Made by a program: the position numbers and the translations under genes
DNA from: an uncultured Spirochaetota bacterium
Lineage (GTDB): Bacteria; Spirochaetota; Spirochaetia; SZUA-6; Fen-1364
DNA: 64,000 nt
Direction of reading: 5' to 3'
NCBI GenBank assembly: GCA_963734545.1
Contig: CAVTHO010000005.1
Coordinates: 544,001-608,000 of the forward strand
Shown here: positions 1-64,000 of the stretch, piece by piece
How positions within the stretch are numbered: position 1 is the stretch's first letter
How the letters are laid out: each line of letters begins with the position of its first letter
Notes under the pieces: generated by a model
Told to the model about the DNA's origin: nothing
Databases searched by the model: none
What the model saw: only the letters and a program-made list of their open reading frames with translations

Positions 1-638
1 AACGCGACAGGCACGACGAAAGTGAGCGTGACCCTCAGCCACCCCGGGTAGATGCTCACGGGCCATCGACCCGCCTCGTACATGCTCTGGAAGATCATGA
101 GGATGTTCTCCACGCGCACGAACCAGAACGCCGAGGTCGCGAGGATCATCCAGAAGCTGTATGCAATCGCGCCGCCGGCAAGAAGCGCGGCGGCGAACGT
201 GACTGCCGGGACAACACCCACATGAGCGCCCAGCCGCGTCAGGGCGGCCGCCAGCACTCCCATGCCCAGCACGACATCGATCAGCTTCCAGATATCGACC
301 CTCTGGATGCTGACCAGCAGCTGCGCGTTCTCCGGCTTGGCAAGGGTGAAATCAAGAGTGCCGTCCCGGACCGACTCGATGAGCTGCTCCATGCTCGGCT
401 GGATCACGAGCCTGATGGCCCCGCCGACGAGGAAGAAGACACCCAGGAGGGCGAGGACCTCGTCCGGCTTCCAGCCGCCCAGGTTTTCCGTGTAGGAGAA
501 TATGACGGCGAGCCCGGCGATTGCTGTCCCGAGCTCCAGGAGCGATTCGAGGAGCTGGACAAAGAAGTTGGCGCGATACGCCAGCTCTCCCATCATGCCG
601 ACGCGGAAAAAGGTCCACAGAAGCCTGAGGTACCTCAT
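1..638 (-). CDS. ABC-2 family exporter permease (DUF990-like), truncated by the window edge
   Basis: Not in the ORF track. Manual translation from ATG at 638 gives MRYLRLLWTFFRVGMMGELAYRANFF...VRDGTLDFTLAKP...AGRWPVSIYPGWLR; ATGA overlap with the upstream permease. Confidence 0.85.
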   Translation of the reverse strand, partial: MRYLRLLWTFFRVGMMGELAYRANFFVQLLESLLELGTAIAGLAVIFSYTENLGGWKPDEVLALLGVFFLVGGAIRLVIQPSMEQLIESVRDGTLDFTLAKPENAQLLVSIQRVDIWKLIDVVLGMGVLAAALTRLGAHVGVVPAVTFAAALLAGGAIAYSFWMILATSAFWFVRVENILMIFQSMYEAGRWPVSIYPGWLRVTLTFVVPVA

Positions 639-1438
639 GCGCCCACCGCCGAGTAGACCCGCACCCCTGCCCGCCAGACGAACCTGAGCAGCGCCAGGAA
701 GAGGAGGAGCCACGCGATCTGCACTCCGATCCCCGCCAAAGCCAGCGGGAAGTCGACCCTGCCCAGCAGGAGCTCGACGGGAAAGCTCGTTGTCCAGCGG
801 AAGGGAAGGGCGGCGGCGATGAGCGGGAGGGGCCGGGGAAGCAGCGCAAGCGGGGCCATCTGGCCGGAGAGAAAGAGCATCAGGATGAAGTAGGTCTGGT
901 TGATGGCGCTCACCCTCGTGGTCCAGAACGCGGCGAGCGCGAGAATCCATTCCATGAGGAACCGCAGAACAAATGCGAGCAGCAGCGCGGGAGCGAACGC
1001 GACGGCGGCCCAGGGCACCGGATGAAAGGCGGGCCGGAAGATGAGCGTCAGGACCGCCGCGGCGGCCAGTATCAACGGCAGGGTGACAACCTTGGAAGAG
1101 ATATTGTCGGCCAGATCCGCGTGAATGGGATGGACGGGGCGGAGAAGCGCGAATGAGAGCATCCCGTGGCGCACCCGGTATTCGTACTCGTACATGATCC
1201 AGGTGTAGGTGGCGTGGTTGACGAGCATGAGCAGGATGAAGTACGCGGCGAACTCCTCCGTGCCGTACCCCCCCACGCTGCCGCCCCGGGAACGCGACAC
1301 GGCCGACCACACGACGAGATAGATGAGCGGATCCAGCACGTGCCCGATCAGCCAGATGACGAGCGCCGCCCTGTACTGCAGCATGGAGGCAAGCGAGGTC
1401 TTGAACTGCTGGAGGTAGAGGTCCGCCAGGCCCCTCAC
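635..1438 (-). CDS. ABC-2 family exporter permease
   Basis: Hydrophobic part of ORF 635..1918 (LQYRAAL, GMLSFALLRP, FLSGQMAPLALLP); GTG start at 1438 overlaps the ATPase stop. Confidence 0.85.
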   Translation of the reverse strand: MRGLADLYLQQFKTSLASMLQYRAALVIWLIGHVLDPLIYLVVWSAVSRSRGGSVGGYGTEEFAAYFILLMLVNHATYTWIMYEYEYRVRHGMLSFALLRPVHPIHADLADNISSKVVTLPLILAAAAVLTLIFRPAFHPVPWAAVAFAPALLLAFVLRFLMEWILALAAFWTTRVSAINQTYFILMLFLSGQMAPLALLPRPLPLIAAALPFRWTTSFPVELLLGRVDFPLALAGIGVQIAWLLLFLALLRFVWRAGVRVYSAVGA

Positions 1439-2418
1439 GGCGCCTCCTGGGAAAAAACCAGGTCGATCACCTCTTCTATCGGCGGGTCCTCCACGGTCAG
1501 GTCGATCACCGGCAGGTCGGCAAGGAGCCGCTCTGTGACCCGGGCCGTTCGCGTCCGGGGAACGCGCAGCGTGGCAACGCCGTCTTCGCAGGAGAGCACA
1601 TCGCCATAAGCGCGCAGGTCGGTCTGGCAGTCTGCCAGCCGCACGACGATGGTCTTGTGCGCGGTGAAGCGCTCGAGGAGCGCGGAGAGCTCGCCGTCGA
1701 AGAGCAGCTTTCCGTGGTGGATGACGACCACGCGGCGGCAGAGGGCTTCCACATCGGCCATGTAGTGGCTGGTCAGAAGAACGGTGGCGCCGTACCGCGT
1801 ATTGTACTCCGCGAGGAACGCCCGTATGCGGCGCTGCATCGTCACGTCCAGCCCAATGGTCGGCTCGTCCAGGAACACCACGCGGGGCCTGTGCAGCAGT
1901 GCCGCCGCAACCTCGCACTTCATCCGTTCTCCCAGGGAGAGATTGCGGACGGGCTTCCGCAGGAGCGGCTCCAGATCGAGCAGCGCCACCAGCTCATCGA
2001 GGGTGCGCCGATAGTCGGCTGCGGGGATGCGGTAGACGGCCCGGTTGAGCTCGAAGGAGTCAGCGGCGGGTATGTCCCAGACCAGCTGGTTGCGCTGACC
2101 CATCACGAGCGTGATCTGCCGCAGGAACTCCTTTTCCCGCGCCGAGGGAGTGTGGCCCAGCACGGTCACTTCCCCGCTCGTCGGGTAAAGGAGGCCCGAG
2201 AGCATCTTGAGTGTCGTGGTCTTTCCCGCGCCGTTGGGTCCGAGAAAACCCACGATCTCTCCCGGGGCGAGGTCGAAAGAGATTCCGTCCACGGCAGGGA
2301 TTTCCTGCACGTGGCGGTGCACGAGGCTTTTCAGCGCCGCGCGCATCCCTGCGGCACGCTCGGCTACCCTGTAGGTCTTGCGCAGATCGCGGATCCGGAT
2401 GGCAGGCGGCGATCCCAC
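1435..2418 (-). CDS. ABC exporter ATP-binding protein
   Basis: Walker A GPNGAGKTT, signature LSLGERMK, Walker B VVFLDEPT; start approximate (GTG at 2418). Confidence 0.92.
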   Translation of the reverse strand: MGSPPAIRIRDLRKTYRVAERAAGMRAALKSLVHRHVQEIPAVDGISFDLAPGEIVGFLGPNGAGKTTTLKMLSGLLYPTSGEVTVLGHTPSAREKEFLRQITLVMGQRNQLVWDIPAADSFELNRAVYRIPAADYRRTLDELVALLDLEPLLRKPVRNLSLGERMKCEVAAALLHRPRVVFLDEPTIGLDVTMQRRIRAFLAEYNTRYGATVLLTSHYMADVEALCRRVVVIHHGKLLFDGELSALLERFTAHKTIVVRLADCQTDLRAYGDVLSCEDGVATLRVPRTRTARVTERLLADLPVIDLTVEDPPIEEVIDLVFSQEAP

Positions 2419-2469
2419 TTGCTCAATATACGCACTGCCGGGAGGCCCGCACAAGCGCGAAAATAATGG

Positions 2470-2497
2470 TTGACAAAATCCAAACTTCTGATACCCT
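2470..2497 (+). promoter_or_regulatory. sigma70-type promoter of the sugar ABC operon
   Basis: TTGACA (2470-2475), 16-bp spacer, extended -10 TGn-TACCCT. Confidence 0.6.
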
Positions 2498-2502
2498 GTC
2501 GG

Positions 2503-2527
2503 TTAGTTCGGGTCGGAACCGAACTAA
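2503..2527. promoter_or_regulatory. ROK/XylR-type operator
   Basis: 25-bp inverted repeat TTAGTTCGG-N7-CCGAACTAA just downstream of the -10; same TTAGTT...AACTAA layout as XylR operators; a ROK gene follows the operon. Confidence 0.75.
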
Positions 2528-2557
2528 GTATTTTATCTAATTTTTAAGGAGGGAAGA

Positions 2558-3847
2558 GTGATGAAGAGAAGATCGGTCATTATCGTTCTTGTTCTGCTCT
2601 TGATCCTGCCTGCATTGTCATTCGGACAAGCGAGCGCGACTGTCGAGCTGCTTATCCATCAAAACGCGCCCCTGGTGGACTACATCAACGCTTTCAACGA
2701 GAAGTTCCAGGACAAATACCCGAATATCACGGTGAATGTCTCCGTGGTGAAGGCGGACGAGCTTGCCACGTCCACCCAGACCAGGCTGACTGCGAATGAC
2801 GTGGACGTCATCGACATGTTCGGTTTTGCGCAGGGAATCCAGCCCTTCATGAAGAACGCCGACAAGCCGAACTGGCAGGCGCTGATCGAGGCCGGGCTGC
2901 TGATGGATCTGACCGGTCAGCCGTTCCTGAAGAATTATGACGCGTCAGCCATCAAGGACGCGGGTTCTTTCAACGGCAGGGTCTACGAGGTGAACACCGG
3001 GCGTTACGCGTTCACCGGAGTGTTCTATAACAAGGATCTCTTCAGCAAGTACGGCGTGAAGGTGCCCACGACATGGGGCCAGCTCGTGGCGGCCTGCGAT
3101 ACCTTCAAAAAGAACAAGATCTCCCCCATGACCGCGGGCGGCAAGGACGGATGGCCGGTGCTCGTGGCCGGCTACGGCATCCTGCTCAGCGCTTACCCCG
3201 ACCAGGCAGCCCTTGTAAAAGGTCTCTGGAGCGGAACGGCCAAGTGGAATGACGCAAAAGGCGTGGCGATGTGGAAGAAGATGCAGATCATGGCACGAGA
3301 CATGATCGAGCCGGGCGCCAGCGGTATTGCCTTTGATGCTGCTCCGGGAAGGTTCGCCGCAGGGCTTGCGGCCATGCTCCCGGCAGGGTCCTGGGATGCG
3401 CCTGCGATAGAAAGCGCCAATCCGAAGCTGAACTTCGGCTTTTTCCCGATGCCCGGCAGCGACAACGCGAGCGACAACAAGTTCCTGGCCGGCAAGTACG
3501 ATGTGGGCTGGGTGGTCGCGGCAAAGACCGCCAACAAGGATGCGGCCCTGAAGTGGCTGGCATTCTTCTCCCAGCCGGATAACTACCAGGCCTACGTCAA
3601 CGCCACCGGGATCATGCCCACCCAGCCGACGGCCAGGCTCAACACGACCCTGGGCAAGGAAGTGGCTCCCTACCTCGCCAATTTCAGGCTCGGTTACGAG
3701 CTGCTCTGGGTGAACCCGAAGGGCATGGGACAGTGGGCACAGCCCAATGCCTCGTTCTTCAAGCCGTTCAACCAGTGGGATGACGCCAAGAAGCTGGCAG
3801 ACCAGGCCCAGGCGGATCTTGACGCGGGACTGAAGGCGAACCAGTAA
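2558..3847 (+). CDS. Carbohydrate ABC transporter solute-binding protein (CUT1)
   Basis: Signal peptide, VFYNKDLFSKYGVKVPTTW motif, RBS AAGGAGG. Confidence 0.92.
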   Translation: MMKRRSVIIVLVLLLILPALSFGQASATVELLIHQNAPLVDYINAFNEKFQDKYPNITVNVSVVKADELATSTQTRLTANDVDVIDMFGFAQGIQPFMKNADKPNWQALIEAGLLMDLTGQPFLKNYDASAIKDAGSFNGRVYEVNTGRYAFTGVFYNKDLFSKYGVKVPTTWGQLVAACDTFKKNKISPMTAGGKDGWPVLVAGYGILLSAYPDQAALVKGLWSGTAKWNDAKGVAMWKKMQIMARDMIEPGASGIAFDAAPGRFAAGLAAMLPAGSWDAPAIESANPKLNFGFFPMPGSDNASDNKFLAGKYDVGWVVAAKTANKDAALKWLAFFSQPDNYQAYVNATGIMPTQPTARLNTTLGKEVAPYLANFRLGYELLWVNPKGMGQWAQPNASFFKPFNQWDDAKKLADQAQADLDAGLKANQ

Positions 3848-3877
3848 TACACGGAGAGTGCCTCTGAGAGAATGAGA

Positions 3878-3917
3878 GAGGCAGGTGTCCCTCCTCCGCA
3901 GGGGGAGGGCCTGCCTC
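3878..3917 (+). other. Intercistronic stem-loop after the SBP gene
   Basis: GAGGCAGG-TGTCCCTCCTCC-GCA-GGGGGAGGG-CCTGCCTC; no clear U-tract. Confidence 0.6.
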
Positions 3918-3943
3918 CTGTTTCAGCGTGGAGGAGTGCCGCG

Positions 3944-4879
3944 ATGAATGCCGCTTATCACTTCGGGAGCAGACGGTCCCGGCTGATCCCCACGCTTCTC
4001 CTGCTGCCCGGGATGCTGCTCTATTTTCTCCTTTTGCTGGGCCCCTCGCTCGCCACGGTATTCTATTCGTTCACGGATGCCTCGGGGCTCATCGGGACTC
4101 CCATGAAGTGGCTGGGGCTCAGCAATTACAGGGAGTTTCTTTTCATGGGCCAGAATGTCCGTGACAACCTGGAGGTGCTGGTCCGCACGCTGGAGTTCTC
4201 TTTCCTCGTCACCGTGATCCAGACGAGCTTCGGCCTGCTGATCGCGGTGCTGCTGAACCAGCGCCTGAAGGCCACGAACGCGTTTCGCACTCTCTTCTTC
4301 CTCCCCGTGATCCTTGGCGTGACCATCATCGGCCTCATGTGGACCCTGTTCCTCTACCCGCTGGGCGGGCCGGTCGACAGGATTCTGGGGCTTTTCGGCA
4401 CGCACAACGAGCTGCTGGGGGGGCCGCCGTTCCAGGCGTTCCTGTGGGTGATCTGGGTCCAGATCTGGGCGAACATGGGCATCACGATGATCATTTTCCT
4501 GGCCGGGCTGCAGACGATTCCGGCTGAGCTTGTCGAGTCGTCTCGCATTGACGGCGCCACCGGGTGGCAGACCTTTCGGCACATCACCTATCCGCTGCTC
4601 ATGCCCAGCATGAACACGAACCTGACCCTGGCGATCATCGGATCGCTGCAGGCGTGGCAGCTCCTCCTGATCATGAAGGGCGTGACGAACGGCACCCAGG
4701 TGCTGGGCCTGACCATATATGCCATCGCCTTCGGGCGCACGACGAACAATCCGACCGCGGTCGCCATGCGCCAGGGCTATGGCGCAGCCGCCTCAGTGGT
4801 CCTGTTCATCCTCGTGCTCATCATCGGAATGACGGCGCAGTACCTCATGCGGCGCAGAGAGAGGCGGATACTCGGATGA
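3944..4879 (+). CDS. Carbohydrate ABC permease (MalF-like)
   Basis: EAA-type loop LQTIPAELVESSRIDGATGWQTFRHIT; RBS GGAGGAG before ATG 3944. Confidence 0.92.
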   Translation: MNAAYHFGSRRSRLIPTLLLLPGMLLYFLLLLGPSLATVFYSFTDASGLIGTPMKWLGLSNYREFLFMGQNVRDNLEVLVRTLEFSFLVTVIQTSFGLLIAVLLNQRLKATNAFRTLFFLPVILGVTIIGLMWTLFLYPLGGPVDRILGLFGTHNELLGGPPFQAFLWVIWVQIWANMGITMIIFLAGLQTIPAELVESSRIDGATGWQTFRHITYPLLMPSMNTNLTLAIIGSLQAWQLLLIMKGVTNGTQVLGLTIYAIAFGRTTNNPTAVAMRQGYGAAASVVLFILVLIIGMTAQYLMRRRERRILG

Positions 4880-5754
4880 ACGTGCCCGAGTCGAAACCCC
4901 TCGGTTCCCCCGTGCCCCCGGTCTTCCCGACAGCCCCCGTCCGTCGGCAGCCGAGGGTGCGGTGGGGAGTATATGCGGCCCTGGCGCTCGTTGCCCTCAT
5001 CTACATCGGGCCGATGCTCACCGTGGTCAACGTTTCCCTGAAGTCACGACAGGAGTTCACACTCGATCCGACTTCGCCGGCAAAGGAATTGCATTTCGAG
5101 AATTTCGCGACCGCCTGGAAAAAGGCCAACTTCCCGCTCTATCTCCGCAATACGGTCCTGTATGCCGTGGTGGCGACCGGGCTCTACGTGCTGACCGCCG
5201 TATTCGTCGCCTTTCCAATCTCACGACGGTACGTGAGGGGCAGCGGGTTTCTTTTCAGCCTTTTCGTGATCGCCTTGTTCCTGCCCTATGCGTTGATTCC
5301 CCAGTTTCAATTGATGCTCCACCTGCGCCTGTACAACACCCAGGCAGGCTACATCCTGCTCTTCCTCGTGAACCCCATCGGCATCGTCATCCTGGTGAAC
5401 TACCTCAGGTCCATACCCAGGGACCTGGACGAGGCCGCGGCCATGGATGGGAGCAGCTACGTGCGGTTCGTGCTGCGGATCATCTTCCCATTGATCAAGC
5501 CGGCGCTCGCCAGCGTTATTGTGCTGCATGCAATCGGCATCTGGAACGAATACGTCACTCCCCTGATCTACCTGACGAAAAAGGCGTACATGCCCATCAC
5601 GCGCGGCCTGATGGTATTCTACGGCCAGTACGGCAACGATTGGACCACGCTGTCCGCCGCCATCCTGATGTTGATGCTCCCCATGGTGGTCCTGTTCATG
5701 GTTCTGCAGCGCTGGATCTATGCCGGTGTTCTGCAGGGCTCCCTGCGGCAATGA
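4876..5754 (+). CDS. Carbohydrate ABC permease (MalG-like)
   Basis: IPRDLDEAAAMDG EAA motif; ATGA coupling with the upstream gene. Confidence 0.92.
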   Translation: MNVPESKPLGSPVPPVFPTAPVRRQPRVRWGVYAALALVALIYIGPMLTVVNVSLKSRQEFTLDPTSPAKELHFENFATAWKKANFPLYLRNTVLYAVVATGLYVLTAVFVAFPISRRYVRGSGFLFSLFVIALFLPYALIPQFQLMLHLRLYNTQAGYILLFLVNPIGIVILVNYLRSIPRDLDEAAAMDGSSYVRFVLRIIFPLIKPALASVIVLHAIGIWNEYVTPLIYLTKKAYMPITRGLMVFYGQYGNDWTTLSAAILMLMLPMVVLFMVLQRWIYAGVLQGSLRQ

Positions 5755-8700
5755 AAATGGCGGAGACCGCTCTCTTCATTGCCGACACCCCGCTCAAGCC
5801 CTGCCCCGGACCCGTGGCAGGGGCATGCGTCGAGCTCGATGGCGAGCCGTTCTATCGCATCGCCAACTACAGCAGGATGCCGCCTTTCCTGATGAGCCTT
5901 GTCAGCGATTCGGACCACTGGCTCTTCATCTCCAGCAATGGCGCCCTCACCGCGGGCCGCAGGGATGCCGATCATGCCCTCTTTCCTTACTATACGGATG
6001 ACCGGATCCATGACAGCCAGGATCAGACGGGCAGCGCAACGCTCCTTCGCGTCGCGCGCGAGGGCCGGACATATCTATGGGAGCCATTCTCGCAGCGCAT
6101 GGAAGGCCTGTATCGGGGCTCCCGCAGCCTGTATAAGAGCGCATACGGCAACACGATCATATTCGAAGAGGTGAACGAGGATCTCGCGCTGGTTTTCTCC
6201 TATGCCTGGATGACGAGCGAGCGGTTCGGCTTCATACGGCGCGCCGCTGTGAAGAACCAGGGCGGCGCGCCGGCGCAGATCGAGCTCCTGGACGGGATTC
6301 AGAACATCATGCCGTACGGATTGACACGCCGATTCCAGGTGGAGTTCAGCACCCTGGCGGACGGCTACCGGGAAAGCGAGCTCGAGGCGCGCACAGGCCT
6401 GGGCCTGTTCAGGCTCAGCTCGATCCCCACGGACAAGGCAGAGCCGAGCGAGGCGCTCCGGGTGACCACGGTCTGGAGCCAGGGCCTGGAGAACCCGAAG
6501 GTACTGCTTTCTCCTTCTTCCCTGGAACGGTTCCGCAAGGGAGATGCGCTCCGCGAGGAGACGAACATCCGCGGAAGACGGGGGGCGTATCTTCTCAACG
6601 CCCGGCTCGACCTGGCGCCGGGAGACCGCAAGGAATGGCTCCTCGTCTGCGGATGTCAACCAGGATGCCGCGGACGTGAGAGCGACGCTCGGGCGGCTCG
6701 AGGCGGGAAAGAATCTTGTGGCCGAGATCAAGGAGGACGTGGCGCGGGGGACGACAAACCTGGTGCGCATTGTGGCCAGCGCGGATGGTCTTCAGCTCAC
6801 CGCGGACCAGCTGAGCACGTGGCGGCATTTCTCGAACGCCCTTTTCAATGCGATGCGCGGGGGCGTGCCGGATCGGGGCTACCTGATCTCGCGCGCTGAC
6901 TTTGTCTCATTCATCCAGAACGCGAACCGCTCGGTTTCACAGCGGCAGGCGGGATTCCTGGAGTCGCTGCCGGAGACGATTTCCCACACGGCCCTCATTG
7001 CGCAGGCCCGCGGCCGCGAGGATCCCGACCTGGAGAGGCTTGCGCGCGAGTACCTGCCGCTCACGTTCAGCCGCCGGCACGGGGACCCCAGCCGACCGTG
7101 GAACACTTTCACCATTGACCTGAAAAACGAGCACGGGGAGCGGATCCTCTCCTACCAGGGCAACTGGCGGGACATCTTTCAGAACTGGGAGGCGCTGGCG
7201 CTCTCGTTCCCCGGCTATATCGAGAGCATGATCTTCAAGTTCCTCGACGCCTCGACGGCCGACGGCTACAATCCCTACCAGATCACGAGGGACGGGTTCG
7301 ACTGGGAAACCATCAAGGCGCACGATCCCTGGTCGCACATCGGGTACTGGGGAGATCACCAGGTGATCTACCTGCTGAAGCTCCTGGAGGAGTCGGATCG
7401 GTATCATCCGGGCGCCCTGCAGGACCTCCTGGCGCGTCCCGTGTTCACCTACGCGAATGTGCCCTACCGCATCAAGCCCTATGAGGCGCTCCTCAAGAAC
7501 CCGCGCCGCACGATAGACCTCGACGGCGCGCTTCAGAGCCAGATCCAGAAGCGCGTCGCGGCAATCGGCGCCGACGGGAAGCTCCTGCTGGATCGCGCCG
7601 GCGTCCCCTGCCGGGCGAGCTTGACGGAGAAACTGCTCGTCCTGGTGCTCTCCAAGCTCTCGAACTACATCCCCGAAGCCGGCATCTGGATGAATACGCA
7701 GCGGCCGGAGTGGAACGATGCCAATAACGCGCTCGTCGGCTACGGCGTATCCATGGTCACCCTTTGCTACCTGCGCCGCTTCCTGGCCTTCTCTCGGAAT
7801 CTCTTTGACCGGGTCCACGACAAGGAGCTCGAGATTTCGGCCGAGGTAGCTGCCCTGTTCCATCGGATCGCTGCTGCCCTCCGGGAGCACGCCCCCCTGC
7901 TTGACGGGCGCCCCGCCGCGCCGGGCGGGATTCGCGCTCTCTGATCAGGACCGCAAGTCCGTTCTTGACGCGCTCGGCTCCGCGGGGAGCGATTTCAGGC
8001 GCACGCTTTACGATCAGGGTCTCTCCGGCAGTCTCGTGAGCCTCACGGGAGAGGATATCGTGGCTTTCTGCGACCTGGCGCTGCGCCACATCGAGCATTC
8101 CATCCGCGCCAACCGCCGGGAGGACGGCCTGTATCATTCCTACAACCTCATGCGCGTGGCGGGGGCCGATCGCATCGTGATCCGGCGCCTGGATGAGATG
8201 CTCGAGGGGCAGGTGGCTGTCCTGAGCTCGGGCGCGCTGTCCGGCGCGGAATCGACGGCACTTCTCGACGCGCTGCGCGCGAGCAGTCTCTATCGCGCCG
8301 ACCAGAACAGCTACATTCTCTATCCTGACAGGCGGCCGCCCCGGTTTCTGGAGAAGAACAATATCCCGGCGGATGCGCTCAGGGACTCGAAGCTCCTGAC
8401 GGTGCTCCTGAAGTCCGGCGACCGGCGCATCGTGGTCCGTGATGTGCAGGGGGGCGGGCATTTCAACGCGGCATTCCGCAACGGGGAAGCCCTCCGCCAG
8501 GCGCTCACGGAGCTGAAAGCGGGTGAATATCGCGCCCTGGTGGAAAGAGAGGAGGCGCATCTCCTGGGGCTCTATGAGCAGGTCTTCGATCACCAGTCCT
8601 TCACCGGCCGGTCCGGCACGTTTTACAAGTACGAGGGGCTGGGCTGCATCTACTGGCACATGGTTTCCAAGCTTCTCCTTGCCGTGCAGGAGGTCCTCTG

Positions 8701-9241
8701 CCGGGCCGTGGAGGACGGCGAGAAAGCCGCCCTCGTCGACCGGCTGAAGAAGCACTATGGGGACATTCGGGAGGGCATCGGGGTGCACAAGCTGCCCGAG
8801 CTCTACGGCGCGATACCCACGGACCCGTACTCGCATACGCCCGGCTTTACCGGAGCGCAGCAGCCCGGGATGACCGGCCAGGTCAAGGAGGACCTCATCA
8901 CGCGCCTTGGTGAGCTGGGCGTCTATGTGCGGGAGGGGCGGCTGCGGTTCGTCCCCCGCCTGCTGACGAGCGCCGAGTTCCTGGAGGCCCCGCGCACTTT
9001 CCGATACTACGATGTGGAAGGAAGCGCATGCACGGTTCCGACAGCGGCGGACAGCCTGGCATTCACGCTCTGCCAGGTGCCGATGATCGTGCATCGAGCG
9101 GGACCGGCGCGGATCGAGCTCGTCATGGCGGATGGAGGGACGCTCACCGTGCCGGGGCTTGTCCTGGACGCCGCCACGAGCGCGGCTCTGTTCGAGCGGA
9201 CGGGCGTGGTGCGCCGACTGGACGCGTACTGTGACCTGTAG
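5751..9241 (+). CDS. GH149-type glycoside phosphorylase (beta-1,3-glucan phosphorylase-like), about 1160 aa, two apparent +1 frameshifts (~6647, ~7905-7930)
   Basis: Three consecutive ORF pieces carry SDSDHWLFISSNG, YLPLTFSRRHGDPSRPWN, YQGNWRDIFQNWEAL, GYWGDHQ, WMNTQRPEWNDANNALVG and GAQQPGMTGQVKED, motifs I recall as GH149. Confidence 0.82.
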
Positions 9242-9364
9242 GGGCCTCCTTTCGTGCGTACGGGAGTGCGCGAGTACGCGCTCGGCCCGAAGGCCGTACC
9301 CGTTCGGCGAGTACGCCGTCCAGCTCCCCGGAATACGAGGGTACTCGTTCGGCGAATACGCCGT
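9241..9364 (+). repeat. REP-like intergenic repeat cluster
   Basis: GGGCCTCCTTTCGT...TACGGGAGT head plus two 24-bp copies GTACYCGTTCGGCGARTACGCCGT (9296-9319, 9341-9364); related to 11251-11307. Confidence 0.7.
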
Positions 9365-9429
9365 ACCGCGGAAGGGCTGCGGCTTGCAATCGTTCCACGG
9401 TCCGTTTGATACTTGCGGGTGAAAGCGCC

Positions 9430-10602
9430 ATGGCGAATAAGATAAATGAAATCAACACCTCACGCGTCCTGCAGAAGCTCTGGTTCAACAAAGGGATAAG
9501 CAGGGTCGACATCGCGCGTGAGCTCGGGCTTGGAAAATCAACGGTGACAAAGATCGTGGCCAAGCTTCTGGAGCGCAACCTCGTGAAGCGCGTGACCAGG
9601 GGACGCTCGGGGCCCAGCGGAGGGCGCCGGCCGACCCACCTCATGATCAACAGCCAGTATGGATACATTCTCGGCCTGGAAATACAGCCGGATTTCTACA
9701 CCGCCGTGGCCACGGATCTGCTCGGGGAGGTGATCTTTTCCCATTCGGAGCGATTGGCGTTCGGTCCAAGCATCGTCGACACCTGTCTCGGCGTGGTGAG
9801 CGCCCTGGAAGAGAGGACACGGAATATCCGGCTCCCTTTGATCGGCATTGGCGTCGGAATGCCCGGAATCATCGACCCGCACAAGGGCATCATCCTCCAG
9901 TCCAATCCGCTGAGCATCAGCCGGCCGGTGGATTTCTACCGGGAGATCGCGCCCCACCACACCGTTCCCGTCCTCATAGAAAATGACGCGAAATGCTGCT
10001 GCTGGGGAGAGCTCGCCTTCAAGAAAACCGAACGACACGCGAATTTCACGTTCGTGCTCGGCGAGTTCAGAAAGGGCAGGACGGCAAACTCGGACTATTG
10101 GGGCATCGCCATCGGCTTCGGTTTCGTCCTGAATGGAAAGGTCCACTACGGGGAAGGCTTTTCCGCCGGCGAGTTCCAGAGCATCCTGTGGGAGCCTCCC
10201 AACCAGGGCCAGTTTTCCCTGAGCGACGAAGAATCGAAGCGGATCAAGGAAGACGCGAAAATACTGGACCGGGTCCTCCGGGAGCTTTCCGCGCACATCG
10301 CGTTTCACGTCAACGCGTTGAACCTGACCAGCGTGGTGATCGGGGGCGAGATCGCCACCTACAAGGATGCTCTTACGGAGATGCTCCAGGCCGAGATCCA
10401 GAAGAACTGGTCATACGAGAACAAGGTCGACTGCTCGATCGAGTTCGCGACCCTGGGCGACAGGGCTGTCGCATACGGCGCGGCGGGGATGTTTCTCGAG
10501 CGTTTCTTCTCCATCCCCGACGTAGTGGAAAGCGCCGAGCTCCGGACGTCGAACAAGATCGGAGTCTTGTATGGACCCCGGCAATCCGCTAACGTGAGAT
10601 AA
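9430..10602 (+). CDS. ROK family transcriptional repressor
   Basis: N-terminal wHTH ISRVDIARELGLGKSTVTKIV, GGRRP, IGVGMPG, IENDAKCC, AGEF. Confidence 0.92.
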   Translation: MANKINEINTSRVLQKLWFNKGISRVDIARELGLGKSTVTKIVAKLLERNLVKRVTRGRSGPSGGRRPTHLMINSQYGYILGLEIQPDFYTAVATDLLGEVIFSHSERLAFGPSIVDTCLGVVSALEERTRNIRLPLIGIGVGMPGIIDPHKGIILQSNPLSISRPVDFYREIAPHHTVPVLIENDAKCCCWGELAFKKTERHANFTFVLGEFRKGRTANSDYWGIAIGFGFVLNGKVHYGEGFSAGEFQSILWEPPNQGQFSLSDEESKRIKEDAKILDRVLRELSAHIAFHVNALNLTSVVIGGEIATYKDALTEMLQAEIQKNWSYENKVDCSIEFATLGDRAVAYGAAGMFLERFFSIPDVVESAELRTSNKIGVLYGPRQSANVR

Positions 10603-10603
10603 C

Positions 10604-11242
10604 ATGGACAGGAACGGCCGTGAGTCCCCGGCCTACTACGCCACGCTCGGCGTGACAATCGCACTTTCGATCCTCGCGATCGTGACCCTGCTTCCCAGCC
10701 CCGCCGCCTCCAAGCCGAACGTCCTCGGCTACAAGTCCGTCTGCAGCTTCGCTCCGGCGGCGAGCGCGCTCTGCGGCCTGCTGGCGGGAGTGACCTGCAC
10801 CATCCGGAATCGCCGCCTGTCGAGGAATGCTTCGAGCGCCCGCTACAGGCCGCTCATTCTGCCCATCGGCCTGGGGATACTGCTCGTCATCATTGCGGTT
10901 GTGTTCGGCGCAAGATTCGGCGCTGCGCAGTCGCGGTTCGAATCGGTGATCATGAAGACGGAAATCGAGGCCGCGCCGCTCACTTCACTACCGGACGGCA
11001 CACGCAGCGCGACCTTCAGCGAAGGGGATGTATCCGCAACCGTCGAGCTCACATCGTTGAACGGCCGCATCAGCACGCTTCGCCTGAAAGCCGGGAAGAA
11101 CGTGGATGAAGAGCTCGCGGCGAGGATCTTCGACGAAGTCATGGCGGCGGGGTCCGTGGCCGTGGACGCGGTGAGCGGAGCAACCGCGTCCAGCAATGTG
11201 CTCTTGAAGGCCATCGAGGCAGCCGCGCGGCCTTCGCAATAA
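10604..11242 (+). CDS. Membrane protein with C-terminal FMN-binding domain
   Basis: About 3 hydrophobic segments; flavinylation motif VDAVSGATASS. Confidence 0.75.
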   Translation: MDRNGRESPAYYATLGVTIALSILAIVTLLPSPAASKPNVLGYKSVCSFAPAASALCGLLAGVTCTIRNRRLSRNASSARYRPLILPIGLGILLVIIAVVFGARFGAAQSRFESVIMKTEIEAAPLTSLPDGTRSATFSEGDVSATVELTSLNGRISTLRLKAGKNVDEELAARIFDEVMAAGSVAVDAVSGATASSNVLLKAIEAAARPSQ

Positions 11243-11250
11243 GGAACTTC

Positions 11251-11442
11251 GGGCCTCCTTTCGTCCATACGGGAGTACCCGTTCGGCGCGAACGCCGTCC
11301 ATGGACTGGGCGCCGACGGCGGACGAAGTCCGCTCGGCGACCAGAGCGGTACTCCGCACTCGTCGGCCCTCGCGGCTCTCGGCGTCTGCTCCGCAGCCGC
11401 CTGCCGCCCTCCGCACGCGTTCCGCGTGCGACGCATCCATGG
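11251..11442. repeat. REP-like multi-hairpin region between convergent genes
   Basis: GGGCCTCCTTTCGTCCATACGGGAGTACCCGTTCGGCGCGAACGCCGTCCATGGACT followed by hairpins GCGGAC-GAA-GTCCGC and CGCACGCG-TTC-CGCGTGCG. Confidence 0.65.
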
Positions 11443-11892
11443 CTATGGCAGCTGACCGAATACCTTCGCAAACCAGCGGTGCACGCCATGAAGGGGGCCG
11501 ACCGGCTCGGCGAACATCAGGATGCACTTGCCGGAGACCACCTGCATGCCCTTCTCCAGGCAGAACGAAATTGCGGTCGGGCTCTCCGAGCCCTGCTGCA
11601 GCCAGACGCGCGTGATGCCGCGCGCGGAAGCGTCCCGCACCACTTTCTCCGACTCCGCCGGTGGGGTGAAGACCAGGACGCCTCCCACCTTCTCGGGAAG
11701 CGCGGTCATGCTGGGGTAGCATTGCTCTCCGGCGATCGTCTCCGCATGAGGATTGACCGGCAGCACGCGGTATCCTCTGGCCTTGAGCTCCCGGTTCACG
11801 GTTGCGCTGAACGCCTTGTCGTCCCGCGAAAGTCCTGCCAGGGCGAGCGTCTTCTGCGACAGGAATTCCTGTACGTCCTGTTTCGTATTCAC
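11443..11892 (-). CDS. CoA-binding protein (YccU-like)
   Basis: LALAGLSR, GYRVLPVNP, RVWLQQG, KCILM; GTG start after AAGGAG. Confidence 0.88.
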   Translation of the reverse strand: MNTKQDVQEFLSQKTLALAGLSRDDKAFSATVNRELKARGYRVLPVNPHAETIAGEQCYPSMTALPEKVGGVLVFTPPAESEKVVRDASARGITRVWLQQGSESPTAISFCLEKGMQVVSGKCILMFAEPVGPLHGVHRWFAKVFGQLP

Positions 11893-11997
11893 GTGATGCT
11901 CCTTTTTCTCCTTATTCAACACCGATCGACGTCCCGCTGCCACACATTTCTCATTCCCTATGCGCGCCCCGTCATTTTCCGATATGATCGCCCAAGG

Positions 11998-13769
11998 GTG
12001 AAGCTTCGCGCGAGACTCCTATTCATCACGCTCTCCGCGCTCCTCGTGCCGGTGCTCGTCGCCATTGCGGTCGCGGCGGCAGTGGTGGTGGAAAGCAGCG
12101 GGCGGTCGCAGGAGACGCGCTTCCGCTCCGCCCTGTATCTCATCCAGAAGGACATCACCGACACCGAGCAGCGCTATCGGACGATCATCGCCCGGCTGGC
12201 CCTTTCCCGGACCCTCCAGGGGAAGCTCTACGTCTACAACAAGTACTGGGGCTACTTCAGCAAGGATACACTGGACGGAGACATCGCGGTGCTTCGCGAC
12301 GAGCTGGAGAATCACCTTCTCAACGACTCCATCGATACGATTGCCGTCTACCGGATGGAGGGTGACCGCTACTCGTCCGTTGTCGTGGTGGGAAACTCGA
12401 CCTACATCCGCGACAGTGTCCCGCGTGAAACGCCGTCGCGCCTGGCAGGCCAGCCCGAGTACGCACAGACCTCGGACGGGATCTACGCCACCTTTTACAT
12501 GCCTGTCTTTCGGGACGGCGCGGAAATCGGGCTGATCACGCTGCAGAAGGCGTTCAACAGGGGCTACCTGGAGACCCTTTCGCTCCGCTCGAACATCGGG
12601 ATTGCCCTGTACGCGCAGGGACTGTATCGCTACTCCTCGCTGCCCGGGATCGATGCCGCGGGACTCCTGTGGACGCGCGCGCATCCCATGACGGGCAGCC
12701 CCTTTTCCGGCACGTATCAATTCCAGGGAAGGGTGTACAAGTACGTGGGTTCCTACTTCGAGATGGGGCCCTCCGCCAAGGGATTTCTCTTCGTCGGCGG
12801 CCCCTCGTCGATCACGCAGGCGGTGTGGTGGCAGAGCTTCCTGGGACTCTCCATCATTCCCCTGATCTGCGTCGCCGTGGCCATTGTGCTGTTCCTGCTC
12901 TGGGGAAGCCGGGTGATCTCCGCCATCAGGATCCTCCTTGCGGCATCCATCACCGTCGGCCGGGGCGACTACCGGCTGCGGCTGCCCGTGGAGCGCCGCG
13001 ACGAGTTCGGGGAGCTGTACCGGGGTTTCTCGCGCATGGCCGAGCAGCTCGAGGAAAACCTCGCCCGGCTGGAGGAGAGCAAGCGCATGCTCGTCACCAG
13101 CGAGAAGATGGCGGCGCTGGGGAGGTTTTCCGCCGGGGTCGCGCACGAGATCAACAACCCGCTCGGCATCGTGCTCAACCACGTGCAGCTCCTGCGCTCG
13201 GGGAGACTGGAGGAGCGGGAGAGGGAAGAGTTCCTCGCGCGCATGGAGACGGAAATCAAGCGCGTGAATCGGCTGCTGCGGAGCCTCCTGCAGCATGCAA
13301 CCGACGAGGAGCTCTCCTTCAGCGATCTTCCCCTCGAGCCCCTGGTCTCCGAGGTGGTGCAGCTCTTTACCCCGAAGCTTCGCGTGAAAGGCGTGCGCGT
13401 GGAGGTGACGCCGTTCCCCGCCAGCGCTGTCGTGGAAGGCGACGCGGACGCCATCAAGCAGGTCTTCTTCAATCTTCTGTACAATGCCATCCAGGCCATT
13501 CACCACGACCGGGGTCTCGTGCGCATCGACGCAGAGGAGGCCGCGGCGGGCTTCTGCGTGCGCGTGGCGGACAATGGCGAGGGAATGGATGAGACCACGC
13601 GCGCCTCGATCTTCCAGCCTTTCGTGACGCGCAAGCAGGGCTATGGCACCGGGCTGGGTCTCGCGCTCAGCCAGACCATCATGAAGCAGCATGGCGGCTC
13701 CATCGACGCCTCGGGGGAGCCCGATGTCGGCACGACGGTCACGCTCTGGTTTCCCAGGAAGGAGGAGGC

Positions 13770-13773
<4 letters not shown>
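11998..13773 (+). CDS. HAMP-domain sensor histidine kinase
   Basis: Two TM segments, periplasmic domain, HAMP (RRDEFGEL), H-box AGVAHEINNPL, DNGEGM, GTGLGL; GTG start at 11998. Confidence 0.92.
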
Positions 13774-15080
<1,307 letters not shown>

Positions 15081-15222
15081 CGTACACACGATTTCCCACT
15101 CTTACCCAATTCGAGAAAAGCGGTCCTTGTCGTCGGCACGGCAGATCCGGACGAGGGCATGGCAGAGCCCCTATCTTTTCGCAGGCCAAGCAATTATCAC
15201 CCTCACTCCCTTGTGCCTGATG

Positions 15223-15240
15223 TTGGCTCGATTCATGCAT
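15223..15240 (+). promoter_or_regulatory. Putative sigma54 -24/-12 promoter
   Basis: TTGGCTCGATTCATGCAT has GG-N10-GC spacing; lies between the NtrC gene and the SBP gene. Confidence 0.6.
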
Positions 15241-15259
15241 GACAGAGCGTGAAAGTGCA

Positions 15260-16270
15260 ATGCGAAATCCGCTGAAAGTCTGCGCGTCAGTCGTGATGAC
15301 TCTCCTCGTCGGCGGCGCGCCTCTCTTCTGCCGGGCAGTCCCGGAACCCGCGGATGCGACGTATCCTGGTTCTTCCCCGCCGGCCGCTCATCGACAACTC
15401 TCCTTCGTCATGGTGCCCAAGGGCATCCATCCCTATTTCGAGCCCGTCTATCGGGGCTTTCAGGAAGCCGCCGCCCGGTACGGGGTCGTTGCCGAGGTGA
15501 ATGCGCCGCCGCGATTCGATGTCGCTCTCCAGGTGAAGGTCATCGAAGACCTGATCGCGCGCGGGGTGAGCGGCATCGCGATCTCCGCCAACGACGACGA
15601 GGGGCTGGTCTCGGTGATCCACGAGGCCGTTCAGGCGGGCATCAAGGTGATCACCTTCGACGCCCCGGCGCCCTCCACCGAAGCGCTCACGTACATCGGC
15701 ACGGACAATGAGGCTGCCGGGTACGCTGCGGGGAAGCGGATGGCGAGCGCCATGGAAGGCAGGGGCTCGATTGCCATCCTCCAGGGCGGTCTGGACGCCA
15801 CGAACCTCAATCTGCGGACCCAGGGTTTCAAACGCGCGCTGGCAGAAGTGTCTCCCCGGATCACCGTGGTGTCCGTGGTGGATGAAGGGGGCGATTTCGC
15901 CGAGTCCGTGAACAGGACGGAAGAGCTCCTGGCCGAACATCCCGCTCTCTCCGCCATCTTCAGCGTCTCGGCGGAGGGTGCGCCAGCCGCTGCCGCGGTC
16001 GTGAAACGACAGGGAAAGGCGGGCCGGGTCCTGGTGGCGGGCTTCGACGATCTGGGCGACACGCTCCAGGGCATAAGGGACGGTTCGGTCGTCTTCTGCG
16101 TGGTGCAGAACACGTACAAGATGGGGTGGCTGTCCGTAGAGCGGCTGCTGGACGCCGTGGGCGGCCGTCCGCTGCCCCGGATCATCGATACAGGGGCCGT
16201 ATTCGTCGATCGGAGAAACATCGAGACCTACAAGGCAATGATGGAGGCCGACAACTCGGGGAAGCTGTAG
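15260..16270 (+). CDS. Monosaccharide-binding protein (RbsB/XylF-like)
   Basis: KGIHPYF, YIGTDNEAAG, VAGFD; periplasmic binding protein type I pattern. Confidence 0.88.
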   Translation: MRNPLKVCASVVMTLLVGGAPLFCRAVPEPADATYPGSSPPAAHRQLSFVMVPKGIHPYFEPVYRGFQEAAARYGVVAEVNAPPRFDVALQVKVIEDLIARGVSGIAISANDDEGLVSVIHEAVQAGIKVITFDAPAPSTEALTYIGTDNEAAGYAAGKRMASAMEGRGSIAILQGGLDATNLNLRTQGFKRALAEVSPRITVVSVVDEGGDFAESVNRTEELLAEHPALSAIFSVSAEGAPAAAAVVKRQGKAGRVLVAGFDDLGDTLQGIRDGSVVFCVVQNTYKMGWLSVERLLDAVGGRPLPRIIDTGAVFVDRRNIETYKAMMEADNSGKL

Positions 16271-16346
16271 GTGCGCGGCTCGTGATCCTGGCTTTTGGAG
16301 CGGCCCCGTTGGGGCTCGAATGATTTTTCTTAAGGAGGTCTGGCGT

Positions 16347-17330
16347 ATGAAGTCCAGAATGCTTTTGATTGCGGTCGTTCTGCTGGCCGTCGTGGTGGCA
16401 GTGGCCCCTGCGCAGACTAAGTGGGCCTCGAACGTTCGCATCGTCTTCTTCCCGGGCGGTCCCCAGGGAGGCGTGTTCGCCGTGAACGTCTACAACGGCG
16501 CCAAGCAGGCGGAGTTCGACCTGGGGTGCAAGGTCAACTACGTGTGGTCCGACTGGGATCCGCAGAAAATGATCCAGCAGTTCCGCGAAGCGGTCGCCAC
16601 GAGGCCTGACGGAATCGCGATCATGGGTCACCCGGGGGACGCTGCCTTCGACGCGCTTATTGATGACGCGCGGAGCAAGGGAATCATCGTCACCAGCCAG
16701 AATACGACGCTGGACAAGGCCGAGGCCAAGTACGCGGCCAGCGGCTTCGGGTACGTCGGGGCGGAGAACTACCCGGCAGGGCATGCCCTGGGCGTCGAGG
16801 CCATCAAGAGGTTCAAGCTGAAGAGCGGCGACCGCGCCATGGTGTGGGGCCTGCTCTCCCAGCCCGCCCGCGGTGAGCGCACCAAGGGCGTCATAGACGC
16901 CTTCAAATCGGCCGGCCTGGTCGTCGACTACATCGAGATCGATGCCGCGACCAACAAAGATCCCGTTGCCGGCGCCCCGACATTTGCCGGCTACGTTTCC
17001 TCCCATCCGACTGTCAAAGTCGTCGTGACCGATCACGGCGGCCTTACCGCAACGGCCGAAACCTATCTCAAGGCCGCGGGCAAGAAGGCCGGCCAGATCA
17101 ACATCGCCGGATTCGACCTGTCCCCCGCAACTATTGCGGCCATCAAGGGCGGCTGGACCGGCCTGGTGATCGATCAGCAGGAGTGGCTCCAGGGATACCT
17201 GCCCATCTTGCAGATCGCCCTGTCGAAGGTCTATGGTTTCTCCGGTCTGCACATCAATACCGGCGCGGGCTTTGTGGACAAGAGCAACGTGGACATCGTT
17301 GCCCCGCTGGCTGAGAAGAACATCCGCTGA
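16347..17330 (+). CDS. Monosaccharide ABC solute-binding protein
   Basis: Signal peptide, RBS TAAGGAGG, PDGIAIMGHPG, IAGFDLS, IDQQEWLQGY. Confidence 0.88.
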   Translation: MKSRMLLIAVVLLAVVVAVAPAQTKWASNVRIVFFPGGPQGGVFAVNVYNGAKQAEFDLGCKVNYVWSDWDPQKMIQQFREAVATRPDGIAIMGHPGDAAFDALIDDARSKGIIVTSQNTTLDKAEAKYAASGFGYVGAENYPAGHALGVEAIKRFKLKSGDRAMVWGLLSQPARGERTKGVIDAFKSAGLVVDYIEIDAATNKDPVAGAPTFAGYVSSHPTVKVVVTDHGGLTATAETYLKAAGKKAGQINIAGFDLSPATIAAIKGGWTGLVIDQQEWLQGYLPILQIALSKVYGFSGLHINTGAGFVDKSNVDIVAPLAEKNIR

Positions 17331-17347
17331 TATTCGACGCTCAATTC

Positions 17348-17380
17348 GGGCGGCGGGAGGCAGGTTGCCTTCCGCCGCCC
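17348..17380 (+). other. Intercistronic stem-loop after the SBP gene
   Basis: GGGCGGCGGGAGGCA-GGT-TGCCTTCCGCCGCCC. Confidence 0.6.
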
Positions 17381-17401
17381 TCGCTGTGAAGAGGTGACCC
17401 G

Positions 17402-18202
17402 ATGGACTACTTCCTCCAGATGAAGAACGTGTCCAAGACCTTTGGCGAGGTGGCGGCGCTCCACCACGTGAACTTCGAGGTCGGCACGAATGAGATCGTG
17501 GGACTGCTTGGAGACAATGGAGCCGGCAAATCCACCCTGGTGAAGATCATGACCGGCTATCACCAGCCCGACCCAGGGGGCGAGTTTGTCCTGAAGGGGA
17601 AGAAAGTCGATCACCTCTCGGTAGCGCGAGCCCGCGGCATGGGCATTGAGGTTGTCTACCAGGAGCGGGCGCTCGCGGACAAACAGTCGCTGTGGCGCAA
17701 CATATTCATGGGGCGCGAGCTCTCCAATTCGTGGGGGCGTCTCGACCTGCGCGAGATGCGGCAGGAGACGCGCAAGCTTATGCACACGCTGATGGGCTTC
17801 ACTTCCTCCGCGGTGAACCCGGAATCGGTGGTCAAGAACTTCTCCGGCGGCGAGCGCCAGGGAGTGGCCATAACCCGGGCGCTGTACTTCAAGGCGGAGA
17901 TGATCATCCTCGACGAGCCGACCATGGGTCTGTCCCTGTCCGAGACGAAGAAGTGTCTCGAGTTCGTGGCGGGGATAAAAGCGGCGGGCAAGGCGGCCAT
18001 ATTCATCGACCACAATATTTTCCACGTCTATCCGGTGGCCGACAGAATCGTCGTGCTGGACCGGGGCACGGTGGCAGGACAATTCATGAAGAACGAGCTC
18101 ACCCTCCAGGAGCTGATAGATCGGCTGTACAACGTGGCCCAAACGGGCAGCCTGGATACCAAGGCCCGGGGCACGCGACGGGGAAAGAGGAAAGGCAAAT
18201 GA
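17402..18202 (+). CDS. Sugar ABC ATP-binding protein (single domain)
   Basis: GDNGAGKST, FSGGERQ, IILDEPT. Confidence 0.92.
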   Translation: MDYFLQMKNVSKTFGEVAALHHVNFEVGTNEIVGLLGDNGAGKSTLVKIMTGYHQPDPGGEFVLKGKKVDHLSVARARGMGIEVVYQERALADKQSLWRNIFMGRELSNSWGRLDLREMRQETRKLMHTLMGFTSSAVNPESVVKNFSGGERQGVAITRALYFKAEMIILDEPTMGLSLSETKKCLEFVAGIKAAGKAAIFIDHNIFHVYPVADRIVVLDRGTVAGQFMKNELTLQELIDRLYNVAQTGSLDTKARGTRRGKRKGK

Positions 18203-19212
18203 AAACTTCGGACGGGATGGCAAGGCTCAAGTCCCCCGCTGCGGGACGCGGCACGATCTCCCAGTTGGCGCGCACCTATTCCCTCCAGATCGGCATCGTA
18301 TTCGTCGCCCTCTTCATCTGGGTGTTGTTCCTCATCGGTTCCCCCCGGACGTTTCTGGCGGGCGACATTTATATCGCGTTCATGTCGACGACGCCATTCT
18401 TTGCTTTGATGGCCATCCCGCTGACGCTCGTTGTCATCACGGGAGAGATCGACCTGTCCTTCGGCTCCATCATGGCGTTCGGCATGACGGCATTCAGCGT
18501 CGTATTCACCGCTACCCAGAGCGTCTGGCTCGGGTTCTTTGCCTGCCTGCTGGCAGGCCTCGGCGCGGGAATCCTGAACGGCATCATCGTCGTAAAAATC
18601 GGAATACCGTCGCTGGTCACAACCATCGGGACGCAATTCTTCTGGGCGGGCGTCGTGCTGGTGGTCACCAACGGAGCGGGGATGGGCATGACGCCTGTCA
18701 GAGACACGATCCTCTATCCCGCCCTGGTGGGCCGGATCGGCGGCGTCATCCCTGCGCAGTTCGTCTGGACCATCGTGTTCGCCGCAGTGGTGTGGTTCTT
18801 CCTGAACCGGCACAGATTCGGCGCGCATGTGTATCTCACGGGCGATAACGTGGAAAGCGCCCGGCTGATGGGTGTGAACGTGGACCTCACCAAGATCATC
18901 ACCTTCGCGATCGTCGGCTTTGCCGCGGCATTTGCCGGCTTTGTGGTCAGCGAGGAGGTGCTCTACTTCTGGCCCACCCTGGGCGGCGGGTATATGCTCA
19001 ATACCCTGGCCTCGGTGTTTCTCGGAGGGACGTCTGTGTTCGGCGGCATGGGTACCATCTTCGGCACATTCGTCGCCTCCTTCATCATCGGATCCATCAA
19101 TGCGGGCATCGTTGCGGCAAACCTGACCGGGTATTGGACACAGTTGATCTACGGCCTGATCATCGTCGTGTCAGTTGCGCTGCAGACCGTGCTGGGGAAG
19201 AGGTTCAAGTAA
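18199..19212 (+). CDS. Sugar ABC permease (RbsC-like)
   Basis: GEIDLSFGS, IPSLVTTIG, FLGGTSVFGG; ATGA overlap. Confidence 0.92.
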   Translation: MKTSDGMARLKSPAAGRGTISQLARTYSLQIGIVFVALFIWVLFLIGSPRTFLAGDIYIAFMSTTPFFALMAIPLTLVVITGEIDLSFGSIMAFGMTAFSVVFTATQSVWLGFFACLLAGLGAGILNGIIVVKIGIPSLVTTIGTQFFWAGVVLVVTNGAGMGMTPVRDTILYPALVGRIGGVIPAQFVWTIVFAAVVWFFLNRHRFGAHVYLTGDNVESARLMGVNVDLTKIITFAIVGFAAAFAGFVVSEEVLYFWPTLGGGYMLNTLASVFLGGTSVFGGMGTIFGTFVASFIIGSINAGIVAANLTGYWTQLIYGLIIVVSVALQTVLGKRFK

Positions 19213-19275
19213 AGCCGCAGCGGACTTCCTTGATGCTCGTCAGTCGCTCCGTTCAGCCCGGAGGGAGGGCTCAGA

Positions 19276-21441
19276 ATGAAAAACCTGAAAGTCGCGGCAA
19301 AGATCGGGACTGGATTCGGTTTGGTGATCGCGATAGCGGCAGGTCTCGGCGCGATCCAGCTCTGGAACATGGTGGGTGTGCAGGGAGAGGCGAACCGCCT
19401 GGACAAGGAAATCGTTCCCCAGGTCGCGGTGGCGAACGACATCGAGCGAAGCGCCCATCGGACCATGTACAGCATGCAGGCCTACCTGCAGTCCATGGAT
19501 ACCGACTCTCTCGACCTGGCAAAGCAGTTCCTGGCCGACATGCAGAAGTACCTCGCGGATGCGGACGCCCTTGCGACGAAGTATCCGCGCCTTCTCGTTC
19601 TGAGGAAGAACGCCGCCGTGGCCAGGTCCCGGGTGGAGGAATACGACACGCTCGTGCAGGATACGGTCTCGGTCAACGCAAGCATCACGGTGGAAAGGAT
19701 GAGCCAGGCTTCCTCCGGATCCACGTTCAACACCAACCTTCAGAACTACATACTGAAGAAGACGGCTGACCTGGACGCCTTGATCAGCCGGAATGCGTCC
19801 CCGGCAGCGTTGAAAAGCACGCTGCAGGAAATCACCATTGCGAATGAGATACGGGACCTCGGCAGCGTTCTCCGGATCGGGAACTTCGAGACGCAGGCCA
19901 CTGCCGATCCGAGCTTCCTGAAGGATGCCATGCAGAGCTTTGCGGACGTGCGGAACCGAATCGCCTCCTGGCGGGCCCTGCCGACCGTGAACAGGAACGA
20001 CCTGATCCAGCTCGAGGCAATCACCGCGAGCGGGGACACCTACCTCCAGGCCTCCCAGACGGTTCTGAACGACGTGGTGAAAAGGGCGGAGGTGAACGCG
20101 GCGCAGCGCAAGACGGCCGAGGCGGTGCTGGAAGCCGCCGTCCAGATCTCGCTGGAAGGATTCAAGGACGCCGCGTCGATCACCACGTTGACGGTGGCGC
20201 GCCTGATGACGGCGATCATCGTTCTCGTGATGGGGATAGGAGCGGCAACGGTCATGGGAATCGCGGTGGCCATTGCGATTACCCGCACGATCACCCGGCC
20301 GCTCTTCAAGGGGGTCGCGTTCGCCCAGCAGATTGCCAATGGGGATTTCAGCACGCTGCTCGACATACGGCAGCGTGACGAGGTCGGAGCGCTCGCCAAT
20401 GCCCTGAACGAGATGGCGATCAAGCTCCGCGATGTCGTGCTCTCGGTCCAGGAGAGCGCGTCACAGGTTGCCCATTCCAGCGAGGAGATCTCGGGAAACG
20501 CCCAGAAGCTCGCCGAAGGAGCGCAGAACCAGGCAACCACGCTCGAGCAGACGAGCGCCGCGGTCGAGGAGCTGGCCGCTTCGGTGGATCAGGTCTCCGC
20601 GCACGCGCAGTCACAGGCTGCCGCGGTGGAGGAAGGTTCAAGCTCGATGTCGCTGGTGCAAACCGCCGTCGAATCGGTCACCCGGAGCCTCGGAGAGATC
20701 TCCGGTCTTGCCCGGAGATCGGCGGAAAACGCGGTGGAGGGCGACAAGGCGGTGCAGTCCGTCGTGGACGTGATCAATCTCATTTCAGGAGGCTCCGAGA
20801 AGATCGGCGGGATCGTGGGCGTGATTTCCGACATCGCGGACCAGACCAATCTCCTCGCGCTCAACGCGGCAATCGAGGCCGCACGGGCAGGGGAGCATGG
20901 TCGGGGATTTGCCGTCGTGGCGGATGAAGTGAGCAAGCTGGCGGAGCGGAGTGCATCGTCGACAAAGGAGATCGAAGGCCTGATCAAGGAGAGCGTCAGG
21001 AACATCAGCGAGGGGGTGAAAACCGCCCGAGGGTCCCAGCTCGCGATGGAACAGATCCGCGCGGCTTCCCAGCAGGTCAACGACACCATCACGACCCTCT
21101 CCGAATCCATGGAGCAGCAGGTCGCGGCAATCAAGGAGCTGGCCGGGGCGCTCGGGAACATAAGCGAGATGAGCCAGGGCATCTCGGCGGCCACGGAGGA
21201 GCAGACCTCCAACGCGAAGCAGGTATCGAAGGCGGTGGAGACCGTCAACGAGCTCACGCAGGCGGCAGCGGCCTCGGCGGCGGAGATGTCCTCCTCCACG
21301 GAGAAGCTCACCAGGATGGCGCAGGGTCTGAATCGGCTGGTTGCCTTGTTCAAGATGGGGGAGGCAGGGGCACCGCTGCACGAGCCTCTTCCCGGCGATG
21401 AGCGCGTCCTCCCGGCGCCGGATGCCGCTCCGACGGCCTAG
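19276..21441 (+). CDS. Methyl-accepting chemotaxis protein
   Basis: TM-periplasmic helical domain-TM-HAMP; [33 protein letters not shown]. Confidence 0.95.
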
Positions 21442-21451
21442 GAAGTCCTGC

Positions 21452-22315
21452 TCATTTCATCGAGGTGCCGGATCTTCCTCTCTGCAGTCTCTTTTCAAGA
21501 AGCCGGACGAGCATCGAGAGAGTGATGGTCAGGAAGAGATAGAGGAAAGCGACCACGTTGTACGTCTCGAAGAACCTGAAGGTGCTCGCCGCATAGACCT
21601 TTCCCATCTGCGTGATGTCCTGGACGCCCAGCGCGCTCACCAGGGCGGAATCCTTTATCATCGCGACGAACTCGTTGCCGAGCGGCGGAAGCACGTTCCG
21701 CACGGCCTGCGGCAGGACGATGCGGATCATCACGTGGCCCCTGCCCAGGCCGAGCGCATACGCCGCCTCCCACTGGCCGGCGTCGATGGACTGGATGCCC
21801 GCGCGGAAGATCTCCGAGATGAAGGCGCCGTAGCCGAGGGTGAGCGCGATGATCGCCCTCCAGGAGAAGTCGATGCTGCGGACGCTGAGCGGCTGCAGGA
21901 TGCCCTTCCGCACCAACGGCGCGAGCAGGAAATTCGCCGCTTCCACGAGCCCCGGGGCGCCGATGAATGCGATGTAGTAAAGGATCACGAGCATCGGCAC
22001 GCCCCGCACGATCTCCACCCAGAATGTGGCCGCCTCCCGCACGACTCGCGAAGGGGACACCCGGCACAGGCCGAGGAACAGGCCGACCAGGATGGAGAAA
22101 GCGAACGCGACGATCGAGATCCACAGTGTCGTGAGAAGCCCGGTCGCCGTGGCGCGGAAGATGATGCGGTAGTCGTTCCTGCTGGCGATGTTCCAGAGGA
22201 TCAGGATCCCGAGGAGGATCACCCCGAGCAGCCAGAAGGGAAGCTTTTTCAGCCTGTCGGCAAAGGGAAGGAGATGGGTACCGCCTATGTTGCCGCCGCG
22301 GAAAGGTTCGCTCAT
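21452..22315 (-). CDS. Polar amino acid ABC permease
   Basis: RGVPMLV, SEIFRAGIQSIDAGQWEAA, IKDSAL. Confidence 0.92.
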   Translation of the reverse strand: MSEPFRGGNIGGTHLLPFADRLKKLPFWLLGVILLGILILWNIASRNDYRIIFRATATGLLTTLWISIVAFAFSILVGLFLGLCRVSPSRVVREAATFWVEIVRGVPMLVILYYIAFIGAPGLVEAANFLLAPLVRKGILQPLSVRSIDFSWRAIIALTLGYGAFISEIFRAGIQSIDAGQWEAAYALGLGRGHVMIRIVLPQAVRNVLPPLGNEFVAMIKDSALVSALGVQDITQMGKVYAASTFRFFETYNVVAFLYLFLTITLSMLVRLLEKRLQRGRSGTSMK

Positions 22316-22333
22316 GAAAGGAGACCCGGGGGA

Positions 22334-22402
22334 GCGCAGGGGGGAGACAACCGGCAGGATCGCGGACGGAAAACCCGCAAGCTGGCCGATGTCCCCCTGC
22401 GC
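22334..22402 (-). other. Long intercistronic stem-loop after the SBP gene
   Basis: Outer stem GCGCAGGGGG/CCCCCTGCGC with nested inner pairing. Confidence 0.55.
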
Positions 22403-22415
22403 ACCGCGCGGAGGG

Positions 22416-23204
22416 CTACTTCTGATTATACTCGAAGAACCACTTTGTCGTGAGCTTGTCCAGGGTGCCGTCGTCCTTCAGGGCCTGTATGGCGGCATTG
22501 AACGGCGCCGCGAGGTCCGACCCTGTCTTGAAGATGAATCCATAGTTGTCCGTGCCCAGGGGATCACCCACGATCTTGAGCTTGTCGGGATTGGCGCCGA
22601 CGTAGCCCCTGCTGGAGGCCGCGTCCATCAGGACACAGTCCACGTCGCCGGCGAGGAGCGCCTGCACCGTCGCGCCAAAGGTCTCCAGCAGCTTGATGCG
22701 GGGATTGTCCTCTTTGCCGTCAAGGACGTTGTAGACCGCCACGTAGAAGTTGGTCGTGCCGGCCTGGGATCCGATGAGGAGCTTCGGATTGGCGGCGAAC
22801 TCCGCCGCGTTCTTGAACCTCGTCTCGTCCCTTCGCACCAGCATGAACTGCTGGCTCACCATGTAGGAATCGGAGAAGTCGACCTGTTTCTTGCGTTCGT
22901 CGGTGATGGAAATCCCGTCCATGCCCACGTCATACTGCCCGTCCCGGACCGCCTGGATCATCGTGTCCCACGAGCAGATGTTCCACACGATCTTCGCGTT
23001 CAGCCGCTTGCCGATCTCGTTGACAGCGTCATATTCCCAGCCCCCTGCCTTGCCGGTCTTGGGATCCACGAAGTTCAGCGGCGTAAATGCATTTTCGGTA
23101 ACCGCGCGGATCACGCGGCCCTTCAGGTCGGGGAGTTTCTTTGCCTGTCCGAACGCGGAAACGGCGAGAAACGCGATAAGCACCCCGCACACGATCTTTC
23201 TCAT
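22416..23204 (-). CDS. Polar amino acid ABC solute-binding protein (family 3)
   Basis: Signal peptide, GISITDERKKQVDFSDSY, LKDDGTLDKLTTKWF. Confidence 0.92.
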   Translation of the reverse strand: MRKIVCGVLIAFLAVSAFGQAKKLPDLKGRVIRAVTENAFTPLNFVDPKTGKAGGWEYDAVNEIGKRLNAKIVWNICSWDTMIQAVRDGQYDVGMDGISITDERKKQVDFSDSYMVSQQFMLVRRDETRFKNAAEFAANPKLLIGSQAGTTNFYVAVYNVLDGKEDNPRIKLLETFGATVQALLAGDVDCVLMDAASSRGYVGANPDKLKIVGDPLGTDNYGFIFKTGSDLAAPFNAAIQALKDDGTLDKLTTKWFFEYNQK

Positions 23205-23279
23205 GAGCTCCTCCTGTTCGGAAAATGGTACATAAATTCCCGGCAGCGTTCAAGCAAACGGGTGCCGCTCGCGGGAAAA

Positions 23280-23364
23280 GGGATGCGCTTCGCGCATAAG
23301 AAGGTGCGCGGGCGCACAAGAGGGGATGCGCTACGCGCAGAAGGCGGGATGCGCCGCCTGCGCA
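23280..23364. repeat. Array of four short TGCGC/GCGCA palindromes
   Basis: GGGATGCGC-TTC-GCGCA, GGTGCGC-GG-GCGCA, GGGATGCGC-TAC-GCGCA and GGGATGCGC-CGCCT-GCGCA at roughly 21-23 bp spacing. Confidence 0.65.
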
Positions 23365-23403
23365 ATGGTAGGCGATGACTGCGGGGATTCGTATCTTCTT
23401 TCC

Positions 23404-24031
23404 ATGATCGTCGACCTGCATGTCGAATCCTACATCGCCTCGCTTGACGGCCAGGCGGACCCGGTCTTTGCCGCCATGGAAACCCTGGCAGCAAGAAAGA
23501 GCTTTCCCATCATCGGGCGGCACGCGGGGTCGCTGCTGGCGCTTCTCGCGCGGTGCATGGGCGCGCGCCGCGTGCTCGAGCTCGGGTCGGGCTACGGCTA
23601 CTCCGCGCTGTGGTTCGCGCGCGCGCTGCCGGAGGACGGCACGGTGGCGTGCACCGATCTCTCCCGGGACAACCGGGACCTTGCGATGAACTTCTTCCGC
23701 ACCGCCGGGGTCGAGAAAAAGATCTCGTTCCACGTGGGTGACGCGCTCGCCTTTGCCCGGGGGCCAGCGGGGTCCTTTCGACATCATCCTCAACGATATC
23801 GACAAGGAATCCTATCCTGCCAGCGTGGAGGTGGCCGTGCCGCTCCTGAGGTCCGGCGGGCTTTTCATAACGGACAACACGCTCTGGAGCGGAAAGGTGG
23901 CGGACGAGAGCGTCTCCGACGCCGACACGAACGCGATCAGAGCCTTCAACAAGGCCGTATTCTCCCGCGGCGACCTCGAGTCGCTCATTGTTCCCATCAG
24001 GGACGGGCTGACAGTCTGCAGGAAGAAATGA
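23404..24031 (+). CDS. O-methyltransferase (Methyltransf_3), apparent +1 frameshift near 23760-23778
   Basis: RVLELGSGYGYSALW in the first frame; PFDIILNDIDKESY...ITDNTLWSG...IVPIRDGL in the second. Confidence 0.85.
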
Positions 24032-24768
24032 AGGCCGCGCGGGCCGGCGGCGAAACGGATGGGCAGGAGCGGATCGCGCGGGAGACGCTCCATGTTCTCC
24101 GCGCGGCGCCGAGCGGCTCGCTGCCTGTCGTCACCGTGAGCTGGGCCCGGTCGGTCACCGGCGCAATCGCGGCAGCCGACGGCGCGCGGACACCGCTGAG
24201 CGGTCCCGAGTCGCTCCGCCTTACCCACCGCCTGCGGGCGATGCACGACGCCATCCTGGTCGGGATTCAGACGGTGCTCTCCGACGATCCGCTTCTCTCG
24301 GTGCGTCTTGTCGAAGGCGCCCAGCCGCAGCCGGTGGTTCTCGATTCGAGGCTCCGTTTCCCTCCGGATGCGAGGCTGCTTTCCCGTACGGACAGGAAAC
24401 CCTGGATCTTTCATCTGGAAGGTGCCGAAACAGGGGCCCGCGGCCCGGGGCTGGTGCGCGGGGGGGCCCGGCTCTTCCCCGTGCCCCGCGGCAAGGGCGG
24501 TCTCGATCTTCGAAGCGTGCTCGCCGCGCTTCTTTCCGAGCGCATCCGCTCTCTCATGGTGGAAGGAGGGGCGCGCGTTCTCGATTCGTTCATTTCCCAG
24601 GGCCTCGCGTCTCAGGCGGTGATCACGGTGAGCCCGACGGTCATCGAGGGGATCCCGGGGCCCCGCATGCCGGAGACCCCGCACTCCCTGCGGGAACGCT
24701 GCGGCATCGACGAGGTGGTGTGGGTCGACTTCAGAGCGCGCAGTAGCGATCGATCCGCCCGCGGATGA
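24028..24768 (+). CDS. RibD C-terminal reductase-domain protein
   Basis: HRLRAMHDAILVGIQTVLSDDPLLSVR, VVLDSRLR, SLMVEGGA. Confidence 0.85.
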   Translation: MKAARAGGETDGQERIARETLHVLRAAPSGSLPVVTVSWARSVTGAIAAADGARTPLSGPESLRLTHRLRAMHDAILVGIQTVLSDDPLLSVRLVEGAQPQPVVLDSRLRFPPDARLLSRTDRKPWIFHLEGAETGARGPGLVRGGARLFPVPRGKGGLDLRSVLAALLSERIRSLMVEGGARVLDSFISQGLASQAVITVSPTVIEGIPGPRMPETPHSLRERCGIDEVVWVDFRARSSDRSARG

Positions 24769-26530
24769 TCTGGATCGAGTCATCCCAGAACGTGCGGCCG
24801 CGGATGTCGATGCCGAACCGCGCGGCCAGGTCCGCCGCGTTCGCCTCGCCGGTGGAGGCGAGCAGCTGCTGATAGGCCGGGACGAACTCCTGGCCCCTCT
24901 TTTTGTATACGGCGTACAGCCCGGTGCCGAACAGCAGCCCGAATGCATAGGGGAAATTGTAGAAATTGAGGTCCGCGAAGTAGTAGTGGGGCTTCCAGGT
25001 CCACATGTACCTGTGCCGGAAGCGCGCATCGAGACCGTCGCCATAGGCGGCTTCCTGCGCCCGGTCCATGATCTCGCACAGGTCGTCCGCCGAAAGCTCC
25101 GATCGTTCCCGGCGTTCCATGACTTCCCTCTCGAACAGGAACCGCGAGTAGATATCCACGATCACCTGCCCCTCGCCGATGAGGGAGTTTTCCAGCACGG
25201 CGAGCTCCTCCTGGGGCCCGCGCGCCCGGGCAAGGACCGCGTTATGCACGATGTTTTCGCACATGATCGAGGCGGTCTCCGCGAGGGTCATGGGCGTCAC
25301 CTGCTGCAGCTCCGTCTTGCCGGCTCGATAGGCGCATTCGTTGTGGAAGCCGTGGCCCAGCTCGTGCGCCACCGTGGAAACCTGGTCAAGGGAACCATCG
25401 AAGTTGCAGAGGATCCGCGATTCCTTCACCCGGGGTACGGCCGAGCAGAACGCGCCTCCCCGCTTGCCGTCGCGCGGCTGGGCGTCGATCCACCTGGCGT
25501 CGAACGCGCGCTGGGCAAAAGAGCGCAGGTCGGAGGAGAAGCCCGCGAAGTTCTCCAGGATGAACTCCCGGGCCTGCTGCCAGGTGAAGGCGCTTCCCTG
25601 CCTGCCGGTGGGGGCGCAGATGTCCCACCAGGCCAGGCTCTTCTTGCCCAGCCGCGCCGCCTTTGCCCTGAAGTAGCGGCGGAACTGGGGAAGGGAATCC
25701 TTCATGGAGTCCAGGAGCGCCTGCAGGGTAGGGCGATCGATGCGCGCCAGGTCGATGGGCGCGTGGAGGCAATCGGTGCGGCCGCGCCGCTTCTGCAGGG
25801 AAACCGCCGTGCCCTTGACGCCGTTCATGCACGCGGCGAGCGGCTCCTGCACCTTTTCCCATTCCCGCATCTCCGCCTCATACGCGCGCCGGCGCACGGA
25901 CTCTTCGGGGTGGGAGCGCAGGTTGATGAGCGCCGGCATGGGAAGCTTTCGCACGGCGCCGTCCAGATCGATCTCCACGTTGATCTGGGACGTCACGGTG
26001 CGCTGGAGCTTGCTCCACGCCTGCGCGCCCGCGAGGGAAAGCTCCGCGGCGAGCATCTCTTCCGGATCGCTCATGAGATACGCGCCCTGCGCGGCCGCCT
26101 CGTTCAGAATGAACGCGTGGTCCCGGGCCGGGCCTGCGTGCTCCAGCGCCCGGGGAAGCGCCTCCGCGACGCCGCGGATCCAGCCCTGGAAACGGGTCCA
26201 GTTCTGCTTCAGCCGGACCAGCATGATCTCCAGCTCGGACTGCTTCTTTGCCGCTGTCCGGTCATACGAGTCGGTCGCCACGAAAGAATCGACATAGACC
26301 TCGAGGGTCGTGGAGAGCAGGTACGCGCGGTTGAAGAGCTCGACCGCGCGGTCCAGGGCCGCGGCGAGTTTTTCCGGCAGGGCAGTCTTCGACACGGGAG
26401 CCAGGCTCCCCGCATGATGCCGTTCGATTTCTTCCAGAATCGTTGCGAGCGCGGCCAGGTCGGCGGCGAGCTCCGGGGAGGCGAGATCCGGATAGATGGT
26501 GCTCAAATCCCAACGGGGCAGAGTATCCAT
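24731..26530 (-). CDS. pepF: M3 family oligoendopeptidase F
   Basis: PRWDLS N-terminus, GKRGGAFC, zinc motif AHELGH, LAETAS, FYNFPYAFG. Confidence 0.92.
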   Translation of the reverse strand: MDTLPRWDLSTIYPDLASPELAADLAALATILEEIERHHAGSLAPVSKTALPEKLAAALDRAVELFNRAYLLSTTLEVYVDSFVATDSYDRTAAKKQSELEIMLVRLKQNWTRFQGWIRGVAEALPRALEHAGPARDHAFILNEAAAQGAYLMSDPEEMLAAELSLAGAQAWSKLQRTVTSQINVEIDLDGAVRKLPMPALINLRSHPEESVRRRAYEAEMREWEKVQEPLAACMNGVKGTAVSLQKRRGRTDCLHAPIDLARIDRPTLQALLDSMKDSLPQFRRYFRAKAARLGKKSLAWWDICAPTGRQGSAFTWQQAREFILENFAGFSSDLRSFAQRAFDARWIDAQPRDGKRGGAFCSAVPRVKESRILCNFDGSLDQVSTVAHELGHGFHNECAYRAGKTELQQVTPMTLAETASIMCENIVHNAVLARARGPQEELAVLENSLIGEGQVIVDIYSRFLFEREVMERRERSELSADDLCEIMDRAQEAAYGDGLDARFRHRYMWTWKPHYYFADLNFYNFPYAFGLLFGTGLYAVYKKRGQEFVPAYQQLLASTGEANAADLAARFGIDIRGRTFWDDSIQIIRGRIDRYCAL

Positions 26531-26539
26531 GTCGTGGTC

Positions 26540-26599
26540 ACGGCGATGCCGAATCCGCCGACTACGGCGATGCCCAATCCGCCGACTACGGCGACGCCG
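26540..26599. repeat. 24-bp tandem repeat, 2.5 copies
   Basis: ACGGCGATGCCSAATCCGCCGACT x2 (26540-26587) plus ACGGCGACGCCG. Confidence 0.85.
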
Positions 26600-27110
26600 T
26601 GTTCCTCCTCATGATGAAATCCGTCTGACGCTTCTTGCCCATGTAAAAGTCGTGTGTGCCGGCCTTGGCAAATCCCATCCTCGTGTAGAAGGCGATGGCG
26701 TTCCCGTTCTTCTTCCACACTCCCAGCCAGACGGCTTTCTTCTTTGAGAGCCTCGCGACTTCCATGGCTTTGTCGATCAGAGCCTTGCCGAGCCCCAGGC
26801 CCTGGAAATCCCTGATGACGTAGATCCGCTCGATCTCGAGCGCCTCGGGGTCCCGCAGGTCTGTCTGGGCGTCGCCCTGGTTGATCTTCATGTATCCGGC
26901 GAGCACGTCATCGTTGTAGAGGAAAAAGAACGTGGAGTGCGGGTTCTTCAGCTCTGTCTCGAGCCTTGCCCTGCTGAAGGAGGCGTCAAGATACTCATTG
27001 AAGCTGGACGCATCATTGAGACGACGAAAGGTATCGTCAAATGTCTGGAAGGCGATGTTCCGCAGCGCGTCCAGGTCGGCAAGCTCGCACCTGCGGATGC
27101 GCACACCCAT
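26586..27110 (-). CDS. GNAT N-acetyltransferase (PaiA/spermidine acetyltransferase-like)
   Basis: LEIERIYV, FQGLGLGKALI, VWLGVW..N..AIAFY..MGF. Confidence 0.88.
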   Translation of the reverse strand: MGVRIRRCELADLDALRNIAFQTFDDTFRRLNDASSFNEYLDASFSRARLETELKNPHSTFFFLYNDDVLAGYMKINQGDAQTDLRDPEALEIERIYVIRDFQGLGLGKALIDKAMEVARLSKKKAVWLGVWKKNGNAIAFYTRMGFAKAGTHDFYMGKKRQTDFIMRRNTASP

Positions 27111-27121
27111 GCCGTTCGACC

Positions 27122-27454
27122 TTACCGCAGGCCGTTTACCGATATCGCCACTTTGTGGTCCCTGACGATGACCAGGCACACACCATCCCTCGCGTCGTAG
27201 TATTCGAACGCCTGCTGCACGGCGTTGAATGGAAAGCTGCGTTTCACTGCCGATTCCGGGCTGACATAGGTTTCCCTCATCACCCCGTTTTCCACCCGCG
27301 CGATCACCGCGTGTTTTTCTCCGAGTGACTGGCTTTCCTCCAGGGTTTTCATGAGGATCTTGTCGGACATCACGGCGGTCGTGATCTGCCAGTCGAGGCT
27401 GCTTTCTTCCTGCGACATTTCCTGATAGATCAGCTTTTCCGTCGGCTCTTCCAT
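27122..27454 (-). CDS. Hypothetical protein, about 110 aa
   Basis: MEEPTEKLIY... ORF with normal composition, co-oriented in the gene run. Confidence 0.6.
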   Translation of the reverse strand: MEEPTEKLIYQEMSQEESSLDWQITTAVMSDKILMKTLEESQSLGEKHAVIARVENGVMRETYVSPESAVKRSFPFNAVQQAFEYYDARDGVCLVIVRDHKVAISVNGLR

Positions 27455-27544
27455 GTCGTCTTTGCGCGGCAGGTGCAGTGACCCCGATCCGCGCGCGAAG
27501 CCATAGTAGCCGTCATGACCGTCCTGTGTCAACGAATCGGCTCC

Positions 27545-28534
27545 TCACGCGCCGGGAGGGAGGCCGAACCTGCGGAAAAGGCGGTCGTCGGAAACGAGAA
27601 AGCTGTGCACTTCCGCGATCAGGTCTTCGGCGAGCACGAGCACGTGCAGCGAGGCGGGACGGAAGAGGCCTCCGTCGCCGCGCCGGTACAGACCGAAGGC
27701 CGGGCAGCCGTTGGCGCTCGTTGCCGCCAGGCGGAAACTGCCCCGCGCGTCACCGGAGAAGAGCCTTTCCCCCAAGAACTGACGAATCGCGCTCCGCCCG
27801 CGGAACCAGAGCGGCATCGGCGGCATGGTCATGGACGCGTCCTCCTGCAGGAGCGCCACGAGCGAGTCGGCATCCGCCGCCTCCCACGCCTGCACGTAGC
27901 GGGTCAACAGGGAGGCGCGCGCCGCATCCGCGGGCACCTTACGGCCTGACCCCGGCTGCGCGCCCAGCTTTTTCATGGCGGCGCGGGCACGCTGGAGAGA
28001 GCTGGTCACCGAGGCCGCGCTCGTCTCGAGGATGTCCGCGGTCTCCCGTGCGCTCCATCCGAGGACGTCGCACAGGAGCAGGACCGCGCGCTGTCGGCCG
28101 GGCAGGAGCTGGAGCGCGGTGAGGAACGCCAGGGTCACGCTCTCCCGGATTTCGTAGCGCGTTTCCGGGCTCAGTCCGGGCCGTTCGTCGACGAGCGCGT
28201 CCGGCAGCGGCTCGAGCCAGGGTGATTCCTGCGCCGGCTGCGGGAAAGGGTCCAGAGGGCTGCCCGGCGCATGGGTTGCCGTGGGCAGGGACCGCCTCCG
28301 CCGCTTTGCCAGCGCGTCCAGGGATACATTGGTGGCGATCCTGTAGAGCCAGGCACGGAGCGTGGATCTGCCCTCGAAAGTGTCGAGACTGCGCCAGGCG
28401 CGCAGGAATGTTTCCTGCACCATGTCTTCCGCGTCCTCGATGGAACCGAGCATCCGGTAGCAGTGCACCAGCAGCTCCCGCTCATGGCGGGCGGCGAGGC
28501 CGTGGAAGGTGTCCCTGTCAGGAGAGATCGACAT
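27545..28534 (-). CDS. ECF sigma-70 factor with SnoaL-like C-terminal extension (SigG-like)
   Basis: HCYRMLGSIEDAEDMVQETFLRAW, WLEPLPD, LPGRQRAVLLL, MPPMPLWFRG, ANGCPAF. Confidence 0.9.
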   Translation of the reverse strand: MSISPDRDTFHGLAARHERELLVHCYRMLGSIEDAEDMVQETFLRAWRSLDTFEGRSTLRAWLYRIATNVSLDALAKRRRRSLPTATHAPGSPLDPFPQPAQESPWLEPLPDALVDERPGLSPETRYEIRESVTLAFLTALQLLPGRQRAVLLLCDVLGWSARETADILETSAASVTSSLQRARAAMKKLGAQPGSGRKVPADAARASLLTRYVQAWEAADADSLVALLQEDASMTMPPMPLWFRGRSAIRQFLGERLFSGDARGSFRLAATSANGCPAFGLYRRGDGGLFRPASLHVLVLAEDLIAEVHSFLVSDDRLFRRFGLPPGA

Positions 28535-28991
28535 TTCGTCCCAGGTATTCCGAGTAGTCCCGCGCAGCGGGGGTGTATTCCTCCCCCAGCATGTGGGAGG
28601 AGATGACGAAATCAGCCGTCGACCTGTTGCATGCGGTGGGAATGTTGTACAGGACCGAGATCCTCAGGAGCGCCCGGACATCCACGTCGTGCGGATGCGG
28701 CTGCATCGGATCCCAGAAGAATATAAGAATGTCGATCTTGCCGTCGGCGATCATCGCGCCGAGCTGCTGGTCACCGCCGAATGGCCCGGACTTCAGCTTG
28801 ACCATCTCGTACCGCGGCTGATGCTCCGCATCAATCTGCTTTGCCAGGGCCTCTTCCACGAGCCTCCCCGTGGTTCCCGTGCAGACCAGCTGGTGGTCCA
28901 GGAGCACGTTCCAGTTCCAGCTTACCCATTCCACCATGTCCTTCTTGCAGTTGTCGTGCGCAACGAGCGCAATACGTTTTCTGACGACCAT
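28518..28991 (-). CDS. mgsA: Methylglyoxal synthase
   Basis: IALVAHD, TGTTG, SGPFGGDQQLG, FFWDP, PHDVDV, ACNRSTADF. Confidence 0.95.
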   Translation of the reverse strand: MVVRKRIALVAHDNCKKDMVEWVSWNWNVLLDHQLVCTGTTGRLVEEALAKQIDAEHQPRYEMVKLKSGPFGGDQQLGAMIADGKIDILIFFWDPMQPHPHDVDVRALLRISVLYNIPTACNRSTADFVISSHMLGEEYTPAARDYSEYLGRNVDLS

Positions 28992-29168
28992 GATTCCTCG
29001 ATTCTCCCCCAGAATATAATGGCGGGCGGTTGATCCGCCCATTGCCGGTGGCGTGCCGGCTTGTTCGACTCCCCCTTCCGCAACTATAGGCGAACGCCCT
29101 GCACGGGGAAAGTCCGTCTTCTCCCGCGGCCGGCACGGGACCGCGCGATGGTGTATAGTGGAATCACG

Positions 29169-29705
29169 ATGAATCCCCGGCTGAAAGAGATCGTCGACGA
29201 GATCGAAGCTGCCCGGTCGGAGATTGTCCGCATCATGTCTGATCTGGACGAGGCGGCGACAGCCAGGCGCGCCGATCCCGGCCAGTGGTCGATCGGCGAA
29301 ATCCTCCACCACCTGTTTCTCATCGAGAGTCAGGTGACGACCCTGCTGGAAAGGCAGATCAGGCGGGCAAAGGATCGGGGCATCGGTGCCGACCCGGGCA
29401 CCGAGTCGCTGATCCACAGTCTCGATCGTTTCTCGATAGAAACGGCGCCTGACAAGATCAAGGCGCCGCAATCGGTCGTTCCCGCGCAGGGCGTGAGCAG
29501 GAGCGAGCTGCTTGCCCTGCTCGCCGCGTCCCGCGCGAAGCTCCGGGAGGCGATCAAAGAGGCGGAGGGCATCGATCTCAGCCAGATGCAATTCCCGCAT
29601 CCCGTGTTCGGCCGGATCGACATGTATCAATGGATACTCTACGTGGGCAAGCACGAAAGAAGACACATCGCCCAGATTACGCGCGCAAAAGGGGCATCAT
29701 GCTGA
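29169..29705 (+). CDS. DinB family protein
   Basis: WSIGEILHHL, HPVFG, HERRH. Confidence 0.88.
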   Translation: MNPRLKEIVDEIEAARSEIVRIMSDLDEAATARRADPGQWSIGEILHHLFLIESQVTTLLERQIRRAKDRGIGADPGTESLIHSLDRFSIETAPDKIKAPQSVVPAQGVSRSELLALLAASRAKLREAIKEAEGIDLSQMQFPHPVFGRIDMYQWILYVGKHERRHIAQITRAKGASC

Positions 29706-30484
29706 TCCGAAACGAGAAGGAGTTCCCCTTCGGCTACACTCCCATCACTGAATCACAAGGGCGCCACGCCAAGACACTCATGGATTTTGGTATCCTCAGG
29801 CTGCCCGAAGGCGCCGCGCACCATTTTGCCGCCGGGAAAGAGAGAGCACTGCTTCTCCTTCAGGGAAGTCTGGACGTAGTCGCGGGGCAGGTGAAGAAGA
29901 GGATCGTGCGGGAATCACTTTTCGACCAGGCGCCCTGGTGCCTGCATCTTTCCGCTGACGCGGAGGCCACCGTGACCGCAACCGGGAGGGAGGCGGAGAT
30001 CTCCGTGCACGCAACGGAAAACCCGCGCGGCTTTCCGGTGAAGCTCTACAGCCCTGAAGAGTGCAGGAGCGAAGAGCGGGGCAAGGGTACCATGCGGGAG
30101 ACCTCGACCCGGATCGTGCGCACGATCATCGAGGATCCCCGGGCCCCCTGGTCCAATCTCGTCCTGGGTGAAGTAATCACCTACCCCGGGAAATGGTCCA
30201 GCTACCCGCCGCATCATCACCCGCAGCCTGAGATATATCACTACCGATTCATGCCTCCCGGGGGATTCGGGTTTGCCGCCATCGGCGACGAGGGCTGCGT
30301 GGTGCGCAACCGGGATACCGTGCTTATCCCTCCCCATGCGGTGCATCCCCAGGCAGCCGCGCCCGGCTACGCGATGTTCTACATCTGGGTGATTCGCCAC
30401 CTGGACGGGGACCGCTACGGCGTGCCGACTTTTGTTCCCGAGCACTCCTGGGTCACGGATCCCGCGGCAAAGATCTGGCCGTAG
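29699..30484 (+). CDS. iolB: 5-deoxy-glucuronate isomerase
   Basis: LVLGEVITYPGKWSSYPPHHH, EIYHYRF, HPQAAAPGYAMFYIW. Confidence 0.9.
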   Translation: MLIRNEKEFPFGYTPITESQGRHAKTLMDFGILRLPEGAAHHFAAGKERALLLLQGSLDVVAGQVKKRIVRESLFDQAPWCLHLSADAEATVTATGREAEISVHATENPRGFPVKLYSPEECRSEERGKGTMRETSTRIVRTIIEDPRAPWSNLVLGEVITYPGKWSSYPPHHHPQPEIYHYRFMPPGGFGFAAIGDEGCVVRNRDTVLIPPHAVHPQAAAPGYAMFYIWVIRHLDGDRYGVPTFVPEHSWVTDPAAKIWP

Positions 30485-30512
30485 CACGCCGAAGGCGCGC
30501 AGAGGGCGAGCG

Positions 30513-30539
30513 AGTCCATGGACGGACGAAAGCGAGCCC
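30513..30539 (-). repeat. REP-like element copy
   Basis: Reverse complement GGGCTCGCTTTCGTCCGTCCATGGACT matches both ends of the 11251-11307 element. Confidence 0.55.
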
Positions 30540-30606
30540 TCGCGGCGGCTCGCTGGCTCAAATCGGCGCGGGAATATATGATGAGCACTACACGAGGGGG
30601 TCGGTC

Positions 30607-31443
30607 ATGATCGAGCAGGGACGCTTTGCTCTCAACAGGATTACCTGTCCGTCACTGGGATTGGAGGATTTCTTCCGGTTTTCGGCGGACCTCGGCCTGA
30701 AAAAAGTCGAGCTGCGAAACGACCTGGCCGGCCGGGATGTCATTGACGGCCTTCCCCCCTCCCAGGCAGCCGCTCTGGCGGAACGCCACGGCATCCGGAT
30801 CATCAGCATCAACGCGCTGCAAAAGTTCAACCTGAAAGCGGTCCGGGCCCGGGCGATGGAAGAGCTTGGACAGCTTCTCGACCTGGCCGCTGCCATCCGA
30901 TGCCCGGCCATTGTGCTCTGCCCCAACAACGACACCAAAGACGGAAGGGAAGCGGCCACGCGCGTGGCGGAAACGATCGAGGCGCTGCGGGCTTTCGGCC
31001 CCTTGTTCACGAAACGGGGCATGCAGGGATACGTGGAGCCGCTCGGGTTTCCGGAGTCTTCCCTTTCATCAATCCTCGTGGCGGTTGAAGCGGCGAAGAG
31101 CTCGGGATTCTCCTGCTATCGCGCCCTCTACGATACCTTTCACCATTTCCTGGGACCTGACACGGAAACGGACATCGGCTCACTCTACGATGTGGCCCGC
31201 ACCGGGCTCATCCATGTTTCAGGCGTCGAATCCGGGATCGCGAAGGAAATGTACCGGGATGAGCACCGCGTCCTTCCGTCAGCGGCGGATCGGACAGCCA
31301 GCAGGGAGCAGATCGAGCGGCATGTGGCCCTGGGGTACCAAGGTGACATCTCGCTGGAGCCCTTCTCGCCGGCCGTGCAGTCTCTGCCGCCGAAGGAGCT
31401 GGCTGCTGCAGTGAAACGGAGCGTGGAGTACCTGCGGAGCTAG
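30607..31443 (+). CDS. iolI: TIM-barrel sugar isomerase, 2-keto-myo-inositol isomerase-like
   Basis: FALNR, VELRND, SINALQKFN, VEPLGF, DTFHH, HVSGV, DEHRVL; iol context. Confidence 0.75.
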   Translation: MIEQGRFALNRITCPSLGLEDFFRFSADLGLKKVELRNDLAGRDVIDGLPPSQAAALAERHGIRIISINALQKFNLKAVRARAMEELGQLLDLAAAIRCPAIVLCPNNDTKDGREAATRVAETIEALRAFGPLFTKRGMQGYVEPLGFPESSLSSILVAVEAAKSSGFSCYRALYDTFHHFLGPDTETDIGSLYDVARTGLIHVSGVESGIAKEMYRDEHRVLPSAADRTASREQIERHVALGYQGDISLEPFSPAVQSLPPKELAAAVKRSVEYLRS

Positions 31444-31483
31444 CACGACCCGGGCGCCGCTTCTGCACGGCTTTCAGCCGTGC

Positions 31484-32494
31484 TCAGGTCCTTCGGACGT
31501 TTTTCCGCACGTCTATGGTGACCGCGACCACGATAATGATGGCGCGCGCGACCTGCTGGAAATCCGCTGAAACGTTCAGGATATCCAGGCCGTTTTTCAT
31601 GACGCCGATTATGAGCGCGCCGATGAGCGTTCCCCCGGCGCTTCCCAACCCTCCTGCAAGGCTGGTGCCCCCGATGACGGATGCGGCGATGGCATCCAGC
31701 TCGTAACCCAGGCCCAGGCCCGGCTGGCCCGAACCGATGCGCGCGGTGAGAACGATGGCAGCCACCGCCGCGAGGAATCCCGCGAACGTATAGACCAGGA
31801 TGAGGTAGCGGTCGGTCTTTATTCCCGACACCACCGCGGCCTGGAGGTTGCTTCCCAGGGCATAGGTGTACCTCCCCCACAATGTGTGCTGGAGGATGAC
31901 GTACGTAATTGCCACGCAGACCAGGAGGATGATCGCCGGATTCGGTATGCCGAGGATCGAGCCCTGTCCGATGACCTGGAAGGCATCGATCAGGCTGCCG
32001 CGCGGCCGTCCCTGGGAATAGATAAAAGCCCATCCCCGGGCGAACGTCATCATGCCCAGCGTTGCAATGAAGGGCGGGATCTTGAGCTTGGAAATCATGG
32101 CGCCATTGAGGAATCCGATTGCGAGCCCGAGCCCGAGCCCGATCAACAGTACAATGCCGACCGGCCAGGGGCTCCCGCCCTTGAAGAGACGGTCCATGGC
32201 GTCCGCGCTCTGAAGCAGGCTTGCCACCGCCACCGATACGATGGCAACAATGGCGCCCGAGGAGAGATCGATCCCGGCCGTGATGATGCACATCGTAACG
32301 CCCAGGGCGATGATCCCGATCACGCTGATCTGCCGCAGGACATTCAGCAGGTTGTTGATCCGCAGGGACACCCCGCCGGAGAGGATGGCGATGATGATGA
32401 TGAGCCCGACAAGGATCAGCAGGATGCTGTACTTGCTCATGAACGCCAGGACCGGGGATTCCCTTCTGGTCGAGACCTTTTCGGCTTCAATCAC
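31484..32494 (-). CDS. Sugar (inositol) ABC permease
   Basis: GIDLSSG, IPPFIATLGMM, YELDAIAASVIGGTSL; GTG start after GGAGG. Confidence 0.92.
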   Translation of the reverse strand: MIEAEKVSTRRESPVLAFMSKYSILLILVGLIIIIAILSGGVSLRINNLLNVLRQISVIGIIALGVTMCIITAGIDLSSGAIVAIVSVAVASLLQSADAMDRLFKGGSPWPVGIVLLIGLGLGLAIGFLNGAMISKLKIPPFIATLGMMTFARGWAFIYSQGRPRGSLIDAFQVIGQGSILGIPNPAIILLVCVAITYVILQHTLWGRYTYALGSNLQAAVVSGIKTDRYLILVYTFAGFLAAVAAIVLTARIGSGQPGLGLGYELDAIAASVIGGTSLAGGLGSAGGTLIGALIIGVMKNGLDILNVSADFQQVARAIIIVVAVTIDVRKNVRRT

Positions 32495-32515
32495 GGCTGT
32501 CCTCCAGGGCACGCG

Positions 32516-34036
32516 TTAGTAGTAGTGAACTTCCTTGAACGTGCTGAGCGGCTCGCCCGTGGCCATGTGCAGGATCTTCTCCTGCGTCGCCTCGGCGCGG
32601 CCGATCTCCCCGACTTTCCGTCCCTCGTGCATCACCATGATCCGGTCCGACATGGCGAGAATCTCCGGCATCTCGGAGGAGATCAGGATGATCGCCTTGC
32701 CTTCCTTCGCAAGGCTGGACATGATCTTGTAGATCTCGCTCTTCGTGGCCACGTCGATCCCGCGCGTGGGCTCGTCCATGATCAGCAGGGCGGGGACCGT
32801 GGCGAGCCACCGCGAGACGAGGACCTTCTGCTGGTTGCCTCCGCTGAGGAACATGACGAGCTGCTCGAGGTTGGGAGTCTTGATCCGCAGGGAGCCCACC
32901 GCGTCGTTGCAGAGCTTGCGCAGCGCGCGGTGGTTGATGAAGAGCGCGTTCAGGTTGTTGCGCAGGCTCGGCATGATGATGTTGTCCCGCACCGACAGGT
33001 TCAGGTACAGACCGCTCCTTTTCCTGTCTTCCGTAAGGAAGGCGATCCCGTGCCTGATGGCGTCGTAGGGGCTTTCGATCTTCACGCTCTTTCCGCGGAC
33101 TTTTACCACGCCCGCCTGCTTCGGCGTGACGCCGAAGAGCGCCTCCATCACCTCGGTTCTTCCGGCCCCGATAAGACCCGCAACGCCGAAGATCTCCCCT
33201 TCCCGGACGGAGAAGCTGATATCCCTGAAATAGCCGTGGCGCGTCAGACCCTCCACCTCGAGAACAGGCGCACCAAAGGTCGCATTCTCCTTCTGGAAGA
33301 ACTGGTCGATCGTGCGGCCCACCATCATCTTGATCAGCTTCTCACGGGTCAGGTTGACGCTGTCCTCGCGGCCGACGAACTCGCCGTCCCGGTACACGCT
33401 CACCTCGTCAGTGATCGCAAAGACTTCATCCATCTTGTGGGTGATGTAGATCACGGCGACCCCGCGTTCCTTCAGGCTCTTGATGATGGAGAACAGGTGC
33501 GCTACCTCCTGCTCCGTGAGCGCAGAGGTGGGTTCGTCCATGATGATCAGATCTGCCTTGCGCGAGACCGCCTCCGCGATTTCCACGAGCTGCATCTGGG
33601 CCACGCTCAGCTTGCCCATGATCTGGCGCGGCGTGAGGTTGATGCGAAGCTCCTTGAGCATCTCCGCTGCCGCCGTGTCGATGGCCCGGTGGTCGATGAG
33701 GCCCAGCCTGTTCTTCATTTCCCGGCCGAGAAAGATGTTCTGCGCCACGGTCATGTAGGGAAGCGGGCTCATCTCCTGATGGATCATGGAGATGCCCTGT
33801 GTGAGCGCTTCGTGCACGTTTTCGAAACTGACCTTGTTGCCCCTGAGGGTGATGGATCCCGCATCGGGCCGGTACAGCCCGATTGCGATTTTCATGAGGG
33901 TGGACTTCCCGGCGCCGTTCTCACCCATGACCCCATGCACGGTCCCCGGGCGCACGGAGAGCCCGACACCCCTCAAGGCATGGACGCCGGGAAAGCTCTT
34001 GTGGATGCCCTGCATTTCCAGGATAAACTCACTCAC
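32516..34036 (-). CDS. Sugar (inositol) ABC ATP-binding protein, two domains
   Basis: GENGAGKST, MDEPTSAL, LSGGNQQK, DEPTRGID. Confidence 0.95.
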   Translation of the reverse strand: MSEFILEMQGIHKSFPGVHALRGVGLSVRPGTVHGVMGENGAGKSTLMKIAIGLYRPDAGSITLRGNKVSFENVHEALTQGISMIHQEMSPLPYMTVAQNIFLGREMKNRLGLIDHRAIDTAAAEMLKELRINLTPRQIMGKLSVAQMQLVEIAEAVSRKADLIIMDEPTSALTEQEVAHLFSIIKSLKERGVAVIYITHKMDEVFAITDEVSVYRDGEFVGREDSVNLTREKLIKMMVGRTIDQFFQKENATFGAPVLEVEGLTRHGYFRDISFSVREGEIFGVAGLIGAGRTEVMEALFGVTPKQAGVVKVRGKSVKIESPYDAIRHGIAFLTEDRKRSGLYLNLSVRDNIIMPSLRNNLNALFINHRALRKLCNDAVGSLRIKTPNLEQLVMFLSGGNQQKVLVSRWLATVPALLIMDEPTRGIDVATKSEIYKIMSSLAKEGKAIILISSEMPEILAMSDRIMVMHEGRKVGEIGRAEATQEKILHMATGEPLSTFKEVHYY

Positions 34037-34078
34037 GGTCCCATCCGCTCCCTGGTGGCCCCACGCGGGGGAAGTGCG

Positions 34079-34101
34079 GGGCCGGGCGGCTTGCCCGGCC
34101 C
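34079..34101 (-). other. Intercistronic stem-loop after the SBP gene
   Basis: GGGCCGGGC-GGCTT-GCCCGGCCC. Confidence 0.55.
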
Positions 34102-34116
34102 TGCGGCGATCATAGC

Positions 34117-35037
34117 TTACTTCATGTACTTCTTGTAGTTGTCGAAGCTGACCGGCTCGAACGGAATTGCCGTGAATACCGGCACGCTCTGCTTGTTGAG
34201 CAGCTTGAGAGCGGTCTGCACGGCGCCCCTGCCCTGGGCCCCGCCGTTCTGGAACACGGTCATGTCCAGCCTCTTGTCGGCAATGTACTTCAAGGCATCC
34301 GAGGTTGCGTCAACCCCGGTCACGATCACCTTGTTCTTCATCTTTTTCTCTTCCAGCACGATCACGGCGCCGATGGCCATCTCGTCGTTGTTGGCGATGA
34401 TCGCATCGATTTTTTCGCCGCTGGCCAGCCAGTTCTCGACCACCGTGACCGCCTGAGCTCTGCCGAAGTCCGCCGTCTGCTCGCGGACGACCTTCATGCC
34501 TGGGTACTTGGCGATGACATCCTTGCTGCCCTGGGTCCGCCCGATCTGCGGGGCGGATCCCATCGAACCCATCAGGATGGCGACGTTGCCCTTTCCGCCG
34601 AGCTTCTTTGCCACGAATTCGGCTTCGAGGTTCCCTGCCACCACTTCGGGAGATGCGACGGCGACGACCTTGCCCGCGGAAAGCGCGGCGTCCTCAGGCT
34701 TGCGGTTGAAATAGACGAGCGGGATCTTGGCATCGAGGCAGAGCTTCGTGATCCGTGGGGCGATGGTCTGGTCGATGACGTGGATGAGAATCGCATCCAC
34801 GCCCTGCGTGATGAAGTTCTCGACCTGCTTGATCTGCTCGTTCGGATCACGTTTGCCGTCCGCGGCGATGATGTCGATGTTGCTCTTCTTCGCCTCGTCG
34901 GTGAGCTGGTCGAGCGCGTAGCGCATGAACACGTCGTTGAAATCCTCGATGGTCACACCCATCTTGAGCTTGCCGGCGGAGAACACCGTCGGCGCGATCA
35001 TGAGCGCGACCATGGCAATGAGAAGAAACTTCCTCAT
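34117..35037 (-). CDS. Inositol-type sugar ABC solute-binding protein
   Basis: QVENFITQGVDA, PLVYFNRKP, ANNDEMAIGA, TVFQN; iol context. Confidence 0.9.
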   Translation of the reverse strand: MRKFLLIAMVALMIAPTVFSAGKLKMGVTIEDFNDVFMRYALDQLTDEAKKSNIDIIAADGKRDPNEQIKQVENFITQGVDAILIHVIDQTIAPRITKLCLDAKIPLVYFNRKPEDAALSAGKVVAVASPEVVAGNLEAEFVAKKLGGKGNVAILMGSMGSAPQIGRTQGSKDVIAKYPGMKVVREQTADFGRAQAVTVVENWLASGEKIDAIIANNDEMAIGAVIVLEEKKMKNKVIVTGVDATSDALKYIADKRLDMTVFQNGGAQGRGAVQTALKLLNKQSVPVFTAIPFEPVSFDNYKKYMK

Positions 35038-35071
35038 ACGGACCTCCTCTGAGAGATATTAGGCGCTTGCA

Positions 35072-35087
35072 ATGCAAACGCTTGCAT
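35072..35087. promoter_or_regulatory. LacI-family operator upstream of the ABC operon
   Basis: ATGCAAACGCTTGCAT palindrome with central CG; TTGACA on the minus strand at 35152-35157. Confidence 0.75.
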
Positions 35088-35168
35088 ACGAAGGGAAAAA
35101 AATAGAAAAACCCTCATTCCAACCTCCGAATTTCGCTCCCCATCAAACGGTTGTCAAGTGGATTCTCC

Positions 35169-36257
35169 TCACTTGTCAGGATCCGGGATCATCTGGTCCC
35201 GGATGAGCGCCACGAGATCGTCGACAGCCTTGCTGAACTGCCGCAACGTCCTGCGTGTTGCCCCGAATCCGTCGAACTCCTCCGTCGTCATGCCTGTCTC
35301 CGAGTATGCGCGTCGAAAATCCTCGAACTTCCGCTCCAGCTCTTCCAGGATCCGCCCGTCCACCGGGGTGTCCATTCGTGATTCCACCGTCACGTCGGAA
35401 GCATTGAACCTGTTCTGCCATTCGAACGGGGGGGAAATCACGACGTCACCGCCTATGAACTCACTCCAGTGCAGGTGATTGCGGAATGCGGCGGACAGGA
35501 GGCGCAGCCGGTAGCCTCGTTTCCTGTAGAGCTGATACGCCTTCTTCATCACCGCGACTCCTGCCCAGTCGAATACACGCGGGTCCGCGATGATGCCCTG
35601 CTTTTCCGCCGTCACCCTCAGCCAGTCATCGAGGCGCCCCACCATGAGCGTGCAGACCGGCCCCATCCTGCTGATGTCCTTCTTCTCTTTCTCCCGCTGG
35701 GACAGGCCGCGTTCAACCGCTTCCGCCACGGCGATTGCCTGGGGGAGGGTGAAGCTCACCGTCGCGTTGATGCTGATGCCGCGGCGCGTGGCCTCCTCGA
35801 TGGCCTCCATGCCCGCGCGCGTGGCAGGGATCTTCACGATCATGTTGGGCGCCAGGGCGTCGAAACGGACTGCCTGCTCCACGATGCCGCGCGCGTCGCG
35901 GTAGAGACAGGGGTCGGTCTGGATGGACAGCCGGCCGTTCTTCCCGTTTTCCCTGTCGGAGACCGGCTTCAGGAGCTCGGCGGCCTTGACCGACATCTCC
36001 TCCACCACGCGCCAGGCCACCTGGTCGTCCGCCGCGGCGGGCATTTCCCGAATGATCTGGGCGATCCGGTCCTTCCAGAGGCCCCACTCCTTCTTCAACA
36101 CGGTGAGCACGATCACCGGGTTGCAGGTGGCCCCCGCCGCCCCGTTCACCTCGATGGACGTCCCGAGCTCCTGCAGTGAGCAGGAGTCATTCCACAGCAC
36201 GCTCGGGGTGGTCCGGGTCATTTCGCGCAGCCGGCTCTCCGTCTTTTCAGCTTTCAT
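35169..36257 (-). CDS. Transaldolase/FSA-family class I aldolase
   Basis: WNDS, GATCNP, Schiff-base VKIPAT, INATVSF, MVGRLDD, AAFRN. Confidence 0.88.
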   Translation of the reverse strand: MKAEKTESRLREMTRTTPSVLWNDSCSLQELGTSIEVNGAAGATCNPVIVLTVLKKEWGLWKDRIAQIIREMPAAADDQVAWRVVEEMSVKAAELLKPVSDRENGKNGRLSIQTDPCLYRDARGIVEQAVRFDALAPNMIVKIPATRAGMEAIEEATRRGISINATVSFTLPQAIAVAEAVERGLSQREKEKKDISRMGPVCTLMVGRLDDWLRVTAEKQGIIADPRVFDWAGVAVMKKAYQLYRKRGYRLRLLSAAFRNHLHWSEFIGGDVVISPPFEWQNRFNASDVTVESRMDTPVDGRILEELERKFEDFRRAYSETGMTTEEFDGFGATRRTLRQFSKAVDDLVALIRDQMIPDPDK

Positions 36258-36266
36258 GTCATCCCC

Positions 36267-37160
36267 TCACAATCCCGTCTTTTCCCGAATGAAGCTGCGC
36301 GCTTTCAGCGCATACTCGAAAGGGTTGGCCCGCGCGGGATCCTGCTCGGCCTCCACCACGTACCAACCGCTGTAGCCGCTCGCCTCCAGGCCGCGGAATA
36401 CCGGCTCGAACCTGATCCCTCCGTCTCCGGGCACGGTGAAGACCCCTGCCTGCACGGCCTGAAGGAAGCTCATGCGCTCGCTTTTCACGCGCGCCAGCAC
36501 CTCCGGGCGGACGTCCTTGAGGTGCACGTGGCGGATGCGTGCCGCGTGCCGATTCAGGACAGCCGTGCAGTCTTCACCGGAAAAGGCGAGGTGACCCGTG
36601 TCGTACAACAGGGACAGCCGGGCGGGATCCGTCATGTCCATCAGGCGGTCGATCTCCGCGGCGGTCTGCACGCCCGTCCCCATGTGATGATGGTAGGTGA
36701 GCGTGATGCCCTTCTCCCGGGCCCGTGCGCCCAGGGCGTTCAGCCCTTCGGCGAGGCGTTTCCATTCCTCGTCGGTGAATTGCGGCTTCTCCTCGAAGAT
36801 GGGAGCATCCTGCTTGCCCTGAATCGAGTGTCCCTGTTCCGCTGCCCCGATGATCCGCGCGCCCACGGCGAAGAGGAAATCGCGGTGCGCGACAAAAGCC
36901 TTCTCCACTTCCTCGTAGGGCCGGGTCGTGAGGAACGAGCTGAACCACGCATTGCAGATCGTGAGGCCGCGAAGGTCCAGGTATCTTTTCAGCACCTGCG
37001 GGTCACGGGGGTACTTGTTTCCCACCTCGCTGCCCTCGTAGCCCGCCAGAGCCATCTCGGAAATGCACTGTTCGAAGGTATTGCCCCCCCCGAGCTCCGG
37101 GAGGTCGTCGTTGGTCCAGGCAATCGGCGCGATGCCCAGGCGCACCCTTTTCTCTTTCAT
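36267..37160 (-). CDS. iolE: Myo-inosose-2 dehydratase
   Basis: [39 protein letters not shown]. Confidence 0.95.
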
Positions 37161-37169
37161 TCCTTCCTC

Positions 37170-39035
37170 CTAGAACTTCCGCGCCGATTCGACTTCCCGG
37201 GTGATCTTCCTGGCCGCCGCCTCCACCTTCGGGTTTTCCGAAACCTGCGCGGTCCCCACGCGCCACCAGGATTCGTAGTCATGCGTCATGGATTTCGGGG
37301 TCACCTTCGCGTCGATCACCGTGGAGAGGGTGCCGGCAAGCGCGCTCTTCACCGCGGCGCGGAACTGGTCCATGGTCGTGACGGAATGCCCGCGCGCCCC
37401 GTAGCTCTCGCCGTTCTTGGCGAAGTCCAGGCTGATCAGGGGGCCGGTCAATCTGCCCGTGCCGGGGTCGCGCCGGCGAAGGTCGTTGCCGAACTTCGTG
37501 ATTCCCTGGCTGGTCTGCAGGTTGTCGATGCATTGGTAGCCCGCGTTGTCGAAGACCACGATGGTGATCTTGATGCCCTCCTGGATTGCAGTGAGCAGCT
37601 CCGAGTGCAGCATCACGTAAGAGCCGTCCCCCACGAGCGCAAAGACCTCGCGGTGGGGCTCCGCCATTTTGGCGCCGACTGCCGCCGCGATCTCGTAGCC
37701 CATGCAGGAGAACCCGTATTCCATGTGGTAGGAGCCCGGGACCCGCGCGCGCCACACCCGCTGCAGGTCTCCGGGGATGCTTCCCGAGGCGCCGACGACA
37801 ATGGCATCACGGGGCAGGAGCTTCTCATTGAGCTCGCCCAGGAGACGGACCTGGGAGAGTCCTGCGGGGTCCTCTTCCGTGTACAGGCGGTCTTCCTCTT
37901 TCCTCCACTCGGCGCGCGCCAGCCTTATTTCATCAGCCCAGCCGGATTTCCAGCCCGCCCCACGAAGCGCGGCGGTGAGCGCCTTCAACGTCTCACGCGC
38001 GTCCGCACGCACCGCGAGGGCGTTCATCTTTGCCGCATCGAAGGAGTTCACGTTGATGCCGAGGACCGCGGCGCGAGGATTGCGGAAGAGGTTGCGCGAG
38101 CCGGAAGTGAAGTCCCCCAGCCGCGTGCCCACCGCGATGACGAGGTCAGCGTCATGGGCAATCCTGTTGGCAGCCAGGCCGCCGGTGACCCCGATGCCGC
38201 CAAGGTTGAGCGGATCATCCCAGGGAAGAACGCCCTTGCCCGCCTGTGTTTCGCCGACGGGGATCCCGAATGCCGCGCAGAACTCCGCCAGCGCCTGTGC
38301 CGCCTCCGAGTAGCGGGCGCCGCCGCCGCAGATCAGGATCGGACGCGCGCGGGACCGTATCAAAGCAACGGCCCGTTCGATCTCCCCCGCGGTCGGCGCG
38401 CGTCTCTCCACGTGATGCACCCGCTTTTCGAGGAACTCTTCCGGATACTCGTATGGCTCTCCCTGCACGTCTTGAGGAAGGGCAAGGGTCACCGCGCCCG
38501 TCTCCGCCGGGTCCGTCAGCACGCGCATGGCATTGATGCAGGCGGCCATGAGCTGCTCGGGACGGTTGATCCTGTCCCAGTAGCGGCTGACCGCGCGGAA
38601 TGCGTCGTTTGCCGTCGCCGTGTAGTCGTCCCAGCGCTCCACCTGCTGCAGCACGGGATCGGGCTGCCGGCAGGCAAAAACGTCTCCCGGAAGCAGAAGG
38701 ACGGGGATGCGGTTCACCGAGGCCACGCCTGCCGCCGTGACCATGTTCAGTGCGCCCGGGCCTATCGAGCTCGTCACGGCAAGGATCTGCCTCCGGTTGA
38801 GCTGCTTCGCGTAGCCCACCGCCATGTGGGCCGCGCCCTGTTCGTTGTGGCCCTGGAAGTACGTGAGGCCGTGCTTTCCCTCGGCAAGCGCCTCGCCGAG
38901 CCCGACCACGTTTCCGTGGCCGAAGATGCCGCACACGCCCCGCACGAACTTGATCTCCACGCCGTCGAACTCTGCGTACTGCGCGTCCAGGAACTGCAGG
39001 AGAGCCTGCGCCATTGTCAGCCGGACTGTCTTCAT
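37170..39035 (-). CDS. iolD: 3D-(3,5/4)-trihydroxycyclohexane-1,2-dione acylhydrolase
   Basis: RLTMAQAL, GIFGHGNVVGLG, PDPVLQQVE, YHMEYGFSCMGYE, ThDP motif GDGSY. Confidence 0.96.
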   Translation of the reverse strand: MKTVRLTMAQALLQFLDAQYAEFDGVEIKFVRGVCGIFGHGNVVGLGEALAEGKHGLTYFQGHNEQGAAHMAVGYAKQLNRRQILAVTSSIGPGALNMVTAAGVASVNRIPVLLLPGDVFACRQPDPVLQQVERWDDYTATANDAFRAVSRYWDRINRPEQLMAACINAMRVLTDPAETGAVTLALPQDVQGEPYEYPEEFLEKRVHHVERRAPTAGEIERAVALIRSRARPILICGGGARYSEAAQALAEFCAAFGIPVGETQAGKGVLPWDDPLNLGGIGVTGGLAANRIAHDADLVIAVGTRLGDFTSGSRNLFRNPRAAVLGINVNSFDAAKMNALAVRADARETLKALTAALRGAGWKSGWADEIRLARAEWRKEEDRLYTEEDPAGLSQVRLLGELNEKLLPRDAIVVGASGSIPGDLQRVWRARVPGSYHMEYGFSCMGYEIAAAVGAKMAEPHREVFALVGDGSYVMLHSELLTAIQEGIKITIVVFDNAGYQCIDNLQTSQGITKFGNDLRRRDPGTGRLTGPLISLDFAKNGESYGARGHSVTTMDQFRAAVKSALAGTLSTVIDAKVTPKSMTHDYESWWRVGTAQVSENPKVEAAARKITREVESARKF

Positions 39036-40039
39036 ACGTCCACCTCCGCGATTTTGACCGCGCGGCCTTCCGCGAGCGACTTCTTCGCGGCAAATCCCAT
39101 CAGGAGCGGCTTCAAGCCGTCGATGTCGCCGACAGGGCTCGGTTTCCCGTCGATCACGGTGTCGAAGAACGCGTTCATCTCGTCGACAAAGGCCTGGCGG
39201 TAGCGCTCGAGGAAGAAGTACAGCGGCTTGTCGGACGCCACGCCCGCCTCGTTGGAGAGAGTGACGGAGGAAGGGGTGTCGTTCCCGCAGGCCAGGGCCC
39301 CCTTGGAGCCGAATACTTCGACCCGCTGATCGTAGCCGTAGGTGGCCCTGCGGGAGTTGTCGATGACGCCGATGCAGCCGTTCTGGAAAGCGAGGGTCAC
39401 GACGGCCGTGTCGACGTCTCCCGCCTTTCCGATGGCCGGGTCCACGAGCACGGCCCCCCGGGCGTACACCTCGACGGCGTCGGAGCCCGAGAGATAGCGG
39501 GCCATGTCGAAATCGTGGATGGTCATGTCCAGGAAGATGCCGCCGGAGACCTTCACGTACTCGGGAGGCGGAGGGGCGGGATCGCGCGAGGTGATGCGGA
39601 CAATGTGCGGATCGCCGACGACCCCCTGCCGGACCTGGTCCCTGATCCGCCTGAAATTGTGATCGAACCTGCGATTGAAGCCCACCTGCAGCGTCACGTG
39701 CGCCTTTTGGGCGGCGGCCAGGGCCTTCTTCACCTTGGCCACGGTGAGGTCCACCGGCTTCTCGCAGAAGATGTGCTTCCCCTTTTCCGCCGCGGCCATC
39801 ACGATGTCGGCGTGCGTGTCGGTCGAGCTGCAGATGAGCACCGCGCCGATCTCGGGATCCGCGAGCACGTCGCGGAAATCCGCGCTCACCTGCCTTATAC
39901 CCAGTCCCGAGGCCCAGTCACGCACCTTGTCCGCCGCGACATCGGCGATCCGCGCGATGGTGACCCGTGGAATACTGTGCGCGATGTTTTCCGCGTGGAT
40001 CCTTCCGATTCTCCCCGCTCCGATCAGCCCCACCTTCAT
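39032..40039 (-). CDS. iolG: Inositol 2-dehydrogenase
   Basis: GAGRIG, CEKPVD, GFNRRFD, SGGIFLDMTIHDFD, YGYDQRVEVFG. Confidence 0.93.
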   Translation of the reverse strand: MKVGLIGAGRIGRIHAENIAHSIPRVTIARIADVAADKVRDWASGLGIRQVSADFRDVLADPEIGAVLICSSTDTHADIVMAAAEKGKHIFCEKPVDLTVAKVKKALAAAQKAHVTLQVGFNRRFDHNFRRIRDQVRQGVVGDPHIVRITSRDPAPPPPEYVKVSGGIFLDMTIHDFDMARYLSGSDAVEVYARGAVLVDPAIGKAGDVDTAVVTLAFQNGCIGVIDNSRRATYGYDQRVEVFGSKGALACGNDTPSSVTLSNEAGVASDKPLYFFLERYRQAFVDEMNAFFDTVIDGKPSPVGDIDGLKPLLMGFAAKKSLAEGRAVKIAEVDV

Positions 40040-40048
40040 ACGTCCCTC

Positions 40049-41063
40049 CTACAACCGGATGATCTGTTCTTCCCGGAATGACCGGGTCGCGGCGAACGCG
40101 AGCTTCGTGGCCATGGTGCCGTCATGCACGCCCGCCTGCGGCGCGCGGGTTTCCCGAATACAGTCGACGAACTCCTGGACCTCGGCGAGGTAAGCGGACT
40201 CGAAGCGTTCCAGGAAGCTCTGCGAGCACTCGCGGACCACGCCGCGCGCGTCCAGCAGCTCGACAAAGTCCCTCTGCGGCACGCTGGCGATCCTGAGCGA
40301 GGCCTTTGTGCCGATGATCTCCGTCTCCACCGCGTATCCGTGCGCCGCCGTCCTCCCGGCCAGGAAGAAGGCCATGGCACCGTTGTCAAAGCGCACCAGG
40401 GCGGCGAGGTTGTCACCGTCGCCGTACGCGGCGAACTCCGGGTGCGCATAGCAGCCGCCCGTGGCGTAGACGGTTTGCGCCTCTCCGCCGAGCATCCAGC
40501 GCGCCAGGTCGATGTCGTGCACGGACATGTCGAGGAATTGTCCGCCCGAGGACGGCGCGAATCGTATGGCGCCCTCGATGGCGGACTCCGGATCGACCGA
40601 GTAGCCGCGAAAGAGGATCGGCCGGCCGATGTATCCCTCGTCGATCAGTTTCTTCGCGCGGCGGTAGGAAGGATCGAACCGGCGCATGAAGCCGAGCATG
40701 AAGGTCCTGTCCGGGTGACGCGCAACCGCGCTTTCCGCCTGGACGCACTCTTCCAGGGTCACGCCAAGAGGCTTTTCGCAGAAGACGTGAAGACCCGCCT
40801 CCAGCGCCTGCTCGATCTGCCCGGCAGTGGACCGCGGAGCTCGAAGCGATAAGAACCGCGTCCAGCTCCTCGTCCTCCCGCATGCGCGCGAAATCCGCAT
40901 ACCCGCGCGGCACCGCCCACTCGCGCCGGGCTCTCTCCACGCGCTCCGTCTCGAGCGCGCACACGGCACTCAGCTCCGCACCGTTGACGCGGAAAGCGAT
41001 GTTCTCCGCATGCCGCATCCCGAGTCTTCCCAGGCCGACCACACCGATGCGCACCTTCTGCAA
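40049..41063 (-). CDS. Second Gfo/Idh/MocA inositol-isomer dehydrogenase, apparent +1 frameshift near 40820
   Basis: TTG start with RBS; GLGRLG N-terminus in one frame, CEKPLG/GFMRRFD/DMSVHDID in the next. Confidence 0.85.
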
Positions 41064-41160
41064 CGCCGCTCCTCCTTGCGCGGTCTATCCCGCACCGCCC
41101 GAAGGGCGGTTTCCACGCGCGGGCCCTACTGTCTTTTGCTTGCCATCGCCCTTCACGCTC

Positions 41161-42225
41161 CTACGCCTCGCTTGATTGACGGATCACGAGCTTCGGGGAG
41201 AGAAGAGTCCGCCGCGCGCCGCGCGGCGCGCCGCCCGCCCGGCGCGTGCGGATCAGCTCGATCAACCGCTCGCAGGTGACCAGGGAGAGCTCTTCGCGGG
41301 GCTGGTGGATGGTGGTGAGGGAGGGGCGCATGCTGGCGGCGAGGTCCGTGTCGTCGTATCCGATCACGGAGACGTCCTGCGGCACGCGCAGACCGAGCTC
41401 CTTGACGGCAAGCAGAGATCCGATGGCCATGAGGTCGTTTGCAGCGAACAGGGCATCGTAACCCTGTACGTTCCGGCCGAGACGCATCACCGCCTCGTAG
41501 CCGGACTCCATGGTCTGGTCCCCCTGCAGGAGGTCCTCCGGGCGCAGCGCGATCTCCGATTCCGAAAGACCGCGGCGCAGCCCTGCCAGACGGAGCCGGT
41601 ATTCCCGTTCGGTCTCCTTCACACTTTCGGTTGTCAGGCACAGGACGCGCTTCCTGCCAAGGGCGCCGAAGTGCTTCCCCGCGAGGTAGCCGCCGTACTC
41701 GTTGTCCGGGTAGATGACGTCGACGTCCGCCGGGCACTGATCCGTCGGCGGGTAGTGGGAGAACACGAACGGCACTTCCTTCGCATGCAGGTAGTCGATC
41801 AACTCCTGCTCGAACACGGGCTGCACGATGATGAGCCCGTCCACCTTCTTGCGCGCGACGAGCTTCGTGATATTGTTTCCGCCGGTGAAGTGGTTGTTGA
41901 GAAACGCCACGAGCAGATCTATGTCGTTGCACTCGAGCACGCTGCGCAGAGAGCTGTGCAGCGTGCCGTGGTAGAGATTCACGCCGAAGCGGTCGTACTC
42001 GGGCGGGAGGATGATGCCGATCGTGCCCACGCGGCGGGTGATGAGGCTTCGCGCGTGGGAATTGAACTCGAAGCCGAGCGCGTCTGCAATGCCGCGGATG
42101 CGCTTGCGCGTCTTTTCGGGAATCAGAGTCACATCATTCAGGCTCCGCGACACGGTTGCCATGCTGACTCCGGCAGCTCTTGCCACATCGCGAAGTGTCG
42201 TCTCCTTGCAAACGTTTGCATTCAT
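41161..42225 (-). CDS. LacI family repressor (IolR-like)
   Basis: TLRDVARAAGVSMATVSRSL, ANDLMAIG, VPQDVSVIGYDD, LTTIHQP. Confidence 0.93.
   Translation of the reverse strand: MNANVCKETTLRDVARAAGVSMATVSRSLNDVTLIPEKTRKRIRGIADALGFEFNSHARSLITRRVGTIGIILPPEYDRFGVNLYHGTLHSSLRSVLECNDIDLLVAFLNNHFTGGNNITKLVARKKVDGLIIVQPVFEQELIDYLHAKEVPFVFSHYPPTDQCPADVDVIYPDNEYGGYLAGKHFGALGRKRVLCLTTESVKETEREYRLRLAGLRRGLSESEIALRPEDLLQGDQTMESGYEAVMRLGRNVQGYDALFAANDLMAIGSLLAVKELGLRVPQDVSVIGYDDTDLAASMRPSLTTIHQPREELSLVTCERLIELIRTRRAGGAPRGARRTLLSPKLVIRQSSEA
42207..42220. promoter_or_regulatory. LacI operator within the first codons of the repressor gene
   Basis: Perfect palindrome TGCAAACGTTTGCA; TTGACA on the minus strand at 42258-42263. 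Confidence 0.75.
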
Positions 42226-42311
42226 TCAGGATCCAGTTATTTTCATTTGCGTTTTTTTGTCAAGAGTGCGGGGTGGGCAGGTGTGTCCATCGAAGCTTTC
42301 CGCCGATGCGG

Positions 42312-45154
42312 TCAGCCTCTGGCCAGCCACGCCGTTCCACAGATGTTCTTGAAATCGCACCAGGGGCATACCGACTTCAAGTCCCGCGCAGGGGCGAAGG
42401 GAACGTCGGGTGAAACGATCTCCCTGAGCAGGCCGACGATCACGGATTCCAGCTTCGGCCAGGCTGCCTCCGCCTCCTTCGCGTCCGTGAACAGGGGCAA
42501 TTCGATGCGCGCGTCCATTTCGGTGCGTCCAAGGAGAAGGAACATGGCCTGGATGTCCGACTGGAGCGCGGCCGGTTTCCGCGGCATACAGCAGGACATA
42601 GAAGGGAAGCTGGAGCGTGCCGATGGCCGCGCTCCAGGTGGCGCGGTCCTCGATGACGAGCTTCTTGAGCCTCAATGCGTAGGCGGCGCGGTGGGCGGAG
42701 GTCTTGTAGTCGATCAGGCGCGGCGTGCCGTCGCGCTCCTGCACCACGTCCATGCGCCCCCGAAGGCTGAATCCTTCCCTGACCGCGGTCGCGTCGTGCT
42801 CCAGGGCCTGGAGGATCACCCGATGCTCCGTCGCCAATGCCCGAATGTAGCGGTCGACGAAATCCCGCAGGTGACGTCTGATCTGGTCGCGCAGGAGCCT
42901 GTTCGCCCCGGTCTCCGCGGGTCCAAACGATTCTGCAAAGAGCGCGTCCACGAGTCGGACCATCGCGGCGGGATCGGCATCCTCCGCGGAGAGCGGGCCG
43001 GCCTGTCCGCCCGGAGAAGTACTCGAAAAGCACCTTGTGGACGAAAGTGCCGATCTCTGCCGCGCCGATCTCTCCGGTGGTTTCCTCGCGCTGACCCAGC
43101 TTGAGAACGAATCTATAGTAGAATTTCAGAGGGCATTTCAGGTATGCATCGAGCCCGGTTGCGCTGTATTCGCGCAATCGGAGCCAATCCACCATGTCAG
43201 GGGTCTTGTTGACGGGCGCCGGGGGGCTGTTCGAGAGATCGACCCTGTACTGGATCGGGTGGACCAGGCGCTGCTCATCCAGGGTGCCCTGGGCCTTCTG
43301 GCGCTCCCAGAGAAAGCGTTCCACGAATCGGGACCTTTCCTTCCCGCCGCTTTGCACGGAGAACAGGTGGAGCTCGCGGGCGCCCGCCGTCAGCGTCTCG
43401 AAGTGGTATGCGGCGATGTCCTCCACGTCACGATAGGTGGAGAGGCCGAGCGCCGCGCGGACGGGGAAGGGGAGGAGGGTGTTCTCCGAGCCTGTTTCAG
43501 GAAGCGCTCCCTCGTCGGCATCCAGCACGAACACCCTCTCGAATCGCAGGCTGCGCGTCTCGAGGGCGCCCAGGACCTGGAGCCCGTGCAGGGGGGTTCC
43601 TTCGAAGGGGAGATAGCAGGTCTGCAGGTAGCGGCGGAGCAGCACGAAGTAGCTGGCCGTGTCGTTGAAGGATTTCACCGACATGAGGGACCGGGAGATG
43701 GTCTCCAGGGACCGGACAAACGACTCGGAGAAAGGCGTGAAATAGGGATGGTCGCGGGCCGTGCTCTCGTCGTGCACCCAGGCGATGAGCTGGATGCAGC
43801 GCTCGGCGAAGTCCCGCACGCTCCGGAAGGACCGGAACTTCGTGATGGTGCGTTCATGGATGTCGACGAGGTGCGCGCGAAGCGCCGCTGCCATTGCATC
43901 CCTGTTTTCCTGCGTTATCCTTCGCGCCGCCTCGTCGAACAAGGCGAGGTCATTCTCGATCTCCTCCAGCGTGGCGAACCTGCGCGTCCGGGTATGCGCG
44001 AGGCGTTCTTCCAGGGCGTGGAAGAGGACCCGCGTGGCCTCCGCCGATGCGCCGAGCCGGATGTTCTTCACGTACGGGTGCAGCACGAAAGAGACATAGT
44101 CCGGCAGATAGACGCGTTCCTCGTCCATGGAGCCGACGAGCTCCATGAGCGTGTTGAGAAAGCCGTAGAGCGGCGTGCGCGGAAGCGGGTAGCCGAGGGA
44201 GACGTTGTAGCTTTCCTCGTCGAACCGGGAAAGGCATTGCCGCACGAGGGGGAAGAGGGTGTCCGGCGTGGGGAGCACGATGAGCGTGCCGCTGTCAGGG
44301 GATTTCAATGCCGCGTTCAGCGCAAAGACCTGCCCATGGGTGTCCGGGCTGCTGTAGAAATGGACCTCGGGCCTCCGGGGTGTCGATTCCTCTCCCGTCT
44401 TTTCCGCGCCGGCGACGGCGAGCCCTTTGATCCTTTTCCGCAGTCCCGGGCCGTCCTGAAACACGAGCTGGACGGAAGGCCATTCCTTGAGCTTCCGGAA
44501 CAGGGCCGCCTCCGACTCGGTAAGGGCGTAGAACCCGGCAAGGATGATCAGGCCGCGCACGGGAAGGTCGCCCGGCTCGATTGCCTCCGCAACCAGGCGG
44601 TAACGGGAGGACCTGGTGGAGAGACCCTGCTCCCGCACGGCGGGATAAAAAGCATCGTAGAAATAGGCGAGAGACTGGAGCCGCTCCCGGGAACGCGGCG
44701 GCACTTCCTGCTCGACGAGAGTCTGCACCTCCGCCGCCTTCCGTGAGGATACATTCTCGATCAGGAGCTCCTCGAGATCGCGGTGGATCTTCAGCCCGAT
44801 GGGGAAAAAGCTGTCCAGTGTCATGAACGCCTTGCCGCCGAGCGGCCGGGCCGCGGCAAGCTGGATATCGTGCAGGACGGCCACCGCGTCTATGGGCTCG
44901 AGTTTCGGCCGGGTGAGCCCCGCGCGCTCATCTCGTGTCTCGAAAACCAGGTCGATGAGCTCGTCCATCGAGAGAACCCGCGGCGGCACGAAGCTCTTTT
45001 TCAATTCCTCCGCAAGGCGCCGGCGGAGAAAATGGGCAGGCCGCTTGCCGGGGAAAACCACGAGAGATTCCCGCACGTCTTTCCCGGCGTCCGTCAGCCG
45101 CCGGGCTATCTCATCGATGAGGCTCGCTGCCGCGGGGAGGATCGTGGCGTTCAA
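42312..45154 (-). CDS. addB: AddB-like PD-(D/E)XK nuclease subunit, two apparent +1 frameshifts (~42996, ~42565)
   Basis: VVFPGKRP, GLQVLGALETR, YSATGLDAYLKCPLKFYY, GRMD...LIDYKT, C-terminal CPWCDFKNIC (Fe-S staple cysteines). Confidence 0.8.
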
Positions 45155-48100
45155 ACGACCCTCCGGACGCTTCCCGCATCGACAAAGGCGAGGAGGGCTT
45201 CGACGGTCCTGCCCGGATACACCTGGCGCAGGATTCGCGCGTACGCGCGCACGTCCTCCTCGTAGCGGCCGGTCTCTTCCGCGCCCGTCTTGAAGTCCAC
45301 AACGGTCACGCGATCTCCGTCCACGACGACCCTGTCCATCCGGAAAAGCCTGCCTGCCTCATCGCAGAACTCCTGCTCGCGAAGCACGAGGCGTCCGGGC
45401 GCGCGGGGTGAACAGTCTCCCGAGCTCCGTGCCGCGCAGAACGCGCGCAAGGGCCTCTGCGGCGTCCGCGAGCCCTGCCGGATCTTCCCGGACCTCGCGC
45501 GCGGTCCGCGCGGCCGCTGCCCGCAGGGTCTCTCGTGCGTCGGCGCCGATGTACTCCACGAGCTCCAGCATCCTGTGCACCCGTTCGCCCCGTCGGCGCT
45601 CGAGCCGGCCCAGCCGGCCGCTGGCAAACGGGGCAGGGACCGGCCGGGTCTCATGGGAGAGGGGGGGGCCGGACTCCGGTGGGGCGGTCTCGAAGACAGG
45701 AACGCCTTTCTCCGCTGAAGCCTGAAACCCGTCGGCAGGCAGGAGGTCGAAGGGGAATGTGTCCCGCTCCCGCTTCACGCCGATCACGTACAATTCGCGC
45801 TTTGCGCGGGTGAGAGCAACGTACAGCCCGTTCAGCCGGTTGACTTTCTCTTTGGCAGCCTCCTCTTCGTAAAGGGCGCGCAGCGTGGGGTCCTTGTCCG
45901 CCACCGACCGGGTAAGCCGAACAAGGCTCACCTCGCCGCCCTGCCGCACGAGCGTGTGCTCGAATCCGCGGCTGGATTCTCCGTAGAGGAGAACGATGAC
46001 CACAGGAAACCCGAGGCCTTTCGCCTTGTGCACGGTCATGGCGCGCACGGACTCGGCACCGCGCGGAACGTCAATGGCCCACTCCCCGCCGTCGCCACCG
46101 GCCTGTCCCAGGAACTCGCGCAGGCTGTTCTTCCCCAGGCCTTCGAAATCCTTGACCGTTTCCAGGAGCTTGGCGAGCGTGGCTTCCTCCTCGCCGGCCC
46201 GCGCAAAGACGTCGAAGACGGCGTACGCTTCGCTCACCAGGTCATAGAGGGGCAGGTATCCGGCTGACCTGAAGAGACCGGCAAAGCAATCCTTCCACAA
46301 AGCGGAATATTCACGCTGAAATGCCTTGTACAGGGGCCTCTCGTTGCGGCTCCGGAACAGAAACTCGTGAAGACGGGCCATGTCGGTCCACCCGTGGCGC
46401 TGCGCCAGGCTGCGCGTGAAGATGTCGCTCAGGAGGAACGTCGCAAAGGCCAGGTCGTCCGGAGGTGAGTCGAGGAATCCGAGCAGCGCCAGCATCTCCC
46501 CGGCGATCTTTCTGCAACGCACGTCCAGGCTGCTGAAGGAGATGAACGGGATTCTCATTTCGTTCAGCCAGGAGGTCGCGGTGACGATCTGGTCGTTCCG
46601 GGAAGCCAGGAGGGCGATGTCGCCCCACCGGTATCCGCGGCGCCTCAGGTCTTCCATGATGTGCCGGAGCTTCACGCGCTCCGGCGGGTCCTCGTCCTCC
46701 CTCTCGAGGATGTGCATCTCCACGTAGCCTTGATCGCTGCCCGCGCGCGGCTTCTGCGTCCAGGCATCCAGCCCGCTCCTGCGCGCCGCATCCCGGTACT
46801 CCGGCGACGCATGCGCGTTCGTGCGGAAGACCTCGGAAACAAACTCGACCACCCGCGGTCGGCTGCGCCAGTTGATCGGCAGCTCGCGTACCGAGAGCCC
46901 GGCCGACGGGAATGGAGTGGTCGTTTCGAGGGATTTCATGATCGTGTAGTCCGCGTGCCGGAACCCGTAGATTGCCTGCTTGGTGTCGCCGACCACGAAG
47001 AGACTCCCGCCCATGGCCAGGGAGTTCTCCACCAGGGGATAGAGATTGCGCCACTGCAGCGGCGATGTGTCCTGGAACTCGTCCACCAGGAAGTGCCAGA
47101 CCCGGTCCCCGATTCTGAAGTAGATCTCGGGGATGATGTCCTGGGTGAGGTACGCGCCGAGGATGCGGTTGATGTCGCCGATGAACACCCTGCCTTGTCC
47201 GCGCTTTACCTTTTCCACCGTCGCGGAGAGCGCCGCGTGCAGCCGGAGGTAGGGCTGATAGTACGCGCGGGCACGGCACCCGGCGTACTCTCCCACCAGC
47301 AGGGCAGTCTGCTCCCAGGCAGCCTGGATCTCCCCCTGCCGGGTCTGCGCGCCCGTATCACGCCGGCCCGGCTTCTTCACCGGACCGCGCTTCATGCTGC
47401 GCCCGGCAATGTCGCCGAACCTGCCTTTCCGGGCATTCGCCAGGGCCTCGCGGAAGGCCGACCGGGGGCTTTCTTCGAGCCCCGAGGCGTCCACCATGCC
47501 GGCCACATGCTCGAGACTCTCGCGGATCCGCGTCTCCAGGTGCCGCAGGCGCGGACGCAACTCCAGGGATGACACCTGCTCCTCCCGCGCGGACAGCCTC
47601 GATTCGATCTTCTTGACCTCGTCGAGCAGGGGCGACGCCGGGTCCCACTGATAAGGGTCCTCCGCTCCCCTGAACCCGAGCACGGCGTGGATGGTCTCGT
47701 CGAGGAGCGCGGCCGCGGGGCTGCCTTCCCGCGCCTCGCGCAGGAAGAGAGTGAACGCATAGTCGATGAGCGGAGCGGGGTCCATGACGATCTCGAAATC
47801 GGGGCTGTAGCCGAAATCCAGCGCCGATGCGCGAAACACCGTGGACATGAAGCTGTCGATGGTGCTCACCTGGAAGTCGGAATACCGGGTCAGGATTTCC
47901 TCGATGAGCTCTCCTGCCCGGCGGGCCGTGCGCTCCTCGCCGCCCTCGGTGACCGCCGCCAGCTCCGCCAGCCTTTCCGGATGCCGGAGGTGCGTCATTT
48001 TCAGCCAGCCGAGGACGCTCTCCCTCATCTCTCGCGAGGCATTGTTGGAGAAGGTGATGGCAAGGATATTCCGGAGGTCGTTCTTCGGCACCCTGTGCGA

Positions 48101-48217
48101 CAGGAGGAACTGCGCAAAGCGCTCCGTCAGCGCAAACGTCTTCCCTGAGCCGGCAGAGGCCTTGAGGACCGTGACGCTCGGAAATCGAATCAGGGCGTCC
48201 GGTTCAAGGTCAGGCAT
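45151..48217 (-). CDS. addA: AddA-like UvrD helicase-nuclease, apparent +1 frameshift near 45400
   Basis: ASAGSGKT, VDEFQDTS, VGDTKQAIYGFR, MTVHKAKGLGF, YVALTRA; nuclease RMDRV...VVDFKTG in the next frame. Confidence 0.85.
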
Positions 48218-48247
48218 GGATGTCGATGATAACAATGGCGGATAGCG

Positions 48248-48275
48248 TTGACAAGGAGCGCGGGAGGACTATATT
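48248..48275 (+). promoter_or_regulatory. sigma70-type promoter of the polysaccharide locus
   Basis: TTGACA-16bp-TATATT. Confidence 0.55.
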
Positions 48276-48577
48276 TGCGATCGGAATGGAGTTTTGATGA
48301 AAAGACGGATCCCTGCACCGGCCCCTTTCCGCAGATTGCCGGCGTTCCCCCCTGGGCCCGCCCGGCGCGCGGAAATACTGTCATAGCGGCTGCTGAAATC
48401 GGCTGTGGGTGATGGTACCTTCGGTCCGGGGGGAGAGCGGCAGTGATCCCGGCTGAGAGAAGACACGCTGCCCGGATGCGACATGCGCTGGGCAGGGCAG
48501 GATTGGACGGTTCGACGCCCGCGCGGAGCGAGGCGGACGTCCTTCTGCCCCGCTCCGTTCCGGCCGCTCGCGGCCGG

Positions 48578-50017
48578 ATGAGCGCGAGAAAGCACAAGAT
48601 CCTCATCCTGCTTCTTGTTCAACTCGCATTCTTCACCGGCCTCTGGTTTGCGGCGCGAAGCGTGGCCCTGAGGATGGATCCATGGGCGAACATCCTGTCC
48701 CACCGGCTCGTTCTGCCGCTCGCGCTCTTCTTCCTGTCCTACTTCCTCCTCAACTGGAGGAACATCTACTCGCGGGACTACCACTACTACCTTCGACGCG
48801 CCCACAGAACCGTCCTGAAAAATGGTCTGCTGCCCATGGCCCTCGCCTGCCTTGGCTTCCTGGCCCTGGGGACCTGGCGGACCGTGCCTGTTCCGCTGAT
48901 GCTCGTCTTTCTCGCCGCGGGATTCGTGAGCTTCGCCATTGCCGACGGCAGTCAGTACCTCTGGATCCGTTATCTGAGCCGCCTCGGGTATTTCCGGAGG
49001 AAGGTCCTCGTGGTGGCCGCCCCCGGCATACCCCTCTCGACCCGCCTCGGCGTGCATGACTTCGGCTCCACGAAAATCTACGCCGGCGAGATCGACCGAT
49101 TGAACGGTGCCTGGGTCTGGAGGCCTGCAGGGGGTGGGGCTCCGAAAGTATTGAGGGAGTTCTCGCAGGTCAAGACGATCATCCTGAAGGAAAACATCGG
49201 GGACGTTCTCCTGTTCGTCGACGGATCCGCCGATCGGTACTTCGAGAGGGAGCTCGTCGACTACTGCCAGTCCCTGCCCATCAGCTACTCCCTCGTGCCG
49301 GAGAAGGCGGGGATGCAGCAGAATGGAATCGCAAGCCTCCTCTTTCCGAACATTTCCGTGTCCGAGAGATTCGCGGGGCCCCGCGATTCTCTCACGGCGG
49401 TTTCCGCGAAAAGGCTTCTGGATATCGCGGTATCGCTGCTCTGCCTCACCCTCTTCCTTCCCGCAGGGCTGCTCATCGCGCTGGCGATCCTCGTCCGGGA
49501 CGGCCCCCCCGTGTTCTACGTGTCCGAGCGGATAGGCAAGAATGGAAAACCCATGCGCTTCTTCAAGTTCCGGACGATGATCCGCAACGCAGAGGAGCAG
49601 AAGGAGAAGCTTCTCTCCTTCAACGCCCGGAGCGACGGACCACTGTTCAAGATGAAGAACGATCCGAGGGTCACCGCGATCGGAAGGCTGCTCCGGAGGT
49701 ACAGTCTCGACGAGTTTCCCCAGTTCCTGAACGTCCTCCTGGGCACCATGAGCCTCGTAGGGCCGAGACCGCACCTCCCGCGTGAGGTGGCGGAGTATCG
49801 GGAGGGCGACTACCTGCGGTTGGAATGCATGCCCGGTATCGTCGGAATTCCCCAGGTGTCGAAGAGGAACGTCACCATGGGCTTCCGTGAGTGGGTGGAG
49901 CTCGACCTCTCCTACCGGCGGAGCTGGTCGCTTTCCCTCGACATGGGCATCATAAAAAAGACGGTCAGCCTGTTTTTCCGTGCGCTCTTCTCGCGCCACG
50001 GTTCCGGCCACTACTGA
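48578..50017 (+). CDS. Priming polyprenyl-phosphate sugar transferase (WcaJ/WbaP-like)
   Basis: N-terminal TMs; KRLLDI, FFKFRTM, DPRVTAIGRLLRRYSLDEFPQFLNVL, MSLVGPRP. Confidence 0.92.
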   Translation: MSARKHKILILLLVQLAFFTGLWFAARSVALRMDPWANILSHRLVLPLALFFLSYFLLNWRNIYSRDYHYYLRRAHRTVLKNGLLPMALACLGFLALGTWRTVPVPLMLVFLAAGFVSFAIADGSQYLWIRYLSRLGYFRRKVLVVAAPGIPLSTRLGVHDFGSTKIYAGEIDRLNGAWVWRPAGGGAPKVLREFSQVKTIILKENIGDVLLFVDGSADRYFERELVDYCQSLPISYSLVPEKAGMQQNGIASLLFPNISVSERFAGPRDSLTAVSAKRLLDIAVSLLCLTLFLPAGLLIALAILVRDGPPVFYVSERIGKNGKPMRFFKFRTMIRNAEEQKEKLLSFNARSDGPLFKMKNDPRVTAIGRLLRRYSLDEFPQFLNVLLGTMSLVGPRPHLPREVAEYREGDYLRLECMPGIVGIPQVSKRNVTMGFREWVELDLSYRRSWSLSLDMGIIKKTVSLFFRALFSRHGSGHY

Positions 50018-50027
50018 GCGGAAGGCC

Positions 50028-51666
50028 ATGAGCCGACGAGGGGGCCTGTCGACGCTGCTCGTGATCGGGTGCGCGTGCGTTCTGGCCGCGCAGGAACAGC
50101 TGCCCGTGGACATCGATGATCCGGTGTACCCCCTCCTCGAGATCTCCGCCATCAGGGGTCTCGTTGCTCCCGGGTCCATGGTGAAGCCCTACAGCGAGAG
50201 AGAGATCCGCAGCCGCCTGGATGCGGCCCGCGGGGGTGAGCGGCCGCTCAGCCAGGATGAGCGCAGCGTGCTGGATGAGATGGCGAGGCGCTTCCCGAAA
50301 GGGGACGCACCGGTGGCGTACCTGGAGGCAGCGGGGCAATCGGGCCTCCGCGCCGACCTTTCCCGCGCGGGCGTCCTCGATTTCTCCCTCAGCGGGGAGG
50401 TGGGGATCCTCGGCAGTCTCTGGTCCATCGCCTCCTACCGGCTTCGGCTCGAGGGGATGCTGGACATGGCGGACCCCGAGGCCTTCGCCCCCTACGATTT
50501 TACGAAGCAGTGGGATGGATTCCAGGTGTGGACCGAAGGCAGCAAGGTGCAGACATCCAACGGCATCAACGGTCATTTGAACTTTGCATCCGCCGCGTCT
50601 TCGGCCCTCTCCTTCGACTTCTTCGACCACGCCCTCAACCTGCAGTTCACCAGAACGCGGCGCGACTGGGGCGTCGGGGAGGGAAGTCTCAGCCTTTCGG
50701 GGACCGCCCGTCCGATCGAAGCCTTCAGTGCGAGCGCCCGTCCCGCCTCCTGGGCGTCCTTCCACTTCCTCGCCGGGTCCCTCGGGGACTGGTGGAGCCC
50801 TGCCGCGGAACAGAAGATGTTTTCTCTCCATCGCATCGAGTTCTTCCCCCTGGACTGGCTCTACATCTCGCCCTGGGAGAGCGTGGTCTACGCCAAGCGG
50901 CTGGAGCTTTCCTACCTGAACCCGCTGATGCCTTTCTTCTTCGGCCAGCAGTTGAGCGGGGACTATGACAATATCGCGATGGGGGGGGACGTGGCAGTGA
51001 CGATCGCGCCATTCGCGCGCGTGTACTTCTCCCTTTTCGTGGACGAGATTTCTTTTGTGCCTCTTTCCACATTCTTCAGCCGGCCGGGCAACCAGTATGC
51101 CTGGCAGATCGGCGTGAAGGTGCCGCTGCCGTGGCCCGCCTGGGCGCTTTTCACCTTCCAGTATACGAAGATCGAACCGTACACATACACGCACTATCTC
51201 CAGGCGGTCCCGCAGTACGGCACGCAGTTGATCGACACCAGCTATTCCAACGACGGCGAGAACATCGGCTACCATCTCCCTCCCAACTCCGACGAGTTCC
51301 TCGTCCGTCTCTCCGCCTATCCTGCCCCGCGGCTGTCGGTGACGGCGCAATACCAGCTCATCCGTCACGGGACCGGGCAACCACCTGCTGGGCCAGATCG
51401 AGGGGGATATCAGCATCCCGATCGTCTACGACCCCCCCACCACGTATCCGTCGAAGGATTTCCTCAACGACGGCATTTACGAGTGGATTCACATTGCCCG
51501 CCTCGGCCTCGCCTATTCGTTCCCGGCCCTCCATGCCTCCGTGTGGGCGGAATATGCCCTTGTGTCTGCTTCAGACTACAAGAACATCCCGGGAAAAAAC
51601 GCGCTGAAGAATCTCGTCGGCATCGGCGTGAGGTTCCAGGCTGCGACCTGGTCCGGTGGAGAGTAG
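50028..51666 (+). CDS. Wzi-like capsule assembly outer-membrane beta-barrel, apparent +1 frameshift near 51376
   Basis: Signal peptide, KPYSEREI, RDWGVG..SLSLSGTARP, HRIEF, SYLNPL, IEPYTYTH, IGYHLPPNSDE; continues in the +1 frame to TAG at 51666. Confidence 0.7.
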
Positions 51667-51681
51667 GCGGGATCCGGGCCG

Positions 51682-52584
51682 TCAGGACTCCGATGCCGCG
51701 GCGTCAGAATCCGGCAGGACGATGCGGAATCCAATCGAACCCTGGAAGAGGAAGGGCGTGAACCCGATGTCCGAAAAGCCCGAGAGAAAGTCTGTCCCGA
51801 AGCTCCAGACGCTGGTGCGCAAACCGAGAGTCAGGGCGAACGCGGGGACGATGATCAGGTCGATTCCCGCACCCACGATGAAGGAGCTCAGGCCGTGAGA
51901 AGGACCGAGGCCGGCATTGTACTGCCGGAGAAGCGACTGGTAGGCGAAATTGAAATCGAGACGGTAGGGAACATTCTTTTCGAAGACCTTCACGTCGAAG
52001 GTATAGGCGGTGAGACTGTCGATCAGGAAATTGGAGCCCTTGAAGTAGCTGAACTCCTTGTACGACATGGCCAGGGAGCAGATGGCGGAATTGCGAATGT
52101 AGAACCCGAGCATGACCTCGTTGCCCAGGGCGGAGTTATCTCCGGTGCTTGCCAGTCCGCCCAGCGCGTTGTCCGTCCGCAGGGTCAGGAACGCAATCCC
52201 CGGAAGCTCCGCGCCGACCAGGGTGGAAATGCCCGGCTTCAGGATGGTCGAACGGGAGTTCAGCAGGCCGAGGTAGGGACCCACCCCCACGCGGAAATAG
52301 TCCGACTTGTACTGGAGCAGCGCGGAGAGAGAGTTTCCAAGGATCAGGTCCCTGCTCAGAACCGCGTCGAGACGGATGTTGCGGGAAACGTCCTGGCGCA
52401 GAGACAGGAGCCCGCCCCAGAAGTAGCTCCCTCCGTTGTAGTCGGCGTCCGCGGGGTCCCGTGACTGCGCGAAACCGAGGTTGCCGAGCGGAAAGCTTCC
52501 CTCGATCTCGAGCCCGCTCGCGGAGGACGCGGCACCGCAGAGGAGAACCGTGATGAGGACGGACAAGGCAAAGGTTTTTGTCAT
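51682..52584 (-). CDS. Hypothetical outer-membrane beta-barrel-like protein
   Basis: Signal peptide MTKTFALSVL...; alternating Gly/aromatic strands; ends FQGSIGFRIV. Confidence 0.65.
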   Translation of the reverse strand: MTKTFALSVLITVLLCGAASSASGLEIEGSFPLGNLGFAQSRDPADADYNGGSYFWGGLLSLRQDVSRNIRLDAVLSRDLILGNSLSALLQYKSDYFRVGVGPYLGLLNSRSTILKPGISTLVGAELPGIAFLTLRTDNALGGLASTGDNSALGNEVMLGFYIRNSAICSLAMSYKEFSYFKGSNFLIDSLTAYTFDVKVFEKNVPYRLDFNFAYQSLLRQYNAGLGPSHGLSSFIVGAGIDLIIVPAFALTLGLRTSVWSFGTDFLSGFSDIGFTPFLFQGSIGFRIVLPDSDAAASES

Positions 52585-52628
52585 GTGCACAGCCGCGTTA
52601 CCGGGGCCAGCATAGCACGAACTCCCGT

Positions 52629-53408
52629 TCAGCGGTAGCCGGCGGGCCGGCGGACACGCTGCCACAGCACGAGGGGCAGAAAGGGCGCCGAGTCGATGAA
52701 GTACCGGCGAAAAAGCCGTTTCGGTTCCCGCAGGAACCGGTAAAACCACTCCAGCCCTGCCTTCTGCATCCAGTGGGGGGCGCGCCCGACGGAACCGCTC
52801 CAGATGTCGAACGCGGCGCCCACTCCGATGGCCAGTCGTACTTCGAGCTTCTCCAGATTGGCGCGGATCCACAGCTCCTGCCGGGGCGCGCCCAGTCCGA
52901 CCCACAGAATATCCGGTCGTGCCGCGTTGACGCGCCGGATGATTTCGTCGTTGGCAGGGGTGGAAAACACGGGGGAGACGGGAGGGGCAAAGGAGCCGAC
53001 CAGGCGAAGACGGGGAAATCGCCGAAGGAGCACCCTTTCGAGCCTCCTGACGACCTCGGGAGTCGAGCCGAGAAGGAAACATGTATATCCCCTGATCTCC
53101 GCCACCCGGGAGAGCTCCCCCAGCAGGTCCGCACCGGCCACCCGGCCGGGAATCCGTGCACCGAGGATGCGTGATGCCCACAGGAGCGGGACCCCGTCCG
53201 GCAGCACGAGGGAAGCCGCATTGCAGACGTCGAGGAAAAGCCGGTTGCGGCGCGCATACATGAGCGAGGCCACGGGAAGGACGATCGCCTGGTGGGCGCC
53301 TCCCGCTCCGATCAATTCCTCCAGCCTCGAGATGGCACTCCCAAGAGAGACGCGGTCCACGGTGCATCCGAGAATTTCCACGCGGCCCTGCCGGTCTCTC
53401 CTTCTCAT
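52629..53408 (-). CDS. WecB/TagA/CpsF glycosyltransferase
   Basis: LPDGVPL, RVAGADL, WVGLGAPRQE, GVGAAFD, GLEWFYRFLREPKRLFRRY. Confidence 0.93.
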   Translation of the reverse strand: MRRRDRQGRVEILGCTVDRVSLGSAISRLEELIGAGGAHQAIVLPVASLMYARRNRLFLDVCNAASLVLPDGVPLLWASRILGARIPGRVAGADLLGELSRVAEIRGYTCFLLGSTPEVVRRLERVLLRRFPRLRLVGSFAPPVSPVFSTPANDEIIRRVNAARPDILWVGLGAPRQELWIRANLEKLEVRLAIGVGAAFDIWSGSVGRAPHWMQKAGLEWFYRFLREPKRLFRRYFIDSAPFLPLVLWQRVRRPAGYR

Positions 53409-54584
53409 CCCGGCACGCCCGGCCTTTCGCGTGCCCGCGAATAGAGATTCATCAGGAGAGCATAGTTCGCCTCTGCCGTGAACTTCGAGAGGAACTCGGC
53501 CCGCGCTTCCGCGCCCATCGTCCGGGTCTCCCGCGGCCGGTCCCACAGACGCTGCACCGCTGCGGCAAGGCCATGCGGATCTCCCGATTTGAAGTGGAGG
53601 CCGGTGCGCCCGTGATGGACGATCTCCGCCGCCGCCCCGATGTCGGTTGAAATGACCGGGAGGCCGCAGGCGAAGGCTTCCGCTATGACAAGGGCGAATG
53701 TTTCGTACCACGTCGATGGAAATACCAGGAATCGGGCCCGCTTCATCAGGTCGAAGACTTCCTGCCGTGCAAGCGCGCCGTAGACCCGAACCATTCCCCG
53801 CGGCCGCGACCGCGCGAACCTGTCGACCAGGTCCCGCATCGGTCCCTCTCCGCAGACTGCAAGCGGCACTCGCGGCAGGCCCTGCCAGGCATCGAGCAGC
53901 ACCCGGATCCCCTTCTCCGTGGTGAGTCTTCCCGCGAACAGGGCGAAATCCCCCTCTGCGCCTCCCGCGCCCGGATCCGGATGCACGAAGTTCGGCTTCA
54001 CCGCGATCAGCCCTTCCGCGATGCCCCCCTCGATGAGTTTCCTCCGTGAGAACTCCGAGGGCGCGATGAAGAGATCCACCTTGTTCCGCCAGGTCCCGAG
54101 CATGCGGTGCGTGTGCAGCATCATCGTCACGGCGGCGGTCTGCAGTCGGGAGCCGCGATAGCAGCCGTGAAACACTCCGGGCCACAAGAGGCGCGTGCCC
54201 ATGCAATCCTCACAGGGCCGGCCGGAGCGGAAAGAACGTGGCCGCCGCGCAGAGCAGCCGGTAGTTGTGCAGGGTCTGGACCACGGGGGTGCCGGTCTCG
54301 CGGCAGGCCCAGTACGCGGAAGGGGAGATGAGCGGGAATGTATTGTGAAAATGCGCAACATCGGGCCGCTCGCGGCGAATGAGGTCCCGCAGCCTCATCC
54401 GCGTACCGGATGACCAGACGGTTCGCACGGCGGCCGCGGGCCGGCCGATTTCATCGATGCGGCGATTGTCCTCCACATACTCCACCACGTCGTGACCGTG
54501 ACGCCGCAGAAGGGATGACTCCTGCAGGAACACGGCGTCCTCGCCGCCGCTGTGGAGGTAGCGGTTGTGAACGAGAAGGATCAT
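53405..54584 (-). CDS. GT4 glycosyltransferase, apparent +1 frameshift near 54232
   Basis: VHNRY..GGED, HFHNTFPLISPS, TLHNYRLLC; then GRLTTEKG, ETFALVIAEAFACG. Confidence 0.88.
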
Positions 54585-54675
54585 CGAGGAATACTACACC
54601 GGAACGCGCCCCTTTCAAGAACCGCCCTTCAGGTGCTACCCTTGTCTCCATGGATACTTATGGGGAGTCCCTGTC

Positions 54676-55362
54676 GTGAAGCCTTTTCTGGCCTCCCTGG
54701 CACTCCTGATTGGCGCGCTTCCCGTTCTCCAGGCCGAAGGTCAGGGCGCCGCGATCGTCCAGAAGATCATGGAGATCGTGCTGACGCACAACCCGGTCCT
54801 CACCTCGGCCGCGCGCCTGGAAAAGGAGAGCGAAAGGCTTCCCCGGCAGGACCTCTCTTTCCTCATCCCCGGGGTGAGCGTGGGGGCAGGCTTCGGCACG
54901 TGGAACCCGCAGACCAACACCTACGTGTATGTTCCCAACCTGTCCCTTGGCCTGACCTTCTCCTTCAGTGACCCGACCCGGACCATGAATGTCTTCAGGA
55001 TCCAGGAGGCCAAGGAGAAGGCGAAACAGGATTGGGAAACCTCCCGAGTCGCTGCGCTCTCCCTGCTGTTCTCCAAGATACGGGAGATCGGCACGCTGCA
55101 GAGCCGAATGAAAAGCAATCTCGCCCTCAAGAAGTATCTGGAGGATTTCAGCAGCGCCGCGGAGACCCAGAGCCTCGCCCAGACCATGGGACCGGAGAAG
55201 CTCTGGGACCTGAAGGAGCGGCTGGCGAACCTGGATACCGATCTCCAGGCCGCGGACGGCCAGATCCAGTCCCTGATGCTGGAGACGGCAATGAGCCTGG
55301 GAGGCGATGCATGGGAGGAGCTCCTCGCTCTCCTCCGGCAACTGGTGGCGCAGGGCCTCTGA
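54676..55362 (+). CDS. Secreted protein resembling a single outer-membrane efflux (TolC) repeat
   Basis: Signal peptide, VLTHNPVL, two beta-strands, long coiled-coil helices; 228 aa; 20 bp upstream of wzc. Confidence 0.55.
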   Translation: MKPFLASLALLIGALPVLQAEGQGAAIVQKIMEIVLTHNPVLTSAARLEKESERLPRQDLSFLIPGVSVGAGFGTWNPQTNTYVYVPNLSLGLTFSFSDPTRTMNVFRIQEAKEKAKQDWETSRVAALSLLFSKIREIGTLQSRMKSNLALKKYLEDFSSAAETQSLAQTMGPEKLWDLKERLANLDTDLQAADGQIQSLMLETAMSLGGDAWEELLALLRQLVAQGL

Positions 55363-55382
55363 GAGCGCGGAGAAGCGCGGCC

Positions 55383-57323
55383 ATGAGAGAGCACGCGAAG
55401 GACCGCAGGAGGTTCGCGGAATCTAGGAAACTCCTCTGGCGGCGGAAATGGATCGCCGCCGTCACTGTCGCGGCAACATTATCGACGGTCTTCGTTGGCA
55501 ATTTCCTGGTCACGCCCCTCTACGAGGCCTCTGCCATGCTGTACGTCAAGGAACAGGTGCCCGCGTTTCTCGGCACCGGCTACCCGAGCAACGACCCTTC
55601 TGACCTGACGCCGGCAGGGGAGATCAGCACCCAGATGGAGATCCTCAAGAGCAGGAGCGTGCTGGCGGACGTGATCGGGCGGCTCGACCTGGTGAACCGC
55701 TTCGCGGCGAAGACGGGAGGCGGGGAGAACCAGAGGATGCAGCTCGCCATCGACAGGCTGCGGAAGTCGCTGTCGGTCGGCGCCATCACCGACACGCGTC
55801 TCATCAGGGTGTCGCTGCGCTCACCGGACCCGGAGCTGGCCATGCGGATCACCAACGCGATCTCCCAGGCCTTCATCGAGAGGAACGTCGAATCCCGCCG
55901 GGGCGAGGCGAATGCCGTCCTCAGCTTCGTCTCCAGCCAGGCATACACGGTGAGCCAGAGGCTGAACGCCGCTGAGGAGGACCTTCTCACGTACAAGCAG
56001 ACCGAGAAGATAGCCGTGCTGGACGAGGAGACGACGTTGAAGCTGGATCGTCTCTCCCGGCTGGAGGTCGACTTCCAGCAGGCCCGGCTGGACAGGCAGA
56101 TCCTCGCCACACGAATCGCCGCTCTCCAGAGGGCGGCGTCTGCCGGCGCTCCCGGCCCCCAAGCGGCGGGCTCCCTCAACCCGGTCCTCCGGATGCAGAT
56201 CATGGACTACAGGTCTCAGGACACGGTGCGTGCGGCGCAGGAAGAGGCACTGCGGTCGCTCATCAGCGTGCACGAAGCGGAAATCAACAGGCTCCCCCCC
56301 CGGGAGAAGCGGTTGGTCCAGCTGGAGCGGGCCCGGAGGATAAACGACGAGCTGTATGCGGCGCTCGTGAAGTCAACGAATGAAGCGCAGATCGAGGCGG
56401 CGAGCCAGATCGGCAACATCGACGTCATCGACCCCGCGGTGCTTCCCGTGGTTCCGGTGCGCCCGAAGAAGCAGGAGAACCTCCTTGTCGGGATCCTGCT
56501 GGGCCTGCTCCTCGGGGTCTGCTTCTCGTTTCTGTTCGAATACTTCGACCACTCCGTCACGACGGAGGAGGAAGTGAAAAAGCTGCTGAATGTGCCGCTC
56601 CTCGGCTTCATTCCGAAGTTCCTGAAGCCGGGGGTCACCTCCCTCCTGACCCGCGACGCGCCCCACTCCCCCGTGTCGGAGGCGTTCCGCATGCTTCGGA
56701 CCAATCTGCTCTTCGTCGAGATGGAAAGAGGGCTGAAGACCATCGCGGTGACGAGCTCGATTCCCGGGGAGGGCAAGACGACCATCGCGGCCAACCTCGC
56801 AATCGCCCTCGCCTCCCAGGGGGAGAGAGTGCTCATCGTGGACGCGGATCTGCGCGCGCCTGCGGTCCACAGGATATTCGGCCTCCCCCAGAGTCCTGGA
56901 TTCACCAGCATCCTGGCGGAGCGCGCGGACTACCGGGGTCTCCTGCGGGAGATCCCCGGAGCTCCCCTGGTGCGGGTGATCACGAGCGGCCCCCTGCCGC
57001 CCAATCCTGCGGAGGTCGTCGGGTCCATGCGGATGAAGAGTTTGATCGGTGAGTTCCGGGAGAGCTTCGACCGGGTGATCTTTGACGCGCCGCCCGTGCT
57101 GGGGGCCACGGAAACCGTGGTGCTTGGGTCGTTGATGGATGGCAGCCTCCTGGTGCTGGGCATGGGGAAAATGGATCGGAGGGCAATCAGGAGGACCTGC
57201 GAGATCTTCGGCACCACCAGGGTCACCATGGTCGGCGGCGTCCTCAACCGGGTGGAGAAGACCGACCGGCGGTACAGCCGCCACTACTATCGGGCGCCCG
57301 CCGAATCGTCCCGGCACAGCTGA
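55383..57323 (+). CDS. wzc: Polysaccharide co-polymerase/tyrosine autokinase
   Basis: TPLYEASA, EILKSRSVL, PVRPKK before TM2, SEAFRMLRTNL, PGEGKTT, VDADLR, IFDAPP, Tyr-rich tail. Confidence 0.93.
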   Translation: MREHAKDRRRFAESRKLLWRRKWIAAVTVAATLSTVFVGNFLVTPLYEASAMLYVKEQVPAFLGTGYPSNDPSDLTPAGEISTQMEILKSRSVLADVIGRLDLVNRFAAKTGGGENQRMQLAIDRLRKSLSVGAITDTRLIRVSLRSPDPELAMRITNAISQAFIERNVESRRGEANAVLSFVSSQAYTVSQRLNAAEEDLLTYKQTEKIAVLDEETTLKLDRLSRLEVDFQQARLDRQILATRIAALQRAASAGAPGPQAAGSLNPVLRMQIMDYRSQDTVRAAQEEALRSLISVHEAEINRLPPREKRLVQLERARRINDELYAALVKSTNEAQIEAASQIGNIDVIDPAVLPVVPVRPKKQENLLVGILLGLLLGVCFSFLFEYFDHSVTTEEEVKKLLNVPLLGFIPKFLKPGVTSLLTRDAPHSPVSEAFRMLRTNLLFVEMERGLKTIAVTSSIPGEGKTTIAANLAIALASQGERVLIVDADLRAPAVHRIFGLPQSPGFTSILAERADYRGLLREIPGAPLVRVITSGPLPPNPAEVVGSMRMKSLIGEFRESFDRVIFDAPPVLGATETVVLGSLMDGSLLVLGMGKMDRRAIRRTCEIFGTTRVTMVGGVLNRVEKTDRRYSRHYYRAPAESSRHS

Positions 57324-57350
57324 GGCGCCGGGCGGCCTCCGGGCAGGCGC

Positions 57351-58688
57351 TCAGGAAGAGCGCAGGAATGCGCGGTGGAGGATGGCCCGTCTCTTTTCCG
57401 CTCGCTTTGCAAGCAGCTCCAGAATGATGTCCCCAATGCCCGCCGTCACTTTTTCCAGGGGCTGGGCCGCATCCACGACCCTGCCATTCTCCATCGAACC
57501 GACCAGCGCGGCGTACGCGTGACGCTGCCGCTCCAGCTCGTCGAGGCTGATCTCTGTTTTCCGGCCGATCAGGGTCTGCGCCGGCGCGTCCAGAGCGATG
57601 CACAGATCCGGCTTCGGCACTGCCCGGGCGAACGCCCTGGCCAGCCAGGAGGGGCCGCCGTAGCGATACCGCCGGGGATCGACCAGGATATCGTAGGCAT
57701 AGCGGTCGAAAAGAATCAGCGAACCGCGCTCCAGGGGCCTCCAGAGTTTCATCGCGCGTCCCAGGGTGAACTCGAAATACCAGACAACCAGCTTGAGGAC
57801 GGAGGACAGCATCGTCCTGCTCGTTGTCTCGTGCGGGTTGTCCACCGTTTCCCGGCCGGCCGCCCCCCGCCCGCCCAAGGGCAGCCATCCCGGGAAGAGG
57901 TGACACCGCACGACGCTCATCGGGGCGTCGGCGCATTCCGAGAACCGGCGGATGATGCTCGTCTTGCCGCTGCCGTCAGGTCCCAGCAGCACGACCACGA
58001 ATCCGGGATGCTCCCGGAACCTTTTGGCCAGCATCCAGAAATGCCTTGTCACATTGGCGAGGGAAGACAATGGACGACGAGCAAAAGCGCGAAGAAGGAA
58101 ACTGCGCCGGACTCTTCGATGAGGGACCTTCGTGCCGCTGGCCACGCTGTCCAGCACCCCGCCTGCCAACCGGGTGCCGACCACCGGGCGAAGCCTGCGC
58201 AACATGCGGGCGTGGTGCCGCCGGATGGCGTCCGACACGAACTGTCCGTGACGTGTCACATCACCCATCCACAGCGTCTGGCGCAGGATCATGTAGAGGG
58301 CCAGGTCTGCATCGGCGACCGCAGGAAACCCGCAAGAGTCGTCAATCGATGCACCTTCCAGCGGGATGTGCAGATACGGCACGCCCCTGTAGGAAAGACG
58401 GGGAAGCAGGTCGACATGGAGGACCCTGCCGGAGCCAGGATGGCGCCAGTAGAGTTGATGGGAATACTCGTTCGCAATGGTATTGAAAAGGACATAGCCC
58501 TCGGCGCCCAGCGTTTCCGTCAGGAAGCGCCAGGCCTTCCCGAGGTTCTCTTCCGCTATCAGCAGGTCAATGTCGTGAAAGAAACCTCTCTCCAGGTTGC
58601 CCCGGGCGTCACCCAGGAACGCAAAGGGGATTCCTGCTGCCCGGGTGAGCAGGATGACGCGCACTGCCTCGGATGCATCGACCGCCAC
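57351..58688 (-). CDS. Nucleotidyltransferase-like domain fused to a thymidylate kinase-like domain
   Basis: N-terminal HDIDLLI and HVDL; C-terminal P-loop GPDGSGKTS, FDRYAYD, PKPDL. Confidence 0.75.
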   Translation of the reverse strand: MAVDASEAVRVILLTRAAGIPFAFLGDARGNLERGFFHDIDLLIAEENLGKAWRFLTETLGAEGYVLFNTIANEYSHQLYWRHPGSGRVLHVDLLPRLSYRGVPYLHIPLEGASIDDSCGFPAVADADLALYMILRQTLWMGDVTRHGQFVSDAIRRHHARMLRRLRPVVGTRLAGGVLDSVASGTKVPHRRVRRSFLLRAFARRPLSSLANVTRHFWMLAKRFREHPGFVVVLLGPDGSGKTSIIRRFSECADAPMSVVRCHLFPGWLPLGGRGAAGRETVDNPHETTSRTMLSSVLKLVVWYFEFTLGRAMKLWRPLERGSLILFDRYAYDILVDPRRYRYGGPSWLARAFARAVPKPDLCIALDAPAQTLIGRKTEISLDELERQRHAYAALVGSMENGRVVDAAQPLEKVTAGIGDIILELLAKRAEKRRAILHRAFLRSS

Positions 58689-58696
58689 GCGGTGCC

Positions 58697-59290
58697 CTAT
58701 GCCTTCCTGATGACCCGCGCCGGATTACCCGCCGCGACAGTGTCGGGCGGCAGGCTGCCGGAGACCACCGCCCCCGCGCCGACCACCGTGTTTCGCCCGA
58801 TCCGCACCCCCTTCAGGACCATGACGCCCATGCCCAGAAACACCCCGTCCTCTATGACGACCGGTGCACTCCGGATCTCTCCGGTTTCCCGGGCCGCTCT
58901 CTGCGCCGCATCGAGCGGATGCAGGTCAGAATCGACGATGGTGCAGTTGGCCCCGATCATCACCCCGCGGCCGATTACAATGCCCTTCCGGGCGAGAAGC
59001 GTGGTCCCGCTCATGCTGACCTCGTTGCCCACGGTGACACGGGCTTCGGGAGTGATGGTGCGGATCATGCAGCGATGATTCAGACCGACAGGATTCGACA
59101 TCTTCGCGGAACGCAACACCACATCCGAGCCGAGGACGATCTGGCCGCGCCGAAAAGGCAGGATGAGAGGATATCCGTACACCCGCAGGTTCTTTCCGCA
59201 GGGAACGCCTGCGGCCTTCAGGTAGGCGCGGTACACGACCGTCAGGCACTCGTGGTAGAGAGTGTACAACCTCTTGAAGAGCCGCTGCAT
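58697..59290 (-). CDS. Hexapeptide-repeat O-acyltransferase
   Basis: IGRGVMIGANCTIVDSDLH, PVVIEDGVFLG, GNPARVIR. Confidence 0.9.
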   Translation of the reverse strand: MQRLFKRLYTLYHECLTVVYRAYLKAAGVPCGKNLRVYGYPLILPFRRGQIVLGSDVVLRSAKMSNPVGLNHRCMIRTITPEARVTVGNEVSMSGTTLLARKGIVIGRGVMIGANCTIVDSDLHPLDAAQRAARETGEIRSAPVVIEDGVFLGMGVMVLKGVRIGRNTVVGAGAVVSGSLPPDTVAAGNPARVIRKA

Positions 59291-60109
59291 TCAGGCCTTG
59301 CCTTTTTCCTTTCTCGTGGGTACGAACCCCCTCTCCCGGTGGAAGGCAATGAGCGTTCTCACGAAATGATAGTACTGCACGCACTTCCTGGAGAGCCGGA
59401 ACCGGGGCAATCCAAAGCTCGACCGGATTCTCTTCTGCTCGTCATGGAACCCTTGAACCTCCCTGACCGACTTGCTGGCATCATGGACCCGGAACACGGA
59501 CCAGTAGTCGTGCACATGCCGTATCGCGTCCGGTCTGTCCTTCAATGCCCGTCCGATTTTCAGGAACAGGTCATAGTCGAAGGCAAACTGATAGTCTGAG
59601 CTCAATCCCCCCACCGCGTCGTAGATTCTGCGCGTCCAGAAAGCCGACGGCTGGGGGATCATCAGAAAGACGGCCAGGCAGATCTCGAAATCGAAGGCGA
59701 TTTTCGGCTTGGCAATGAGCCTTCCGTCCGGCTGCAGCAGGAAGTAGTCCCCGTAGATCAGCTCCAGGCCCCCGTCTTCCCGGAAACGGTCGCGCACCTT
59801 TTTCAGTGTCCCGGGCATGAACAAATCATCCGAGTTCAGCCAGCAGCAGATATCTCCCGTGCATCGACGGAAGGCCGCGCTGAGCGCCTTGACCTGACCG
59901 CCGTCCGGCTCGCTCTGCCAGTAGGTGAGGTGCTTCGCATATCGCCTGATCACCTCCACGGATCCGTCGGTTGAGCCGCCATCCATGACGATGTACTCGA
60001 GGTCTCTCATACCCTGGGAAAGCACGCTGTCTATTGCCTGCTCGAGATATGCTGCCTGATTGTACGAGGGCGTGACGACCGAGATTTTCGGACCGGACAT
60101 GACTGGCAT
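59291..60109 (-). CDS. GT2 glycosyltransferase
   Basis: ISVVTPSYNQ, DGGSTDGS, WLNSDD, PQPSAFW. Confidence 0.92.
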   Translation of the reverse strand: MPVMSGPKISVVTPSYNQAAYLEQAIDSVLSQGMRDLEYIVMDGGSTDGSVEVIRRYAKHLTYWQSEPDGGQVKALSAAFRRCTGDICCWLNSDDLFMPGTLKKVRDRFREDGGLELIYGDYFLLQPDGRLIAKPKIAFDFEICLAVFLMIPQPSAFWTRRIYDAVGGLSSDYQFAFDYDLFLKIGRALKDRPDAIRHVHDYWSVFRVHDASKSVREVQGFHDEQKRIRSSFGLPRFRLSRKCVQYYHFVRTLIAFHRERGFVPTRKEKGKA

Positions 60110-60136
60110 ACGTCTACCACGCCTGCGACACCGGAT

Positions 60137-60937
60137 TCAACACTTGGTCCGAGGGCCCCCTGCCGTCACGCCGCGTGCGGCATCAATCGGTGCCGACTTC
60201 ATCTCCCGGCTCAGGAACACCGCATCTACCGCCATCAGCCGGTCATGGCTCCTCACCGGGTTGAAGAAGTCGAGAAGGTCGTAGCCCGCGGAATCAAGAA
60301 ACGACAGATACTCGTGCAGCTTGTATTGTCCCTCATACGCGGGGCCGGTGATCAATTCGGTGTAGATGAGGGATATCGCCCGGCGCGCCAGCATGCGTGT
60401 GGCGCCCTCGAGAACGGAGAACTCCGAGCCCTGCACATCCATCTTCAGAATGTCGATGCGGGTAATTCCCGCTTCGAGACAGAACAGGTCGACTGTCGTC
60501 GTTTTCACCTCGATCTGTGATCTTGTTTCCAGCAGCCCTTCTCCCCAGAGCAGCGCTGCCCTCTCATCTGTCGGCAGAAGAGAATTTGTGGCAGGGCTCG
60601 GATTCACGTTGAGAATCGCGGTGCCTTCTTTTTCGGATAGGGCAACGTTGTGGCAGGAAGTACGAGGGTCCCGCTGTACGCTCCTGGCAAGCGCATGAAA
60701 TGATTCCGGGAATGGCTCGAAACAATGAATCGTGGCGAGAGGAAAAAGCCTCCTGTATGCTTCAGTGACTCTCCCGGTGTGCGCGCCAATGTCGAAAATG
60801 ACCGGCTCCTTCATCTTTACCAATTCTCTCTGCACGGCAAAGGCGCGGGTGAGTGAGGGGGGCATCCTGATCAGCTGATAACCAAAGCGGCGGAGAGCTT
60901 TCTGGATTGCCTGCCGGATGGCCTTGTCAATCGACAT
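60137..60937 (-). CDS. FkbM family methyltransferase
   Basis: FDIGAHTG, CFEP, IDILKMDVQGSE. Confidence 0.9.
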   Translation of the reverse strand: MSIDKAIRQAIQKALRRFGYQLIRMPPSLTRAFAVQRELVKMKEPVIFDIGAHTGRVTEAYRRLFPLATIHCFEPFPESFHALARSVQRDPRTSCHNVALSEKEGTAILNVNPSPATNSLLPTDERAALLWGEGLLETRSQIEVKTTTVDLFCLEAGITRIDILKMDVQGSEFSVLEGATRMLARRAISLIYTELITGPAYEGQYKLHEYLSFLDSAGYDLLDFFNPVRSHDRLMAVDAVFLSREMKSAPIDAARGVTAGGPRTKC

Positions 60938-61787
60938 GCGGTCCCCCGGGCTTGCGTCCGATTATGGCCAGGGAATCCCGCATCGACGGCAGCACTTTTG
61001 TGGCGCTCCAGAGCAGCGTGCGGAGGGCACGTTTCGGATGCAATTGGCTGCCGATCCCCCGCTTTCGAATGCCCTCCCGGCTCCGCGCATACAGGTCCTT
61101 GAAGAAGGTGTTGTAGAAAATACACCTCAGCACATCAAATCCGGCCGCCTGCAGGACAAACCGCAGGTCCGACATGGTGTACTCTCTGACGTGGCCCCGG
61201 TAGGGATTTCCGGATTCGTAGTAGCTTTCGATTTTTGGATAGTTGGTGATGCCCCGCACCAGGGCCATCCGATGCCGGAGACTGACGGCATTCGGGGTGG
61301 AGATGATGATCCTTCCGCCCGGCTTCAATACCCGCATGGCTTCCCTGAGAAAGGATTTCGGCGAGCCGTGCAGATGCTCGACGGTGTCATTGCAGCTTAT
61401 GACATTTATCGACTCGTCGGCGGCAGGCAGGGGATCTTCCATCAGGTCGCACTTCTCTATCCGCAGACCGAACAACGCCAGGTACGCGTCCCTGCCCGTG
61501 AAATCCGTCACATTATAATCGGGGATGTCGACAGCACGGACCGAAGAGTGCCCCATTGCTCTGAGCACCATGGCCGTCATGCCGCTTCCGCAGCCTGCAT
61601 CGAGAATGGCGTCGGCGGGATTCAGGGCAGCCAGCGAGACAAGGTACGTGTCCATGACGAAACGATGAAGCTGGGTGACGACGTACGGGCCCGGAAAGGG
61701 TATTTCGCTGCTTTCGATTTCGCGAAAAACCTTCTCAAAGCAGGGAATCGCGTTTCGGGCAAACTCGGCGGGATAGTCTTCGAAGAT
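60927..61787 (-). CDS. Class I SAM-dependent methyltransferase; start probably about 44 codons upstream of the track call
   Basis: ILDAGCGSG, VEHL, LKPGGRIIISTPN, HVREYT; frame stays open upstream of ATG 61655 to an ATC at 61787, 6 nt after GGAGGG. Confidence 0.8.
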   Translation of the reverse strand: MFEDYPAEFARNAIPCFEKVFREIESSEIPFPGPYVVTQLHRFVMDTYLVSLAALNPADAILDAGCGSGMTAMVLRAMGHSSVRAVDIPDYNVTDFTGRDAYLALFGLRIEKCDLMEDPLPAADESINVISCNDTVEHLHGSPKSFLREAMRVLKPGGRIIISTPNAVSLRHRMALVRGITNYPKIESYYESGNPYRGHVREYTMSDLRFVLQAAGFDVLRCIFYNTFFKDLYARSREGIRKRGIGSQLHPKRALRTLLWSATKVLPSMRDSLAIIGRKPGGPHVD

Positions 61788-61788
61788 A

Positions 61789-62496
61789 CTATTCCCTCCA
61801 CGCCGCGACCAGCAGCAGCGGCGTCATCACCCTGTGCGGGGGAATCCCTTCGGCCCTGGCGAGGACTTTCAAGAGGGGATAGAAGGCCCCGCGGAAAACT
61901 GCCCGGGCAGCCCGCACGGCCCGATGGGGAGATCGCTCGAAGGGCAGCAGGGAATACCGCTTCCAACCCGCGGCGCTGAGCAGCTGACCGAGACTGTACT
62001 CCGTATAGCTCGTGGTATGGGAAATGTCGATGTAGCGATACTGGGGGTCGAAGGGATTCGCGGCGTTGTTGACCAGCAGCAGCAGAATGCCGCCCGGACG
62101 GAGACTCGTCCTCAGCGCCGCCATGACCGCAAGGGTGTCCGGGGGCTGAATGTGCTCCAGCACGTAGAACATGGTGATGAAGTCATAGCGATCCATTTGT
62201 CTGCTCAGGAAGAGGGACAGGTCATCGGTCTGGTGAGTGGTCACGCCCAGAGAGGAAACTACCCGGGCGACTTCGTGGCTGATATCCACGGCCTCCACCT
62301 TCTGATATCCCTTCCTGCGCAGCAGGCTCACCAGCTCTCCCCGTCCGGGGCCTATGTCGAGGAGGGAGATGTCCTTATCCGGGGGCAGATACCGCTTGAG
62401 GAGAAGATCGTAGGAGCGCGTGACATCCTTGTCCTGCTCCATTCCGTAGTAGGAGCTCAAGTATCGCTCAAAAATCCACCTGCGGTCGTCGGTCAT
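61789..62496 (-). CDS. Class I SAM-dependent methyltransferase
   Basis: LLDIGPGRG, VLEHI, LRPGG, DISHTTSYT. Confidence 0.88.
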   Translation of the reverse strand: MTDDRRWIFERYLSSYYGMEQDKDVTRSYDLLLKRYLPPDKDISLLDIGPGRGELVSLLRRKGYQKVEAVDISHEVARVVSSLGVTTHQTDDLSLFLSRQMDRYDFITMFYVLEHIQPPDTLAVMAALRTSLRPGGILLLLVNNAANPFDPQYRYIDISHTTSYTEYSLGQLLSAAGWKRYSLLPFERSPHRAVRAARAVFRGAFYPLLKVLARAEGIPPHRVMTPLLLVAAWRE

Positions 62497-63323
62497 GCCA
62501 ATTTCCTCGCGTCTGAAAGAAACTCTAAAACGTGTCCCGGGGGGCGCCGTCCGTAGCAGCCGTGCAGGATTCTCAAACCCACCCGGGCGGCCCTCGCTGC
62601 CACGCGCCTCAGGGGGACTTCCATGAAAAACGGCGGCCGTCCGAGGGCTCTCAATCTGTAGCGGTTGTCTTCACCGTTGCTCTGCATTCTGTAGCGCACG
62701 TTCATCTGATCCGGATACCTGCGTGCCAGAGACAGGACCCGGGGAATGTGCGCGATGCTGCCGCAGCGAGAGAACCTCTCCCAGAGCTCGCCGTCCATGG
62801 CCAACCGATAGTTACGATCCAGTCCTCCCGCCTGTTCATAGATGCTCCGGCGCCAGAATGTGGATGGCTGAGGTATGTAGTTGTAGGACCAGAGCCAGAT
62901 GAACCTGTGGAATCCGATCTCCTTCTTGTATCCCAGGACCCTGTCGTCTTCGTCGATCCAGACTGCGTCACCATACAGCGCAGCGACGTCTTTTTTCAGG
63001 AGAAACCATTCAGCCACCGCGCGCAGCGTCCCCGGAAGCATGAGGTCGTCGGAACAGAGCCAACCCATGATCTCTCCGGTGGACCGGCGAAACCCCTTGA
63101 TCAACGCATCCGTCTGGCCCGCGTCAGGCTCGCTGACCCACCATGCCAGATGTTCCTGGTAGCGCCGGATGATCTCCCGTGTTCCGTCCGTCGAGCCTCC
63201 GTCGACGACTATGTACTCCAGCGCGGGATAGTCCTGGGCCAGCACGGAACGTATCGCGGCATCGATGAAGCGGCACTGGTTCAGGGAGCAGGTGACAATG
63301 GAAATCTTCGGGAGCTCACGCAT
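62493..63323 (-). CDS. GT2 glycosyltransferase
   Basis: ISIVTCSLNQ, DGGSTDGT, WLCSDD, PQPSTFW. Confidence 0.92.
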   Translation of the reverse strand: MRELPKISIVTCSLNQCRFIDAAIRSVLAQDYPALEYIVVDGGSTDGTREIIRRYQEHLAWWVSEPDAGQTDALIKGFRRSTGEIMGWLCSDDLMLPGTLRAVAEWFLLKKDVAALYGDAVWIDEDDRVLGYKKEIGFHRFIWLWSYNYIPQPSTFWRRSIYEQAGGLDRNYRLAMDGELWERFSRCGSIAHIPRVLSLARRYPDQMNVRYRMQSNGEDNRYRLRALGRPPFFMEVPLRRVAARAARVGLRILHGCYGRRPPGHVLEFLSDARKLA

Positions 63324-64000
63324 GCGGCAGCACTCTCACGGCCGCGCCGGGCGTCACTGCCTGCATCCGCAGCTTCTGGACGGCCGATACCACGAGCCAG
63401 AATGTCACCGCGGTGGGGCTGGCAATGATCATTTCTTCCGACACTATGCCGACACTCAGGACGGCAAGCAAGAGCATGAAGGTGGCAAAAATCTCCGGTG
63501 ATTTTCCGGTCTGAAGAAACATTCTGAAACATGTCAGGAAGGTTCCGAGCACGATGAGCAGGAAAAGCAGTCCGCTGGGGACCCCTCCCCCGGCAAGAAC
63601 CTCGATGAAAGCGTTGTGTGCGGTGCCGATGCTGATGGCATAGTTCAGGCCATAGACGCGGGGAGCCGCGTAAAAGCCGAGCCCGATGAGGGGGGATTGT
63701 TTCAGCATGATGGGAACCAGGAATTTCCACCATGGGACCCGCTCGCTCAAAGTGGCCAGAGACCTCGGGTCCCGCACAATCCAATTCACGACCAGCGGCA
63801 GAACCCGGGACACAATGAGCACGAGCAGCAGGACCCCTACGAAGACGAGAAAGCCCCGCACCGCGGATATTCGGGGTCGTCGCATGAGCGCGAGCAGCAG
63901 AAACAGCAGCACGGAGGCGTAGGCGGAACGGGTCATCGAGAATACCAGCAGGGCGGAAAACAACAGCAGTGCCAGTGCGAACACCCATCGGCGCAGGGGA
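63316..64000 (-). CDS. O-antigen ligase/Wzy polymerase family membrane protein, 5' end outside the window
   Basis: Multi-TM; SMTRSA, LSERVPWW, PLIGLGF, AHNAFIEVLAGGG (Wzy_C-like). Confidence 0.8.
   Translation of the reverse strand, partial: PLRRWVFALALLLFSALLVFSMTRSAYASVLLFLLLALMRRPRISAVRGFLVFVGVLLLVLIVSRVLPLVVNWIVRDPRSLATLSERVPWWKFLVPIMLKQSPLIGLGFYAAPRVYGLNYAISIGTAHNAFIEVLAGGGVPSGLLFLLIVLGTFLTCFRMFLQTGKSPEIFATFMLLLAVLSVGIVSEEMIIASPTAVTFWLVVSAVQKLRMQAVTPGAAVRVLPHA

Follow-up and report, generated by a model that had tools for sequence, protein, structure and literature searches.

A transaldolase-family gene within a kinase-less inositol operon of a Spirochaetota bacterium points to a candidate ATP-independent lower pathway

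In soil and in the gut, phytate-derived inositol is a major carbon source of plant origin. The operon described here, from an uncultured Spirochaetota bacterium, encodes the upper part of inositol catabolism and a non-canonical member of the transaldolase/fructose-6-phosphate aldolase (TAL/FSA) family, and it lacks genes for the kinase IolC and the aldolase IolJ. How, then, could 5-dehydro-2-deoxy-D-gluconate (DKG), the product of IolB, reach central metabolism in this organism, and could the TAL-like enzyme (P0001) make the missing cut? We addressed this question for the window, i.e., the whole stretch of 64,000 nucleotides that was analyzed (C5:544001-608000), together with the host genome (5.14 Mb, 89% complete) and related loci in other phyla.

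The inositol locus and its host genome

Positions 28.5 to 42.2 kb of the window hold lacI, iolG, a second and frameshifted iolG, iolD, iolE, the TAL/FSA-family gene, a sugar ABC importer of the Rbs type spanning 31484-35037(-), a gene resembling xylose isomerase, and a divergent iolB (Table 1). Profile searches recovered each of the iolG, iolE, iolD, iolB, iolI-like, ABC importer, and LacI genes named in a preliminary description of this DNA. IolG, IolE, and IolD all exceed their own NCBIfam equivalog cut-offs within this one locus. The gap between the iolE stop and the TAL start codon, previously given as 9 bp, is exactly 9 nt and keeps the frame, and the reported lack of PfkB, class II aldolase, and iolA genes holds as well, with zero PfkB, class II aldolase, or MmsA matches inside the window. 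The nearest PfkB fragments (C5:619297-620047) and the nearest aldehyde dehydrogenase gene (C5:623530-624783) lie outside of it. We read the locus as an operon for myo-inositol catabolism under LacI control, with iolB and the TIM-barrel gene alongside.

Table 1. Features of the inositol locus (window coordinates)
Feature	Coordinates	Strand	Evidence or remark
LacI-type palindromic operator, perfect, 14 bp	42207..42220		overlaps first lacI codons, downstream of TTGACA -35 box
lacI, repressor of the LacI family; the operon's first gene	41161..42225	-	Pfam LacI, Peripla_BP_3, Peripla_BP_1
Second iolG paralogue, one frameshift near 40825	40049..41063	-	TIGR04380 271 bits (model positions 78-329; ORF 40049-40969)
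iolG, inositol 2-dehydrogenase	39032..40039	-	TIGR04380 476.9 bits, cut-off 355
iolD, trihydroxycyclohexane-1,2-dione acylhydrolase	37170..39035	-	TIGR04377 911.9 bits, cut-off 715
iolE, inosose dehydratase	36267..37160	-	TIGR04379 421.2 bits, cut-off 290
TAL/FSA-family enzyme P0001, non-canonical, 362 aa	35169..36257	-	PF00923 137.1 bits
Second operator, 1 mismatch	35073..35086		36 bp upstream of binding-protein gene, just downstream of TAL
ABC importer, periplasmic sugar-binding protein	34117..35037	-	Peripla_BP_4 190 bits
ABC importer, ATPase, RbsA/AraG-like, two cassettes	32516..34036	-	profile matches
ABC importer, permease, RbsC-like	31484..32512	-	profile matches
Xylose-isomerase-like TIM-barrel protein, IolI/IolH-like	30607..31443	+	PF01261 73 bits
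iolB, divergent, 5-deoxy-glucuronate isomerase family	29630..30484	+	Pfam KduI/IolB 203 bits
ORF with C-terminal methylglyoxal synthase domain (~150 residues), adjoins iolB	28518..29666	-	NF003559, TIGR00160

The Rossmann N-terminus of the second iolG copy is encoded in a different frame from TTG 41063, and this copy appears to be a pseudogene. The window's IolB scores 111.6 bits against TIGR04378, below the curated cut-off of 205, and the true IolB of acidobacterial TAL clusters reaches 334 bits. The TIM-barrel gene has zero NCBIfam matches and is recognized by Pfam only; it is kept beside the permease gene in five related loci (L026, L027, L031, L033, and L083). The methylglyoxal synthase domain of the ORF adjoining iolB (residues 227-377) scores 200 bits with NF003559 (cut-off 84) and 151.9 bits with TIGR00160 (cut-off 146.9). 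This ORF stays beside iolB in L026 and L033, and its membership in the inositol system is uncertain.

The operator within lacI is the sole perfect copy in the genome and sits at the equal position in L026, L031, L033, L041, L082, L083, and L085, while the position of the second operator is kept in L026, L027, L031, L033, L041, L081, L083, and L085. With up to 1 mismatch, these two sites in the iol locus are the only ones in the genome, and none with up to 2 mismatches was found at its PfkB, aldolase, or IolA genes. The case of iolC and iolJ lying elsewhere under the same operator, raised in the preliminary description, was not found in the 89% complete assembly, where no other iol-type operator occurs. 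In L083, L032, and L159, an operator site directly precedes the TAL gene.

The full-genome search that had been proposed found neither iolC nor DUF2090 above curated cut-offs in the 89% complete assembly and no IolJ, i.e., neither the kinase nor a DKGP aldolase of either type. For the best PfkB of the genome, the iolC model ranks first with 184 bits (cut-off 300), a fructokinase assignment scores about as high, and the gene lies beside a GntR regulator and another ABC system. Related spirochaetes carry an iolC-like PfkB without an orthologue here; in one of them (G008), it is found with an SDR and a Zn-ADH gene in a fructokinase-like context. None of the genome's class II aldolases lies in a kinase or iol context. 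An IolA/MmsA gene above cut-off is present on another contig (C4), outside the iol locus and without the operator; its neighbors are a dihydropyrimidine-dehydrogenase-like gene, a CN hydrolase, and a uracil-type permease, and we read this cluster as a reductive pyrimidine route. A housekeeping transaldolase is encoded separately (TIGR02134 310 bits, cut-off 282).

Family and active site of the TAL-like enzyme

P0001 matches PF00923 over residues 21-348, above the gathering score of 27, and falls below the cut-offs of all NCBIfam TAL/FSA models. Among the models for classical transaldolase (EC 2.2.1.2; TIGR00874, TIGR00876, NF002881, TIGR02134, and others), NF002881 comes closest with 120.9 bits (cut-off 367), TIGR00876 gives 88.9 bits (cut-off 233.75), and the fructose-6-phosphate aldolase model TIGR00875 gives 46.4 bits (cut-off 245.95). 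Its AlphaFold model (pLDDT 93.6) shows the TIM-barrel TAL fold, and Foldseek aligns it to 7bbx, 3clm, and 3r5e with TM scores of 0.80-0.83. Identity to solved transaldolases, including the Neisseria and Corynebacterium enzymes matched by fold, is about 22%. P0001 belongs to a distinct and large subfamily within the TAL/FSA superfamily, with at least 8000 proteins among the matches listed and 329 clusters (50% identity) scoring E ≤ 1e-30.

K142, D24, N46, and T166, which correspond to the Schiff-base lysine K132, Asp17, Asn35, and Thr156 of E. coli TalB, are invariant in two alignments (A1, and A2 with 13 subfamily sequences), TalB Asn154 is kept as Asn164, and both arginines of the anion site (R181 and R228) are retained. 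The position of TalB Ser176 is occupied by Thr203; this site has been tied to a preference for donors with a C1-OH such as dihydroxyacetone in TalB and FSA (TalB roles from PDB entry titles and PMC3962226). With these residues kept and a threonine at the Ser176 site, the active site is compatible with a donor whose C1-OH is free and which ends in an anion. The acid/base positions are different: Gln113 replaces the catalytic Glu96 of TalB in 13/13 subfamily members, and Met205 takes the position of Phe178 in TalB and of Tyr131 in FSA, so that the FSA-type tyrosine is missing. Across a wider clade reaching down to about 31% identity, the glutamine is found in 37/43 and the methionine in 32/43 sequences, and the donor-pocket residues vary.

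Genomic context across phyla and alternation with IolC

The subfamily was found at 103 loci in at least 6 phyla and, as the preliminary description had anticipated, it co-localizes with inositol genes across them: iolD is present at 38 loci, iolE at 34, iolB at 29, and iolA at 26. IolA is the immediate neighbor of TAL in 12/103 loci and IolB in 11/103, and the order IolB-TAL-IolA recurs. Within genomes, iolD lies no more than 10 kb from TAL in 11/19 loci. Metagenome loci (n=80) include IolD 28 times, IolB 22 times, and IolA 17 times, and an IolC/PfkB or class II aldolase gene in 0/80. The same kinase-less synteny is common to G001, G006, G008, G016, and metagenome contigs; an iolC over cut-off is missing from 13/17 genomes in which TAL lies near IolD, and DUF2090 is absent from 24/26 TAL genomes.

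The proposed anti-correlation of TAL with iolC and iolJ is visible at the level of loci, where iolC-like kinases (3/103) and class II aldolases (1/103) are rare, but it is not absolute: 7/30 TAL genomes also carry iolC, over cut-off or frameshift-split (G009, G011, G017, G018, G304, G312, and G564), and in 3 of them within the TAL locus itself. In two Actinomycetota (G011, locus L036; G017, locus L042), iolC lies 1-2 kb from TAL next to iolD, with 357 bits in one form and frameshift-split with 219 + 113 bits in the other; no iolJ is nearby, and the single class II aldolase of each genome is far from the iol cluster. The TALs of these two loci share the invariant active-site residues of P0001. 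G304 combines a class II aldolase, IolC, IolB, TAL, and IolA in a single cluster, and the spirochaete G312 has two separate modules, IolJ-IolC-IolB-IolG-IolD-IolE and IolB-IolD-TAL-IolA.

Where TAL is missing, iolC adjoins iolD in 8 loci. Among 201 Acidobacteriota genomes, 12 are IolD-positive; of these, 3 have TAL, 3 have IolC (adjoining IolD), and none has both. The other 6/12 have neither, and the four contexts viewed among them show a lone IolD homologue in 3 and an additional IolE-like gene in 1. An IolC-type locus (L166, IolB-IolD-IolC-IolA-IolE) and a TAL-type locus (L165, IolD-TAL-IolE / IolB) share the same IolB type.

Conversely, 9 TAL genomes have no iolD, including three Bryobacterales, and the subfamily is therefore not tied to inositol alone. 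These genomes and the co-occurrences with iolC are among the reasons why the proposal of the preliminary description is supported in part only. Two Bryobacterales loci (L028 and L030) show the gene order FG-GAP/3-keto-disaccharide-hydrolase, IolA, TAL, SDR, M24 peptidase, and DUF4432, with DUF6807 in L028 as well, and a DegT aminotransferase gene directly follows TAL in 14 acidobacterial loci.

Proposed route, alternatives, and known systems

We propose that IolG, IolE, IolD, and IolB would form DKG, a step based on their equivalog matches (the window's IolB itself being below cut-off). With unphosphorylated DKG as substrate, Lys142 of the TAL would then form a Schiff base at the C5 ketone, and the C3-C4 bond would break to release malonate semialdehyde. 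This cleavage would resemble that of the sulfo-TAL pathway, and we put its probability at roughly 55%. The bound dihydroxyacetone unit could either be transferred to glyceraldehyde 3-phosphate (GAP), giving fructose 6-phosphate (F6P), or be hydrolyzed to dihydroxyacetone and phosphorylated by a Dak kinase of the genome. Malonate semialdehyde would go to a CoA-acylating IolA/MmsA, which is encoded elsewhere in this genome and beside TAL in many relatives. Because the operon lacks kinase and aldolase and the TAL gene travels with inositol genes in several phyla, a single TAL-like enzyme probably stands in for both IolC and IolJ and makes the missing cut without ATP. With odds slightly better than even, this would be a new activity (a DKG:GAP glyceronetransferase or DKG aldolase) of a Gln/Met-type transaldolase clade with unconventional acid/base chemistry, and an ATP-independent lower inositol branch. 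Counting against this reading are the TAL genomes that also carry iolC (among them G304 with its mixed cluster), those without iolD, the loss of Glu96 and of an FSA-type Tyr, the 89% completeness of the genome, the IolB score below cut-off, the position of IolA outside the locus and its lack of an operator, and the IolD-positive Acidobacteriota that have neither TAL nor IolC.

The TAL might instead replace IolJ only, as a class I (Schiff-base) aldolase that splits 5-dehydro-2-deoxy-6-phosphogluconate into DHAP and malonate semialdehyde behind IolC or an unrecognized kinase. The two Actinomycetota with a true iolC beside TAL and iolD, a distant lone class II aldolase, and TALs with the invariant residues of P0001 fit this, and the iolC model being the top match of the best host PfkB, albeit at 184 bits, could point the same way; DUF2090 provides a precedent for a non-orthologous DKGP aldolase (PMC9007349). 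We nevertheless hold this to be doubtful, given that PfkB genes are so scarce at TAL loci (0/80 and 3/103) although iolC normally adjoins iolD, that iolC over cut-off is lacking in most genomes where TAL and IolD are close, and that one of the two G312 modules manages without a kinase. The iolC-like PfkB of related spirochaetes, with no orthologue here and a fructokinase-like context in G008, also counts against it. Furthermore, the residues binding the donor C1-OH (Asn164, and Thr203 for Ser176) are kept, and we know of no TAL/FSA member that accepts a 1-phosphorylated donor.

The genomes without IolD, the gene order around IolA-TAL-SDR in Bryobacterales, the DegT genes behind acidobacterial TALs, and the variable donor pocket of a wider clade that keeps Gln and Met would all suit an enzyme that acts on another unphosphorylated keto-sugar acid or on a wider range of them (for instance 5-keto-gluconate, or what pathways for aminocyclitols, 2-deoxy-sugars, or 3-keto-glycosides produce) and that serves a side branch here. 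This appears quite improbable. In the window's lineage, the operon is an iol operon throughout, with TAL tied to the iol genes by the operator; lacking TAL, DKG would be cut off from central metabolism here, the repeated link to IolA points to malonate semialdehyde as product, and IolB-TAL-IolA is the order expected for DKG. That P0001 is an ordinary pentose-phosphate transaldolase (for S7P/F6P) placed in the operon by chance, with iolC and iolJ merely unassembled, would agree with its Pfam family, its fold, and the 89% completeness of the genome. It is nonetheless highly improbable, as a curated-equivalog transaldolase is encoded elsewhere, P0001 lacks the catalytic Glu and stays under every TAL/FSA cut-off, and the kinase-less synteny repeats, with the subfamily following iol genes from phylum to phylum.

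If cleavage of unphosphorylated DKG is correct, the ATP-independent branch would be a common trait of soil Acidobacteriota, Chloroflexota, Spirochaetota, and some Actinomycetota, and perhaps extend to aminocyclitol catabolism. Surveys in which iolB, iolC, iolD, and iolE serve as the core genes that mark an inositol user (PMC9430895) would under-call such lineages because iolC is counted among them. The TAL-type solution would also explain some of the gaps described by the GapMind authors, where 8/26 inositol utilizers have neither IolJ nor DUF2090 (PMC9007349), and biocatalysis would gain an enzyme that transfers dihydroxyacetone, binds a carboxylate in its pocket, and has an unusual catalytic set-up.

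The canonical B. subtilis-type pathway shares IolG, IolE, IolD, IolB, and the expected passage of malonate semialdehyde to IolA, but it uses a PfkB kinase, ATP, and a class II aldolase and yields DHAP, whereas the TAL variant would use none of these and would yield F6P or dihydroxyacetone. Like the TAL, DUF2090 emerged from genomic context as a non-orthologous substitute in this portion of the pathway, in its case proposed from fitness data as an alternative DKGP aldolase fused to IolC (PMC9007349); unlike the TAL, it is LacD-like, kinase-fused, and acts on a phosphorylated substrate. With E. coli FsaA and TalB, P0001 shares the fold and the Lys, Asp, Asn, Thr, and anion-site Arg residues at 22-23% identity; it has both TalB arginines where FsaA has Lys at the second position, and its Gln at the Glu96 position equals FSA Gln59. 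It differs from both by its Met and from phosphate-binding Ser226 by an Ala, by its length of 362 aa with an additional helical C-terminal region, and by scoring under all curated cut-offs.

The closest parallel in logic is SftT, which cleaves unphosphorylated sulfofructose, transfers the C3 unit to GAP or erythrose 4-phosphate (E4P), and replaces a kinase and an aldolase (PMC7491151). Both would be TAL-family cuts of an unphosphorylated, terminally anionic ketohexose analogue without a YihV/YihT-type kinase and aldolase, and a co-encoded aldehyde dehydrogenase oxidizes the aldehyde product in the SftT pathway, a part that IolA would play here. However, SftT is described as a short-type transaldolase most similar to the Thermoplasma acidophilum F6P transaldolase (PMC7491151), P0001 is of the long type and carries Gln and Met in the acid/base sites, its proposed substrate carries a carboxylate instead of a sulfonate, and it matches BmSF-TAL (8bc3) with 32.5 bits over residues 103-179 only. 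The likeness would thus be one of function, not of family. By this analogy, the TAL step would be the inositol counterpart of the change from sulfo-EMP (kinase plus aldolase) to sulfo-TAL (transaldolase) and, if true, a second example in nature, following sulfoglycolysis, of a transaldolase taking the place of kinase and aldolase on an anionic unphosphorylated ketose.

Inositol genes and operators of the source genome

The source genome is an assembly of 5.14 Mb in 10 contigs with 63% G+C and a completeness of 89%, of which the window covers C5:544001-608000, and the closest named homologues among the matches listed come from Spirochaetia MAGs. Its inositol genes form a tightly packed minus-strand string that runs from lacI through two iolG copies, iolD, iolE and the non-canonical TAL/FSA-family gene (TAL; product P0001) to an ABC importer (Table). 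The start codon of TAL follows the iolE stop codon by 9 nt and in frame, with a purine-rich stretch spanning the stop, and searches for PfkB, class II aldolase and MmsA gave zero matches inside the window. All features that the preliminary description had reported seeing, including this spacing and the lack of kinase, aldolase and iolA genes in the window, are confirmed. The second iolG copy is broken, with its Rossmann N-terminus read from a TTG at 41063 in one frame and the remainder in an ORF at 40049-40969; it is a pseudogene unless the assembly is in error here. The ORF that adjoins iolB here and in two other loci (L026 and L033) matches the methylglyoxal synthase equivalog over its last ~150 residues; its N-terminal 225 residues are without a match and may be over-called. 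Methylglyoxal synthase acts on DHAP, and a link of this putative gene to C3 overflow is possible.

Table. Features of the inositol cluster (window positions)
Feature	Position	Strand	Remarks
ORF with methylglyoxal synthase C-terminus	28518-29666	-	200 bits, cut-off 84
KduI/IolB-family gene	29630-30484	+	Pfam 203 bits; TIGR04378 112 bits, under cut-off 205
Xylose-isomerase-like TIM-barrel gene	30607-31443	+	
Rbs-type ABC importer (binding protein, ATPase, permease)	31484-35037	-	
TAL_FSA gene	35169-36257	-	PF00923 137 bits
iolE	36267-37160	-	421 bits, cut-off 290
iolD	37170-39035	-	912 bits, cut-off 715
iolG	39032-40039	-	TIGR04380 477 bits, cut-off 355
Second iolG copy	40049-41063	-	one frameshift near 40825
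lacI	41161-42225	-	LacI repressor gene

Downstream of a TTGACA box, a perfect 14-bp LacI-type palindrome extends over the initial codons of lacI. A copy with one mismatch precedes the binding-protein gene by 36 bp, and the genome has no third site with at most one mismatch. Both positions are kept in relatives with TAL identity down to 76-81%, and one locus (L083) has an additional site immediately before TAL; two Acidobacteriaceae loci (L032 and L159) have a near-identical site ~60 bp before TAL. A genome-wide scan allowing up to two mismatches revealed no site at the PfkB, aldolase or IolA genes of the source genome, and iolC or iolJ under the same operator, which would have spoken against the initial proposal, were looked for in this genome and none was found.

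ORFs outside the window were called with a GC3-guided ORF picker that missed some genes, such as a PfkB gene on contig C3, and absences were therefore always checked by tblastn or family searches. In the source genome, iolC matches all stay under the TIGR04382 cut-off (300), with this C3 gene (C3:291470-292537) scoring highest at 184 bits. We rejected it as a hidden iolC: as a fructokinase it scores 178 bits, it lies beside a distinct ABC system and a GntR/UTRA regulator, and it is without the operator. Also rejected were the iolC-like PfkB proteins of four related spirochaetes (G002, G006, G008, and G016; 203-237 bits), which are mutual orthologues with 67-82% identity, in G008 next to SDR and Zn-ADH genes, and have no orthologue in the source genome (best 30-33%). 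DUF2090 proteins, the second known aldolase for 5-dehydro-2-deoxygluconate 6-phosphate (DKGP) besides IolJ (PMC9007349), are likewise missing in a search of this 89% complete genome. Three class II aldolases are present, on C7, C6, and C3. The one on C7 (308 bits) is likely the housekeeping Fba. The C6 gene, which comes after a nitroreductase and ABC exporter genes and has a LacI-family gene ~1.4 kb downstream, was rejected as iolJ with neither kinase nor operator nearby and its G006 orthologue in a different sugar locus. The third (C3:122267-123145) is spread over three frames with an internal TGA and looks like a gene remnant, as does a third, partial TAL_FSA-like ORF at C3:283788-284720 (L012:4788-5720), whose match is confined to the N-terminal domain half (79.7 bits).

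The sole copy of IolA/MmsA, the CoA-acylating malonate/methylmalonate-semialdehyde dehydrogenase, over the cut-off of 448.5 is found at C4:600018-601550 (538 bits). It is without the iol operator and neighbors a dihydropyrimidine-dehydrogenase-like gene, a CN hydrolase, and a uracil-type permease (L168, C4:593000-604000), a cluster that we read as a reductive pyrimidine route likewise ending in malonate semialdehyde.

Active site of the TAL/FSA-family enzyme

P0001 is a protein of 362 aa that scores below every NCBIfam TAL/FSA cut-off (best 120.9 bits vs 367). Its nearest solved relatives are transaldolases of Corynebacterium and Neisseria (74 and 68 bits), to which its AlphaFold model (pLDDT 93.6) aligns with TM 0.80-0.83 at 22% identity. 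In an alignment with E. coli transaldolase TalB and fructose-6-phosphate aldolase FsaA, P0001 retains the Schiff-base Lys (K142), Asp17 (D24), Asn35 (N46), Thr156 (T166) and TalB Asn154 (N164), and the position of TalB Ser176 is occupied by Thr (T203). Both anion-site arginines are kept (R208 and R259; R181 and R228 in TalB), and the anion-site Ser (S226 in TalB) is replaced by Ala. The TalB anion site is described as two Arg, with R181 named, and one Ser, and Ser176 has been tied to dihydroxyacetone donor preference (PMC3962226). The catalytic Glu96 of TalB is Gln in P0001, as in FSA, and Met takes the position of the catalytic Tyr131 of FSA and of Phe178 of TalB. Gln113 and Met205 are invariant in 13/13 subfamily sequences, and among 43 full-length representatives with identities down to ~31% the Gln is found in 37 and the Met in 32. 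From this residue mapping, P0001 is predicted to be a Schiff-base enzyme of TAL fold whose acid/base arrangement is non-canonical and whose pocket suits a donor that carries a distal anion and has its C1 hydroxyl free. It belongs to the superfamily but to none of the classical TAL, FSA, and SF-TAL groups.

Genomic context of the subfamily

The subfamily comprises >8000 proteins among the matches listed, and 329 clusters at 50% identity match it with E ≤ 1e-30. Species-representative genomes contain 19 TAL loci from Spirochaetota, Acidobacteriota, Calditrichales, Chloroflexota, Actinomycetota, and Verrucomicrobiae, 7 of them with an IolA-like aldehyde dehydrogenase and 2 with iolC (L036 and L042, both Actinomycetota). 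The claimed linkage to iol genes holds in that iolD lies within 10 kb in 11 of these 19 loci, but TAL is not iol-linked in G009, G018, and G564, which have canonical clusters elsewhere in the genome. Across 80 metagenome loci, we found IolD in 28, IolB in 22, IolE-like proteins in 29, IolG-family proteins in 42, and IolA in 17, and at least one iol gene is present in 38 of the 45 loci that span 8 kb or more. None of the 80 has IolC/PfkB or class II aldolase in searches with queries taken from several phyla, six for PfkB and four for the aldolase (E ≤ 1e-10). In a pooled set of 107 loci, 103 of which have a called TAL ORF, the immediate TAL neighbor is IolA in 12 and IolB in 11. The expected anti-correlation of TAL with iolC and iolJ stands in these 103 loci (IolC-like in 3, IolJ-like in 1), but iolC is also present in 7 of 30 TAL genomes.

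TAL is so rare in the Spirochaetota and Actinomycetota samples (8/301 and 2/301 genomes) that a phylum-wide correlation is uninformative there. Among 201 Acidobacteriota genomes, 12 have IolD: three with TAL and without IolC, three with IolC adjoining IolD and without TAL, and six with neither, four of which were inspected and have a lone IolD homologue (three genomes) or in addition an IolE-like gene (one genome). The same IolB type occurs in L166 (IolB-IolD-IolC-IolA-IolE) and L165 (IolD-TAL-IolE / IolB), and next to TAL the IolB of Acidobacteriota scores as a true equivalog (334 bits); TAL and IolC therefore appear, from these gene contexts, to receive the same substrate. TAL-less IolD loci with iolC at most 5 kb from IolD number eight (G443, G478, G499, G009, G018 twice, G312-C32, and G564). 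The low-G+C spirochaete G312 carries two iol modules on separate contigs (L173 and L074), a canonical one (IolJ-IolC-IolB-IolG-IolD-IolE) and, at L074, a TAL module (IolB-IolD-TAL-IolA) that spans the steps from ring cleavage to malonate-semialdehyde dehydrogenase and is kinase-free. Another low-G+C spirochaete carrier (L076) has the order IolD-IolE-IolG / IolB-TAL / IolA.

Two single-member clusters, each from one contig, are fusions of TAL with a full IolE (P0130, 655 aa) or a partial IolB (P0155, 566 aa) and serve as weak Rosetta stones; with iolE and TAL in frame in the window, one lost stop codon would create a fusion like P0130. Seven acidobacterial metagenome clusters (L128, L132, L134, L144, L148, L154, and L155) share the order TonB-type outer-membrane barrel, Zn-ADH, IolE-like, IolG-like, TAL, DegT/EryC1 aminotransferase, IolG-like, LacI, APC permease, IolD, and IolB, with the aminotransferase and the amino-acid-type permease suggesting catabolism of an aminocyclitol such as inosamine. 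The IolA of a Chloroflexia MAG TAL cluster (L039:16730-18259) is 81% identical to the C4 IolA of the source genome, and the TAL tree places the high-G+C spirochaete clade with Acidobacteriota, which together suggest transfer of the TAL module between phyla.

Candidate kinase-free pathway and its alternatives

The IolB product, a 5-deoxy-hex-2-ulosuronate, has a free CH2OH-CO head, resembles fructose at C3/C4 and ends in a carboxylate. If the established retro-aldol chemistry of the TAL family is applied to it by inference, cleavage would yield malonate semialdehyde and an enzyme-bound dihydroxyacetone unit that would be released or transferred to GAP. Dihydroxyacetone kinase (Dak1) was considered as a marker to tell aldolase from transferase action and rejected, being present in the source genome and 21/28 TAL genomes and missing from G007, G351, and G487, all three Acidobacteriota with TAL and IolD. 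The source genome has three Dak1 matches, two of which (C5:730908-731843 and C5:745656-746591) lie near the contig end on opposite strands, 14 kb apart and with the same score of 393.2 bits, and may be an inverted duplication.

With a probability of roughly 55%, a kinase-free lower inositol pathway via TAL is the best fit to the genomic evidence, because TAL sits between iol genes in the operon and in the order IolB-TAL-IolA, because iolC and iolJ are nearly absent from TAL loci and TAL alternates with IolC, because the G312 module is self-contained and an operator is common to TAL and iol genes, and because the donor and anion pockets are conserved. Alternatively, TAL could replace IolJ only and act on the 6-phosphate, which predicts iolC beside TAL without iolJ, as in G011 and G017, where iolJ is not nearby. 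We consider this unlikely: 13 of the 17 genomes with TAL within ~11 kb of IolD, including the source genome, are without iolC over the cut-off. Among the results that speak against the kinase-free reading, IolC-associated TALs are scattered and form no clade in a tree of 23 TALs and TalB (excluding L040, which is short, and the frameshifted L033, L039, L042, L043, and L044), and canonical genes can accompany TAL, as in G304, where the canonical pair is in one cluster with it (L077: class II aldolase, IolC, IolB, TAL, IolA, ABC system, IolD, IolE, and two IolG).

A different or broader keto-acid substrate of TAL appears quite unlikely, though nine TAL genomes have no IolD, and in Bryobacterales (L028, L030, and the like contig L095) TAL is flanked by IolA and an SDR, alongside an FG-GAP/3-keto-disaccharide-hydrolase-like protein (upstream of TAL in L028 and L030), M24 peptidase, DUF4432, and, in L028, DUF6807. 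As genomes of this type are without IolD, their TAL-IolA pair serves a substrate other than inositol, and the subfamily is thus not restricted to inositol. The recurrent link to IolA points to a malonate-semialdehyde-type product. The fold of P0001 is also that of an ordinary transaldolase, but such a role is highly improbable: the source genome encodes a curated-equivalog transaldolase at C7:490161-490796 (TIGR02134 310 bits, cut-off 282), and the operon TAL is thus not the housekeeping enzyme.

The putative kinase-free inositol variant is proposed from comparative genomics. Full-text searches outside subscription journals turned up no publication that connects a transaldolase with iol catabolism; the GapMind paper gives only IolJ and DUF2090 as DKGP aldolases (PMC9007349), and a large iol survey defines clusters by iolB, iolC, iolD, and iolE (PMC9430895). 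The proven precedent for a transaldolase replacing a kinase and an aldolase is sulfoglycolysis, where the sulfofructose transaldolase SftT takes the place of kinase YihV and aldolase YihT and passes the C3 unit to GAP or E4P before an aldehyde dehydrogenase acts next (PMC7491151).
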